A stretch of 64,000 nt of DNA. Source: Takakia lepidozioides. Its lineage: Eukaryota > Plantae > Bryophyta. This document shows, one piece after another, positions 1-64,000 of the stretch. The notes under the pieces are model-generated. The model was not told the origin of the DNA. It saw only the letters and a program-made list of their open reading frames with translations, and ran no database searches. The stretch lies in assembly GCA_030704615.1 (NCBI GenBank), contig CM060732.1:51026001-51090000 (forward strand), in the 5' to 3' direction. Made by a program: the position numbers and the translations under genes. Positions within the stretch are counted from its first letter, which is position 1, and each line of letters opens with the position of its first letter.

Positions 1-585
1 CCTCTGGACCCGACAACTATGCTTGAGGGTGGCGAAAGTGTGAATGATCTAGATATCGACACAGGAGGGTGGCTGGAAGACGATATCAACATGGAAAAGT
101 TAGCTCATGAGTCAACTAACTGTTCTAGCAGGACTGGTACTGAGCAGCAAATAGGCGATGACAATGGAGGGATACTAGATCTTGAGGTGAAAAGTCTACC
201 TTCAGAGAGGGCTGCTAATTTGTCTGATGGAGAGGTTCTGGGACCCAAGGAGGTGGAAAGAGTGCCAATGGTTGAAGCAGCTAGTCAATCAGACAGGTCT
301 AGAGGCAATAAATGGGACCCCGATGAGACATTGGACCAAGACCCCATATCCAGCAGAGATAGTCACCGGGAGGAAGATGGCAGGACAAGAAGGGAGGGAA
401 AAAGGAAAAGAGAACTGGAGAGAGATAAAAGTAACGCTAAAGGGAGCTGTAGTGAAGCTCATAAGTCAACCAAGCAAAAGTTGCATGTGAATGTGGACAG
501 GAACAAAGATGATAGGTCTGCCAGAGATAGAGACATCAGGCATGGTGCTGACAACAGATCGCATCGTTATCGGAAAGCAAACTAG
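1..585 (+). CDS. 3' end (last exon) of a gene with acidic then R/D/K-rich low-complexity C-terminus, possibly a nuclear/splicing-associated protein; 5' part outside window
   Basis: Frame is open from base 1 to TAG at 583-585. Tail has RD/RE/KR dipeptide runs (RRE GKRKRELERDK, RDRDIR). No family-defining motif is visible. Confidence 0.55.
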   Translation, partial: PLDPTTMLEGGESVNDLDIDTGGWLEDDINMEKLAHESTNCSSRTGTEQQIGDDNGGILDLEVKSLPSERAANLSDGEVLGPKEVERVPMVEAASQSDRSRGNKWDPDETLDQDPISSRDSHREEDGRTRREGKRKRELERDKSNAKGSCSEAHKSTKQKLHVNVDRNKDDRSARDRDIRHGADNRSHRYRKAN

Positions 586-1049
586 TCCAGATTGGGAAGA
601 GAGGGACTCTACTGATTGAAGATTCATGCTATCTGTGACGGCTGATGATTTTCTCTTTCCTTCAAGTCAATGAAGGTTGATGTATTTTTAAAGGTACCAC
701 TCCTACTCTGATATGGAACTAGGTGAAATCTGCGAAATAAGTGTGTTAGGTGGTTGCACAAGTTTTTTTTCCCAAAGAGGGGATATGTTCTCTTCATCTT
801 TTATGTCCTTGCCTTTAAATGTCGCTCAAGGTTTACCTGCACTAAAATGGATAGTTAAATCTGAGCATCCTTATTATAATACACAACTTGTTGCAGTAAA
901 GAATTCATGACCCCTTCAGCAGCATTGGCTTTACGATGGGATCAAACAGTCAGTCACCAATCTGAGCATCTCATATGAGACTCTAGCTATCCGCGGATAT
1001 GTGGATTCCTACACTTGAAGGGAAGTGCATATAATCTGTGGCACTGAAG

Positions 1050-2760
1050 AAATGCTGAACAGTTGCTAGTTTCTGCTCAACAGTAACAGCCAAGCGGAGG
1101 GGGTTCGGTGAGAACAATCGAGGATACCTTCTGTCTGGAATGTTTCTGACATGGGAAAACTTGGCTGGAGCACCGTTGAGAGTTTGAAGAAAAATCGAGG
1201 ACTTGATTCATGGCTGGAGTAAATCCTAAAGTTTCTAGGGCTTTCAGCTTTATGGAAAGGGGGGTATCCTCTCTGTCTGGTAAGGAAGGATATGTGTGGT
1301 CTGTGATTTGCGTTATCTTTCCACTAGAGCACCTTCTTGGTTGAAATGTTTCTTCTGCCAGTGGTTGTGCTACTTTTCACTAGCATTGTGGACCTTAGCG
1401 ATCCCCAGGAGACTGGAAATAGTCCTTGGTGTACCTATTGAAGGATCTGTTGATGCCTTCTGTCCTTGTGTTCGAAGTCCAAAGGAGTGTCAGGAAGCTC
1501 AATGCCGTTGTCTTGATAGAAGTGCAGTTTGTCTCTTGAAGGCTGTTTTCAAATTACAAGTGTTCTCTTGAAGGTTGAGCTATCTTTAATCCTTTTTGTA
1601 GCATTTAGGTTTGAAGAGGTCCTTCCACATGGAGCCTCCCCTGGCAGTGATAAAGAGGGACCTCTCATTCAAAGAATATGATGGAAGCAGCATCCACTTA
1701 CATGGCCCATAGAATTCTGAGGTTTGGGTTATTCCTTGGAATGAGGATATAGCTCAGGGAATGAAGAGAGAATATTTAAAATGACTGATGAGTGTGGGCT
1801 GCTGATTGTGCAGTGAAAGCCACTCTTGAGGAACTTAAAAGAAGAGAAGACAAAGCATTTAGTCAGATAGAGGCGACCTACCTGGAGGTGCATGCAGTAA
1901 GTGTGTCTTCTCTGTTTCATGTCCCACCTACTGGGAGGATTGGTGCCTTCATCGATTTATTACTCGTAGCCTTTGGAATTGTCATCTAGCCATCCGTCCC
2001 TGCCTGAGTTGTGGAAGAGACAAGAGAGGTGGGTGGCAGATTTTTGGAGAGTGAGAGTAGGGAATGGAGCGATCTCAGTTTGTGGGTTGTGTCAGGCAGT
2101 GCTGCTTTTGATGAACCCATCTGCTTGTTTTTGGGTGGGGGCAAGAGTCTGATAACGTTTGATTAGCTTCCGGGTAGACTTGTCAAACCGTTGGGGAATC
2201 GGGTTTAGAGCTTCAGCTCGCGGAGGGCATTATTAAAGTCATTACACATCTGAATTGTGTATATTTGTTTAGGAGAAAGCTGCTGGAATTGGATTGCTGC
2301 GTGATTTCGTTCCAGGTATTATTGGAGCGGGCAGGCGATGCTAGTCCCTTCCATTAAATTAGTACATTCTTTCCAGTGTGAGGGTTTTGACTGGGGATGA
2401 GCCGGGGATACATGTGTGCTCGGGCGACCTATACATGACTTCGAGCGCTCGTGCTTTTGAGGGGTCAAACAGTGTGGTATGGAAACCCCGTGGTCCACAT
2501 TCACTTGTTGAGGTTTCGGATCAATCTTGGGGACCAGACCTGCTAAAAATGAGAGTGCTTATTGCCTTCATCAAAGTAGAGCTGCTTAGCATGTTCTAAT
2601 ACCATCAGATCCTTCTTGTCCTAGAGAATCACCTGATGATTTCCTTGAAACAGACCATATACTGGCTAGTTTGGTTGAAACAAGGGGAGGGGCGTGGGAT
2701 GGTCTGTTTCTCTCAATGTGAAAGACATATCGTCCTCATGAGGTTGTTAGTTACGACTGG
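1050..2760 (-). mobile_element. Highly degenerate L1-type LINE ORF1 (DUF4283-like) remnant
   Basis: Broken minus-strand reading ...WSP.IDPKPQQVNV..GVSIP...CIGRP resembles plant L1 ORF1. Many stops and frameshifts. Boundaries approximate. Confidence 0.3.
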
Positions 2761-3799
2761 AGAGAGAAAACGAAAAAGAGAAATGTATTATGTCAGAGTT
2801 CAAGGGTCTAAGGGAGAGATTATGACATGTACATCAGACTATGCTGGCTACTAGTACATTTGGGTATCGATGCAATTACATCTGGGAGTTTTTCCTTACC
2901 CTTTGAGTTATATTATCAACTACTATGTCTCAAGATCCAATACTGTGTGACCATATATCCGCTGCTTGCTTTCAAAGGAGCACAGAAGGGCAGGGGACAT
3001 AGGAGAACTGAAGGTCTCCAACATCCTGCAAGGCTAGTTCCTGTGGTGGGTCTTTTAAAATGAAATTAATTCTAGCTAGGAAGAAAGAGAAGAGTATGAT
3101 GTCGAATTAAAAAATGGATCTTGCTTGTTTTCAACACTCATTACTGTGATGTATTCCATTCAGGGCTTAGGCCCCTCCAACAAAAAGGTAGCGGGAGCTC
3201 CATGCTAGGTAGTAATGGGAAAATTGAAGCGTCCCGATGAAAATAAGCTGAATTTTATCCAGCATCGCCCCGGACTCTGTTTCCTGGCTAACACTATTGA
3301 CCATGAAATTTATTATAACCTATGTCCCTTGGGGACCTTTGATCAAACATGGCCATTTGCAAAATAGTGTGGAGTAAAACTGCTGTTGCTTTGATGATGT
3401 CTGTTATAGAGCATGTGTGGTACCTAGAAGGTTGACTCTTACCAAAGTAAGCATAACTCATGGTGTCACTTCACTCTCAAAGGAAGGGACAGTCCCTGGG
3501 TACTAAATGTATCAAACACCTATGTGGCTTTCAACCCACGATCACTTATAAGGCGACTTTGTTCCTTAACCTTCGGTCCATCTATTGGATGTTAACAAAG
3601 ACAGTAGATTGTGCTTGGATCATGGGCCAATCTGAATCAACAGATGGGGTTGATTTAAATTAAAAAAATTAGCAGCAGGTGTTTGGATCAAATTGTCAAA
3701 CAGATAGGAGGCTTCAATATTCCCAACCAATGCATTCATCAAATTAAATTTTATGGTGGTGGCCGCGATCACAGCCCAATTGCTACATGCAGACAGAGA

Positions 3800-4700
3800 G
3801 ATTATGACTAATTAAATTGTATTTCAAATGAACCATCACACTTGCTGTAGCTGGCATCCATCTTCCTCCATATATTATTTTGTTGAAGTGCCAACAACTG
3901 CCATAAAATATCCAGAGCGTTCACTGCATCACAGAACAGCCACAGCGGCGTGAGCAGATGCATAGATCCTCTGAATCCTCTTCCATCAAGTATGGTTGAG
4001 TCAAAGAACAACCCAGCTACTCAATACGCCCCCAAGGCTGCAGCATGTGTTGCTGAGTATTTCCCATTTCCTCTGTCTGTGCAGTCTACTTAAGAATGGG
4101 CTCGTAATTAACAGCTTCAGTCAGACCACCATGTGTCACTTCGCAGAGGGTCAGCGTCGCGATGCTGGAATTAACATCATGCATTATAGTCAGATGTCAA
4201 TTCCATCCCTTGAACATCGTACCCAAGAGGACATGGGAAGCATCCCTATTCACGCATCCTGGAGCCAGGAAAACTTTCAAAAACTAAGGAGCTTGTGACA
4301 TCACAGAAGAAACTTCGATTAGGGCCATCAATTTCAGACATGACGTACCTGAGCAGATTTGGCAGCTTGCGTTGCAGCTTCTTCCATAAGCCGAGCATCC
4401 CTTTCATCCATCGCTCGATCCCATGCATCATGCACTGGATGCTTTGGCTGCAAGTCACCGAGGAATTTAGCACCAGACACCATGAATCAACCCAAATGCA
4501 GAGAACACTTGATATCTGACTAGAATCACATCACTTTGAAACAGGAGTGTACACACACACCTTTCCATAGATGGCTTTGTGGATAACATATTGCGAAGTG
4601 CCCATGACAAACATCATAGCGGAGATGACTCCCAGGGGGAGCATTGCTTCCCAAGACATGATTCCGCCCTCTTCTCAAAACCCTTCTTCCCTTTCTATTC
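3800..4700 (+). mobile_element. Degenerate Ty1/copia RT-RNaseH remnant
   Basis: Fragmentary similarity to copia RT/RNaseH motifs in the expected order (GSL..; P...HW; LWITYC..TNIIAEMT.RG). No intact ORF. Confidence 0.3.
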
Positions 4701-5031
4701 CTGCTTTCTCTGCCAGACCCGCAACGCTCTCTGGAATCCCACCACAGCAATCAACCCTAGATTGAGATGCTCTCTTCCTCTCTGCCTTCAGCAGAAATGG
4801 ATGAATTTGAACCCTGTGGATGATGACTAGGTATCTCCCATGCATCACATACTCGGGGTTTCTTGATGTCATATGATGCGGATTAAGAGTAATTAAAGAT
4901 TAGGCTTCTGCATTGGTCACTAAACATGCATCAGTTGCTGTAAGTAGGCAGGAACGAGAGTTTGGAACATCCATTTCATTGGAAAGAGGAGCACTCTTTG
5001 TATCCTCTTGGGGACAGTTACACCCATTTGT

Positions 5032-5073
5032 ACAGTCACCCCACTTGGGTCCTTCTATAAAGCTATGCAGGTT
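5032..5073 (-). repeat. Dispersed ~40-bp repeat, copy 1
   Basis: Reverse complement reads CCTGCATAGCTTTATAGAAGGACCCAAGTGGGGTGACTGT and matches 20221-20260 and 5428-5457. Confidence 0.85.
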
Positions 5074-5405
5074 TTCCGTCTTTGTATGCATTTTGGCTCA
5101 AAATGTTGGTTGGGTTACTGTAAGTATTTGGAGATTGTTGGCAGTGGCAAAGCCACTGGTCCTCTTCTTGAAAAACTGTCGAGGATTGGTAAGTAATGTC
5201 CAGAGCCGGCTCAGGGCAGCAGACCATTGCCAACTGTTTTGTGGGTCGACGTGGTGATGATGAGCAAGCGCTTCTAGTGGCATGATGCCCACATGGATAC
5301 GCCTCGTTTGCCACATGGACAGGGTGCAATTCAACCTAGCCCAGTCAGCTGTGAAGAGTCTCGAGTTCTCAGAAGAGATTCATCACGTTGAGGACAGAAG
5401 GGAAG

Positions 5406-5473
5406 AGATCTGGTATCTGTGTATACAAACCTGCATAGCTTTATAAAAAGACCCAAGATCTGGTATCTGTGTA
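5406..5473 (+). repeat. 32-bp insertion flanked by an exact 18-bp direct repeat
   Basis: AGATCTGGTATCTGTGTA occurs at 5406-5423 and 5456-5473. The insert 5424-5455 is a piece of the dispersed repeat above. Confidence 0.85.
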
Positions 5474-5508
5474 GGTACTGGATATTGCGTGAGTTGAAGT
5501 GTGCAGTT

Positions 5509-6189
5509 ATGGAGTCAGATTCTCCTTCCCCTTCTTCACTTTCGACGATTGTTTCTTCTGATATTGCTTCTGCAGATGGGTTTTCCCCTGCCAGCTCCCC
5601 CTTTCTGAACAGGGTGTGGGCTGGATTACTACGTCTCCCCCCTCCCCCCCCTCATGTTCTATCTGCCTCTTTGTGTCCTCCTTCTGCCCACCTCTTCCTT
5701 TCTTCGGCTGCTTTATTACAATCCTGTACCCCGTCGTCTTCTTCCCTTTCTTCAACTCAATTCACCTCTCACCCATTGCCGTTTTCTTCCACTTTACTGC
5801 CCATAGTTAGGTCGCTGACTCAAGTCCAAAACGCTCCGCGGTCTGCCCCGTCGAGCCTCTCCTTCCGTTCTTTCTTTTCTTCATCTCCAGCGAACCAACC
5901 TTACAAGGAGTACAAACTACCACCTCCGGTCAACCCCCCTGATGCAGACATTCCAGATCAGGCAACATTGAGAGAGCAATGGAACAATGCAATCCGACTC
6001 TACAGCCGGTGGTATGGGCATGCCTGGGGTACTGCAATATTGGGAGGGTTCTTATTGTTTCTGGTGGGGTGGCAGGTCAAGGGCGAGAACCCATTGAAAC
6101 ATTCTAAATTTTCGAAGAAAGAGGACGAGGCATCGGAGGCATCGAAGGAGGCAAACACCGCGGGAAAGAAGGATGACCCATCGAAATAG
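5509..6189 (+). CDS. Conserved plant single-pass membrane protein of unknown function with S/P-rich N-terminal extension (possible organellar targeting)
   Basis: ATG at 5509 follows a TGCAG acceptor-like site. The C-terminal block PDQATLREQWNNAIRLYSRWYGHAWGTAILGGFLLFLVGWQVKGENPL matches a small land-plant family I recall. One hydrophobic helix. Confidence 0.75.
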   Translation: MESDSPSPSSLSTIVSSDIASADGFSPASSPFLNRVWAGLLRLPPPPPHVLSASLCPPSAHLFLSSAALLQSCTPSSSSLSSTQFTSHPLPFSSTLLPIVRSLTQVQNAPRSAPSSLSFRSFFSSSPANQPYKEYKLPPPVNPPDADIPDQATLREQWNNAIRLYSRWYGHAWGTAILGGFLLFLVGWQVKGENPLKHSKFSKKEDEASEASKEANTAGKKDDPSK

Positions 6190-7365
6190 AGCTAGCTTAA
6201 ACGATTGCTGTGCTTCAGAGGAGAGCTTGGCCGAGTGGGTACCTGCTCTTCACCAAACCACCTCTGATCAACAGATGCAAATTACGTGCAGACTTCTACC
6301 ACAGCAAACTGTATCTACATCATATCCATTATGTTAAGAGTCAGAGTTAAGTTCTTCTGACTGGTTCGCAGCATTATGTAAATTCAGCCCTGAAGGCTAT
6401 GCCAGAACCAAGCATCTTTTGTTGAGTCAAGTGCCAATCTAATGTCCAGATCTCATTGTACACTATCATCAACTGAACTATTGCACATGAAGATGACATT
6501 TCTGCAATGTCTGTTGCTATAAACGTTGAATGTCCACATGTTCAGAAGCAGGGAGCTACCCCTAGTGCAGTTTGGCGTGCACATCTATATGTGACATCAA
6601 GAATAGTGTCAACTAAGTTATCTCAAAACATTTTGTGGACTGTCCTAAACCGGTGATGTAGCCCAAAAACAAGGTGTGCAAGATTATGGCAACAGCTTTT
6701 TGCTGCACTTATAACGTTGTGCTTTGTCTTCCTGGTTAATTTCCATCAAGCACTTTGAAGTTGGTTTGCCCATTTTCAGCTGGTCTCCTGTAATTTCTAC
6801 CAGGGTCAGCTTTTCTTGGCTTAACAATGTTGTGGTCAAGTATGTGTACTCGTAAATTCTGAACCAGGTGCCACCAAAGCAAAATACTATCCACAACCAT
6901 TCAATTTGTGAACAAGCTGGACCCTGCATTTGCATGGAGTGTCGTAGTTCTTCTGGTGACACCAAATAAGATTTTTCCACGGTTTTGAACTTTGAAAGTA
7001 ATCAATGTTGAATCACTAAGCTCACTGAGCATCCAATAAAAAGTCTCATACTCAATTGATGGTAGTAACCAAAGGGGCCTCTGAAAACTACGTTAGTGTG
7101 GGTAAGAAGCCTATGTTACAAAATTACAACAGAAACAGTCTGCACAGACAAGAAACAATACCATAGTCTGCTCAAGTTTCTAGTGCACTGGCAGGTTTGG
7201 TAGCATGTGATGTTTACAATCAAGCCACATGCTGCCTTTATTGACAGGGTTTGGAATGTCCAGAATCTATTTTCTTCAGGGCTATTGACCAGATACTCCA
7301 AAAGAGAGAATAGTGCATGTGCTACACACTGGCCCCATAACATGCCTGCACATGTTGTCTGTGTT

Positions 7366-10300
7366 TCACTTCTTCAAGAGCTTCAAGACCGACTCATACA
7401 CAAGAAAAGTGATGGATGATGAAGGTACAACCCTCAAGAGGTTGGGTACGATGCCTTTATACAACCCACGCATGCCTTCATACCTGTCATCCACAGATCA
7501 CCCCCTTATACTCCAAATGATCTAAATGTTTAGACCTTGCTTCATGCTTTACATCAAACTTGAATGGTGTGATCCTCAGAGGGGGATCTAGGAGTCCTCC
7601 CTAGGCTCCTGGGGTCTCAGGTAAGGGGTAGAATTACAGAAGAGGTTGTACAGTTCCAACTACTCTGGGAAAGAAGTGACTAGATGTTGCGAGTTCACCA
7701 CACCATGCAATATGAATCCACCGGCTACTAAAGCTAGCTGTGTACACAATGCAGCGACCACACTTCAAGTCATACCTTGAAAGTCTTCTAACCAGTGCTT
7801 TGAAAAGGCTCTACAACCCGAACGGAAGCACAGATTGGAAAATAAGAGCCGAGTTCCAGGAAGCTGCAAAGGTTTACCTTAGGATGTCTCTGAAGGCCTG
7901 CCTGCTGTCCAGGTACTTCACCACTCCAGATTCATCTGGTCGTTGCTGTGCATGTTTTAGTTCACCCGTCAGAGCTTTTACATCCACCCAATACATAGAC
8001 ACAAGACCATACATCTTTAGTTTCTTAAGTGGTACTGTTCTGTTCTTGAGAAGAGACCAACATACATGGGGAAGAATGCTAGCTTTCAAACTGACAATTT
8101 TTCCTCAAGGTAACTTGGTGATGGTTGAGCACTACCTGAAGGCGAGCTCGTATGACCTGCAACAAGGAATCCACATGTACACAAGTTGAGGAATTAGATT
8201 TGAATAATGTGTACACTATTAAAGACATGACTAAATGAGATGACTGTGGGACTGCAATGATCAAGGTGATTATAAAGAATGTGCATCCTCAAGGGGTTAT
8301 TTCCAGTGCATTCAAAACGTTCTGTCGGCTGTCAACTTCTTTGCTGTCCCGTCACTGCGCTTGAGCAGGACAGGACATTGCTCTGCCCCCTACTTTATAC
8401 CAGTAATAAAGGAAGAATACAATTGGGGCACTGTTGTGTGATTGAAGATGTGCAGCTCATCAAGTCTCGCTCAAGACATAGTTCCACTCTTTCCACCTAA
8501 TCATTGTGATTGCTAAGGTCCTAGTCTCCTTTCTGGAAGAAAACCTCGGATGGTGTAGTGAGTAAATAGTATACCTGATATGGATAGGTGAGGAAGATAG
8601 CAAAAAGCTTGGATGATGCGCCTAAAAGAGCAATGTCAAGAGGTGTCTGAGACACAGTACATCACAGAATATGTGCGATTAGAAAGTCTATTACTCGCAT
8701 ACAAGTATTAGCTTGTGATTTTGGGGGTCATCCAACATGCACCTATGTGGCTTTGAATTTTGAAAGGTGGCCTTGTGTCCTAACCATGGCATCTGTTGGA
8801 TGCTGTTGTCTTTTACTCTGACCTTGACAACCTCCTTGATTTCAGTGTTTATGCTCCCCAGGTGGAGAGGCAATTGGTTAGAGAAAGAAAGAGAAAAAAC
8901 GTTTAATACGTCAATGGGGGCACATGAACTACAATCTAACCAGAATACTGCATCAAAAGACCCCAACTTTACTCTGTCTCAGAGAGAAGAGATGCCCTGC
9001 AAGGTTCAGCATTCTTCGCTTGTCAAGGTTTTCTGATGTAGGTTTTCTTTATAAAATTTGATCCCGGGTATTTCTTCCTTCCTTGCAAAGGAACATCCAG
9101 TGAATAAAACACAGAAAACAGAGAAAGAGAATTAAAAGCTGTATAAGAATATTGAAAAGGGCAAAGAGGAGCAAAACAGGTGGGGGCTTACATACCAAAA
9201 GATCTTCACCACTCTTAGACTTTTGTTGGTCAGCAGCCCTTTTCGAGTGCAAGGCAATAAGCAGTTTTCGGCCTTCTTCATATGCCATGAACTGTAGTGC
9301 TCCATGAGATACCTGCACTTCCTAGGCTTCAATCCATCGATCTACCTGTTTTGGAGCACATTCTTTCTATCTGGTAACTAGTTACTGAGCATCCATGTTC
9401 AAGTGCCAGGAGTAAGAGAGGTGGTCATCTTCAGACTGACCAGAGGAATGAAAAGAAAAGCTTATGTAATATGTACCAGACAAGGCTAAAGACACTCACA
9501 AGGATAAGGCCCGGGCCCAGTCCTTTGTAAAGACCACGCCAACCCTCCTCTCTGAGAATGCTTCGCAAAGCATCTGCATTTCAGCTTGTTCCCTTAGTTT
9601 CGAATGGACAGCAGGTCAAGAAAATAGATTTAATGTAGGATAGAATGGTACTCATAGCTCCCATGACTGTTCGCAGCACATGATAATATCCGCATCTTGA
9701 CCAGTAAGACCACCCATATAATTGTGAGATTATAAGTACTGACGCACCTGGAATCTCTGAAAATATAAATGATATTCTGAAGGTATGAGCAATGGAATAT
9801 ACCTGCAAAGCCCATGTAAGGTCGACCGCCATGGCCAGGGGCCTGAAGCTGTAACCGTGTTTTCACAACCCACACTGGATTCGTAAGCACGCACACCTGA
9901 CCCCACCCCACAACCACATATTTGAGTGCAACTTTACCCTGTTTCATACATGACTTTATTTGGCAAAACAGGTTGAAGCCAACTTACAGTAAAAGGCACA
10001 GGCCTGAAGAGCCACTTACCAAAGTGCACAGCCACACAATCAAAGCCTACATGGCTGCCACAAACAGGATGATGACTGTTGATCTAGAATCAACACACTT
10101 ACAAGCTTGGCCTTTTGGAACTGCCAGAGAAAAGACCTACAGACACGTGGGTATTCTCTATACAAACAAGATGAGTTGGTCTTCCAAACATCTTGCTTCC
10201 TGGAAGACAAACAGAAACTGCTCCTCCCTTAGGTAGGACAACACTGGGGCCACAGGTTCAAGAGCAAAGGGAAAGCAGCACACAATTGTCCCAGCCTCTG

Positions 10301-11984
10301 CAGCTGAAAGGAGGTGGTGAGCGGGTCCTAATCCTCTCCCAAGTCGGTGCTGATGCCACTCTTTTATATTGCTGTAACTGCACCAAAAACATTAAGGCAG
10401 TAAATATGCCTACCTCTGATCTGAAAGATCACTGTGAACGGTCACAATGTGGTCCCTCAACAAATCCTCCAATTGGAAATTAGATTTTGTTCCACTTAAG
10501 CTTGGAAGATAGAGAGCTTCAACTCATGTTGCAGCACATAGATGTATAGAATTCAAAACCATCGAGTGGATCCACTGTAATAAATTAACACAGAAGAGAA
10601 ATTCTTGGAAACCCAAGCAAGACAGCGCCCAACACCAGAAAAGGGGAAAGTTGGAAGGAAATTGTTGCGACTGCCCTGTTGTCCCTCCCACTGATAGGAA
10701 AATCTTATCTGCAAGTAATATAAACGAGGCTTGAAGCATAATGTACTCACAAGAAGAAGTAAAGGCCCCATGAAAGGCCCGATCCCAAGATAGCTGGAAA
10801 AAGGCCTGCATACAACCCTCTCAAACCCTGCCATCATCACCACCCAAAGACACTGTTGTAAATTGGAACTGTCTGAAAGCAACCCAATCCAGTCTGGCAT
10901 GCTTTCCCTTCAGGTTGAAGATTGCTAACATCCAGCTCCTACCAGCCAGCACAACTTGAAACTTTGAAAGACTGCGGCCAAAAATCATCCCACTTTGGCT
11001 CTCTGTCCAGCATTGGAAACACAGCTAGAGTGGAGGTACCTCTGTACGGGCTATTGTGACCAAAGCATGTGCTGTGTTCTCATACTTGGGAATGGTTGAA
11101 TGGCGCCCATCATGCACTACACATACAACATTGGCTGCAAGTGAAAACCGAGCAAGCAGTACACATGAAACTTCTATAAATGGGACAGTTTGGAAGTCAG
11201 TAGATTCTTCATACGCTGCACATACGTCGTCCGTTGCAAATGAAAATTCAAGCATGCATGCATATGAAAGTACTAACTATGTCACAATATAGAAGCCAGT
11301 AAACTATTTCCAGAGCCTGAGGGACGAAACAGAGCTCTAGTCGTAACTAGAGCTCTCTGTGAAAGCTCTGATGGACTATGCCAGATACAAACGAGAAGTA
11401 GGGGGAACTTCGATAGACAGTAACATTCTGCATTGATGCTGAGTTTCTGAACAATGGCATTCGCAGGGTAACGCATGAAGGCGGAGCATTGGTGTCCAAA
11501 GAGGTTCCAGACTCTGTAGGTATAATTCCTGCATAAGATGTCGACCTAACTCGTCGTCTCCCTACACTGACCCAATAACATGGCACATCGGAGACTTGCT
11601 CCGCTAAACAAAAGTGTGCTTTGACACTGAAGCTGCCTCGAAATTGAAAGCGGAAGAAGAGCAAAAGGCGGGTAGATTGCATACCCATTCCAATGAGCTT
11701 TCTCATTTTACCGTACGATGTTGATTGATATTCCTGAGAGCCTCAGGCATCACTGTGCCTTCAAGCACCCAACCAGGAGAATTGGAATTGCACAGACTCA
11801 GGTTTCTAAACGTGCAAAGTCTAGTGCAACCGTCCAATGTGCAGGGAGGAAGCATGGCACCTTGAAAGCGGGTGCGAACAATGTCGAGAGGATGGAGGGA
11901 GACGACGGTGGCGACGCCCGCCACTGCACCAGCTATTGCATCCCCCCACCTCCAATGCTCCCACTTGAACTGCATGCTCTGCAT
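7366..11984 (-). CDS. FOLT1: Folate transporter 1 (mitochondrial carrier family, SLC25A32-like), 11 exons
   Basis: Exons (minus): 11984-11861, 11116-11040, 10827-10751, 10377-10284, 9896-9803, 9573-9500, 9312-9196, 8646-8575, 8156-8136, 7945-7878, 7483-7366. All are GT-AG and phase-compatible. Three carrier signatures ([33 protein letters not shown]). Collinear with Arabidopsis FOLT1 as recalled. Confidence 0.93.
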
Positions 11985-12399
11985 TGCACCCTGATTCTGC
12001 CCACGTCATAAATGCCTCACTACGATTTTCATGCTTTTCTCTTCCCAGGGAGAAGTGTGCTCGCCACTGTGGTTCATGCAGCAGCTCCAAGCATCACCAC
12101 CATCTGTACTGACCAATTTGCACAAACACTGCGATAAGTCTTCTGTAGGCATCCTTTCTGCACACTGTAGAAGTGAACTGATGATGAGAAGACCAGAATT
12201 TAGGTCAAAGAATCCAGTTTCCATAAGAAACTTCCAAAAGACAAGTACATTTTACACAACATGTAGTTTCAGACTCGGGCCTATTCAGGAAGGAAAGGTA
12301 AAAGGAGGGAAGTATATAAAACCTTCAGAGACACATCAACAAACCGGCCGTGGAACTACTCTTTGGGGGTCGAGCAGTGTTTGAGCAATAGTATTATCA

Positions 12400-15300
12400 C
12401 GGTTGACACTCGGGTGATAGAGTCCCTCCTGAGCCCAAAGGTGTAGCATGAATGACATCATTGTCTTGGATCCAAGTAGTCAATGAATAGGCAATACTCT
12501 ACCGCATGTGAGGCTGTGGGTATCGTCGCAACAGAGAAGAGCCATTGTCCTGTTTTGCAAAGCTCTTTTTTTGCCACCTTCCATCAAAATGCAGAAATTT
12601 TTACAGGTCTGCAAACTGAGGCCTACTTGCAATTCCAATCTTTTCTGTTGAGATTATGTCATTCCCATTTTGCATAGTGATCAGAGATTTGTAGACTTGT
12701 TTGGTTGTTAGGTGAAGAATGGTACTGATCTCTTTTGTTAAAGCGTCCATTCCCATTTAGAGAGTGCCAAAGGCCTGAATGTTTGCATGACTAGTCTATC
12801 CTCATGGTCAATGGGGCAGCTATTGGTCAGCTTTCTAACCCTGCGTATATAGTGCTCAACTTATTTGGGCTCACACTGGGATATTGCTCTAGATGTTTGA
12901 GAAGACCAGAAAACAACTCTAATGTGGCAGGTCCCATAGGTTTTAATTGTGAGTGGCTCAAAAGGAGATGAGGGAGAGTCCGAATGTGCAAAGGGACACT
13001 GAGAAGCTGTATCAAGTGTTATACAGGTTTGCCTCACGTAGAAAACGTCTCAGGCTTCTCGTCTGTAGGCAATCCCCTCCCTTGTCCCTGTCGAATGGGT
13101 TGGTCATCTTGTTCCAAGAGGGTGTCCCCGGTCCTTGGGATATTACTGATAACAATTGGGGTAAGAGGGGGCACGAACTAGCTCGTCTTCATTCTTGAAG
13201 TTAGTCAGACGTTTGGAAACCAATCCGGAAACCATCTGTTTGTGATTTGTATCATTCATGTCCTTTCCCATGCCGCCCATCAGCTAGTTTGTTCTCTCTG
13301 CATGGGTGAGGAGCACATCCACAAAAGTTTCCGGTTCTTTCTTATTCAGCAGATGCCTCAGGCGTCCCAAATCGTGTTCCAAAGGGGAGAGCCCATAGAT
13401 TCGTGTTTGAATCCTTGATAAATCCATGGTCGATTTGAGGGGAAAGCTGCCCTTCAGTCTATTGATCACCAAATGTCTCCACCCTCTGGCCTAGGTAGCG
13501 ATGGATCCATGGCTAAAATTGCTACTCTTGAGTTTCTGGGTCAAGGACCTCGAATTTCTTAGGTTGACAGATTTGAGCCCATGAAACCACAGATCTTTTG
13601 ATTTGATGCTCATTAAATTTTGAATGAGTGTTTCGACTTGCCCAAAATTCAGGCCCAGGTAGATGCCAAATACTATGCTGGCCATAAGAACCTGGTTTGC
13701 CACTAGGGCTGTACCAGTGATGGATATGTTCTTAGATCCACAATGTACAAATTTATTTTTAAGCTTGGTGATGACACAGCTGAATCTTTGGCCATCTGAG
13801 AGGCCAATTTTGAATGTGTGACTGAGGAGAGTAGTGGGAATCCCCTCAAGAGCCAGCTAACTCCCTTACTACTCAAGATCAGATTGACTCCAAGGGCGGT
13901 TTGTTTGTGATGACCACCTACCGCTACTGGTTTTGCCAATTGACTGGAAAAACCCTTAGGCCTGACAGAATATCAATGTTAAGTGTTTACTTGCAGGATT
14001 AGGACAGTATTGTCCACAAATATGGAGTCTTCGATGTTGAAATGAGAGGGTAAGAGTGGTTGGCAACCAAGGGCCATCCCCGGCTCAGTGACCTTTGCAA
14101 TGGCAAGGCCTACTGATTTAATGATTGAAGCTCAGCTACTGGCTCCTTGAAGCAGGATTGTGACCCAATTGCAAATTCCAACAATTTGTACCCTTTAGTA
14201 GTGGCCATTTCACTCTGTCAAAGACTTACTCAGATAGAGCAATTGCTTGCTTCTTGTCTCATAGATAGATAATTCCCAAGCCATGTCAAGGATGTTGCGC
14301 CAGCTTGGCTAGTTCCATCAGACATAAACAGGGGTTGCACTGAAATATCTCCCATGTCCAGGCTCCATGCTACTGCTTTGTTTTCATCGAGGGGCACCAC
14401 TCCTAGTCACAACACAACCTGCACAATTAGCAAAGTGACAAAGGCTACTCTGCAGTGGGTCATAATCTCTACGGCACACTTGCACAATTAGCAACATAAC
14501 TGAGGCTACTGTGCAGGGCAAACAAGTGAGTTCTGTCTATAATAGCCTGTTACTATACTGTGACTAAGCCAAAGATTAGTCACACAGTCATTGCCTTTTC
14601 CTTCTGGACCTGCATCCACACCATTAAATGATGGTTGAGAAGAGAAGTTTTGCTCTTACTAAAAGCTCTAGGTTGCATCTCTGTGCTTAGAAACAACCAT
14701 GGCATGCTTTAGAGCTACTCATACCTTGCCTCCCTCCCCTTGACTAAGATTCCGTCAACACGTGAATTAGATAGCCATGTGATAGGCGGCTCCTTCACCA
14801 TGGTCCAAAACTGCATGGTTCAAAGGAAGAGCAGGGTCTATCACCAGTCCAGAGATCCAGAGTTCATCAACTCTTTGTCTCCCTCCCCAGCTTTCTTCCT
14901 TCCATGTTCTGATTCGCAAAGGACGTATCACCAAACTGGACTAATGAACAACTCCTTACTAATCTTCATCTTGGAACAACAAAGGGGGGAGAGTGACACA
15001 ACAACAGAGTACTTTGTTGATGTCTGAGAAACTAAGGAGTTGGGGCACCTGGGAGGGAAGGTGATGAACATCTCTGCTCCAAAGCAGAGCTCCTCCCTGT
15101 CAATCATGAAATGAAAGAAATAGGTACCTCACGTTGGCAGAGTATGGGCTATCAAGGCCTCTCTGAGATACTTCAATGGATTTTAAGGGTACTTCCAGTT
15201 CAACTCATTACGTGCTCACAGAAAGTTTCAATGTGGGGAGGAGATTGGTCCCAGAAGTGAATCTGTGGGAATCTAAGGGCGGGCTGCAAAATAGAGAGGG

Positions 15301-15400
15301 AGAAGGTTTGACAATCGAACCTCACTTGCAATTGACTCTGAAGCAAAATGAACATCTGAATTCCGTTGATGATAACAACTTGTAGCTTCCAGTGTCAGCT
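12400..15400 (-). mobile_element. Degenerate L1-type LINE ORF2 (RT plus C-terminal zinc finger)
   Basis: Motif remnants in correct order on minus: NSGSLDW (KSPGPDG-like, ~14850), GDIS..PLF (~14330), SIFVDNTVL (FADD-like, ~14010), GIYLG (~13650), CPF...LPHLLLSH (zf-RVT, ~12970). Many stops. Boundaries approximate. Confidence 0.55.
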
Positions 15401-15449
15401 TCCAAAGTAGTTATATATATCAGAAACTCTGCGGACTGACTCGCAAGAC

Positions 15450-16600
15450 TTGGAATGAAGTCAGGCCCAATGAGATCTCTAACTGTATGACACTCACTAA
15501 TTCCATATCAACACAAGTCATATCAACCTATGGCCCTCCAATATGTCAGTCACCTCCACTTCAAAATCCCACTTCATTAGCAAGTCAGCTATGTACTTCA
15601 TGTTACCTGTACATGTTCGTTATGACATAATGTGTAAGAGCATAGTGACTTCCATATATTCATTTCAATGCATCACAAATTTGAGACCTCACACAAGGGT
15701 TACACATAGCTGTGTAGTTTGTGACATGTGAGGGTCTTCAGTCAATGAATTGAAGAAGGCGGAAATGTGCCAGCACATTTTCATCGGTTTTTCAGATGAC
15801 CTCACTAATTTGGGCTGGGTCATTCTGGTCTACATGTCCTTAAATCCAACTGGTTTACATCGTCCTACAATACAGATCACTGCCAACTTTGCTGTAGGCA
15901 TCCCCTGAAGACAGAAGAAGAACCCACTCATGTCGCCCAAACAGTTGTAAAGGATAATAGTGGTAATGTTTTCAAAAGCCTCCCAGCTTCACATCGTCCA
16001 CTCTTGTGACGTTCCTAATGTCATTCCCTTGAAGGCCACATTGGTCAGATGACTTGTATTTCAACCACTTGAAGCAAGGATGGATCCACCAATACAGATG
16101 CCAGTGTCGAGTAGTTTTGAGCGTTTCAGATGTGCACCTCAAGTAGACAGTTCAAGAGAGTTAGTTGCCGATTCTGCAATTCTCCCCACGTCGGACAATC
16201 CATTCTGACTTCGTCAACCCCACATTATGTTTTTGAACATTCGGGCTCTGAATCAATTCATAGATGCAAAGAGGCCCACAAGTGAGAAGGAAGCTGGATG
16301 GAGAACCTTGAATAGCGGTGGCCAAATGAGGTGGATGGTCTTGACCCATCCAAGCTTCCAATCAAACTGTTGGAAACGATCAAGCATGCAGGCATCTTGT
16401 AAACACATATCAATGCTCATTCCAATCTTGCTTTAGAGACAATCACAGGATACGATCAAACAGATAACCTTCCAGCCATTTCCTACGCACCCCTTTCTGC
16501 TGATGCGGTGGGTGCAATTCTGCGCCTTTCCACTGCACCAGTCCCAAATTAGCTACAACCGCAAACTGCTTGGATGCCAGGAGGAAAATATCACATCTCA
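15450..16600 (-). mobile_element. Degenerate copia-like pol remnant
   Basis: Weak integrase-like (LLTCGPL) and RT-like (ALK*IYG; DFEV..TD) fragments. Confidence 0.3.
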
Positions 16601-16666
16601 TCTCACGTCTGCAACTCTTCGAATAGGAAACAAGTAAATGGATTGGACTCGATTGGATCGAGTACT

Positions 16667-16975
16667 TGTTGAGAAATTCAACATTTAATACTTCAATAAC
16701 CCTTCAAGGAGTGACAATTAACTAGAGAAATACGAGGCCAAGAGACGACTGAGGATGTCCTGGATCTACAGGAATGTATGGGAGAGAGAGATTCTTCGTA
16801 AGAGAGAGAGGCACTGAGAAAAACTCAGAGTGCGACTCAGACATATAGAGAACCGTCTGCTCTGAGAGATTGCATCGGGCGACTGAGAGCAGCTGAGATG
16901 ATACCTAGGCAGTAATTAAAACCGTACAAATACTTGGTTTTATGTTTCATTGAAGTGAACCATTGACTCTCAACA
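16667..16975. mobile_element. LTR-like segment
   Basis: Bounded by inverted TGTTGAGA...TCTCAACA with a GA-rich interior. No matching TSD or clear PBS found. Confidence 0.4.
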
Positions 16976-17279
16976 TGAGTTACCAACTTGAATGGCAGTC
17001 AAATCCCTCAACTCACTATATATAACAATGTATTGTGCTGTTTTAGATAGAGTGAATGTAACGAAACTTATGTTGTCTAGAAATGCTTGACATCTCACAT
17101 TTCACTCTTTGACCCCGAAGCCACCCGATGACCCGAATGACGCAGACGACATGTATTGTCCGAGGAGTAGGACCTGGAGATCTTGGATTGATCTGCAAAG
17201 AGCAGCTACATACAGCTCTTTAAACACCTGAAGCAGAACAGTATGAAGTGGACGATGCCAAGGCCTGGGAACTCGTTGC

Positions 17280-17382
17280 TTGATTGCTTTACTCTGCCCT
17301 TGATTTGTGTTGGAAATTCTGACATTTGTGGTTGATTGCTTTACTCTACCCTTGATTTGTGTTGGAAATTCTGACATTTGTG
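17280..17382. repeat. Tandem duplication, 52-bp unit x2
   Basis: TTGATTGCTTTACTCT(G/A)CCCTTGATTTGTGTTGGAAATTCTGACATTTGTG repeated with one mismatch. Confidence 0.9.
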
Positions 17383-18146
17383 AATAGCTAGCTTTTCACA
17401 CGCACAGAATGACCTTAGCAGCATGATCGCAGTTCACAACACCAAGGCAAGAAAGCAAGGCATATTCTACTTACAGACTTTCCTACAAATCCATATCATA
17501 TCAGATCCAAAGAGTATTCTTCAGTATGTACAGATTAATTCCCTCCACCAGTGAAGAGGATATATGATTACACTTCCTTGAAAATACATCAAGAAACAAC
17601 TTAGAAAGCCCAAGACTAAAGTAGGTAGTTGGACAATGTACAGAAAAAATGAGAACAGAAATCAACTACAGCCTGCGAAGATGGAAAAGGATGGCAGAGC
17701 GCACAATATTCTCCTTCATGAGGACAACGAATGTCTACATTCCGCACAGGACGCAAAAATATACTGCAGACACATACTCTGTACTATCACGTCCCATGCA
17801 ATGTCATTGAGAGCATTGAGAGCACCTGCTGGATAAGCTACGGTCCTTTTCCAAGATCAAAACCCACATCTTCACCTTTTCTCCATGTCTCCCATGAACA
17901 AATCTTGACCTTTCACAGCTTCATTGCTTTTCTCAAGTCTTTGATGTTGCCCTGTCACAGCCACCATAAGGACAAAATGCATTGATAAGGAGAAACCATT
18001 GAAGAAAATTGAGATTCCCTAGCAACTTTGTAGTCTACCGAACTCTTCATAAATAGCATACTGAATCAGGCCAGCAGATGCAGTGTCTAGGTTACCAGAA
18101 ACTCCTAGATCCACCAGACACCCACTACCTTCAGACTTCAAGTGGC

Positions 18147-19708
18147 TTAGTCAATGCCAAAGAAGTGATGGTGATGATGCTTCCTCCCATGACGTTCGCC
18201 ATCTTCTTCATCCTCTGCGTTATGCTTCCCATGACGCTCATACAGACCAAAGCCCAGCGCAGCCGCTGCAGCAGCTTCGGCTTCGTGCTTGTGCTTCCGC
18301 TCGTGCTCAAGTTCCCGCTCAAGTCTGCGCACCTCTTCCTGTCAAACCCAGTCCGGCAGCAACATACTCTTCGATGGTGAGTTTACTTGTCCATGAGGGA
18401 GGACAGACAGGAGAATCAACCAAAGGCAGATCCTGGACTATGGCAGTGCAAAATCGTACTCGCTTAGTTGCATGAATACTCTTGTCTTCAGTTGAAATTT
18501 GAAAGATGTCCTAAAGCAGATCAGTCAGAATAGGCTCCTGACAAACTGTAATACGTAAACTGAACTATGAAAAACATGCTGCAACTGAAAGACTCCATGG
18601 GTATCGCTTCCTCTACTTCAGCGGCTGAAGAGACCAGTCGAGACTCAAGAAAGCTATACTTGCTAAGAAGAGGCGCTGTTACTATTACATATATCTTAGC
18701 AAGGTAGTGACTAGTGGCTCTTGTGGCTCTTGACAGGCTTAAGTCCATATCCTTCACATGGAATACAGAACAAACGACTTTCACAACATATACCACCATC
18801 AGGACGACAAGACTAGACACCTTTCACGGCCTTTCATCTTCACCCAGCATTGAAAAGAAAAGAGAAAAGTCTCCTTGTCGGCACAAGGAGGGATTAGGAC
18901 TTAAACTGATTGACTGAGAACAGTATACCATCTCGAACTCCAAACGTGTTCTCTGAAAAAGGCCAAACGTTGCCCACAGCCGACACTGGCATGCGAGTTG
19001 TGTAGAAACTCACAAGACACATAACAGCATTTGTCACCTTCACGTTAGTCTCGCTACAGACACAACCAGCACAACATTGACAGGCATAAACGCAGGCACG
19101 AGAATGCTCACACTCTCGCCGCCGCTGTAACCAGCTCCGTAAGGTACAGCCGCCTCAGACCGCCCATAACCAGCTCTGTAGTCAGATGATCGAACGATGT
19201 CGGAATCTCTGACGCCCCTACCAAGGTCAGAGCTCTCCTCCTCGCTGACAATTACTGGTGGCACCACCACTGGGCGTTCATACACCACCCGAGGTCCATA
19301 TCCTTCGCGGCCAAAGCCTTCACGAAACTCCTCGCGACCCAACTCTTCGCGACCATATCCTTCACGATACCCCTCGCGACCATATCCTTCGCGGCCATAC
19401 CCCTCACGACCATATCCTTCCCGGCCATACCCCTCACGACCATGACCATACCCCTCACGACCATGACCATACCCCTCGCGACCATACCCCTCGCGCCCAT
19501 ATCCCTCACCGCCATATATCACCTCTGGCCTGCGGTAGGGAAGCTCATTATCTGCATACAGGCCCTGATCAGGGTCTGAGAATGTCACTGGGACAGGGAT
19601 TCCATAGTCATCAGTAACCAAATCATCTCGCCTGTACCCAATTGGTCGACCCTGAAGAGGATAGTCAGGGTCCACAGCGTACTCGGGCTCTCTGCGGTGA
19701 TGAAACAT
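18147..19708 (-). CDS. ABA/WDS (ASR)-like stress protein with N-terminal Gly/Tyr/Arg/Glu repeat region
   Basis: Exons 19708-19112, probable 24-nt micro-exon 18952-18929 (RTRLEFEM), and 18338-18147, all phase 0 GT-AG. The C-terminus HEAEAAAAAALGFGLYERHGKHNAEDEEDGERHGRKHHHHHFFG resembles the ABA_WDS C-terminal motif. Confidence 0.8.
19290..19515 (-). repeat. Coding tandem repeat, 15-bp (GYGRE) and 21-bp (GYGHGRE) units
   Basis: About 13 units seen directly in the DNA and in the translation. Confidence 0.95.
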
Positions 19709-20030
19709 GGTGACAAAGCTTCAGACAACCTCCTCACAGACTGCAGCTAGCTAGCTAGGAGAAACAAAGCAAAGCAGAGGGAAGCTCCCAGCTGAACTTC
19801 AGCTTTCACAACCAACCCATGCAGCTCAAAGCGCCATCAGACAGTGCCAAGAGACAGAGACAACAGGGAGAGAGGAGCGGAGAGCCTGCAGACACGAAAT
19901 CGGTGAAGGAGCAATGCAAACTTGTCTAAGCAGTGGAGGAATTTGTAGTGCAAGCCACCAAAGTCAGCAGAAGGCTGCAGTCCTCACACACTGTGTGAGC
20001 TGAGGAAGGTGGAGCATCTCTGAATATCCG

Positions 20031-20039
20031 GCCACGTGC
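20031..20039 (-). promoter_or_regulatory. ABRE/G-box upstream of the ASR-like gene
   Basis: GCCACGTGC (ACGTGGC on minus) lies about 320 bp upstream of the ATG at 19708, consistent with an ABA-responsive gene. Confidence 0.5.
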
Positions 20040-20220
20040 AGAATAGGGACAGGAGGTCAAATGGGAGAGATTGATCAGAAGCTGTGGCAGAGCTGCCTAT
20101 TTACACATGTAACACATGTGGGTAAATGTGAAAATCAACACTTAATACAAAAGGTACATACTTACGTGTGTGTGTTTTTGCAAGTGGGTAAAAATTTCTT
20201 GACCCAGTCCTGCACAACAC

Positions 20221-20260
20221 CCTGCATAGCTTTATAAAAAGACCCGAGTGGGGTGACTGT
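20221..20260 (+). repeat. Dispersed ~40-bp repeat, copy 3
   Basis: CCTGCATAGCTTTATAAAAAGACCCGAGTGGGGTGACTGT matches 5032-5073 (inverted) and 5430-5455. Confidence 0.85.
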
Positions 20261-20544
20261 CCTGCCCTCCTCTGATCTCCTCAGAGCACCACACTCCCTG
20301 GCCACTCCCTGCAAGCCCACATGGCCCCCCACACAAAACAAGAAGATCCCTCTCTTTCCTCCTGAGCCATGCCAGGCTTTTTCAGGGACGACCACCACCA
20401 CTAACTTTTCAACTCAGTCTTCAGTAGCTCTGTCCAACTATTGGACGAGAAGAAGAATTCTTCCACTGGAGGAAGAATGAACAATAGTCTCCTCATCACA
20501 AAGGACAACCTACTCTACCCTCCCTTCCCTCCCTTGGAAGGGTA

Positions 20545-20606
20545 AGGAACTTTGAACCCTAAATCACCTGGGTTATGCCACAAACGGCCAACCACTCGGC
20601 TACCTG
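20545..20606 (-). repeat. tRNA-derived (SINE-like) head
   Basis: Minus strand has A-box-like TAGCCGAGTGG and B-box-like GGTTCAAAG. It shares CCCAGGTGATT with the 21407 copy. Confidence 0.45.
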
Positions 20607-21406
20607 CTCTAGTGCAACCATTGGACGATTTTTTAACTATTTAAGTTGTCTGTTTATAGTTTGTGGGTTAGGTGGAAATGTGGAGGTACCGTACAATTAC
20701 TACCGTATGCACCCCATCGATAGCCGAGCCATACATACATAATAATGCAGTAAACAAGTATTATCTTTTAACTAAACATATCCGCAAAATAAGGTCGGTG
20801 GGTCTATCCGAGCTTCAGTGGGGACAGCTCACCAAACCCTAATTACTTAGCACCTGATTAAGCCACGTTAGGGTACATGTGTCCTTAAGCTTTTACTAAT
20901 TGGGTCATACATATATGCTCACCGTAAGCCTAGTTAGCAGTGGCCCTAAATGAGCCCAAACAGAAAAGCAAGTGGGCCGTCCTTATCTCTGGTGTCAGAG
21001 GCATGAGATTTTCATGCAGAGATGGCCCCACTGCTCCGATGCCTTTGGCCCGACCTTCAAAACTTATATATCCCATATCGTTTGTCCAGGTTTGCTGGTG
21101 GGGCTGCCCTATTCATTCATGTGTTGAAGTATCAATCTCTGCACCTGAACCTGTCCCACAAAATTTCCTCCGTTTGTGGGTTTCCATTACCTAGCGATTC
21201 TTATTATACCACAAGTATATGAATTGGATGGTTATTCAGTAAACTGAAATGACATCGACTTTTCCTACGTGTGCTTGTTTTTTTAAGGGAAATACCATGG
21301 GCCCCTCGTAAATCACGCCCTTAATTATAGTGAAAGGACTTTCAAAGTAACCTTACCATGAGGAACAAGGCTCATTGGAAACCGCCACATTAGCACACCC
21401 CATAAA

Positions 21407-21472
21407 GTAGCAGGATTTGAACCCAGAATCACCTGGGTGGCTGTCAGTGCTCTATCGACGTGAGCTACCGAC
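21407..21472 (-). repeat. tRNA-derived (SINE-like) head or tRNA pseudogene
   Basis: Minus strand GGTAGCTCACGTCGATAGAGCAC...GGGTTCAAATCC has Pol III A/B boxes, but the anticodon and acceptor stems are poor. Confidence 0.55.
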
Positions 21473-21756
21473 AGATGGTGGCGTGTTGGGAGAAGGGAGT
21501 TATATTAAGTCAGAGGAGGCATCCACTTGAGTTGACTTGACAGGAGTAGTTAAATAGAGTGTTGAAATCTTTCTCTCTGTTTTCTATTCTTTTTTCTTTT
21601 TTTTTCTTTGTGTTTTAGCCGGCATTATTTCCTGGAACGTCTCCCTGCCAGCACGCGCCAGACTCAGAGCGTGGAACCACATGTTTCATTCTCGTCGCAG
21701 AGCGGAACGTTGCCCGGAGCAAAGTCGGGGAGCAAATTTTGAGCAGGTTTCTATGT

Positions 21757-21852
21757 GGAGGGGGAAAGTTCCTGCCCCACAACTTTCCGCTGTGGGGCCC
21801 TAGGGCAAATCCGCCACCAGTGGGGAGTCCACGGGCAGGAACTTTCCGCTCC
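21757..21852. repeat. Inverted repeat (~20-bp arms) in a GC-rich transposon-like segment
   Basis: GGAGGGGGAAAGTTCCTGCCC pairs with GGGCAGGAACTTTCCGCTCC. Confidence 0.7.
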
Positions 21853-23017
21853 GTAAAATTCGGCGACCAGCTGGCTCCACATCAACCCTAGATGCTATCT
21901 CATTCAAGGGACAAGATTGTGTTCCACAAATCTCCCTATGGCAACATGGTTCCAGAGTTGGAACCACCCGTTCCAGGCTCCCACACCGAATGGGACCGGT
22001 GGTTCCAATGGGGCAGAAAGGGTGGTGTGCAGTGGGCGGTACTGGCGGGGCCCATAGGCGCATTGAAGACGCTGTTATCGTGAAACGAGCGCAGGTGGAA
22101 TGCCGCATTAAGAAGATAATAAGCAATATTTAATTGATAATTGTTAATATTATAATATCATAAATGACAACATTTTGCGAGGGGGTCATAAGGATCACTC
22201 AAACATATCACTTTTTTGAGTTTGTGGAGGATATCATTGGCGGAAGAATAATATAAATAAATAAAACTGAAATAAAAAATAGTTTCATTGGTGACTTCGT
22301 GTCTAAAATTTTTTTGGATGTTTTTCTCATGCAAAGAAGTCAGTGTAGTAGTACCATGAGCACGAATTTCAATAGTTTCACAATTCTTAGTATGAGCATA
22401 TTTTCCTTGGTCATAACATATTCTTTGAAGACTCCCGGAAATATGTAGTTTTTTTTTTTTTTTTTGTGGCTCACATGAGCATGCTCACACCCCAACCTCG
22501 CCGCAAGGCTCTTGCTTTTGGCCACACCTTTAATAGCGGAAGTCACTCGCTCGGCAACGACTTTCGGCTATACTATATAGCACGTGTAGAGCTAAATGTT
22601 CCCCAACATGTGGGAGTGATGTCATGCTTGTTCTTCCTTTTGAGGATTAAAGCGATTTAGGGATAACACATTAATAGTTTATAAATTTTTAATAAAATCG
22701 AATCTACTATAGAGGAACACGATAAGATTATATGTCTAACATCCATTCCATTTCACCTTGTAGTAAAATAGATAAATGTGGACTCTTTCTGGTGTCCCTT
22801 GACATGAAAGGGCTTTTGCTTTTCAATGGGAAGGTGGACAACTTTATGATATCCAAAACACATATGCGGTTTTGAAACCACAACCATGAAAGAAATGGTG
22901 TTATGCCCTATCACAGGGCTATCTATTGGATGTCCACATTACATTTTTTTTCCCAAAGATAGTCTCCCATTTTCTTCTTTGCAGTAGCATCCCTATGGCT
23001 TACCTGACAACCAACAT

Positions 23018-23076
23018 TTAGCCTAGTGGTAAAACACAAGCCACCTCACTAGTGGTTGTAGGTTCAAACCACATGT
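23018..23076 (+). repeat. tRNA-derived (SINE-like) head
   Basis: TAGCCTAGTGGTAAAAC...GTAGGTTCAAACCAC shows an A/B box pattern. Confidence 0.45.
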
Positions 23077-26000
23077 TGGATGTCATAAAGGTATCTGCCT
23101 TCCCACCGGAATGTAGTAGTTCTTCATAATCAACTCATGACATCATAAGTTAGGGTTGATTTGGCAACATGCTCACATTTTTCTTTTTGGTTTACACAAA
23201 TCTGAGGCTCCCCCACCAAAAAGCCAAACACTGGTTTTGATTCATGGCTTTCGATCTGGGACCTCTGATGCGCTTTTTGTGAACATCTGGTCCAAGCTTC
23301 TCCCAAAATTAGGATATTGAGGTATACATATAGCCAATTTTTTACAACTTAGGCGTTTTGCAACTTAAGTTTTAATTTAGTTGTGGTTGTTTTGGCTTGA
23401 ACATATGGCCTGGGTGGTAGCAAGAAGGATTACCAAAGTACGGGATGTTTGGACCACAATGATCTACAAAAACAGATCATAACCTTGGAATGACAACAAT
23501 CTCACCTCCACCTTGTCTTATAGCTAAACAAGTTTGTATTTCCAAAAACAAATCATGAATTAAAGGCTTCTCCCAAACCTTGCAATACATTTACTCACTT
23601 ATGAACCCTAAATGTTTGTGATATAGATAGAGACTAGTCGATTGCTCAAAGTGCCCATGGTTAGATGCCATGATATTTGTAGCCACTGTTTGTTGGTCAA
23701 TGAGGTATATTGCAATACTAATGGATACCTTAAACATAGAGTTGGCATAAAAAAGAACAGCATGCATAGATTTTGAAATTGAAATCGTCAAACCTACCTC
23801 AATTGGAATTTCATACGTAACAATATTTGTCTTAGGTGAACTTGTGGGGAATAGATTGAGAAATCCGCATAGAATAGTAACATATGAACTCAACCCTATA
23901 AGCTGAAAATTGATTTGCTACGACACTTTAGGTAGACTTGTGTTTTTAAACTTGGGCTTGAATTTTCAAAGGTGACAAGAAGCTATACATATTTAAATTT
24001 TTTCAGACATTAGCCCCTAAACAACCATGCGACGACCGTTTGATCGACACTGTAGCTCTCAGTGATGATGTCGGATGAAAACCATCCGAGAACCTAAATT
24101 GTAGCCCTCGAGATCTGTCCTGTGGGATTTATTGCGTATGCAAAATCCTAATTGTGAGCCGTCCAGAATATTTGGAGTGTGCGATAACGTAAACACATCT
24201 TCTGGCTACATCTATTTCCATCCCCATATTGCCCACTACGATCATATACCCACCCAGTGCGTGACACCTAGCCACACCTCATTAGCCAGTGTACCGATCT
24301 AGTCATCTATGGCCTCCCCAACGTATATGACCTTGAAAGGTTTTAGGCTTCCCACCTTCATGCTCCATTTCTCCTCTAACATAATATAACCTTGAAAGGA
24401 GTTAGGGGAGGAGGGGAGCGGGAGGTGGGAAGCTTGAAAAGGGGGAGTGGGGGAAGCGTGAAGGTGGGTTCGACAGGACAGGTGGTGAGGATTTGACAGC
24501 GGCGCCACGTGTCCCTCTTCCGACCACGCATGCGTGAGCACAATCCACAATAATAGGTACAACTTCATGTCTTCACACAGGAATAGGCTTCCTAATTACT
24601 CTTATTTTTGCATTTTTGTACTCTTTTTTTTTCCCATGATAAAACATGTGTATAACGGAGGTATAACACCAATATTATTTGACAGCCCAATTCATGCCCT
24701 TAGAGCACTCAACATTTTTGTAACGCCAAAGATAAGGTGATAGCTTCAGGCCCTGTTGAATTTTGCGGCGGGGCAATTCCAACTCGCGCACACCCTGGCT
24801 CCTGAATGGCCCATATCCCCCGCTCCGCGCCATTCCCAACCCCATTCCTGTACGTTCCCCTTTGGCGTTACCATGATGGTCGTCTCGGTGGCCACTGACG
24901 AGAAGCACCGACGTCCTCTGTGACATGGCCATGGTTACGTCTTTGATTCGGTTTCAGGGGCAAGTTTAGGTCAGTACTGTATACTGCTGAGGGTTCCAAA
25001 TGACATATAGTGCCCGCTCTTTATGGGATATAAAGTTAAGGGGCAAGGGTGTGGACGTTTACCGCCCCGTTCAAATATGTATCTCGCCCAATTCCGTTCG
25101 TGGGCTGGGTTCAATCTAGGGTGTGGATGCGCTTATAAGAGGTGATAATTTAACCTCATTTCATATAAGTCATGGAGGCATACAAAAAACTGAACCTCTA
25201 ACCCAAAGTTTAAAAATTGCTGATTTTTGTTCACCTTTCTCGACCAATTGCATTTGTTACCATGGTCCACTCAGCCGCGCGTTGAGGAATCGGTTCACAT
25301 TCTCTTGATTCATTAAAGATCAACATGGAGTCTCTTTAGGAATTGAGAAAAAAATGAACTGATGAACGGAGAAGTGAGTTGCCATACATTTGCATGAGTG
25401 GAGGTCCTCCAAATACCCCAATGATCCACATCATGTCTGGTGCCTATTTGCTGAACTACGAAGGCAGCGATGAGGTTATCACCAATTTGACTATTGACCC
25501 CACCCCATGCCATCAATATCTCCGCTTCAAAATCAAACGAACACATCACTTATGTCATGAATCTTTCATATCTTAGAGACACAAGCTAGTATTCACAACC
25601 TTCACATGAGTTGTGTTAATTCCCATCCCTAGACCATGACAGTACCAGTAGGGGACGGACCATGTAGCCAAGTATTATCACGATATTTGCATACTATTTC
25701 TTCTTCAAATTTTGAATGTCAGGTAGATGATCAAGTCATCTGCGGTTGTTTGAGCTTGTATTGCAAGCATACCCACGAATATATAGTTGTCTCCAATGTT
25801 GATTATAAAATCTCAATTCAAAAGGTCGATATGAAGATTTCTATTTCTTCTTGAAATATAAAAAATAAAATTCAAAAAATAATAAAATCTCTTATTCCTA
25901 CGTATAAAAAATGTGTTAGGAGAAGCTAAGTTTTTTGCACCTTGCCCGAAAGGGTCACCAAACTTTGACTCTTCTTGGAGTGAAATTTTTGCACTCCGGA

Positions 26001-26282
26001 AAGGATTTTTGTTTTTTAAAATTTCAAAGAAGAATATGATAATTAATTGTATACCAAATCTTAGAGGTAGTTGAGGGTTGTAGCAAAAGATTCCAAACTG
26101 CCCGACGAATGAAAAAAACTACTTCGGGCAGCATAACTATTTTACCCGATATCCGGTGAAAAAAATATTATATTCCCGCGGAGCTCAATTCTCTACAACC
26201 ATAAAGAATTTCAGAAAATCACATTCAAATTGACATCGTCGGAGCCTGCACGAAATCCCAAAAAACCCTCCTATGGACAATT

Positions 26283-26298
26283 GTCCTTTAGGGGTTAA
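26283..26298 (-). mobile_element. piggyBac-type terminus (reverse orientation)
   Basis: GTCCTTTAGGGG-TTAA; its reverse complement TTAA-CCCCTAAAGGAC resembles the termini at 31042 and 32244. Confidence 0.55.
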
Positions 26299-26301
26299 TA
26301 C

Positions 26302-27564
26302 CAGTGTTGTTCGGGTGCCCGCTTAGCCGGGTTGGAACCGGAACAGGGGGAGCAGGGATGAGCCCGGTTCCGCACTAGGGTTTTGTTTTTTGTTTTTTTT
26401 TGTTTTTTTTTCCGTGATCTGTCGTCTCTCACCTCCAATCTGCGCGATTTGCTGCAGTAGGCGACTTCAGTGCGGGGGAGGGAGCAGCGCATAGCAGCAC
26501 GGGGAGGAAGGAGCAACGCGCCTCAGCGTATGAGGCGCCTCAACGTGTGAAGGAGGCCTAGCGTTGTTTTTTTTTTTTTTTTTTTGGGTTGGTTTTCCTG
26601 GTTCTGTAGTCTCGGCCTCCCACCTGCGATGTGCTGCAGCAGCGCGTGCATCAGCACGGGGGAGGGAGCAGCGCATAGCAGCACTGGGAGGAAGGAGCAA
26701 CGCGCCTCAGCGTATGAGGGAGGGAGCAGCGCCTCAACGTGTAAAGGAGGCCTAGCGTTGTTTTTTTTTTTTTTTTTTTCGGTTGGTTTTCCTGGTTCTG
26801 TAGTCTCGGCCTCCCACCTGCGATGTGCTGCAGCAGCGCGTGCATCAGCACGGGGGAGGGAGCAGCGCATAGCAGCACTGGGAGGAAGGAGCAACGCGCC
26901 TCAGCGTATGAGGGAGGGAGCAGCGCCTCAACGTGTAAAGGAGGCCTAGCGTTGTTTTTTTTTTTTTTTTTTTTCGGTTGGTTTTCCTGGTTCTGTAGTC
27001 TCGGCCTCCCACCTGCGATGTGCTGCAGCAGCGCGTGCATCAGCACGGGGGAGGGAGCAGCGCAGGGAGGTAGCATCGTAAGCAGAAGTTTTTTTTGTTT
27101 TTTTCACTTGTATCGTCTCTCACGTCTGTTTTTGAGTAGTGAGGAAGTCCACTTAGATGACAACAAGGAGTTGATTGCAGAGGCCGAGTTGTTTGAGATA
27201 AAATGATTTCTTTGTGTACTCTACACACATTAATTTATACTCGCTTATATTGCATTATTATTATTTCATAAATTTGTATATTTGTTGTGTTGTTTCTTTT
27301 CAACATGGGCAAAAGATTTGATATAACTAATGAGGATTCACAAATCATTTTCAGATTTATAAAAAATGATCAAAAATTTAATATATATTTTTAAATTCAA
27401 AAAATAGAGAATCGGAACCAGGAACTGGAACCGGCGGTTCCCACCCAAAAAATACCCGGAACCGGAACCTGCTCATGAATTTTGGAACCGGAACCGGATC
27501 TTTAAATATACCAAGGAACCGGAACCGGAGGTTCCTTCAATATGGCAAGAACCGCACAACACTG
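26302..27564 (-). mobile_element. Non-autonomous hAT element 1
   Basis: TIR CAGTGTTGT(T/G)CGG. 8-bp TSD GTTAATAC at 26294-26301 and 27565-27572. Subterminal GGAACCGG repeats. Right end is homologous to the left end of the element at 29801. Confidence 0.9.
26440..27070. repeat. ~195-bp GC-rich tandem repeat with poly-T tract, about 3.3 copies, inside hAT element 1
   Basis: Units are near-identical; the first lacks GAGGGAGCA. Confidence 0.93.
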
Positions 27565-27572
27565 GTTAATAC

Positions 27573-28320
27573 CAGTGTTGGCCGGGCATGGCATCTTGAC
27601 ATGCATATCCGGAGGTTATTTGCCGGTTATGCACATGTGCATAACCGGAAAGTGTAGCCCCCGCAGGAACCGGCTATGGAAGGGCACCGGAAAAAAAATC
27701 GAGCTTCCTAACCGGCTAGAGAACCGGCATGGTGATTATAAGGGTGTTATACCCGGAGCAAGATCCGGAGCAAATGTGGATGGCGTAGAGGCGGTTCTAG
27801 ATAATACAAGTGTAAGGGTTAGTGATGGTAGTTATGAAATTACAATGATTAGGTGCACAACATTAATGAGAATGTCCAAGTAGGAAATTAATTAGTTGGG
27901 CATTTGGCATTTGGCTAAGACAATAGTTGTAAGTTGTAAGCTTAGTGTATTAGAGGGGCAGAGGGATAGATGACAGGGTTGGACGTTTGAACTTTGAACA
28001 CGAGACCCACAACCAATACTCTAGTGGCTTATCACCGGGCGTAGCCCTTTGTGTATAGTTTTACACACATACACAAAAATGCTAGAAAAAGTATAAATAA
28101 ATAAAAGTGGATGAATCCCATAACCGGTACCATGGAACCGGCATTTTTTAAGATGGCATAACAGGTAGATTGAGAAAATCCATGTGTTTATTGAGAACCT
28201 ATAACCGTGATGTTTTTCAAACCTATTGGTATACCCTGCCCCGGCCATCCATTTTCTTCAAAGAGTACGCCATAACCGGGACCGGGAGAGGGCTCAAAAC
28301 ATGGTACCCGGCCAACACTG
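27573..28320. mobile_element. Non-autonomous hAT element 2
   Basis: Perfect 14-bp TIR CAGTGTTGGCCGGG. TSD GTTAATAC at 27565-27572 and 28321-28328. AACCGG subterminal repeats. Confidence 0.92.
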
Positions 28321-28679
28321 GTTAATACCCCTTAAGTAACAAAATTTCTATATACCATTTAGAAGCTATCAAGGGTTAAAATTTGAATGAATAACATACC
28401 CAAATATATATGTTTTTAAGATCACAATTACATTGTGTTCTACAAGATGGCCAAATTTGGTTCCAAGATTCTCGTTTCAGAAAAAGAAGTGGCTTTGTTT
28501 CTAATATATGAAGAGTGAAATTACGATGACTTTTTGTTCCCCACTATACAACGGTGCCTAAAAATGCCCCAAAGCAATATTGAACAGCTCTATTAAATTT
28601 GGTGAAAAAGCCAGAATGTGAAAGTTTTTACGTGGTGGCTACAAAAGTCCATACAACCAGCCTGGTCTGTCGCCAAATC

Positions 28680-29170
28680 ATTTCATCCAAAATCCAAAAG
28701 TAGATGAAAAGTTGCATGTTTGGATGAAAAATTGGCAAAAAGTAACAGAAAAGCTATCTTTTGGATGAAGTTCGTTGTTCACAGCTAAATCGCCAAATAG
28801 ACATCGTATGAGGGAGTGGATGAAGTTATGTCCAAGGAACCTTCATCCATGGATAACTCATCCATAATTGGTCTATGAAGGCGTACAATAGTGTTTTGGA
28901 ATGCTCTTTAGATGCTCGAGCGTGGTGGTAGAGCATTTCCTAGATTGAGAGTACGACATTCAAAGATTGGGAAGGCTAAATTTTCATGTAATTGATTTTG
29001 ATAATTTAATTGGAAGGACCTTGTAAATGTTCAAAATAGCAATCCAGAATGGTTTTGCTCTCCTTCATTGGACATCCTATCAATTACTTATGAGGGGATG
29101 AAGTTTTGTCAAACTACACTTCATCCATTAATAACTCATCCATACTTTGTCCTATAAAGCAGTACAATAT
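28680..29170. repeat. GGATGA/TCATCC motif-rich repeat with a diverged ~80-bp direct repeat
   Basis: Many GGATGAA/TTCATCC motifs. 28818-28890 resembles 29096-29169. Confidence 0.6.
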
Positions 29171-29800
29171 CAATTCGGAATGTTATTTGATGTTCTAATA
29201 CGGCATATTTTGTTTGAGATAAAATATTGCTTACTTTGTTTATTAAATAGACTATTTACTGATGCATTTTTACTTTTTACTTTTGCTATTGCTCTATTTT
29301 TAATGTACTTTTTTATTTTTTATTTATTTTTCTTTTTAGGGTTTAGAGTATTCTATTGCTTTTTTGACTTTTTATTTTTGAGTTTTGACTTGACCTACCC
29401 CCCATTTTCAAGCATTGTGAATCCAATGGTGTTGTCGAAAAGCGATACAAGTGCTTAGATTGTCAGCCATGGGTGTACAAAATTCAATGTCTTGGATAAC
29501 TAATTTTTTTTGTTTGATGTTGAGTGAGGATTTCAAGGTGTAGAAGGTTTAGGGTTTAGGGTTACGAGGGTTTTCTATGGGTTTGTCATTTTTTTTCTTG
29601 AATCGTGATTTTGGCTACGCCCCATTTGTGATGCTTGCAAACTCAATGGCATACAAATGCTTATGCTCATCCATATCTCCAAATGTGGCAGTGGTATGAG
29701 TAATCTTTGTTTTTCATTCTAAAGTAATAGTCTTAATATGTACCTTGCCCTACACCATGGGTCAAAGACACATATCTGGCTGAAATGTCTACGTTGGTAC

Positions 29801-30547
29801 CAGTGTTGGGCGGTTCTTGCATTTGTGAAGGAACCTTCGGTTCCGGTTCCACAATTATTTCAAGAGACGGTTCCGGATCCAACTTTTAAACATGGGGGCG
29901 GTTCCGGTTACCGGTTAGTTGCTGATAAAAACCATCGGTTCCGGTTAGGTTCCGGTTCTATTTTAAAAATATATTTGTTTAATTTAATTAGATTTAAAAT
30001 ATTTTATCAGTCCGGTAGATTAAATAGTAGTGTATTCACATATTTGAACTAAAATCCAACGATTTTGTTAGTTTTCACTAACACAAAAAAACAAACAAAA
30101 ATACTCTAAATAAACTGGTAGAAGAAAATGGGTAAAATTTTATGGGTTGAAAGTACTATTCAGCTACCTGGCAAGTATTGGCATCTTCAAACATTTTATT
30201 AATGAACTTAGCCAGGATATCATGGAGCTTGAGATTGAACCCATGATCTCATGGCGCTGAAGCATTGAACATAGAATCTCATGGCCTTCAAGCATTGAAC
30301 CCAGGATCTCATGAGCTTGAGAGCATTAAATAAGTTTTGCCCTTGGCCACCGGCCCCACCAAGGGGTCAAGAACCGGAACCTATTTTTATCCCCCTGCAC
30401 CCGGGTTCTCCGGTTCTCACACCTAGCAGGAACCGCCGGTTCGGTTCTGCGCCGATCCCCATTGGCAAGTTCCGGTTCCGGGTCATGTTCTGTAGGAATG
30501 GGCCCGGTTCCGGTTAACCTGAACCGGCGGTTAACCGCCCAACACTG
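29801..30547 (+). mobile_element. Non-autonomous hAT element 3
   Basis: Perfect 15-bp TIR CAGTGTTGGGCGGTT. TSD GTTGGTAC at 29793-29800 and 30548-30555. GGTTCCGG subterminal repeats. Confidence 0.93.
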
Positions 30548-30746
30548 GTTGGTACTTTGAAAAATGGATTACAAATTATTTTCAAAAATACATTTCATAT
30601 TTGTGGTAACATGTTTGGTTGTGATAAAAGAATTAACAAACTTGAACTCTTAGAATTCTTGCTAGATGATCCAATATAAGGCCCTCTACTATTTCAACTC
30701 CATGTGCCTACTTAACCCTTCACGCACACAAGTATATATACCAATA

Positions 30747-31002
30747 CCGTAGGTTATGGTCAGCTTAGGCACTCAACTGCCTAATAATTAATTAAAGTGA
30801 AAAAATGGGTTAGGAAGTGCAAAAATACTTAATCAACATGTGGGGAAAATTCAAATTTGATCATAAAATATGCAGTAAATAGCTTGAAATCCACTTTTCT
30901 TGTCCACTTTTTGTTTTTTGGGATATTATTTAAATAATTATCCAAAAAATTAGACAGTTGATTTTTTAATTATTATGTGCCTAAGCTGACCATAACCTAC
31001 GG
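30747..31002. mobile_element. Tc1/mariner (pogo-like) MITE
   Basis: Perfect 26-bp TIR CCGTAGGTTATGGTCAGCTTAGGCAC flanked by TA on both sides. AT-rich interior. Confidence 0.9.
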
Positions 31003-31041
31003 TATGCTATCTTCTTTGCACAAAATTCACACACTTTTATT

Positions 31042-32243
31042 TTAACCCCTCAAGGACGAGCCTGTTTTTGGTGGGGCCCGTCCAAAACCAGACATACCCT
31101 CACGGATGAGGGTGTATCTCCCATTTGACAAACATCCGAGGGGATGAACCGTTCCAAAGTCATCCTACCTACTTCATGCACCTGCAGTAAGAATTTCAGG
31201 AGATTTGACCATCTAAAGTGGAAGATTATAACAAAAGTTCTAGGCCTTTTTTTTTTTTTGATATATTTTCAACATGAAAATTTCGTTTGACCAAGCAGAT
31301 TGCCAACCTGATTTTTCATTGATACAGCCTACCCAGATTCAGATTATATGGCACCCACAGCAAAGCCTCCCAAAATTCCAGAGCCAAATTCCAAAAATGC
31401 ATAATGGTTGCTTTGTATGGGAAAACAGTGGGGTCAAAATGCCAATTTCTCTCATGGGAAAAACACATCCCCCCAAATGTGGGGCAATTTGTGAGGTAAT
31501 CCAAATTCCTCTGCTCATGTTGTTGTTTGCCTACCTACCGAGTTACCCTGAAAAAAATTTCCACATTCTAAGCTGTTTGTAGGCAAAGATTGCCAAAAAA
31601 CCGAATCCCTACTTGAATCCCAGCTCCGCCCAAGAATTGCCGGAGCCCGGTGGACATTTCCGGCCAAAAAATCCGGCCACGTCATCACAAACCAAGCAAG
31701 TCACGAGGCCTCCACCTTGCCTTTCAGCGTTCTCCCTCCATGACCTGCCAACGCCCAAACACTTCCCACAGCCACACCAGGAAGCATACTCAAAAACACG
31801 AGCTATGCGTTGAAGCTATGCGTTAATCCTAACTGATGACCGAGAATGCTAAGGAAATAATCCACACCGTTCTTAGGGTTAGAATTTCAATTCTGTCACA
31901 TATGATCAATCTTGGTGCAATTTTGAGCGCAGGAGTGATCGGATAGCCAGAGCATTTTACATGGAGGAAAACTCCACAGCCATCCGCAGCGCACAACCTG
32001 TAGACCCTAGATGTGAAAGACGATACTCTGTGACGCTCCTTGTCTCTGAGTAGCAAAATCCGCTTGCACCCACATGATGCAACCAAAAGTGAGCGGAAGC
32101 CTGGCACAATCGTGGCCCCAAAACCAAAGATATACTTAGGCACCTGGAGGAAGGGGAAAAAGGGTCGTACAAGGAGGAAAAGAAAAAAGAAAAGTGCAGT
32201 ACTTATGTAGCCTACAATCAGTTTTTTTGAAGTAAAAGGGCAC
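31042..32243 (+). mobile_element. piggyBac-type left end and subterminal region (element A, truncated or interrupted)
   Basis: TTAA-CCCCTCAAGGACGAG at 31042 is identical to the terminus at 32244. No matching right end seen. Confidence 0.6.
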
Positions 32244-33904
32244 TTAACCCCTCAAGGACGAGGCGACCCGTATCGGGTCGGGTCAAAATTTTGATTGGAT
32301 GATAAATGTGCAGATCATGTCGGATGAAAACGATTCCTGAACAAAAAGTGTAGCCAATAAATATTTACGGCCCCCTGTGTTGATTGCACCCTAAAAAATC
32401 TAATCCCCCGCCGTCAGGATTTTTTGGAATCTGGAGGGGTACCCAAAATCCTGTGGTTTTGGGCCCGCCAGCAGGTTGACTGGCAGACGTGGCAGGCAGG
32501 ATTGGGCGGGGGGTGGGCATTTGCCGACAACGGGTGACAACGGGGGGCTGCATGTCCGCCCGTGCGGACAGCGGCGGACTCCCGGCACGCGCAAAACGCC
32601 AGGCACGTGGCCCAATTAGGTGGCAGCTGGCGGGGGCGGGAGCTTCTCTCTCGCTCTATGCGTTTTGCATATCGTGTCCTGAGTGCTACGATTGTCTCCT
32701 TGTAATCGAGCTTTTGCTTCGTTCTTTCTTGGTTTTTGCTTCGCTTTGGCTTTGCTGCGTCAATCTTATTTTGCCTAGGATTGCTTGGTTTCATTTTTTT
32801 GGGAGCTCATGTGCCGCTGTTGAGGAGCAGGGGTGGCTGCGCGTCTATTCGGTTTGTTGGGATCGTCCTTGACTTTGCCTTTACAGCGGCTCCTTCTCTT
32901 TACACCTGCTCATTACCTTCGTGTTGGGGCGCATGCGCAGCGACGACGCTTCATAGGTATTGCGCAGCCATCTAATCACTTATGCATTTGCATTTGCTTG
33001 ATATTGTCTGCCTGCTTTGCTTGATTTGTTTGTGCATTGAATGTTTGTGGTTTGTGGGTGGCAGGAATTCTATGGCGTCCACTAGAAGCATTCGTGTCTT
33101 TTCCGAATCGATTGCATGTCCAAAACCACTGAGGGAACAACTTTGAGATGTTTGTTACTACTGCACAGTCGTAACGGATAAATTCACATTTCTAAATAGC
33201 GGCATATGAAGTCCGCACAATATTCGCGGCGATTTAATTCAATTAGGTAAGGTTTTTTTTTTTAAAACAACAATTACAAGTGGTTTTAAGCACTAGAGAA
33301 CGACTCTTAACAACTAGGCATTCATTGCACACCCTATTCAAAAATGGAATTTTTATAAGTGCTCCACATGGCTCATGACGTGGAATATTTTAATGTATTT
33401 TAGGGCTTATGTGGCTCGTAGAGATTGTTCTAATCGTCGGATGTAAAATGATCTAAGGGTGGAAGAGTAACTTTGTCCTTTGCCTGTATCTGTCTAAGTG
33501 TTGGGAGAGGGATGGAGGCTTGAGAGAGAGACGAACAAGTGATGCGAGAAGGACGAAGACCAAATCGAGGCCCATGTCCTGTTGTTGCAAGCGTTTATGG
33601 CGTCAAGGGCGCATTATGTGCAAATGTTGGGCTCTTGGCTCCCCTTTGTACCATGATTTGATATTCTTCCTGATGATCACAAGGTTCTTGGGGGAATCAG
33701 CTTGTCTTAGCAACCCATTTTAATCTCTGCCCGCTCAGCTGCACCGTGGTGTTCTTACGAACCAATCCCACATTACCTGACTAGAGATACAAGCAGCACG
33801 CACAAGAGGTCTTCTTGGGTTCATGGTCAGTCGCAATGGATCATGACACAAGATAGAGGACAATGTGGTGAGGGCACCTTCTTCTTCGAGCTATTTCAGC
33901 CTGT

Positions 33905-34725
33905 TTTGCCGAGATGTAGTGTTGTGGAGTGCGATGCTTGCAGGGTATGCACAGCAAGGACGTGGGATGGAGGCTTTGGAGACCTATGAAGTTGCGAAGG
34001 GAGAGTTTGATAACAAGGCTGAACAAGGATGTTGTCTCAAGGAACACGTTGAATCTCGCAAGATATGGCCAGCATGTGTGCGGATGAGGGCATTGGAGAC
34101 ATATGAGCAAATGTTGAGAAGAGGTGCAGCCTGACCGGGTCACGTTCATTTGTGTTTGCAATGCATGTGCAAACCTGGCAGCCCTAGAGACTTGGTAAAG
34201 GGCAAAGAGGTCCATCGTGACATTGTCAAAGCTGGAACTGTACCAGATGTAACAATACCTCGTCGACATGTATGCCAAACGTGGGAGCATTCCCTTGTGG
34301 ACAATGAGTGTTTAACAATATGGCTGAGCGAAATGTGGTGTGGTGGAACGTGATGATCGCAAGACATGCACAACATGGGCGGGGATTGCGGGTTTTGGAG
34401 ACCTATGAGCAAATGATGTGGGTCTAGGGGATGAAGCCCGAGCACATTACGTTTGTTTGTGTTTGTAGTGCATGTGCGAGCCTGTTGGAGAAGGGCAAAG
34501 AGGTCCATGGTTGCATCGTCAAAGCTGGAATTGTGGTAGATGTCATTCTGAACATGAATACCCTTCTAGATAGGGAGTGTTCAACAATATGGCTGAGCGA
34601 AATGTGGTGTCGTGGAAAGTGATGATCGCAGGACATGCACAACAGGGGCGGGGATTGCAGGTTTTGGAGACCTATGAGCAGTTGATGTGGGAGGGGGTGA
34701 AGTCCAACCACATTACGTTCAGAGA
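33905..34725 (+). pseudogene. PLS-class PPR repeat fragments (CACTA cargo)
   Basis: RDVVLWSAMLAGYAQQGRGMEALETYE, KGKEVHRDIVKAG, ITFVCVCSACASLLEKGKEVHGCIVKAG and RNVVSWKVMIAGHAQQGRG lie in shifting frames. Confidence 0.9.
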
Positions 34726-34899
34726 GTTCAAATGCCTCTCCACCATGACCTTGCTTAGCTAACCATGCCTTGCTGATGTTGTTGTCTTGCACTTGAGCTG
34801 TTTTTGGACACTGGCTGGAACATCCACAAGGCGGCTCTGCTCGAGAGAGAAATCAGCTTGAATGCAGGGGCAGATTTTGAGATCACAATCACCACTCAG

Positions 34900-37120
34900 A
34901 ACGTTGTTCTTTGCACCGGCATGGCATATCAACATGCATATCAGCCCAAACTCATTACTCCGTGAGCCTTCCACTGCCGGAGTGTGCCCATTCAAGCCAG
35001 ATCTTCGAAACGCAGGGATGGAACGGGGTTTTGAAACCAGCATTGCCTAACTGGATACCCAATTCAGCTCCGCATCTTGGTCCATTAATCTGCTGCACAT
35101 TGTGAAGTTTTATGCCCGTTCACCGCAAGTTGAAGAAGGAGTATTCTTAAAACACGGGTACTCATAATCTGAAAATGGCTCCAGCTTATGTTGTTTGAGT
35201 GCGAATATGAGTGTGGTTGGCTTGGCAGCTTTACATCTGGTCCATCCCACTCGATATGATGAGCAGGTTCAGCTTGACTTCTCTCACACAAAAGACGCTG
35301 CCAATATGGGGTTTGCTGCCCTAGATGACTTCCCGTCGTTGTTCTGGGCTGCAACATACAATTAATCTGGCCCATGGCAAGGGGCCTTGCCTTCCACCAA
35401 TCATCTGTAAGTCCTGTGAAACTGTTTTTGTGGCAATTTGTAAGCAGTGGGCAGCGATGGTGGGCTATTGTAGGATTTGATGAACTCAATGCCGTGTACT
35501 GACAGCAACCCCTTATCTCTTATGCAAGCATTCAACAAGCCAAGTTGACTGCAAAGTATATTTAGCCCCCCACGTTTCTAGTTGCCTAATGTTCTTCATC
35601 TCCTGGGCAGAGCATTTTCCAGGGTCTCCATCTGTGATGACACACTATCTTCTCATGTGGTTCAGCTTCTGGTCTTGCTCTTGTTTGCACCACCCCAATG
35701 AAGGGCAGTTCCCACCTGCTTGATTCTCTCTATATGGTTGTCTTGGGTCTTGGCAGGGTTTCCCACAACCGCCTTTTCTTTTCAGACTGCCAGTCATCAG
35801 CCTCGTTCTCCAATGCTTCACTTTCTTCCCCAGTGAAGTGCTCTCCTCTTTTATGCTTCAACGTCCCTGTAGGTGTCTTTTCCTTCATCTCCCGTGGTGC
35901 TTTCGAATGAATGAGCACTGATTTACATTTGTTGGCAACACTTACGGTGTCCCTTTCCTTGCATGCCACTGCAGGCCCGCATTGACTTTCTTGGCAGGGA
36001 AGTCTCATCCTTCTCCCTCATTTTCTGGCTCTGTTGGTGCCCCACTCACCATGCTATCATAGCTGCACTTATTTTGTGGTGTTGCGCCAGCCAAGGGCGA
36101 TCTTTCACTGGTCCAATTGTTGGCAACAGCTGATTGGAGTCTTCTTGGCAGAGTCTCCCACGAGCTCCCATCAATTTCAGGCATCAGGTTTTCTACCCTG
36201 CCCTTCCACTTTTCATAAGCGAGGTGCATGTCTTCCTCCCTTTCACTCTTCAGCCTCTCAGGCAGATTTTTCTTCATGCGATTGCTGCTCCCATACTTCC
36301 AGTCCTTGTTTAATTTTCTCCAGCCATCACCCTCAGATTTGACAAGGTATTGCTGCCCTTCCTTGTGTCTTTCCTCACTCCCAGCTGCCGGTTTTATCCC
36401 AGATTCACCTCTCATCCTTGCCTGGGGTTTTGCTTGCCAAACAACCGTTGTGTGGGGAACTTCAACGAAAGGCAACATCTCATTCTCAGCTCCTGTCTTT
36501 GTACCTCTTTGCAGCAGTCCAGCCTCGGGTGCCTCACTTTCTGATTGCTGGGTTGCATTCTTCGCCGCCAACCTTTGACAAGAAAACGTGCTCCATCTTC
36601 CTCATCTCCTACTGGTTCCCTTGATGCTTCACCTCGTATGTCTTCCTCCTCATGTTTTAGCAGCAGCTCCTATGCTTGAATTGCTACTTTTCCTCGTAGT
36701 TGATCTTGTGCTTTCCTTTTTCTCCGTAGCCTAATCAACAGTTTTGTCTTGGCAGCTCCCTTGCCATGAGTGCCTTGTCTCACTGCATCTCCCTTGGCTG
36801 CCCACCATCCGTGGAATCTTTCTTCCACTATTCTGACCCTCGTTGGCATGCACTTTGCTGCGATGCCCCACATGTATTTGTTGCTCCCTTTAATCATCAA
36901 CATAGTGCTCCAGAGCCAGTTCCTCATTGTTGACCAGTTGACCTTCTCAGCCCTTGGACCCCATTTTCCCTTCTCCCATGTTGCCTCATCTTTCTGCTTC
37001 ATCATTTGCTTTACTTGCACAATGTTGCTTCTTCCCTACAGCTCATCATATGTTGTGGCTCTTTCCCATGTTGCACTCACTCCCATCATACGTTGTGCAG
37101 TTGATAAGACTGAGATGAGT
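34900..37120 (-). mobile_element. Degenerate gag/ORF1-like retroelement fragment nested in the CACTA cargo
   Basis: K/E-rich broken ORFs (36005-36571, 35730-36008) followed by eroded zinc-knuckle-like motifs (GHKTSQC ~35095; GLNGHTP ~34985). Confidence 0.3.
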
Positions 37121-37399
37121 TGATGCAGGATAGGGGGAGGGCTTGCTGGTGTATGTTGTCCGATAGGCCCCATGCATAGAGTCAAAGCTGGAAGTCAGCC
37201 TTGCAAGGACCCAAGTGAGAGAAGTCTGGTGGGGGTAGCATCTTGGGGGATGGCAGTTAGGGCAATGTGTGTCTAGGGCAATATATGTCATAGCAGCGGG
37301 TGATGTGCTGCCAATTTTGAGGATAGAGACAGCTTGTAAGCTGTAGATTTGTATAAGTGGTTTCTTCTTACACATATTGCTCCTAGTTTGCCACACCAG

Positions 37400-37538
37400 T
37401 TGTTTGCGTTTGTAGTGCATGTGCGAGCCTGCTGGGGAAGGGCAAAGAGGTCCATGGTTGCATCGTCAAAGCTGGAATTGTGGCAGATGTCATTCTGAAC
37501 AATACCCTTGTGGACAGGGAGTGTTCAACAATATGGTT
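37400..37538 (+). pseudogene. Second copy of a PPR L-S fragment
   Basis: Highly similar to 34452-34596. Confidence 0.85.
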
Positions 37539-37564
37539 GAGGGAAGGATAGAGTGTAATGACTA

Positions 37565-38650
37565 CTAATGAAGGCACCTTCTTCAATTTCACCTTGTTTT
37601 CCCCTCTTATCAGAATCGCCCCTAATTATTCATGTCTGAATTCTGCAAGTTAGCTGGTTGAGTGAAGCTTTGATAGTTTGGAGTGACTTTGACATGATTC
37701 TGCCAATGTGACAACAGGAAAGTATCAGAAACAGGTAACACAGACGAGGAGAAGTTGTGGAATGAATATTTTTCTGACCCCAGTCAATGGTGGGACAATT
37801 GAGGCAAGAAGGTGAATGTTTGTTGGATTATAGAGAGTAGCAGATGCAATTGAGCGTAGGAACTAGTGTGATAAGTTGAGTTGGGTGCTTCCTAGAACAA
37901 GTCTAGGCTGTCATCGTCAACTGCTAGCAACAAGGCAAGGTTGTATGCATGATTCGTGTGAGGCATGGATAGTTGAAGGAGCAAGGATAGAGTGTGGGTG
38001 CAGATTCACCCAAGAGGGCTAGACTTCAAGCTCCAGATTAACTATGAAGCTATAAGAAACCTGCATGGGTAGATGGTCAACTGGCAGCAACGGCACAATT
38101 GATAAAATCAGACATTGTTAATGAAGGCATCTTCTTCAGCACATTTCACCCTGTTTTTCCCTCTTATTAGAATCGGTCCAAAATTTCCATGTTGAATTAT
38201 GCAAGTTAACTGGTTGAGTGAATCTAGTTTGGAGTGACTTTGACATGATACTGCTATGTGACAACAGGAAAGTATCAAAAAACAAGTAACAGACATGAGG
38301 AGAAGCTGTGGAATGAATATTTTTCTGCCCCCAGTCAATGATGGGACAACCGAGGCAAAAAGGTGAATGCCTGCTACATTTCAGAGAGTAGCAGACGCAA
38401 TTGAGCATAGGAACTAGTGTGATAAGCTGAGTTGGGTGTTTCCTAGAACAAATGTAGGTTGTCATTGTCAGCTACTAGCAGCAAGGCAAGGATGGATGCA
38501 TGATTTGTGCAGGGGCATGGATAGCTGAAGAAGCAGGGATAGAGTGTGGTCCAGATTCATCCTAGAGGGCCAAATTTCAAGCACAAGATTTACCTATGAT
38601 TCCCTGTGGATCAATAACTACAAGAAACCTCCATGGGTAGATGGTCTATT
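37565..38650 (+). pseudogene. Two tandem ~550-bp units, each encoding a split OSB-type PDF motif (CACTA cargo)
   Basis: EEKLWNEYFSDPSQWWDN*GKK, then a GT..AG intron, then IHPRGLDFK/IHPRGPNFKHK...SLWINNYKKPPWVDG. Contains stops and frameshifts. Units are about 37565-38117 and 38118-38650. Confidence 0.75.
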
Positions 38651-39480
38651 CCGTGGAACTCACTGAAGTCTTGCATTATGAGGATCAAAACTGCTTGACT
38701 TGCACGAGGCCTTGACCCTTAGGCAATCCGCTGCTTTTTTACTTTGTGTTTTTCATTTTGTCCCATAAGCTCTTTGAGCTTTCCGCAGATGTAATAAAGT
38801 ACCATTTTGTTTCATTTCATTCATTTTCATTTCATTTTGTTTCATGGCATGTCTTTCATCGTTTGTGCATTTCTAATGCATGATTAGTTCTCTTGTATGG
38901 CATTACTAGTCGACTCACTACAAACACCAAAACTCCAAAGCATGAATCACTATGAATGATTGTTCAAGTAATTTCGAGCACTTCATGTAAAGTAGTAAAG
39001 CAGTGGTTGCGCCAACTTCCGCAGTCACAATTGTCACTGGGCATGTAGCACTGCAAGTTATGTGGTCTACTACCACGTGGCGCCCCGGGCCCGTGGCCAT
39101 GTGGCAGCAGTGGTGCTCGTCGTGGCGCCGCCACGTCGGCATCCACATCGTCGTCCACGTCCGCGTCCATGTGTCACCGCGCTTCAGTGAGTCAGTCCAC
39201 TCATCCTGAGGGAAAAGTCAAAGTCAGCCCAAAAGGTCAGACACACGAGCGGCCCGCCTGGTTACGCCACGTGGTTCTTCAGCATTAATCGCATTAATTG
39301 CTGAGCAGTTGTTCGCGCGTTTGCGTCCTTTACCACTCCAATCATTGGATGTCCAACCCAACTACCACGTCTGTTGTAACTAGTCGTTTGTAACTTCCAG
39401 ACGATCCCAGTTTTTTGACTTTTACGACTCAAAATGAGTCGTTACCCCAGTGGCAAATGACACGAATGCTTCTAGTGGTC

Positions 39481-40258
39481 TAAACGTAAGGGATCTGAGC
39501 TGCTTGAGCCCCCACCCGAGCATGCAGCTGCGGCAGAGGTTATAAGGGTGTGGGTGCAGGAAAAGCAGCATTGCACTGTGGAGCAATGCAATGTAATTCT
39601 AGGTTGTCTTTGTCCTGAGTTTCAGACCTCTTTGCCTCCACCGCCTACTGCCAAACGCTGGCCGCGCCATCCTTCTCCTCATAACTTTCGATTTCTCAGG
39701 CGGAGGCAAGTGGCTTCTATTCTTGGTTGGAGAGAGGGGAAATACTATGCGATTAGGATGTATATGCCTAAGAAGCCATGCAAGTGGGGCATCAAGGTGT
39801 GGGCGTTGGCTAACTCGGAGACCAGCTATGTGTATGATTTTCAGGTATACTGTGGGAAAAATGCAGGGGGGCCTAATGGTGAGAGGCTGAAAAGTGGGAA
39901 GGGTGAAGGCTAGTATGATGTGGTGTGTGGGCTTGCTAGTGGACTCCATGGTTTGGGGCATGTAATTGTCACTGACAATTACTTCACTTTTGTTCAGCTT
40001 TTAATTGACTTGGCCAAGCTTGGTACATGGGCCACTGGCACAGTTTGTGTGAACAGAAAAGGCCTCCCTCCCTCCTTGCTATCCAAGAAAAAATCTAAGA
40101 CTGCCAAGCAAGGCCAGTCCTGGTACAAGATGCATGTTTTCAGGGAACTTGCGCCCGTGTTGTGCTGGGACAAAAAGGGGGTATTCATGTTGTCATCTGT
40201 AACTAGACCAACATGCAGGCCTTCTTCTCTTATTACCGTGTCATGGTTTTGTTTGTGA
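39481..40258 (+). pseudogene. piggyBac (PGBD-like, DDE_Tnp_1_7) transposase, disrupted
   Basis: MYMPKKPCKWGIKVWALANSETSYVYDFQVYCGK, VIVTDNYFT, WATGTVCVNRKGLP and WDKKGVFMLSS are hallmark piggyBac blocks. In-frame TAG at 39911. The first catalytic Asp block is missing. Confidence 0.92.
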
Positions 40259-40739
40259 TTAGTTAGAAATAGTTATTTCTAACTAATTATGACATTATAC
40301 ATTTATATTTGTATTTTGTTGGCATTTGGACTTCATTTGGTTCCATGGGCCAAGTGAGGTGGCGAATCTCACTTGGGACGTGGAGAGGTTATCTCAACGT
40401 GAGACGTAGGCATGCTCGTCTTCTTCTAGTCGAGCCTTCCGAGGCCTCTCTCGTCGCTATAGCTCTAGTACTTGAGATGGAGAGTGGGTGAGGTCTGTAT
40501 GGTGGAGTCCTTTAGCAAATGTGCCATTGGCATGACTTATATAACGTGATAGAGTGGTCTCTCATCTTTTCACCATTTCCGTATCATTGTGGCGTGGCTT
40601 TCTAGGACTATATGCTAGGAAGTGTGGTTGGACAACAATGTATGTTGTGGCACGATGCTTAGGTGCACGACAACTGTGAGACGCTTTGTGGGACAACAGA
40701 GAGTCTTGGTGCCATCAAGTCAGTGGTCAAGAGAGAGGC

Positions 40740-42159
40740 AAAGAAGATGAAACCATCAGGCTTTTAGCTTTGTTAGGACCAAGTGAAGCATGACCGCATG
40801 AAGATGATGGGTGGTTTGCAGCAGATTTTGCTTTAGTACATCGGATTTACGAAGAGACTACTGACGAACAATATTGGTTGTCTTGTGTCAACTTGCTAAA
40901 AGAGGCTGAAGAGGGGCCATATCTTTGGGGTCATCCAAAAAATGAAAGAATAGTAGTCTTTTCCAAACAAATCCTGTATTCTATACCCTATGCAACCCAC
41001 GGTCCTTAATTGCAGCTTTCAAGAACAAACTTGAGGAGATAACAAATCGTATGGAAAACAATGACAAATTGTTGCTTCTCATCTTTGCACATGGAGAGCA
41101 GGAGGGATCAACAGGGATACTAGTTGGAGAGGAAGTGAATGGTGAACTTGGAATTTTAACAGCTGAGGAGGTAAATACCTTATTGAAACCTCTATCAAGT
41201 CATCAGCCAGTAACATTGATAACATCTGCATGCTATTCGGGAGAATGGCCCATTGAGGGTTCAATTGGGACAAGAGTTGCTGCAACAGGCACTGATGATG
41301 AATCTCTATCATTCCCAGTATCTAACTTTGGAAATTGTAGGGGAGATACTCTTGGGGAGGGTTGTGGTATGAGTTGAGCAGGCTTGGGGTTCCAAGAATT
41401 GGGAAGGAGATCCCTGAGGGGGACAAAATCAGAACCTGGACAGAGAAAGTGAAGCAGCGTTTGCAAGATATGTTTATTTTCCATCCTGTACCTACAATTA
41501 GTGTGCCAAATGAAAGTATTTGGGAGAAGCATGCACGTTATGTTTTGTGCCTTGAGATGGATTCTAATTTGACATCGAGTTGTGAGGTTGTTCCATGTAA
41601 CCCTACCCCAGACTCAGTTAGAGATGTGGATGTACAATTTACAAGGGGTAGTTCAACATTGAGGGCCTTGAACAAGCCTCTTGCAGATGTTTTACCTATT
41701 ATGATGCAATATTTTTCTTCATGCAACCCAGGCTTGCCCACTGCAGCTAGTTGCATCGGGGTTTTTAGGTTGGCAAGGTTGTATGATGAGGGTTCAGCAT
41801 CAAAGGATTTGAAGAAATTGCATTTTCTGTTGAGATACATAATTTTGGAGGACTGGAGAGCTGGAAGGATTCTAAATTTTTTTAGGATCCCAAGATTGTG
41901 CTCTATCTACAACTTTAAGCAGTGGGAGCACAAGTAGAAGGAGATGTCACCATATCTTCGAGCAGTAAATGCAGTGATGCCATTCGATGACCCCCCCAAA
42001 ATGCATCCCCGTACTTACAGATATACAAAGCCTACTGTGTATGTGGGTTGGACTGCCTGGATGGCAAAGGTGGATGTAGAGTGGTTAAAAGCAAACTTGC
42101 TTATATATGTTGGTGGCCGGAAATTAGCTTCAGGTGAAGGAGGGACAAGTGGATGTTGA
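40740..42159 (+). pseudogene. Caspase/legumain-fold (clan CD-like) peptidase homologue, intronless, decayed
   Basis: LLLLIFAHG (His 41090) and VTLITSACYSG (Cys 41231) form a dyad; DGWFAADF lies upstream. Lesions: TGA 40791, frameshifts ~41000 and ~41355, TAG 41935. Confidence 0.75.
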
Positions 42160-43882
42160 CAAGGATGTATGCCGCATATTGACACCACCTATTTGCATGA
42201 GGATTTCAGAATGAAATCTCCAAACTTTTGTCAGGGCTTAGACCGACTCAGTTAGGTTCATGTAAACTTTTGTATCCATAATTGTACGATGGATCCATGA
42301 GGAAATTCATGTTTAGCCCACTTGTGCAGCTGAGGCAGCTAATCACTTTTTTTTGGTATCAAAAAACATGTTGTTCGCCTGGGTTTGATGATCTGTTAAT
42401 TGTGCACGATGGGTTTGTTACCACTTGGCTAACTAACTCCTCTTCAGCTGATGAGTGCACTCCCAACCGCTCCCCTGTGGAGTTGTTAATCTTGTCTGCT
42501 CACCTGGGCTGGTCAGAAATCATGTTGTTCGCGCAATTCATAGTTTCACTATTGTAGGGTTTCCGGCACCTCAAATACATCATGAGGTTCTGTTCCTTGA
42601 TGTTCTGTATGCTTTTTGAACCTCCTGTAAGTGGCTGTTTCACTGTTGCAAAAAGCTGGTAGCAGGAAGTCAAGCATGGGGCAAGGTGAAACGATGGGGG
42701 CAGACATAAAATCTGGTTGGGGGCAGCATAGTACTGTCACAATTCATGATGTCCCAGGATGCTTGGTAATGTCCCAAACATCTTCTACTTCTCGCAATCA
42801 TCATGAGTGAAGTAGGGCTGTGGAGTAGGCTACTGAAAGTCCCGAACCCTCTGTTTTGTGTGACCTGCTCTGCTTTCTTCTGCACCAACTATTTTACAGC
42901 TGGATAACATCACTTGATGTCACCTCGATTTTTTAGCAGCAGTGTTCTTTGAGCATTCAGACGAATTGACAGGAATTGACAGGAATTGACATCACTTGTG
43001 CTGCTGGGGCGTGACACTGCGTTTCTGGTTGCAGGAGCTGCTTTGTCTTCAGTGGCGGGCATGACTGACGGAGTACCTTGTCTCCAGTTATTTCTGTACA
43101 AACTCCTGACCAAGCCTTTTAAGGGTGAGTTAACAGACAGGAACTAGAGAGGGCAAGGCAGACAGCGTGAGGAAGACAGTGCCTAAACAACCCAGGGCCA
43201 GCAATAAGCCCCACATAAAACCCAGTTTTATAGTTTCGCAATTGTTATTGAGTGAGAACATTTTCATTTCACCATAGCTTATTAGGTTAAATGTAGAATA
43301 TGCTATTCTACTTGTGTGACCTTCCTCACATGCTACCCAGCCGCCTCCCTGCTAATAATGAAGTCAGTCAAGTGGTCTCCCAGTCATCAGCAACAATTTT
43401 GATGCAACCTCACCTATGTAAACTAATTGGAGTCTATCGTCTACATTTCAGGCCTGCATACATTGACAGGGCATAAATCTTGTTTCAGTCATCTCATACC
43501 CATGTTCCATTCCTTGAAACAACACATCCTCCAAAAATATGGCTGCCACCACCCTGGTCATTGTGATGGCATGCCCAGCTGCCAAGCCCTCTTCCTCTCT
43601 TTCCCAACAAGCTGGGCCTCTTGCAAGTCATTCCAATAGGGATTGGATGACTCATGATGCATATCCTTGGAAATGAGGTGCGCCGGCATAAATGTTAATG
43701 TGTGAACTGCCTACTTTCGGATATTGAGGGTAGAGTGTACTATGGCCAGATATATGGACAAGTCCAGTGAAGTCACAAGCCAGTGGAGTCTTCTTTCACG
43801 TGACTCTACAGACCTCACTTTGTCAGACTATTTGCAATGCAAGGCATGCATTGACAAGTTACTTTAACCAGTAATATTGCCC

Positions 43883-46800
43883 TCATTTGACACAATTATG
43901 CAGTTCCCCAATACCTTCAATCTTGATACGAATTGTGTCTCCTGGCTTTAGATGGCGTGGTGGACTGAAGCCTGACCCAACCCCTGCCCACATGCGCAAG
44001 TCCTTATTTGTCAGCAAACACATCTTGTTGAACATCAAGAAGACACTCCCTGCAGCACTACTTGAACAACAAATCTACATCTAAAATATTCACATGTTGA
44101 CGTGGCTGAACTGCAATGGCTATTCAAACAGAGGAAGGAAGGTTTCTTGCCATCGTTTGAAACAAGCTGCAAAACACAACTTCCAGTGCCCTTCCACAGA
44201 AACCCACTAGGGGGGAAATAAAAACATTTTCCTGACTAAACGTCACTCTTCAAGGAACAGACACAGATATCTGAATTCGTGTCTTTGCCTATTGGCAATG
44301 ATGATGACCAATATAACTAGTAAACAGTGAAAGCATATCATGTAACTTACCAGAGGGAGTGCCGGTGGCCACAATATCTCCAGGCTGCAGTGTAATACCA
44401 GCAGAAATGGTTTCTATCAACTCCGCAATTGGAAAGATCATTTGAGATGTACATCCATCCTGCAAACAAACAGCGCTCTTTAGTGTATCAAGTGAAGTAC
44501 CAAGCTTCATCCAACAACTTTTACATCCTCTCTGCTGGCAAAGACGAAACTACAGTGAATTAAGGTGCCTCTTCACCAGGGCTACTGCCTCCCATTTGGG
44601 AAGTCGACACCTCTGCTAGGATTACTGAAGAGAACTTAAGTTGCTAGTCCAACCTGGCGCAGCTCGTCATTGATCCAGCATTGGATTGAAACATTCTGGC
44701 CATCAATTTCAGAAGCAGGCACAATCCACGGGCCCATCGGACAGAAGGTGTCACAGCTTTTGCCCAAGAACCACTGCAGCTCAATCATTTCACTGATCAG
44801 CTTGTAAATGATGCAAAATTACCATTGACACATTTTGCCATTATCATAACCTCAAATAAGCCAGTATTTAGCTTGCTACAGGGAACCAGCTCTCAAGGCA
44901 CCTCACCCCTTTATGTGCCCAGATACCATCACCCGTTTCGGGATCTTGCCTTTAAGGAAAATTAATGGAGTCTTTAACAGAATGTCCCCCCTCCCTTACT
45001 AAACCCAAACCCTGATTGTGAGAGAGGTTTAGGTACAGAGTGTTAAGAGAAATGACTTTGACCTACCTGTTGGTGACGCTTTTGCACATCCCTTGCTGTT
45101 ACATCATTGAGAATGGTATACCTGGATCATTCACCTCAGGTTCAGCTTATCACCGGACTTGATCAACATTATGTTGTCCATAAAATTTCCAAAATCGTCA
45201 TGACAAAACTACAACTACTACTTTGTTGGGGTTCACTGTACTAACCCAAAGACATGACCCAAAGCATCTTCCTTCCGTATACCTCGCCCCGGTTTGCCAA
45301 TAATTACTGCTAGCTCTGCAGCACACCAAATGCAGACGGTATCCTTAAAAGTCTCTCTCTAGTAAACACAAGAACAACTGAAAGTCAAAAACTGCTGTGC
45401 TCAACAGGCCATCAACTGCTTCAAGGCAGAATAAAACGGTGCACCAAGGCCAGGCTATCTACCTCAAATCCGATTTTGATAGAAAAGAGCATCTGCATAT
45501 GGTGAACGAGTACGTTGTGGCTAATCCAAACTAAGCCTTTCCTTACTAGGAATCACGACCCTCTTCACGCCTATCTGAAGCAGCACAGCAAGATAACTTC
45601 TAATTGTACTGAGACACTAAAATTCCAAGAAACACCTACACCTGCAGATTTGGGGGCCTTACCTGCTTCATAGTCAACAGACTCCGACCAACCATGTGGA
45701 TATTGGATAGCAGCCCCAGGGCCAACAACAGATTGTGGTGCCTTTGTAAAGACAATAGGGTGCTGCCATGTTCCAAACTTAAGGCATTGGTTCCAAACTC
45801 TAGGTATCACTTGGCATCACTTCGAAGCTAAGAACATTAATTTTGCAACGGAAGACTTGCAACAGCCAACAAAAGCAACAAGAGCCATAGAAAATTGAAA
45901 ACCTTGGGGGCCTCTGGTGCAGTTATGCCAGGGGCACTTTTCCATGTGTCAACTTCCTTGACGTGGTCAAGATAGTTCTTTCCAATGCACATTATTGCTC
46001 CAGAGGGCCTGGGTATCGGAGCCTGCAGCTGAACTTCACTCAATCTTGTTCCTTTCCCCTGAACCTGTATGCTGCCATCATCCATTCAACTGTTCAATAT
46101 AGCGTATTGAATCTTTCTCCTTCCTATCCTGCATATTACACACAGAAAAAAATCTGTTAATCCCTTTCCAAATTGAGTTCATTCATCACTTGAACTGACC
46201 TGCAGAAGCACCCTCTCTGTACCTGCAGAACATATCTTACATTCCCTCTTTATGCTTTATTTAATATACACGAACAACAACATGGAGGAAAATGTACCTA
46301 TCCTTAAGCAAGTCCCAATGTTGGATAACGCCCACCATGTCATTTACTTCAAAGGGTGTGATGCCCACTGGAAACTTCAACACATCCTGCAAACACCTGT
46401 TCCTCTATGTTGAGTCCACATCACATTACCAATTTAAACCTGCTGACCTCTCCTCAAGTGCCTCAGAAACCCCAATAACAATGACTACGATGTGCGCTTA
46501 GTTCTTCCAAACAGTATTCCGGGGCATTTTTCCAGGCCAAATCAGTATTTCACTCTTTCGAGAAGAAGGGATGAGGTTTGCAGAGACTTACCAAAAAGCA
46601 TCTCCACAAACAATACCCACAACGTTTTCTCCTTTCTCTCTCCGAATTGTAGCCAGCTTCAAGATATGATCTGCATCATGATGTACATAAACCAAAATGA
46701 AGTTCTCAGTATAGACATTATGAAGCAAAGTCCTGGGAAACCTGGTAGAATATCAAAGACATGGAATGAATACAATAGAGCCTTTGAAACCAACTGCTTC

Positions 46801-47309
46801 ATAGAATGACCATTTTATGTCACCTCCCTCTGAAGATGGGAATTGCAGGAAGGAAAACGACTGGATGTCATGTTCATAATGAGAGACCTAATCTGGTTTG
46901 GTGAATCAAATGCGAGTACATTGCAACAGGGCACTAAATATAGACACCTGTACACTTTAAACGAGCAAACAGAGAGCACCCGTATTTCAACAAAATTCCT
47001 CATGCTTGTGGAGCACGGCGTGTGTCCGCTGCTTGTAATAGGCTACTGAAAAGTCAGGTCCCTAGAAAATTGCTGAGAGGGTACACAGATTTTATGAGTA
47101 AGCTTGTAGACACCAGTACCACCCGACGTGCCAGGAAATGAAGCGGCGATAGCAGCAGTGACAAGTAGTTTTCTTCTTGGCAAGCCGGAAACCATTTGAT
47201 GCAGACGCAAATTTTGGTAATCAAACTCATGCGAAGTGCCGAGCCCACTATTCATAGCGCTTGCGAGCAATGTCGGCCGTGCACAGCTAAATAGTTTCGA
47301 GATAGCCAT
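43883..47309 (-). CDS. Fumarylacetoacetate hydrolase (FAH) family protein with probable transit peptide
   Basis: Exons (minus): 46670-46592, 46396-46298, 46071-45903, 45762-45663, 45315-45246, 45121-45067, 44773-44654, 44459-44351, 43983-43883, all GT-AG and phase-compatible. Motifs [44 protein letters not shown]. The 5' exon from ATG 47309 has an uncertain donor. Confidence 0.88.
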
Positions 47310-48638
47310 TAACTGGCTTTAGGCCAAGATTATGACATGAAAATATGTTGATTGAACAATGAAGAATGTGCAAGCTGACAAACTTTCTGATATATCGAAG
47401 CGAAAATCCAGGACCCTGGAACAAAGACGCAACGCTGCGATTTCAACTAGCCCGCCTATGGAGCTTGCAATACAAATATAACGTGCTTCAATGTAGGGTG
47501 ATCCTTGTCACTCAGAAGGTAAAATCTCTAAACAACACAAACTCTCTTTCTCTCTCTACGCACTTCATTGCACCTCGTTTTTCCTGCAAAAAATTAAACT
47601 CTCTTTCTCTTCATGAACCTACTTGTCACCACAGTGAAGAAATATCCAAACACACTTTATCGCTTTTGAGTCAAAGCGATTGCCGGAAACTTAAATCCCC
47701 ACTTACAAACACACTTAGTACAAAAGAGTCCAAAGCTTGCTTAATTCTCTCATGGAATTCTGATATCCACGCATCAGAACCACAAACAATAGAGGTCAGA
47801 AGATGACCTTGACACTCCGCCTGGGCAGCTTGAGGCCCGCAACAATCCCTCGCACCGTCTGCCATCATCCACGCTCTGCCGCGCAACAGACAAACACACT
47901 GCACTCCACCAGCGCTCTTCTGGCCCTTCCACACTGTTCCCTTACGCAGGGTTCTTTCCTTTTTCTAGGGACGGTCTAGATCTTCTAGATTATTTACCGA
48001 TCCCACGTAGGAGAGGGTAGCCTCACGCCATTTTTGCCTGCTGGAAAATACTTTCATAGCGGAAATAGTTGGAGTCATCTTTATTACAACTGCTATCGTT
48101 TGTGATAACCAGGGTGCAGTGGTCATAAACATGACTTCAATAGTAACATAGAGTTCTGCATGGAACAAGAACATCTTCCTGTATTGATGCATAGGTGGTT
48201 CATTTGAATACACCTGATGAGAAGCCAACCAAGAAACAACAATACTGAAAAGAATGAATCAAATACAAATGAAACTGTAGTTTCTTTGCGAACTGTGCGT
48301 CTCTTTAGCAATGTTTTCAGCTCAATTTGGTGGGATTGGAGGCTCCTCAAGCACTAGCCTCCATCTCAACAGCAAACAATGCATGAATTAGTGCGCACAA
48401 GCAACATAGGAGCCCTGCTGAGCTCTAAAATTCCTAGCAAGGTTTTGAGAACAACAAAGACCTGTAGGGCAAATATCTTCAGTTCAAGGTGTCCACAAAC
48501 CATGACATGACACTTGAGGATGATTAAGCTCATTTTCTTTCACCTTAGATCCTAATTTACAAACTGAAAGACAATTATAACACTTTCATCGCTCATTTTT
48601 TGATTGGGTGCAATTGTTTTCATGCATAGTTGCGAGTT

Positions 48639-50852
48639 TCACCAGTAATCCCCACAAGAACAGACCCCATCTTGGAAGTGGTGAAAGCGGCTGGCATCCC
48701 GCACAACAATTGCTCGACCAACAATCTTGGAGAAAAATTTGATGGCCGTATGGCAGTCTCCACAAACCCGAAGATTCTTGATGACACGCAGAGGCGTCCC
48801 AGAGGCCGTGCTGATGATCCCAAATGCAACAGCAAGCTTCTCACTATGGCGGCAAAGAGAGAAACCCTTTTGCTCCTCATCAACATCATGCAATGCAAAG
48901 CTCGTGTCGGCCACATATCCAGCCTCCTTAATCTGCCGAAACAATCTCTCCAGCTCAGCATGAATGTCCTCAATTTCTGGATGCAAATTGTCTTCTACAA
49001 GAAATGTATGCACTGAATTGTTGACCTCAATGGAGCTGAGCCCTGGCACCTTTCTTACACCTCTGTCCTTCATCATTTTTCTTACCTTTGCTTGATCCTC
49101 CCACCTTCCGGCTGCTGCATAAATGTTTGATAGCAGCACATAAGTTGGAGCATGATGTGGATCCCATTTAAGAAGGCTTTTTGCTGCTCGCTCTGCTACC
49201 TTCACATCACCATGAATTCTGCAGGCACCAAGCAAGGACCCCCATACTGAGCTACCTGGTTGGATTGGCATTTTCTTAATGAAATCCTCAGCCTCCTTCA
49301 AAAGCCCTGCACGGCCAAGAAGGTCCACCATGCAGCCAAAATGCTCCAGTGAGGGGGTGAGGCCATGATCTCGACTCATGGAATGAAAGTAGTGACGGCC
49401 CTCAGCCACTAGGCCCACATGCCTACATGCAGAGAGGACACATGTAAAGGTGACTCCATCTGGCTGAAAGCCTTCCTGTTGCATCTGTTTGAACAGTTGC
49501 AGGGCATCCATACCACACCCATGCTGAGCATATCCTGCGATCATTGCATTCCATGCGACCACATCTCGGTGAGCCATCTTGTCGAGCACTTTGCGTGCAT
49601 CTTTCATGCTCCCGCATTTTGCATACATATCAACAAGGGCAGTCTCCAAAATGGTATTTGAGGCAATTCCAGCTTTTATGATGTCAGCATGCACTTCCTT
49701 GCCCTTTTCTAAAGCTGCCAGGCTGGCACACGCATTGAGAACACAAGTGAAGGTGAATTCGTTTGGCATCACCCCTCCACGTGTCATTTGTTCATAGATA
49801 TCCAAAGCCTCTCTACCACACCCATGCTGAGCATATCCTGCTATCATCGTAGTCCATAAGACCACATCCCGATGAGACATGTTGTCAAACACTGGACGTG
49901 CATCTTTCATGCTCCCACATTTAGCATACATGTTAGCCAGGGCAGTCTCCAGAATGATATCTGGGGCAATTCCGGCTTTGATGATGTCCGCATGAATATC
50001 TTTGCCCTTTTCCAGGGCATCCAGGCTGGCACAGGCATTGAGGATGCAAATGTAAGTGACCTTGTTGGGCCACACCCCTTCCCGCCTCATTTGCTGATAG
50101 ATATTGAAAGCCTCCCTACCACACCCATGCTGAGCATATCCTGCAATCATCACATTCCATGAGACCACATCTCGTTGAGCCATAGAGTCAAAAACTTGAC
50201 AAGCATCCATCACACTGCCACACTTGGCATACATGTCGACAAGGGTATTCTCCAGAATGATATCTGGGAGACTTCTAGTTTTCATGATGTCGGCATGAAC
50301 CTCTTTGCCCTTTTTCAGGGCTGCCAGGCTGGCACAAGCATTCAAAACACAAGTGAATGTGACCTTGTTGGGCATCACCCGTTTTCGTTGCATTTGCTCA
50401 TAGATATCCAACCCCTTCCTACTACACCCATGCTTGGCATACCCTGCTATCATTATGTTCCATGTAACTATGTTTGCTTCAGGCATTTTGTCAAAAACGT
50501 GGCGTGCATCCACCAAGCTCCCACACTTGGCATACATGTTAACAAGGGTGTTGAGTAGGAAAATGTTTGGCTTGAATCCACTTTGGATGATGTGGGCGTG
50601 CACCTGTTTTCCCTCTGCTAGGCCTTTGATGTTGATACACTCCTGCAATAGACAGACATAAGTAGTAAAGTCTGCCGAAATGCCTTGTTGGTTTAAAATG
50701 TGCAGTGCCTCTTTCAGTTGTCCTGCCTTACATTGCGTCCTTACATCCGTACAACTGCCCAAAGAGTCCTTGTTGACTCCCTTTCTTGGTCCTCTTGCAG
50801 TGGTCGCAGAGGGAGTTCCTGATTGAAAAGATTCCTGATTTACCCCTGCCAT
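48639..50852 (-). CDS. PLS-class PPR protein with E1-E2-DYW domains (organellar C-to-U RNA editing factor)
   Basis: 14 PPR motifs, (L-S-P)x3-L-S-P2-L2-S2, then PG box (VPGLSSIEV), HSEKLA, CGDCH and terminal DYW. A CAG acceptor one base before the ATG implies an upstream exon. Confidence 0.97.
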   Translation of the reverse strand: MAGVNQESFQSGTPSATTARGPRKGVNKDSLGSCTDVRTQCKAGQLKEALHILNQQGISADFTTYVCLLQECINIKGLAEGKQVHAHIIQSGFKPNIFLLNTLVNMYAKCGSLVDARHVFDKMPEANIVTWNIMIAGYAKHGCSRKGLDIYEQMQRKRVMPNKVTFTCVLNACASLAALKKGKEVHADIMKTRSLPDIILENTLVDMYAKCGSVMDACQVFDSMAQRDVVSWNVMIAGYAQHGCGREAFNIYQQMRREGVWPNKVTYICILNACASLDALEKGKDIHADIIKAGIAPDIILETALANMYAKCGSMKDARPVFDNMSHRDVVLWTTMIAGYAQHGCGREALDIYEQMTRGGVMPNEFTFTCVLNACASLAALEKGKEVHADIIKAGIASNTILETALVDMYAKCGSMKDARKVLDKMAHRDVVAWNAMIAGYAQHGCGMDALQLFKQMQQEGFQPDGVTFTCVLSACRHVGLVAEGRHYFHSMSRDHGLTPSLEHFGCMVDLLGRAGLLKEAEDFIKKMPIQPGSSVWGSLLGACRIHGDVKVAERAAKSLLKWDPHHAPTYVLLSNIYAAAGRWEDQAKVRKMMKDRGVRKVPGLSSIEVNNSVHTFLVEDNLHPEIEDIHAELERLFRQIKEAGYVADTSFALHDVDEEQKGFSLCRHSEKLAVAFGIISTASGTPLRVIKNLRVCGDCHTAIKFFSKIVGRAIVVRDASRFHHFQDGVCSCGDYW

Positions 50853-52019
50853 CCTGGATTACTCAAAACCCTCAGTTTCCAAACCTGTACTTTCAAACGC
50901 ACATCATACATCTTGAAGCACCCAACATACCCCCGAAGACTTGAAGACAGCCTTCAGCTACATTTGGCAGGGTTTTTCTGTTGGTTACTCTTCTACCTTA
51001 TGACATGAACATAACATCCTCATACATATTCAGATATCTCCATACTTGCAATTACGGGTAGCCAAAAAAGAAGTACTGTGAAGATCTGATCTACAGTTAG
51101 GTATTTTCAGTAGTGAATAGCAGAAACAAACAGCAAAAAAAAGGAAATAGGGAGAAAATGGAAAGCAAAAGAAGCAAGGACAAAATAACATACGAATACG
51201 AACAAAACAGTGAACACGGATTCATCTTGAACCCATAAACTTAGAATAGCCGCAGAGACTTGGTGACTGTCTCTCACCAATCCATGGACTAAGAAGAACG
51301 ACAACATGGATGGTTGTGACAAGCCACCATCCCTTGCCCATTGACTTCATCATCGCCTGACAGTGGGTTTAGGTTTATGCACAGAGGACAACCAACATAC
51401 AGAGTTTCTGTCATTTCTGGATGTAACGGGAAAACTCAGTCATGTTGTTGGCTATCACTTGAAGAAAGTGCGAGGAAACAAGCCAAAGAAGACAAAAAAC
51501 GGAAACATATGAGGGGATAAGAACGAAGAAGAAAAAGAAGAGAAAAGAAAACGGAGAAGAGAAGGAGGAAGAGATAAAGGGGTAAGTCAACTCCTTGTAG
51601 TAATCCATGTTCACAATAAATATACCAACTGGGATACAAGCGGCAATGCCATTACTATCTGTTTTAGCATGGACTACCAAGAACTGGTGACAGATAGTTC
51701 ACCACATAAATTATCTGCATAAGACTCCCTTGTTGTGTACTCCTATGCACAACCCAACACAATGCTCCTGTGCCATTGCTGTCTTAAAGGGACGTAGCGA
51801 CTAACCCATCATTCAAAAACATAAGAACTCTACTCCTTGGGATCTGGAGTGCATGGATCACGGTCCCCTCTCATAGAAATATTTATGTGGGTACATGGCA
51901 GAAGACACCATGCAACTAACAGAGACAGATGAAAGTTTGGGATGTCTGCATTTGCAAAAAGAAGGAACTGTCGTACTGGAATTGTCTGGAAAATCCCCTT
52001 CTGCTTGCGCTCATCATGC

Positions 52020-52116
52020 ACTTTTCCTCCAACTGCCCGTCTAGCAACGTAAGTTTCTTACAGCTTTCAATCCACATTAGCTTGTTGGGCTTGAAATCTG
52101 GTCCTCTGGCACTAAT
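52020..52116 (-). pseudogene. PDF-motif exon remnant (second half) upstream of the PPR-DYW gene
   Basis: GGGTGCAG acceptor then ISARGPDFKPNKLMWIESCKKLTLLDGQL. DNA is homologous to 37996-38088. Confidence 0.65.
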
Positions 52117-52559
52117 CTGCACCCCAGACACCATCCATGCCCCCTTCAGCAAACCCTGCACGCACAGCAAATTTCATGCTTACATCTCTACTTGTATAGC
52201 TGACAAAGGATACAAATCTCGAAATACAGAGTAAAGGCCTCGCAAGTCAGAAATTTGTGATTGGTGACAAGATCTGTAAAAAAGTGAAGTGTGAGGGAGA
52301 GATGTAGAAGAGAGAACGTACTCATAAGACGTTGCTTGTCCTTGGCTTGTGGCCGTAGACCCCAAGCCCAGTTTGGGCAGAACAAGAGGGAACAGACACT
52401 ACCTTTGTGAGGGGCTCACTCCAGCAGTGGGACTTACCCTTGGTATAAACAATCAGTTCAAGCTTTCCAGAAGACCTTCCCACAACTGCTGTGTGTGAGC
52501 TGCCTGACAATTAGACCCTGACAGGGCCAGGGCTTTAGGCTCAGCCTCGACAGTTTTAA

Positions 52560-53030
52560 AATTGGTAAACAAAGGTGCAGGGACTATGTTCTTGATGGTC
52601 CTGAAAGAGGGTTGCTCTAGATTTGAGGAGATCGTCTCTCTGGTGAGAGGACCCCGGACAGTGAATCAGAAAATGAATATTGTCTTCAGGTAGCCCTCAC
52701 AACGGGCAATTGCACTCTCCCTTTCCTCTCTGCCTCTGTTTGCTGTTCAAAGGTAGGCTTCCCGCCCCGAGTTTAAATTTCAGTCTAGTGCCAAGAGTGG
52801 GTAGACCCTTGAGGTCATCCATGATGTCCTCCCCCATGTCACAGACTGGAAACAAGTTCAGGGAAGTTTTCTGCCTAACTTCATTGTGGCAAGAGAGAGA
52901 GAGAGAGTTGTCCTTACAAGCATTGAATACAGCATATCTTTGCAGCACTAATCCCACCAAGATACTAACCTTCCCAGGGTCTGGTCCTAGGGTTTTGGTC
53001 CACAAAGAGAAAATAAAGCATAAATAGTCA
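52560..53030 (-). mobile_element. LINE 3' fragment with CCHC zinc finger
   Basis: TRLKFKLGAGSLPLN...CPL*GLPEDNIHFLIHCP is a typical non-LTR ORF2 C-terminus. Confidence 0.6.
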
Positions 53031-53596
53031 TACTCCTCATTGTCGACAAACCAATCAGATCCCAGGGAACGAGTGTTGAATTAAGGGCTGATATAGGCAT
53101 CGTGTTATAAAGCATAACGTTGATGTCAGTAATGCCACAATCCAGTTACAGGGAATCGAGGGTTGATTGACATACTGGGATTTCCCTCATAGTAGAAGCT
53201 ATGGGTTTGATCCCAGCATTGCTCCTCTAGGCCTCTAGTGTGCATTAGTTGTGATACCTGATAGATGTGGTTGTTGAGTTCCATGGTGTTGATTGGTAAT
53301 TGATGCACTAGCATTGGCCTCATACTGGAAACCATGAGCTTGATCCAGCAGTGACCTCTATCCAGCAGATGTGACCTGCCCAGTAGATACAGGAGAAAGG
53401 TTAGCCAGAGACAGAGAATGAATGTACACATAAGATGTTGTTTGCCGTAGCCTTGTGGCCATCGACCCCGCGCCCAGTTTGAGCGGAACACAAAGGGAGC
53501 CAGAGAGAGAGAGAGAGAGAGATGGCTAACATCAATTTGCACGACTGTTTTTGAGCGCATCTCGGTTGCTTTAGTCGTACCAAAAGAAGCATTCAC

Positions 53597-53665
53597 CTTC
53601 CTGCCATGATTGTCCCACTTTTGACTGGGTTTTGACATCTATTCGTTCCAAAATATTCTCCACTC
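53597..53665 (-). pseudogene. PDF-motif exon remnant (first half)
   Basis: ...KPSQKWDNHGRK followed by donor GTGAATG. DNA is homologous to 37745-37818. Confidence 0.6.
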
Positions 53666-56023
53666 TGTAATTGGCTGTTTGGATATTGCCTACAACCACG
53701 TAGCAGTAACATAGACCACTTACAAACTCCATAATTAGAAAGTAGGGAGCTGTTTCCATTTGGAAACTAGACATACATCTCTGGAAAGAATAAACTCACC
53801 TGAAACTTACACTGGGCCATGAGATGAAAAATGTTGGCAGCAGCGAGAGTGCTACTTTGCCCTGCATGACTGCAATCATAGCTACTCGTAACTGCAGCAA
53901 GCCAATCATGCCCAAATATCAGGCAGAGGGTTTGGCTGATGGGTAACCTAACTGTCAGAGGTAGGCAGCCTACTCTTTGTTCGAGCTTAAGCCACACTCC
54001 TCCAATCTCTTCTTTTCTGCCCCTTTTCCCAAATTCATGACATATAACACGGCATCTTGTAGCCATCTCTCCATGCACCTGCTTGTTGGTATGAGGAACC
54101 TTAACCAGCTTCTAGGGCAAGTGTCGGCAAAACCTAACCTTGCTCTTCCAGAGTCCCTGTTCAATGTCACAATGGTAGGCAGCTGTTGCTCCCCTATCCA
54201 AGTGCTTCATCTCCATGTCATAGGCCAGATGGCCAATGAGGTGCACTCTGTATGCGATTTCCTTGTTGGATGTGACCAAAGGCGGTGGGGGCCCTCATTG
54301 TTCTCCACTTCCAGGTGACCTCCTTGCTCATTCCTGTGTCCATCAACCTGAGTCCTCTTGACTTCGTCTCTGCTGCCCCGCAATTGCTTGTACTGTCTGA
54401 CACAAATCTGAACGCAGCAATACGGCTTGGAAGGTGCAGGTGGAGGATACAGAGTATAACGCCCACACCTTCTTGAATTTTTCAGCACAGGGCCAGGCTT
54501 GCCAGGGGCGTCTGCTGGGAGATGCTTTCGAGGGAACCCGGAGATGCCTCAGGAACATGTCTGGAAGAAGGCCCCGGCGAAGGAGAAGGGATGTGCTTCC
54601 TGTGCCTTCTCCAACTCTTCAAACAAATGCTGAGAGATTTCAGTATGGAAGAGGAGTCCAATTGAGGGAAAAAACAACTCAAGAATTTAAGACCCAGAGA
54701 GGACGACATTCAAATTGTGAACAATCTCAACCTCCTCGAGCATTGGAACCAAGGCAACTTATGCAGAGACCTGAGCTCATTCATTTTCGGCTATGTGTCA
54801 TTTGTGAAGTGAAAAAGAAAAGACTTCCCCCACAAAAGAGTGTGATCTTGCAAACTTGGAGTGAGGTGAGCGACTGAGCCCCTAGGAGAGAGTGAAGGTA
54901 AGAAGCAACAACCCCCAAAGGAGAGGTGAGCTACTAGACCCATCCACTAGGTTTTGGTAGGATCCATTTAGCAAGTTGGGAGCACTTCAAGATAGGAGAG
55001 AAGCTTATTTTTCATTGTCATTTGTGAACTGTTATCTAACTCATTCAGTCAAAGAGATGAGCAGCTCGCTTCTTAGACAACAGAATTCCACTCAACTAGA
55101 CTACTAGCCTATCCATCAGATAAGACGGATACAACGGTTGAGCATCAGGTGATCATTACCTGACCACTGTTCACACGATAAGATCTGTCAATGATGCCCG
55201 TAACAGCAGTACAGCTTTTCCTTCTGAGTAACTGGAGATTCATGACTGGTGGCTAGCACCCTGCTTGCTCCCAGGAATACCGACTGATCTACTTCATTCG
55301 TGAGTCGATGGCCTCCATGGTCATGATGATATGAGCTGCAAGCGTGCACTCCAAGAAGCCGCTACACCAGTCCATAGTGAATTCTCATGTACAGAGAGTG
55401 CGTTCCAGCCCTAACCCTATTTGCAGTCGTCTTGAGCTTCGTACTTGTACTCACGGCTCAAACTACGAGAAGAGTTTCTGGGTGGCATCTTCAACTCCTC
55501 AGTGATAATTCGATGATCCTTTGCAGAGAACTGCGTCTCTTCGAATTGTTTCAAGGAGAGAGTCACATCCCCGATGTGGAAGACTGCGCTCTTTGTTCCC
55601 CGAGTAGTTTTTAACTATTCTTGACGTGAAACAGTGGATGATCTTTGAGTTCAGCTCTAGCTTCAACTATGAGTTATTACGTGGTCTTGGAGCTTGCATT
55701 GTTGTTCACTACTCCGGAGGGTTCCCATGCACGTCCCCAATGTTCCTTCTCTGGATTGAACTGGTAGCCTAATGGGAGGAAGGAGTGTATGTTTGTGAGG
55801 CACAGAGAGAGCAAGCGATGGAGTCACAAAATCCAGAAAGAGGTAGGGGGACGGGACCAAGGAAGGGAATTCCTTTGTATTTGGAAGCTGTGCGCACACC
55901 AAGAACGGACTCGAGAAATCCCACAAAGGGAGTGAGAGATTCGTGGGTTGCCAAAGCATGGAATAGTAACATGTGACCGGAGCTATTTGCAGGTGTTTCA
56001 CGCTCGAGCAGTTTGAGAGAGAT

Positions 56024-57346
56024 ATGGCTGCCAGGGTGGTCGCCAAGCAAGCATTTGTGATAGCAGTAATTGCAGGCATGCTGGTTCTCTTGCTGCCGCG
56101 TCTACGTCCGCTAGATTACCACCAATTGATCCCCTTTCAAGATTTCTCGGTTCCTGCAGCTATGGTGCTATGGAAAGATGTTCCCGAACTAAGGTGGAAG
56201 GCTTGCCCTTGGTGGGTTGCCCCTAATCCTTCGCTTGCAAATGTAGCAGAGAAGAGCAATGGCTACATCATAGTAGAATGCTATGGTGGCCTGAACCAGA
56301 TGCGGCGAGACCTCTGCAATGGTGTCGGAATAGCTAAATTGCTGAATGCAACGTTTCTTCTTCCACAGTTTGATGCTTCGCTATACTGGAACGATACCAG
56401 CGGATTTGCAGACATTTTCGATGTGGAATTCTTCATAGAACATATGAAGGGCTGGGTGCAGATTGCCAGGGAAGTCTCGCCAGCTATGACTTCCAAGATT
56501 CCGTATTCTGTGCAGTGCCATAAACGCAACATGCCTTTTGATTATGTCGAGGAAGTGCTGCCGGCGCTGCTCAGGCATGGAATTGTTGTCCTCCGGCCTG
56601 CTGCTAGCCAGCGAGCTGATCGCTATCCAGTTATGGCGAAGAGGGCGAGGTGCGAGGCCTGCTTTCGTGCGCTTCGACTGGTGAAGCATCTCCAAGACAA
56701 AGCGACTGTCATTCTTCACCAAATTCCTAGACCCTTCGTGGCGCTCCATCTTAGATTTGAGCCCGACATGGTTGCTTACAGTCGTTGCATCTATAACGAC
56801 CTCGCAAACACGTCCGCTGTAGCCATCGATGCGGCTCGCGGTGGCCGGAAACCATGGGAAGGAAAGCTTCAAGAGTCTTGGAGGAAGAGAGGGAAATGCC
56901 CACTCACTCCACGCGAAGCCGTCTTCCTTCTTCGTGCTCTTCGAATCCCGACCACCATGCCCGTCTATCTGGCTGCTGGATCGGGACTGCTAGAGAAGGA
57001 AAGTTTCACTGAGACATTTGCTGTCACTCACACCAAATTGAGTTTGTTAGGCAAGGATGTATTGAGAAAACTGAGAGGAAACAGCAGAGCAGCAATTGAT
57101 TACTATGTTTCTCTCCATAGTGATGTGTATATAGCCACTTTCTTTGGCAACATGGACAAAATGGTGGTGGCAGAGAGGGTTCTGGCAGGGAGGCAGAAGA
57201 CTCTTGTCTTGAACAGGAAAGCCTTTGCTGAGGCAACATGGAAAAGCCTAGGTCAGAAAGAGCTTGCAAAGCTCATGTGGCACACTCACAAGCAAGCGCT
57301 TGTGAGTGGCCATGCCTTACCTTTGCCTGACTGCTTTTGTGGTTAA
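56024..57346 (+). CDS. OFUT13: O-fucosyltransferase family protein (DUF246), OFUT13-like, single coding exon
   Basis: N-terminal TM helix. Motifs NGYIIVECYGGLNQMRRDLC, ALHLRFEPDMVAYS, GKCPLTP, AAIDY, FFGNMDK and LPDCFC. First ATG is at 56024; the ORF track start is a GTG. Confidence 0.93.
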   Translation: MAARVVAKQAFVIAVIAGMLVLLLPRLRPLDYHQLIPFQDFSVPAAMVLWKDVPELRWKACPWWVAPNPSLANVAEKSNGYIIVECYGGLNQMRRDLCNGVGIAKLLNATFLLPQFDASLYWNDTSGFADIFDVEFFIEHMKGWVQIAREVSPAMTSKIPYSVQCHKRNMPFDYVEEVLPALLRHGIVVLRPAASQRADRYPVMAKRARCEACFRALRLVKHLQDKATVILHQIPRPFVALHLRFEPDMVAYSRCIYNDLANTSAVAIDAARGGRKPWEGKLQESWRKRGKCPLTPREAVFLLRALRIPTTMPVYLAAGSGLLEKESFTETFAVTHTKLSLLGKDVLRKLRGNSRAAIDYYVSLHSDVYIATFFGNMDKMVVAERVLAGRQKTLVLNRKAFAEATWKSLGQKELAKLMWHTHKQALVSGHALPLPDCFCG

Positions 57347-58560
57347 GTGAAGGAACTTAAAATGTACAGACCTTCTTAGGCTGGTCGAGCTGATTGCTGG
57401 GCTGGGCTTGATCATTGGTGTCCTCCTCAATGCAGCTGACAAGGATTTGACCTTGCTTGATCATGGTATCTTGGTCTTGGGATCAATCAGGTCAGTACCC
57501 CCAATCCTTCTGCAAGTGAATTGCTTAATGAACCCTTCCCTCCTCCTTCTCTATTAGGTTGCTCACCTAGTCACAAACCCCCGCGGGAAATCTCCAACAA
57601 TTGGGGGCTTCTTTAACATTACCTCTTAACCGTGGATGACCTCTACATAATTGTGGATATACAAATATAGTGGATATGTCAGCAAGAGGTGCTGGCGATC
57701 ATTTCTGTGTGACTTAGCTCCAAAACAGTATCTTGACAAGGCCTAGGGATTGGCCAAGACTCAAGTGGGAGTTGGACCCACTGGCATGCCCAGCCACAGC
57801 TTGCATGTGGGTCAAATGCAATGTGGTCGTCACATGAATGCAATGCAGGATCAAGGCATGCCACCACATAAACATTACAACGCAAGGATAGAGTAACAAA
57901 CAATTCAGAACCGAGCTTGCTCTTCAGTCTTCTCTATCAGGAGCTGGGCATGAGTGGTCAGCAAGGTTGTTCGATCTTACCTCTAACCCCAAGCATTCCT
58001 TGCAGTCTCCACTGGGCCTGTACTGCAACATATGGATTTGCGATCCTCTCTTGGCAGTGTAAGTCCATCTTCCTGTCTTCCCTAGTGCCCATATGACGGC
58101 GATTTGAAGATTTTGAGGGGTAGGATGCAGTGATGATCCAATCTTCACTGATGACAAGGAAGTTACCCTTGTAGAATGGTCCCCAGGTCCACTGGTGAGA
58201 CCTCTCAATATAAAGTGCCCCTGTTTTGTGAGAAGGGGGATGAAAAGGCGCGTCAGCCATAGGGAGGATCTAGTGAGGAGAATGAAATCCAGATTTCTGT
58301 AAATGAGATGACATTCACACAAGCATGCAATATGGAATAAAATCCACCATTCCATTTGATGGGATGTCAAATGCTTGACATTTGATGGAAATGTTGATAA
58401 GGAACTCCTTAGTTTTGATATATGGAGTTGATGTTTGTATGGTGAAAAAATGGAAGACTACAATATTGGAGACATGTCTTATATCAGACAAATACACAGC
58501 TAGATTTTCTGTATAATTTGGCATCGGCATTTCCAGCTTCGACATTCAACCAGTATCCAT

Positions 58561-61500
58561 CTAAAGCTTCCAGTAAATGCCCCACCGGTGCATTAGACCC
58601 GTCAAGACTCCCCAGAACAGAATCTCAGCAAACAACACATACAGGAGATCACCCACTCTCTGTGATTTCCAGACGTTGACAAAAACATGCTTCAGTATCC
58701 AAGCCGTCTGCACCACACCACGCAGTTAATATATTGTCAGCATCAACTCACTTGCGTCAAAACACTGGTGGTTGAAAATTTTCATATGAGAAGCATGGTG
58801 GAGTGAAAGGAGAAGTGTGGTGTGCAAACCAACATTAAGCATGGCCCCTCGCAGGCACTTGTATGTTCAGATCCTACATGTCCACTAAGTTCTGGCATTA
58901 TTGGTACTTGATTTTATACTATTGTTGGGAGGTGTTTCCATAAATAGGCTGCTGCAGCAACCCTTGATTTCATTACTGGATTTTTTCTTGGAAGACAGGC
59001 ATTGGGCATGCTACTGTGATACTTTGATCAACTTTTTTATTTCGTGCACATAGGCTTTGCATGTAGGCACCAACAACCTCCAGCAATGCTTCTGTTGGAA
59101 GAGAAGGTAAAATCTGGGAGATTGGGGAATGATGTGTCCAACTTACCAAGTTATTTTCAGGTCTGTGCCAGTACCAACCATTGAAAAAGGCAGCGAAAAT
59201 TCCTTGTGCGGCCATGGTAAACACAAACATTGCATTCAAGCCCATCCACTGCAGCAGCTTAGTTGGATATATTATGCCATATACATCCACCTGTGACATG
59301 CATGTGTTGTCAAATGCTGTCTGATAGGCCCGGAATAACAACCCACAAACAACCCAACTCTTGAAGGAACCTTCCTTGCTATGAAAACGTGAAGAGCTAT
59401 ATAGAAAGGGATGAGGACTCTACCAAGATGTACAGAGCACAAAACACAAGGCCTGCCCCTCCACCTGTGAACAAGACATAGCTGAAGCTGAAGAGCTGCT
59501 TGTTCATGGGCATTGCTGCATCAAAATATCATCTCATCTGGCATTAGTTCAAACCCAGGCCCAGTAAGATGTCAATATTTAGACTCTGAGGAGCCAACTA
59601 CCCTCCATTGCACCTCTTGCATTACTTGCATTACTTGAACTTCGTGGGCTAAGAAGCCCATGTAGGTTACAATGGAAAGTGAAGGGCCAAAAGAAAATAG
59701 AAATCTGATTGATTGGCAGTTCAACAGTTGTAAGTGGATCTCTGCACTATTCCACCTTGCATGCCTTGAAGTTCCAACTTGGTCAAGTCAAAGTTACAGC
59801 ACCCTGCCAAGCATGATTGTGTCCTGACCTAAGAAAACATCAAATCTGCCGCTGGCGCTGGGTCATTCCTCACAGAACTCATGAATTCCTGTGAAAATCC
59901 TCAGTGCTGGTGTTTCAAATGATTAGCAGGCATCCTTAGTCAGACTGCACCTCTGAGCTAAGGGACAGCAGGATGCATACCATTAGTGAGGTGCAAAATG
60001 GTGCCAATTGTGAGTAGCACCAGACCTGGGGCAGCCCAGTGCATGAGCCTATCGCTATGTTTCTGCAAAGCTCATGTCACAAGTTTTCAGCCTTCAAGGG
60101 ACACACCTATCACAACAAATGTCTAGAAGGAATCTGTCGGCCTATTCTCTTTCAGAATAAGGAAAACGGAGCTGTCACCAGCTTTTAGTGTAACCTACAG
60201 CACGGGCAAACACAGAGAAAAGAAGGAGAGAGCTATGAGAAAGGGGAGAGAGGTAGATTGAAGGTGTTGCTGAGAAGGAAATGAAACGAAATGAAGTGGA
60301 ACTTTCAAGGAAGAAAGAAACATTAAGGCATCCGCAGGAGTAAAAAGGGCAAGCGGAAGGGCTCTAGAATTCTGAAGAGAGGAGTACCTTAAAGTGGACA
60401 AGCACATGACCATAGTGAATGCCAATAAAGCAGCTAACAATGGCTGAGAAGGAGCTGAAATTGCAAAGTGTACCCAACACCCAGAGTTCATACAGTTAGA
60501 TTCACATTTGACTTTGCACTGCTGTATCTAAATGACGAAAGGAGAGGTGACAACTTACCCTAATGACCGATTCACAACTTGTTATGTGGAGAACACCGCA
60601 CAACAAAATTCATGTAGGACAGCGGATAAATCCACTAGGGTTGTCTGTCTTGCGGATAGAGCTTGCAAGCAATGACATTTATACAGCCAGGCATCTGATA
60701 TTGTGGGATTCACTGCCATGACTTGAGAACCTATTTGAAGATCCTTGCCTACACTGCTTTTCTGACCTGACTAACCCATTATCTCTTGAAAGCTTGGAAC
60801 AGGCAACATTTTCAAGTTGTACAAATTTAAAGCATTTCTTGTGTACTATCTATATATATCACCTATACCAGGGAACAGCCAGTACTAAGGAAAAATTGAA
60901 AAGAGGTGAATATGGCACCTCAGGAGGCCCTCTGGTTCGAAGGGTGCTTGGCACCAGGTCGGTGCATCTGCTGGAATCTGATCCGGATCCGGCTGTTGAG
61001 GTGAAACTAATGAACATGCCTGCACCTCCACATAAAAGTAAGACATCCTCCTCATACATATGGGGAGGGAAAGCGGCATATTGAAAGACATTAGCAGTAC
61101 ACAGTCAAGCTGTCTTGAAATCAAGGTCTTCAGTTCTCTTAACAGTGAATGAGTAAAGAGACAGCAGACATACCTCCGAGCGTGTATATTCTGGCAGCGT
61201 ATAGAGATGTTTGAGGCCTTGTATCTGACGGTCCACATAACCAACAGCATTGCAGGGCACCCCTATGTGTCCTCTCACACCACATTTCACCTGCCAGGAT
61301 GAAGCCCAACGATGCAAAAAGAAACTGAGCTACGAGAAAGTGCCTGTGCTGAAGAAAGCAACAAACTTTACTTAGTCTACAGGAGGCCAAAGATATCTCC
61401 AAAGTAGCCACTAGGGGCTATGCCAAGTCTTATGAGGAACCTACCCATTTATACATTGTGTATTGATTCATGGTAAGTTCAGCTGAAGATGGAATTCAGG

Positions 61501-63667
61501 AATTCAAGGCGAAATTCAGGGTAGTATATAATCTCCACCGACTATGAGACACAACTGTTCCTAATAATCCGGCTTGCAACGAGAACGCTTGTAATCGAGC
61601 CCGACTTAGCACGAAAAACAGATAATGGGATTTGTGCAATTTGTGTGAGCATGAAGACGGAGGAAGAAGGCTTGGGTTGGAGCACTTACATACAGCACAT
61701 CGCCAGCATCAGTTCTAAAGTGCCAGTCGGGCACGTATAATCCATACGCCAAGCTCAAGTAGATAATAACGATGACAAAAGCTGTCAACCTGCCACGACA
61801 AGAGCCATTAATGCACATGGAAAGAGAAACTTGTCTAGAGCTTTGGGAGCAGAGAGAAAACTAACCTTGCCTTTGGCAAATTATTTCAGCCCCACTGTTA
61901 TCTCTTACAATTCACCACCATTCAGTTGCAATTCACCACCATTCAGATCGACTCAACCAGAACATCAGGCCCATGGAACAACTTTCAGTTTGTGCCACTC
62001 AGCTTCCTTCTTGATCTTGCGGAAACTCTCACCTAAACTCCGAGAAGCCATCGGTCTCCCCCGTCTATTTTTGATCGACGGTCCTATGTATCCAGGACTT
62101 CCACGATTATACACTCATTCTTAGTGCAGATTCCCTACGTTCTTGAGCTCAACATGTCGAGGGTATACTTTCTACACCAGTCTAGCTGCCTCTCATGACG
62201 CTGAAGAACTGGGTGACGAACATTTTGCGTGGAAGACACTTACCAGTGCCACTTGTAGACCTTGTATATACCAAAATATCGATCTGGAAGCTCGGCTACA
62301 GCACGGGAATTGTAAGTAGTGAAAATCTCCACCATAGACACCACCAGGTACGCTAAAGCAATCCTCTGCAGCCATTGCATTTAAGAAAACTTTGTCAGAT
62401 CCCTTGCCGAGAGTTGTTCTCCTGAGCATATATACAAATCGTTGTACATGCAAGGCCACGGTTAACCGAACACTGTTGCAGTACCGCAGTGAACGTATAG
62501 TGGAATATCTCGTGAAGTCTTCATCTCGTCTGTATCCCGCTATCCCCGGGGATGAGATTCGACCGCCCCTTGTGAGACAGCGTTTGTACGATGTATGGAG
62601 TTGGTTACGATGGCGTCCTGGAATTTCTCCCGGATTCGTCTTAACATCTAGAATGATTCCAAGGGAGTATTCATTCTACGAAAGGGCCGCAGCTGTTCTA
62701 GGGTCAGCAGAGCGAGACAGCTCTGTTTCATAGTATACAGCTGATTTGACCAACAAGCCTGCTCCGGACAACTACAAAAAACAGTACCTGGAGGATGCCA
62801 CACCATCGGATTCTGTCCATGTCCACACCATAGTCCAGAGGAAAAGGCGCATGAGAATAGCCTCCTGCATAATTTTTCAGCCCACACCCAGACCACACCC
62901 TTTCAGCATTCAAAGAACACGAAACAGGGGCCCTTAGTCTGCTGCCTTGCTCTTTGAAATTTATTTGCAGGATTTGCGCACATAGACAAGCTGACCTTGA
63001 AGAATGATGCCCCAGAATATCAGCTGTAGAGTCCGCAGAATGACTTTCTTCACTGCTGCTGCCTTTTTCTTAATTCTCTGCAGTAACCATATTACAAAGA
63101 GCCCACGTTTGTTGATTGATCGGGAACCACTTATTTTTCCAGATAATTTTCACGTGACAACTTTTCTGAAGAACAGCCTAGAAGATGATCCAAGTACCGG
63201 AGGTGTCCCCAGACGTGTATATTCACCGCTAACACGAAGTACTAGCCTGTCCACAAGCAATCAATTGGTAGAGAGGCACTCAATCCGCAACTCATGCAGG
63301 TGTACATGATCAGCACTTGCAGAGGAGTAAATTCATATAACTTCCTGTGAAAGAACTCATGATCCGGACGCTGCCTGAGGGTCATTCAATGCAATTGACA
63401 GTACTGAGACACAAAATTTAGGACCTCCGCCAGCAGAGTTATTTTTCAACTACTCTTAAACTTAGTGAGACATGTACGCAAACGTGGGCCCAGCGAGTGT
63501 GTAGTTAGATTTATGGCTCGGGACACACCTTGAGTGCAAGAGCGATGGCAACACCGACAATAAAGAGGAAGAAGGGCATGACCAAGTCCGCCAGCCTGAT
63601 GCCATTCCAGGGTGAGTGGTTTATCTTTCCCCAATCACCTCCCGCATCATCCACCAGTACCATCACC
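58561..63667 (-). CDS. HGSNAT: Heparan-alpha-glucosaminide N-acetyltransferase-like membrane protein; 5' exon outside window
   Basis: Exons approx (minus): 63667-63530, 63079-62997, 62866-62788, 62366-62244, 61789-61690, 61290-61174, 61020-60920, 60454-60388, 60063-59981, 59515-59424, 59290-59147, 58707-58561. Motifs VDDAGG, LADLVMPFFLFIVG, GILQRIA, PCNAVGYVDR, PFEPEGLLS, NKQL, GIYWKL*. Confidence 0.92.
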
Positions 63668-64000
63668 TGCCAAAACCAGGCCACCCTTGAGCGACGTTCA
63701 ATTACTCTACTACACACGTATACTTATCCTTCTTTTGTATGAATTCAAGGAAGTTCGAAGAATTAGTGAATGACCTTCGTCGCATGACTTAATTGCTATC
63801 CATCCATGCACCCACCTGCGAGCTCTAGTTTGCTGCATGCGGACTAATCTCTTACCGTAGCACTTCAGAGGTTTGACACACTTTTTGGTACAGTCTGTTA
63901 GAGATGTGACGGTTCGCATAACAGTCATGCTGTAAAAGCTCATGGCATCTGTCCGTATTAGATATCGACTGCGAAATTAGCAATGACGCGGATAGTTCTG

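Follow-up and report, generated by a model that had tools for sequence, protein, structure and literature searches.

Does the DNA between positions 32244 and 40258 of this 64,000-nucleotide window, the whole stretch of Takakia lepidozioides DNA that was analysed, hold a piggyBac transposase gene of a land plant whose reading frame returns once a nested CACTA element is taken out? The evidence favors a different answer, at a probability of roughly 85%: the locus is what is left of a two-gene piggyBac transposon, now dead, in the genome of a moss-type land plant, and was later split by the CACTA element.

The interrupting element occupies positions 33080 to 39477 of the forward strand and measures 6,398 bp. 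It has the CACTA...TAGTG termini and 3-bp target duplication that define CACTA (CMC-EnSpm) elements, its terminal inverted repeats of 24 nt are 96% complementary, and the duplicated GTC stands on either side of it at 33077 to 33079 and 39478 to 39480. The element is non-autonomous, since a domain scan of eight of its ORFs (89 to 188 aa) returned PPR fragments only and no transposase domain. PPR-like direct repeats lie inside it, and its summed depth in the DNA run is very high. In its ends, its duplication and its captured host PPR fragments it resembles the non-autonomous "Pack" elements of the CACTA (CMC-EnSpm) group; it shows nothing unusual among them, and its role here is that of interrupter alone. 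Excising 33080 to 39480 removes the element together with one GTC duplicate, and the frame that opens with eight bases, ATG GCG TC (33072 to 33079, forward strand), resumes at 39481. Translation of 39482 to 40258 gives KRKGSELLEPPPE..., in the frame shared with the piggyBac blocks. The sequence-only reading had placed the CACTA insertion in codon 3 and predicted that its deletion restores an in-frame MASKRK start. The bases read directly bear out the former, while translation and an uninterrupted relative with the same start confirm the latter.

That relative, protein P0001 of locus L001, comes from a public Takakia moss metagenome. It begins with MASKRK and shares 77% amino acid identity with the window's frame over the next 70 residues; the match joins P0001 residues 22 to 91 to the truncated remainder of ORF1, codons 3 to 88, at 39481 to 39736 of the forward strand. 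Because an independent, uninterrupted relative begins alike, the MASKRK start is not a product of chance. The homology stops exactly after ...GWRE. Past this point L001 continues with further ORF1 sequence and then with a separate transposase ORF (profile 2 to 51) in a different frame. In the relatives, ORF1 stays conserved coding sequence beyond the window's junction and ends in its own stop. In L002/L003, L005 and L008/L009, too, an ORF1 homologue precedes the transposase. At least four diverged piggyBac families have ORF1 placed between left end and transposase, and their ORF1 sequences are 33 to 39% identical to P0001, the representative of the window's family. The dN/dS of ORF1 is 0.19 between the window and L001 and 0.12 in the core. 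These comparisons indicate that MASKRK opens a separate conserved accessory gene, ORF1, and not the transposase. No Pfam domain and no Atlas match were found for ORF1; its AlphaFold model is all-helical at low confidence (mean pLDDT 59.7), and Foldseek placed nothing in the PDB beside that model at E ≤ 0.001.

The transposase is represented by an internal fragment at 39737 to 40227 of the forward strand, covering about positions 144 to 273 of the 349-position profile and fused in frame to ORF1, as seen from Pfam and from alignment with full-length relatives. The piggyBac blocks noted earlier are real: with the window pieces searched separately, Pfam DDE_Tnp_1_7 (PF13843), the domain that marks the piggyBac superfamily, gives two matches above its curated cut-off of 22.4 bits, one of 31.9 bits (E 1.2e-7, profile 144 to 189) and one of 43.5 bits (E 3.3e-11, profile 193 to 273), and about 37% of the domain is present. 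The same alignment shows that one of the three aspartates of the catalytic DDD triad is kept, the second, in TDNYF. The first catalytic DE motif is replaced by ORF1 residues, and the GVD motif with the third aspartate is missing, as is the Cys-rich domain, which relatives P0013 and P0073 carry at their C terminus and which is absent here because homology to piggyBac ends near 40227. Loss of the triad shows that the window copy is inactive, not that its ancestry is different. Searched against PDB sequences, the transposase piece matched nothing at E ≤ 0.01, tblastn detected no further piggyBac or ORF1 sequence in the window, and word searches for relatives returned one and two only.

An in-frame TAG stop interrupts the fragment at 39911 to 39913 (forward strand), and these three bases are missing from related copies in two runs. 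One such copy, on a contig of 1151 nt, matches 39735 to 40227 only and lacks the TAG. The open frame across the fusion is 143 codons long. The junction of ORF1 and transposase at 39736/39737 has microhomology of at most 2 nt and looks single-copy, with a depth without the variant of about 75 against 63.5 for unique sequence. The claim that removing the CACTA element restores a transposase ORF is not supported: MASKRK belongs to accessory ORF1, the in-frame join stems from an internal deletion, and the copy is dead.

The upstream TTAA-CCCC terminus of the sequence-only reading is present at 32244. The TTAA target site, read directly at 32244 to 32247, adjoins a left terminal repeat, CCCCTCAAGGACGAG, at 32248 to 32262, both on the forward strand. 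This repeat is similar to CCCTTAAACGTC / CCCTTGAACGAC, the ends flanked by TTAA in a complete relative within L002 and in L005. The complete L002 element has TTAA on both sides; the window copy has it at the left end only, and its right end is missing. No right end paired with 32248 was found in the window at 3 mismatches in 20, at 2 in 12 or at 6 in 15 with TTAA, and a right-end-like motif lies at 26283 to 26298. The 19-mer TTAACCCCTCAAGGACGAG occurs twice in the window, at 32244 and 31042, against 0.00 expected by chance. The second occurrence marks another TTAA with a left-end motif (31042 to 31061, forward strand), in direct orientation 1.2 kb upstream, and what follows it bears no relation to the sequence from 32263 onward, as for the solo end of another element.

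Positions 32263 to 33071 of the forward strand, which separate the left end from the first codon of ORF1, probably form the 5' subterminal and untranslated region of the element, judging from orientation and distance. The left end lies 824 nt from ORF1 in the window, compared with about 417 nt in L002 and about 450 nt in L005, and 32244 to 33071 shows no similarity to the 5' region of L001 above that of shuffled sequence. The link of the 32244 end to ORF1 consists of orientation, distance and motif similarity, and the 824-nt spacer aligns to nothing. An unrelated high-copy repeat (40228 to 40757, no strand assigned) closes the 3' side of the relic, its summed depth being 6e4 to 1.4e5 against 63.5 for unique sequence, which begins at about 40758.

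The window also contains a PPR-E-DYW gene, which is intact, and an O-FucT gene, and related piggyBac copies are present in the same DNA run. The piggyBac lineage resides in the plant: it has multiple copies, a plant CACTA element is nested in it, the intact PPR-DYW gene flanks it, and the unique flanks recur in an independent sample. On the plant-gene neighbors, the nested plant-type CACTA element and the related copies, the proposal of a genuine piggyBac lineage in a land-plant genome stands, and the description of such elements as rarely reported in land plants is fair. In 2017 plants were believed to lack piggyBacs, and it took a 2025 survey to report them in land plants; the "group 4" piggyBacs comprise those of fungi, land plants and algae (PMC13461360).

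Other readings of the locus share parts of this evidence. That MASKRK is the N terminus of the transposase itself, so that removing the CACTA element restores the transposase gene, agrees with a frame that runs unbroken from the ATG through to the piggyBac blocks, and a GT..AG pair in L001 (644 to 770) could in principle link ORF1 to the transposase frame. ORF1 as a first exon was rejected, however, because the stretch that would be the intron is coding sequence conserved among distant relatives, where its EGD..GFS..VN motif region keeps 33 to 39% identity. The stop of ORF1, the acidic N-terminal region that the L001 transposase possesses in a frame of its own and the gap of about 1 kb between the two genes in L002/L003 all speak for separate genes, and the rejoined window ORF lacks profile positions 1 to 143 and 274 to 349 and contains the TAG, which makes this reading very unlikely. 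A piggyBac fragment captured or rearranged away from its own left end, with the TTAA-CCCC at 32244 belonging to a different non-autonomous element, is unlikely to a lesser degree. The solo end at 31042 and the right-end-like motif at 26283 to 26298 indicate that stray ends are common here, and the spacer at 32263 to 33071 has no detectable homology to relatives; but left end, ORF1 and transposase lie on one strand, in the order of three relatives and at comparable distances, and no other element boundary is visible within the spacer.

The 143-codon frame would also suit a domesticated, PGBD-like host gene or a functional fusion of ORF1 and transposase, and a related copy may be transcribed, as a contig from a run guessed to be RNA suggests. 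That contig is another copy, since it differs from the window by 28 letters over 39735 to 40227 and continues differently beyond both ends. Domesticated PGBD-type genes are single-copy intact ORFs without transposon ends, whereas the window copy is interrupted in codon 3 by 6.4 kb of CACTA sequence, bears an in-frame stop, is truncated at its 3' side, is multi-copy and keeps a left end, so that domestication is extremely improbable. The occurrence of group 4 piggyBacs in fungi (PMC13461360) and the presence of fungi in the Takakia metagenome behind L001 (PMC9021317) could be taken as signs of a contaminant or an assembly chimera. Against this, a PPR-bearing CACTA element of very high copy number interrupts the relic with a clean 3-bp duplication whose removal restores a homologous ORF start, plant genes flank the relic, and a single contig of 7.6 kb carries its unique flank from 41011 onward at the depth of single-copy sequence in the DNA run, with short flank pieces recovered in an independent run at 0 to 1 differences. 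The probability of foreign DNA or misassembly is close to nil.

The two-gene relic accommodates these observations in the following way. The ancestral element would have consisted of TTAA, left end, ORF1 with its MASKRK start, transposase, right end and TTAA. An internal deletion at 39736/39737 has fused ORF1 codon 88 with mid-transposase sequence, in frame by chance, and removed the first catalytic aspartate; its likely origin is abortive gap repair after excision, as commonly happens to cut-and-paste elements. The copy lacks all sequence 3' of about 40227, namely the third catalytic aspartate, the Cys-rich domain and a right end, and the high-copy repeat abuts there; the TAG at 39911 is further damage to this copy. 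The non-autonomous CACTA element inserted into ORF1 codon 3 later than the piggyBac, generating the GTC duplication. No single public contig bridging the relic junctions was found among the matches listed, which speaks against this account. The depth profile of the relic fits the other evidence for a damaged copy. The window copy cannot encode a transposase, and with only one end left it cannot be mobilized either.

With the piggyBac superfamily (PF13843) the relic shares the TTAA target, an end starting with CCC and a transposase core with KP.KWGIK and DNYF, although it retains about 37% of the domain, one catalytic aspartate and one end; "group 4" (PMC13461360) is its candidate assignment. 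The classical Trichoplusia ni element has a single ORF and no ORF1, whereas the window's family has the extra upstream gene. Ds, derived from Ac, is an internally deleted, non-autonomous derivative of a cut-and-paste transposon. The window copy resembles such derivatives in having lost an internal segment whose two breakpoints share microhomology of at most 2 nt, but it has also lost its 3' end and so could not be mobilized in trans.

The window copy is an ordinary one, although it belongs to a genuine lineage of plant piggyBacs about which little has been written. The copy has value as annotation only, recording that piggyBac was present in this moss lineage before the CACTA burst, and the locus is a clean example of nested insertion. 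Beyond this copy, it seems somewhat probable that land plants (bryophytes) harbor a piggyBac clade that always travels with a second gene, to which the relic is one witness. ORF1 in this proposal comprises about 100 conserved residues, predicted by a weak model to be helical and without a known domain. Purifying selection has maintained it in at least four of the families, and it is therefore probably needed for their transposition or regulation. No description of an ORF1-like helper for piggyBac was found in the literature searched. ORF1 is a conserved extra gene in this piggyBac family, and with piggyBac among the major tools for gene transfer, a naturally occurring helper protein would merit testing on intact copies.

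The sequence-only reading had proposed that removing a CACTA element from the window restores a piggyBac transposase ORF. This element (33080–39477, 6,398 bp) is defined by its arms, which show 96% complementarity across 24 nt, and by a GTC target duplication on each side (33077–79 and 39478–80); a 3-bp duplication is typical of the CACTA superfamily. At the 5' junction (33072–33098), ATG GCG TC is followed by CACTAGAAGCATTCGTGTC, and at the 3' junction (39459–39490), GACACGAATGCTTCTAGTG is followed by GTC and then TAAACGTAAG. No transposase domain was found in the CACTA ORFs, which hold PPR fragments alone, and in the DNA run the summed depth over the 3' part of the element is enormous. The element is therefore non-autonomous, high-copy and Pack-type.

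The frame of ATG GCG TC picks up again at 39481, where translation of 39482–40258 gives KRKGSELLEPPPE, so that the in-frame join to the piggyBac blocks holds. A Pfam search applied to the two pieces separately confirmed the domain assignment, both matching DDE_Tnp_1_7 (PF13843) above the curated cut-off at profile positions 144–189 and 193–273 of 349. The upstream TTAA-CCCC terminus was likewise recovered as the 19-mer TTAACCCCTCAAGGACGAG at 32244, repeated at 31042 (0.00 expected). The identity of the restored ORF was revised. Its MASKRK start belongs not to the transposase but to ORF1, a small accessory gene between the piggyBac left end and the transposase, which has its own stop in a related contig, L001.

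When the first piece was queried in a word search, a sole protein was returned, P0001 (148 aa), encoded on this 1,389-nt contig from run SRR15431198, a metagenome obtained from Takakia lepidozioides plants that had been washed (PMC9021317). P0001 is uninterrupted, also starts with MASKRK and shares 77% identity with the window across 70 residues, proving that CACTA struck codon 3 of a real ORF, as had been claimed. The match stops exactly at LGWRE, while the L001 ORF runs 57 residues further; a second ORF in another frame encodes an acidic N-terminus together with the first part of the piggyBac domain (profile 2–51). After GWRE (39736/39737) the window sequence jumps to GKYYAIRMYMPKKPCKWGIKVW, near profile position 144, and a related copy on a 1,151-nt contig from run X6 matches the window only across 39735–40227. 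The layout of L001 and the extent of this match thus indicate an internal deletion in the window copy, which at 39736/39737 fuses ORF1 codon 88 to mid-transposase, in frame by chance. A variant contig with two extra bases at 39729 has a depth of 143.5 out of a total of 218.5. The data suggest that other copies are undeleted there and that the junction is single-copy.

Alignment with full-length relatives defines the state of the relic. ORF1 residues occupy the place of the first catalytic Asp (DE motif), the second (TDNYF) is retained, and the third (GVD..D) is missing together with the Cys-rich domain because homology stops at about 40227. An in-frame TAG lies at 39911–13, three bases missing from related copies in two runs. 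Neither a right end nor additional piggyBac pieces were found in the window; the relic therefore consists of 32248–33079 and 39481–40227, about 1.6 kb, and is an ordinary dead copy. The contig from run X6, guessed to be RNA, lacks the TAG and, across the 493 bases of 39735–40227, shows 28 differing letters and 4 gaps; it may reflect transcription of a related copy with less damage.

The cut-off transposase is abutted at about 40228–40757 by an unrelated high-copy repeat, marked by a summed depth of 6e4–1.4e5 in the DNA run, roughly 1000–2000x unique. This repeat opens with a short palindrome, TTAGTTAGAAATAGTTATTTCTAACTAA, and depth returns to the unique value, 63.5, from about 40758. The left end TTAA + CCCCTCAAGGACGAG is repeated identically at 31042–31061, 1.2 kb upstream and in direct orientation, and the sequence behind this copy is unrelated to that behind the first. 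This solo end belongs to another piggyBac-type element, probably non-autonomous, for which no right end was found. A third piggyBac-type terminus, the right-end-like motif GTCCTTTAGGGG followed by TTAA, is present at 26283–26298, its partner absent from the window. At 30744–31008, inverted repeats of about 27 nt (ACCGTAGGTTATGGTCAGCTTAGGCAC and its reverse complement) enclose about 260 bp in what looks like a small MITE.

ORF1 recurs as a separate conserved gene. When the second piece was used in a large profile search, 457 matches were obtained, mostly fragments, the best at 45–49% identity, and the two-gene layout was examined on contigs from some of these. Complete or partial two-gene piggyBacs were found on JGI and Logan metagenome contigs; the relatives as a whole stem from Logan, JGI and ENA assemblies. 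L002 carries a complete element at 2751–8289 (TTAA, CCCTTAAACGTCAC ... GTCGTTCAAGGG, TTAA), with an ORF1 homologue between left end and transposase that is 34% identical to P0001 (E 3e-18). The same order of left end, ORF1 and transposase occurs in L003, in L008/L009 (L008 502–852) and in L005, where the left end TTAACCCTTAAACGG (1047) is followed by ORF1. Reading the stretch past the window's junction as an intron was ruled out, since ORF1 homology (motif EGD..GFS..VN) extends there in relatives. For ORF1, comparing the window with L001 gives a dN/dS of 0.19; between L003 and L005 it is 0.12 for the core and 0.64 for the basic tail. By these ratios, the core is under purifying selection and the basic C-terminal tail (ending KRGRR) is relaxed. 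ORF1 had no match in Pfam or the Atlas, and its weak, helical predicted structure (pLDDT 59.7) gave none in a fold search.

Contamination is very unlikely to be the source of the relic. The window holds an O-FucT gene and an intact, intron-less PPR-E-DYW gene of the RNA-editing type (48639–50852, minus strand; 737 aa, ending CGDYW), which the PPR fragments within CACTA resemble. The nested CACTA, bordered by a clean duplication and leaving a homologous ORF start when taken out, speaks strongly against a chimeric assembly. Owing to diverged copies, depth over the transposase block in the DNA run is about 10–19x unique. An independent run ('plant metagenome') contains short pieces of the unique flanks at 0–1 differences. 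In a JGI sample with ORF1-bearing relatives, one contig places a gene for PDV_N, a land-plant marker, beside ORF1. The plant genes, nested CACTA, diverged multi-copy depth and independently recovered flanks uphold the earlier proposal of a genuine plant piggyBac lineage. Taken with the Takakia origin of L001, these observations make Takakia or a near relative the probable host.

That proposal had left its origin as ancient or horizontally acquired. Several deeply diverged families with the same two-gene layout occur in plant-bearing samples (dS about 1 or more), and P0001, from the window's family, shares 33–39% ORF1 identity with the others. Judged from sequence divergence, such families of one layout would fit elements that have long resided and diversified in the lineage, and an old transfer is likewise compatible with them. 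Among the papers searched, none connects Takakia with piggyBac transposons. The occurrence of piggyBac in land plants is already published; the lineage described here is real and little described.

Follow-up and report, generated by a model that had tools for sequence, protein, structure and literature searches.

Gene remnant and transposon relics in the window

The window, by which we mean the whole 64-kb stretch of DNA analyzed here, carries a single copy of a decayed protein-coding gene, located on the + strand behind the remains of a piggyBac transposase. Three-frame translation and co-linear tblastn alignment to relatives from other assemblies define the extent of this gene, its conserved blocks and its lesions, which are listed below.

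40692-42159, + strand: decayed coding sequence of a legumain-like (clan CD) plus helical-domain protein, pseudogene (three-frame translation; co-linear tblastn to L001, L016, L014, and L018)
40761-40967, + strand: N-terminal blocks LLALLGP, DDGWFAADF, QYWLSCV, YLWGHPK, and RIVVFSK, in frame 0, with 46/69 residues identical to L018 exon 1
40791-40793, + strand: first lesion, in-frame TGA (translation; alignment to an intact relative)
40968-40978, + strand: first frameshift, with VVFSK before it in frame 0 and FYTLC behind it in frame 2 (HSP boundaries against L018 exon 1)
41090-41092, + strand: putative catalytic His, still encoded within LLLLIFA-H-G (translation)
41231-41233, + strand: putative catalytic Cys, still encoded within VTLITSA-C-YSG (translation)
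41344-41347, + strand: second frameshift, from frame 2 to frame 1, at about 41345, between CRG and YSWGGLWYELSRLG (translation; alignment)
41347-42156, + strand: C-terminal half with blocks WYELSRLG, MFIFHPVPTISV, EDWRAGRILNFFRIPRLCSIYNF, and YRYTKPTVYV, predicted to be all-helical in a relative
41935-41937, + strand: fourth lesion, in-frame TAG (translation; alignment to an intact relative)

The decayed reading frame comprises about 489 codons, from a start at about 40692, placed by homology to the relatives, to a TGA at 42157-42159. It is recovered from stop-free pieces in frame 0 (40680-40790 and 40794-41006), frame 2 (40994-41374), and frame 1 (41341-41934 and 41938-42156), through which the reading path runs in frame 0 from 40692 to 40967, in frame 2 to about 41344, and in frame 1 to 42156. 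These pieces match co-linear sequences of other assemblies by tblastn, with E values of 1e-17 to 1e-65, and the ORF is therefore not a product of chance. In the modelled fold described below, strand 1, helix 1, and strand 2 are the counterparts of its N-terminal blocks. The lesions amount to two in-frame stops and two frameshifts, and the start ATG of the relatives L001 and L016 is missing, all of which bears out an earlier assignment of this stretch as a pseudogene. The same preliminary description had reported a decayed ORF with a clan CD-type dyad and several sequence blocks; we found all of these on the + strand, in a coding sequence that begins slightly upstream of the position first given (40692 versus 40740).

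Two further observations concern the flanks of the gene. About 800 bp downstream, the unit GACAGGAATT occurs three times in tandem (42968-42995). What looked like a Cys-rich motif at 40640-40700 was discounted, since in another frame this stretch is homologous to the N terminus of the protease-like gene.

Upstream of the pseudogene, the window contains the remains of DNA transposons, as follows.

26285-26298, opposite orientation: piggyBac-type end of another element, about 5 kb upstream of the two ends that follow
31042-31061, same orientation as the next end: piggyBac-type end, nearly identical to the one at 32244 and in direct orientation (pattern scan)
32244-32263, + strand: piggyBac-type left terminal sequence TTAACCCCTCAAGGACGAGG with TTAA (TTAA followed by CCCCTCAAGGACGAGG)
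33079-39478, no strand assigned: CACTA element bounded by 24-nt terminal inverted repeats that are 96% complementary (repeat-pair analysis)
39548-39913 and 39920-40258, + strand: piggyBac transposase, two ORF fragments, outside the gene (Pfam DDE_Tnp_1_7)

The two transposase fragments cover positions 144-273 only of the 349-position DDE_Tnp_1_7 profile. The last of them ends about 430 bp before the pseudogene on the same strand, close to the earlier estimate of about 500 bp. When each ORF piece in 40296-40747 was searched with Pfam, no transposase signal emerged beyond 40258 and up to 40747, and mapping of the transposase end by phmmer against the PDB, with the transposase pieces as queries, was uninformative. 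The three piggyBac-type ends in the window follow the pattern TTAA plus CCCCT[C/A]AAGGAC. Those at 31042 and 32244 lie 1.2 kb apart and have in common the terminus of about 20 nt only, and the three ends together appear to represent several nested or truncated elements of one terminal inverted repeat (TIR) type.

A matching right end was sought by TTAA-anchored end pairing and then by whole-window pattern scans allowing up to 3 mismatches. Right TIRs of the local type (…GTCCTTNAGGGG-TTAA) are absent from the window downstream of the ORF, and no TTAA-adjacent pair downstream of 40200, out to 52000, reached 13/20 matches or 7 leading matches. The ORF thus has the left end at 32244 on one side, and no TTAA-flanked inverted partner was found on the other. 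Since the transposase is represented by an internal fragment and a right end was not found, we regard the transposase as an internal relic; the data define no element that would contain the ORF. With the piggyBac left end on one side of it and the transposase fragments on the other, the CACTA element splits the piggyBac relic. It contains repeated units of about 269 nt and about 551 nt (33900-34700 and 37400-38650); a suspected second CACTA end at 44275 was rejected on inspection.

Relatives of the pseudogene and their plant-like setting

Relatives were collected with each half of the protein. An exhaustive HMMER search of 1.84 billion representatives with a profile of the C-terminal half, run without length limit, returned nine proteins, all of them short ORF fragments (54-310 aa) without names from ENA, Logan, and JGI assemblies. 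Word-based searches with the N-terminal half, among candidates of 140-446 aa, added further fragments (relatives P0010-P0018) and one 421-aa protein, P0012. At the DNA level, the decayed copies L001, L015, L016, and L017 all come from one ENA assembly, L014 and L006-L013 come from JGI metagenomes, and L020 comes from NCBI assembly GCA_030155505.1. Scans of metagenome contigs with four conserved motifs of the N-terminal half, and of viral contigs and bacterial and archaeal genomes, gave pattern matches only, none of them related. A literature search on piggyBac in bryophytes and on clan CD in bryophytes found nothing relevant.

The copies differ in their state of decay. L016 (9254-10816) reads in a single frame, free of frameshifts, with about seven stops. 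Several of these replace Trp, Gln, or Arg codons of the intact relative (for instance, YLWG became YL*G and WYEL became *YKL), and the local CpG observed/expected ratio is 0.38; such a pattern is as expected of C-to-T and G-to-A transitions in methylated DNA. In L014, too, the frame is free of shifts; its roughly 570 codons contain one stop, and Asn takes the place of the His. L001 is frameshifted and has lost the Cys. L017 (9071-11434) is rearranged, its N-terminal half lying on the + strand between inverted pieces of the C-terminal half on the - strand (9071-9504 and 11000-11434); its DNA shares 88-92% identity with the JGI metagenome contig L014.

One member of the family appears to be intact. 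At L018 (1003-3175), which corresponds to L019 (320-2490) and, for exon 1 only, to L020, both exons are open and are separated by a 682-nt intron with canonical GT-AG boundaries, in phase 1, within a Gly/Ser-rich linker. L018 and L020 differ at 7 of 996 exon positions. The 90% cluster of L018 holds twelve further near-identical members, 11/12 of which have a complete, uninterrupted first exon, P0020 being a partial ORF of 255 aa. The pyrimidine-rich region upstream of the gene varies in length within this cluster, and therefore a 5' intron or UTR is probably included. Terminal repeats, sought around the L018 intron as a test of a transposon-insertion origin, were not found. Neither a Pfam domain nor a name in any source is attached to genes of this type. 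The intact family protein would be about 500-570 aa long, with a clan CD domain at its N terminus and, behind it, about 230 aa of helical C-terminal domain. By eye, the N termini of L014 and L016 are acidic and devoid of a hydrophobic stretch; no signal peptide is apparent in them, and the protein may be cytosolic.

Neighboring genes and base composition indicate where these relatives reside. The intact gene has an Rpb8 gene as a neighbor at a distance of 5 kb, and this Rpb8 scores 182 bits with subunit 8 of plant Pol II/IV/V, about 159 bits with the animal proteins, and 87-104 bits with the fungal ones. A ClpP fragment adjoining the L001/L002 copy finds its best match, by a small margin, in 7eko_A, which we take to belong to the Clp complex in the chloroplast of Chlamydomonas, a green alga. 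Moreover, all loci have 35-46% G+C and a plant-like CpG depletion, with neither a RIP signature nor a RIP-like TpA excess. On the basis of Rpb8, ClpP, and base composition, all sequence-detectable homologues therefore reside in plant-like nuclear DNA, and their kingdom is most simply read as plant. The proposal made in the preliminary description, that the gene is possibly of fungal origin and arrived by transfer, does not agree with this picture: the nearest sequence homologues found, with the N-terminal half searched among proteins of 140-446 aa, are all plant-like, including the intact intron-bearing gene beside a plant-type Rpb8, and the best matches are plant nuclear sequences.

In a tree built from query-anchored alignments, with stops coded as X and with the two L018 exons searched separately and their aligned columns concatenated for the tree only, the family falls into three clades: A (L006 and L014/L017), B (L016 and L018/L020), and C (the window copy and L001/L015). 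The window copy is thus a member of one of three old clades, joining L001/L015 with a support of 98/97. The shortest branch is that of the intact L018. Protein identity between clades and lineages is 33-59%, and DNA similarity among copies of one assembly is confined to the coding sequence or undetectable. Furthermore, tblastx comparison of all loci with the window flanks revealed no similarity outside the coding sequence. The deep divergence and the lack of common flanks argue against a shared larger element and give no sign of recent amplification.

Linkage to piggyBac was assessed at five loci of other genomes with about 5-10 kb of flank on at least one side (L001, L015, L016, L017, and L019). 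Precomputed Pfam matches to DDE_Tnp_1_7 and tblastn with window fragments detected no piggyBac transposase at any of them; at these five loci the family is unlinked to piggyBac. Unlinked copies and plant-type best homologues are both outcomes that the preliminary description had named as refuting its proposal. Other transposon genes lie upstream of two clade C copies: a pogo-type transposase (HTH_psq plus DDE_1) at L015:1404-2892, 7 kb upstream of its copy, and a weakly Ulp1-protease-like ORF at L001:3685-4398, 5 kb upstream of its copy, with a Pfam E value of 0.0027, below the curated cut-off. Neither is common to both loci.

Predicted fold and protease class

The N-terminal half of the window copy retains the two residues expected of a clan CD dyad. 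Both LLLLIFA-HG and VTLITSA-C are found in the window, L016, L017, and L018, with the His preceding the Cys. The His column is also kept in L001, where the following Gly has become Arg; VTLITSAC is invariant in alignment A5, the Cys position being occupied by Tyr in L001.

We modelled the N-terminal half of the intact relative P0010 with AlphaFold2 and the family alignment A2, whose ten rows are mostly fragments from five loci; the resulting model is of low confidence (mean pLDDT 55, pTM 0.62). It proposes the order strand, helix, strand, then a strand followed by the His, a hairpin, a helix, and a strand followed by the Cys. The dyad residues would directly follow the hydrophobic strands 145-151 (His) and 195-200 (Cys). 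A Foldseek search of the PDB with this model returned CED-3 as the top match, together with caspase-1 and -11, PIGK, legumain, metacaspases, and the caspase-like domain of raptor. VIA-align favored PIGK (8imy_K; Z 12.6, rmsd 3.3 Å over 175 residues), followed by legumains (Z about 11.5), metacaspase 4 (11.5), and caspases (about 9.9). The top matches of both methods are almost all clan CD proteins, as the preliminary description had anticipated from the dyad. Feature searches of the ESM Atlas also pointed to Peptidase_C13 clusters (0.89-0.90), which we treat as leads only.

Sequence profiles, by comparison, do not recognize the family. PF01650 (C13) matched neither the window pieces, searched to an E value of 1, nor the intact proteins P0012, P0010, and P0004, searched to 10; PF00656 (C14) likewise matched neither the window pieces nor the intact proteins, and no Pfam model recognizes any member. 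A sequence-profile search of the PDB with the alignment of the N-terminal half gave noise only, with no legumain among the hits, and a model of the helical C-terminal half found no fold match. Taken together, the structural matches and the failed profiles place the family, as far as a predicted model allows, within clan CD, nearest to C13 in shape and outside both the C13 and C14 profiles. The absence of the QACRG and DSCHSG contexts, already remarked on in the first reading of this DNA, also held: the window has SACYSG and FAHGE.

By analogy with the established chemistry of clan CD, the intact protein would have cysteine peptidase or transpeptidase activity, in which the scissile bond would be attacked by the Cys that follows strand 4, with the His that follows strand 3 as the general base. 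The helical tail may serve as a regulatory or prodomain-like module. With its start codon lost and its frame broken by two stops and two frameshifts, the window copy could not carry out this proposed catalysis.

Origin of the window copy and comparison with known systems

We favor the interpretation, to which we assign a probability of about 0.62, that the window copy is the dead remnant of a member of a nuclear clan CD gene family of plants, coincidentally located in transposon debris. Its site about 430 bp behind a piggyBac fragment would then result from the build-up of debris in a transposon-rich region, and we consider carriage by a transposon less likely than such accumulation. A random pseudogene would not usually lie so close to a transposase and on the same strand, which speaks against coincidence. 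A second point against this reading is a lead from the predicted model, whose best shape match in the ESM Atlas is an Ascomycota cluster, as discussed below.

The absence of an intron in the window copy would also fit a different route to the same place. A processed pseudogene, reverse-transcribed from the spliced mRNA of an intron-bearing parent, could have landed beside the piggyBac relic by chance. In favor of such retroposition, the only intact gene found (L018/L019) has the GT-AG intron and probably another one at its 5' end, the window copy is contiguous across the L018 intron site (41626-41640), and conservation covers exactly the coding sequence. However, the L018 intron is likewise missing from all the other copies, whichever of the three clades they belong to. 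One of these, L014, with its one stop in about 570 codons, was probably a functional intronless gene until recently; since the other copies, L014 included, are all intronless, retroposition is no more likely than intron gain in the L018 lineage. Neither a poly(A) tract nor a target-site duplication is visible in 42160-42400, which weighs little, age being sufficient to erase both. We view a retroposed origin as unlikely, while according it a substantial share of the possibilities, and leave the choice between DNA duplication and retroposition undecided.

A second alternative looks beyond plants. The best ESM Atlas shape match of the N-terminal half model is an unannotated 597-aa cluster whose 196 members are all eukaryotic, 152/196 of them from Ascomycota. 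It aligns over 209 residues with a TM score of 0.63 by query, spanning model residues 3-253, whereas bacterial C13/C14 clusters reached TM scores of 0.49-0.53 over 149-177 residues. The plant family and this family of about 600 aa might then be one, related through an old fungus-plant transfer that has nothing to do with the piggyBac of the window. The top rank of the cluster, its similar length, and its agreement with the ascomycete family to which the preliminary description compared the block pattern all point in this direction. On the other hand, no fungal protein was retrieved among the 1.84 billion representatives by the HMMER search with the C-terminal half, the motif scans of metagenome contigs gave no relatives, and the shape match comes from a low-confidence model and carries no E value. 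The searches with the N-terminal half, confined to 140-446 aa, could not have seen a fungal family of about 600 aa. The suggestion that the block pattern fits ascomycete proteins found no counterpart in sequence but did find a candidate in shape. Because the plant family comprises three deep clades and has at least one intron, any transfer would have been old. Overall, a shared fungal and plant ancestry of this kind seems rather doubtful to us. Its fullest form, in which the plant proteins and the Ascomycota proteins constitute one undescribed C13-like clan CD family with its own helical C-terminal domain, patchily present in fungi and bryophyte-grade plants through ancient transfer, then split into three plant clades, with introns gained in one lineage and most copies now decaying, is equally tentative and, in our estimation, improbable.

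Carriage of the ORF within the piggyBac, as a second gene or as a host gene captured in Pack fashion that decayed with the element, is very unlikely: the same-strand position behind the transposase, the TTAA-flanked left end at 32244, and the sharing with relatives of the whole coding sequence and nothing more, as for a captured or retro-copied gene, are set against the missing right inverted end downstream, a transposase homology restricted to profile positions 144-273 and ending 430 bp before the ORF, the absence of a transposase from all of the other long-flank loci (0/5), and copies that are single and deeply diverged, none nearly identical to another, with no sign of amplification. The two-gene piggyBac, transposase plus protease, of the preliminary description is not supported, on the same grounds.

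Returning to the relic copy of a plant gene family, the feature in the window, being a dead gene, is of no consequence to the plant. A piggyBac carrying both a transposase and a protease would, if true, have represented a new kind of two-gene transposon and an inter-kingdom vector, a proposal that is unsupported by our data. What the window does lead to is a protease-like family, with a predicted fold of the legumain/GPI8 type, that is found in some plant genomes and is recognized by no Pfam model. Besides many decayed paralogues, this family includes one apparently functional, intron-bearing member, and a counterpart in ascomycetes is possible. It is a small addition to the catalogue of plant clan CD proteins and a possible case for studying the death of a gene family or an old exchange between fungi and plants.

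Several known systems resemble parts of this picture. Gene-carrying DNA transposons, such as Pack-MULE, Pack-CACTA, and piggyBacs with accessory ORFs, also present a host-like ORF beside a same-strand transposase; unlike these, the window ORF has no pair of terminal repeats, no copies in the same arrangement, and no amplification. The Ascomycota cluster of about 597 aa, compared by shape alone, covers nearly the whole N-terminal half model, is of similar length, and likewise lacks a Pfam domain, but the profile of the plant C-terminal half matched no fungal protein. Family C14 (caspases, metacaspases, and orthocaspases; PF00656) shares the clan CD fold and the order of the dyad residues, yet its profile does not match, and its QACRG or DSCHSG contexts contrast with the SACYSG and FAHGE of the present family.

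The closest comparison is with C13 (legumain or vacuolar processing enzyme, and GPI8/PIGK; PF01650). The family differs from it in giving no PF01650 match even at an E value of 10, in the lack of an apparent signal peptide in L014 and L016, in a C-terminal domain of about 230 aa that bears no convincing match to the legumain LSAM domain, and in that the S1-pocket residues of legumain are not evident. It nevertheless has PIGK and legumain as its best structural neighbors, and in both families a His-Gly and then an Ala-Cys each follow a hydrophobic strand, and a helical C-terminal extension comes behind the protease domain. The N-terminal block of the family, of the form hhhhhG ... GW ... AD ... 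H..Y, presumably resembles the start of legumain as well.
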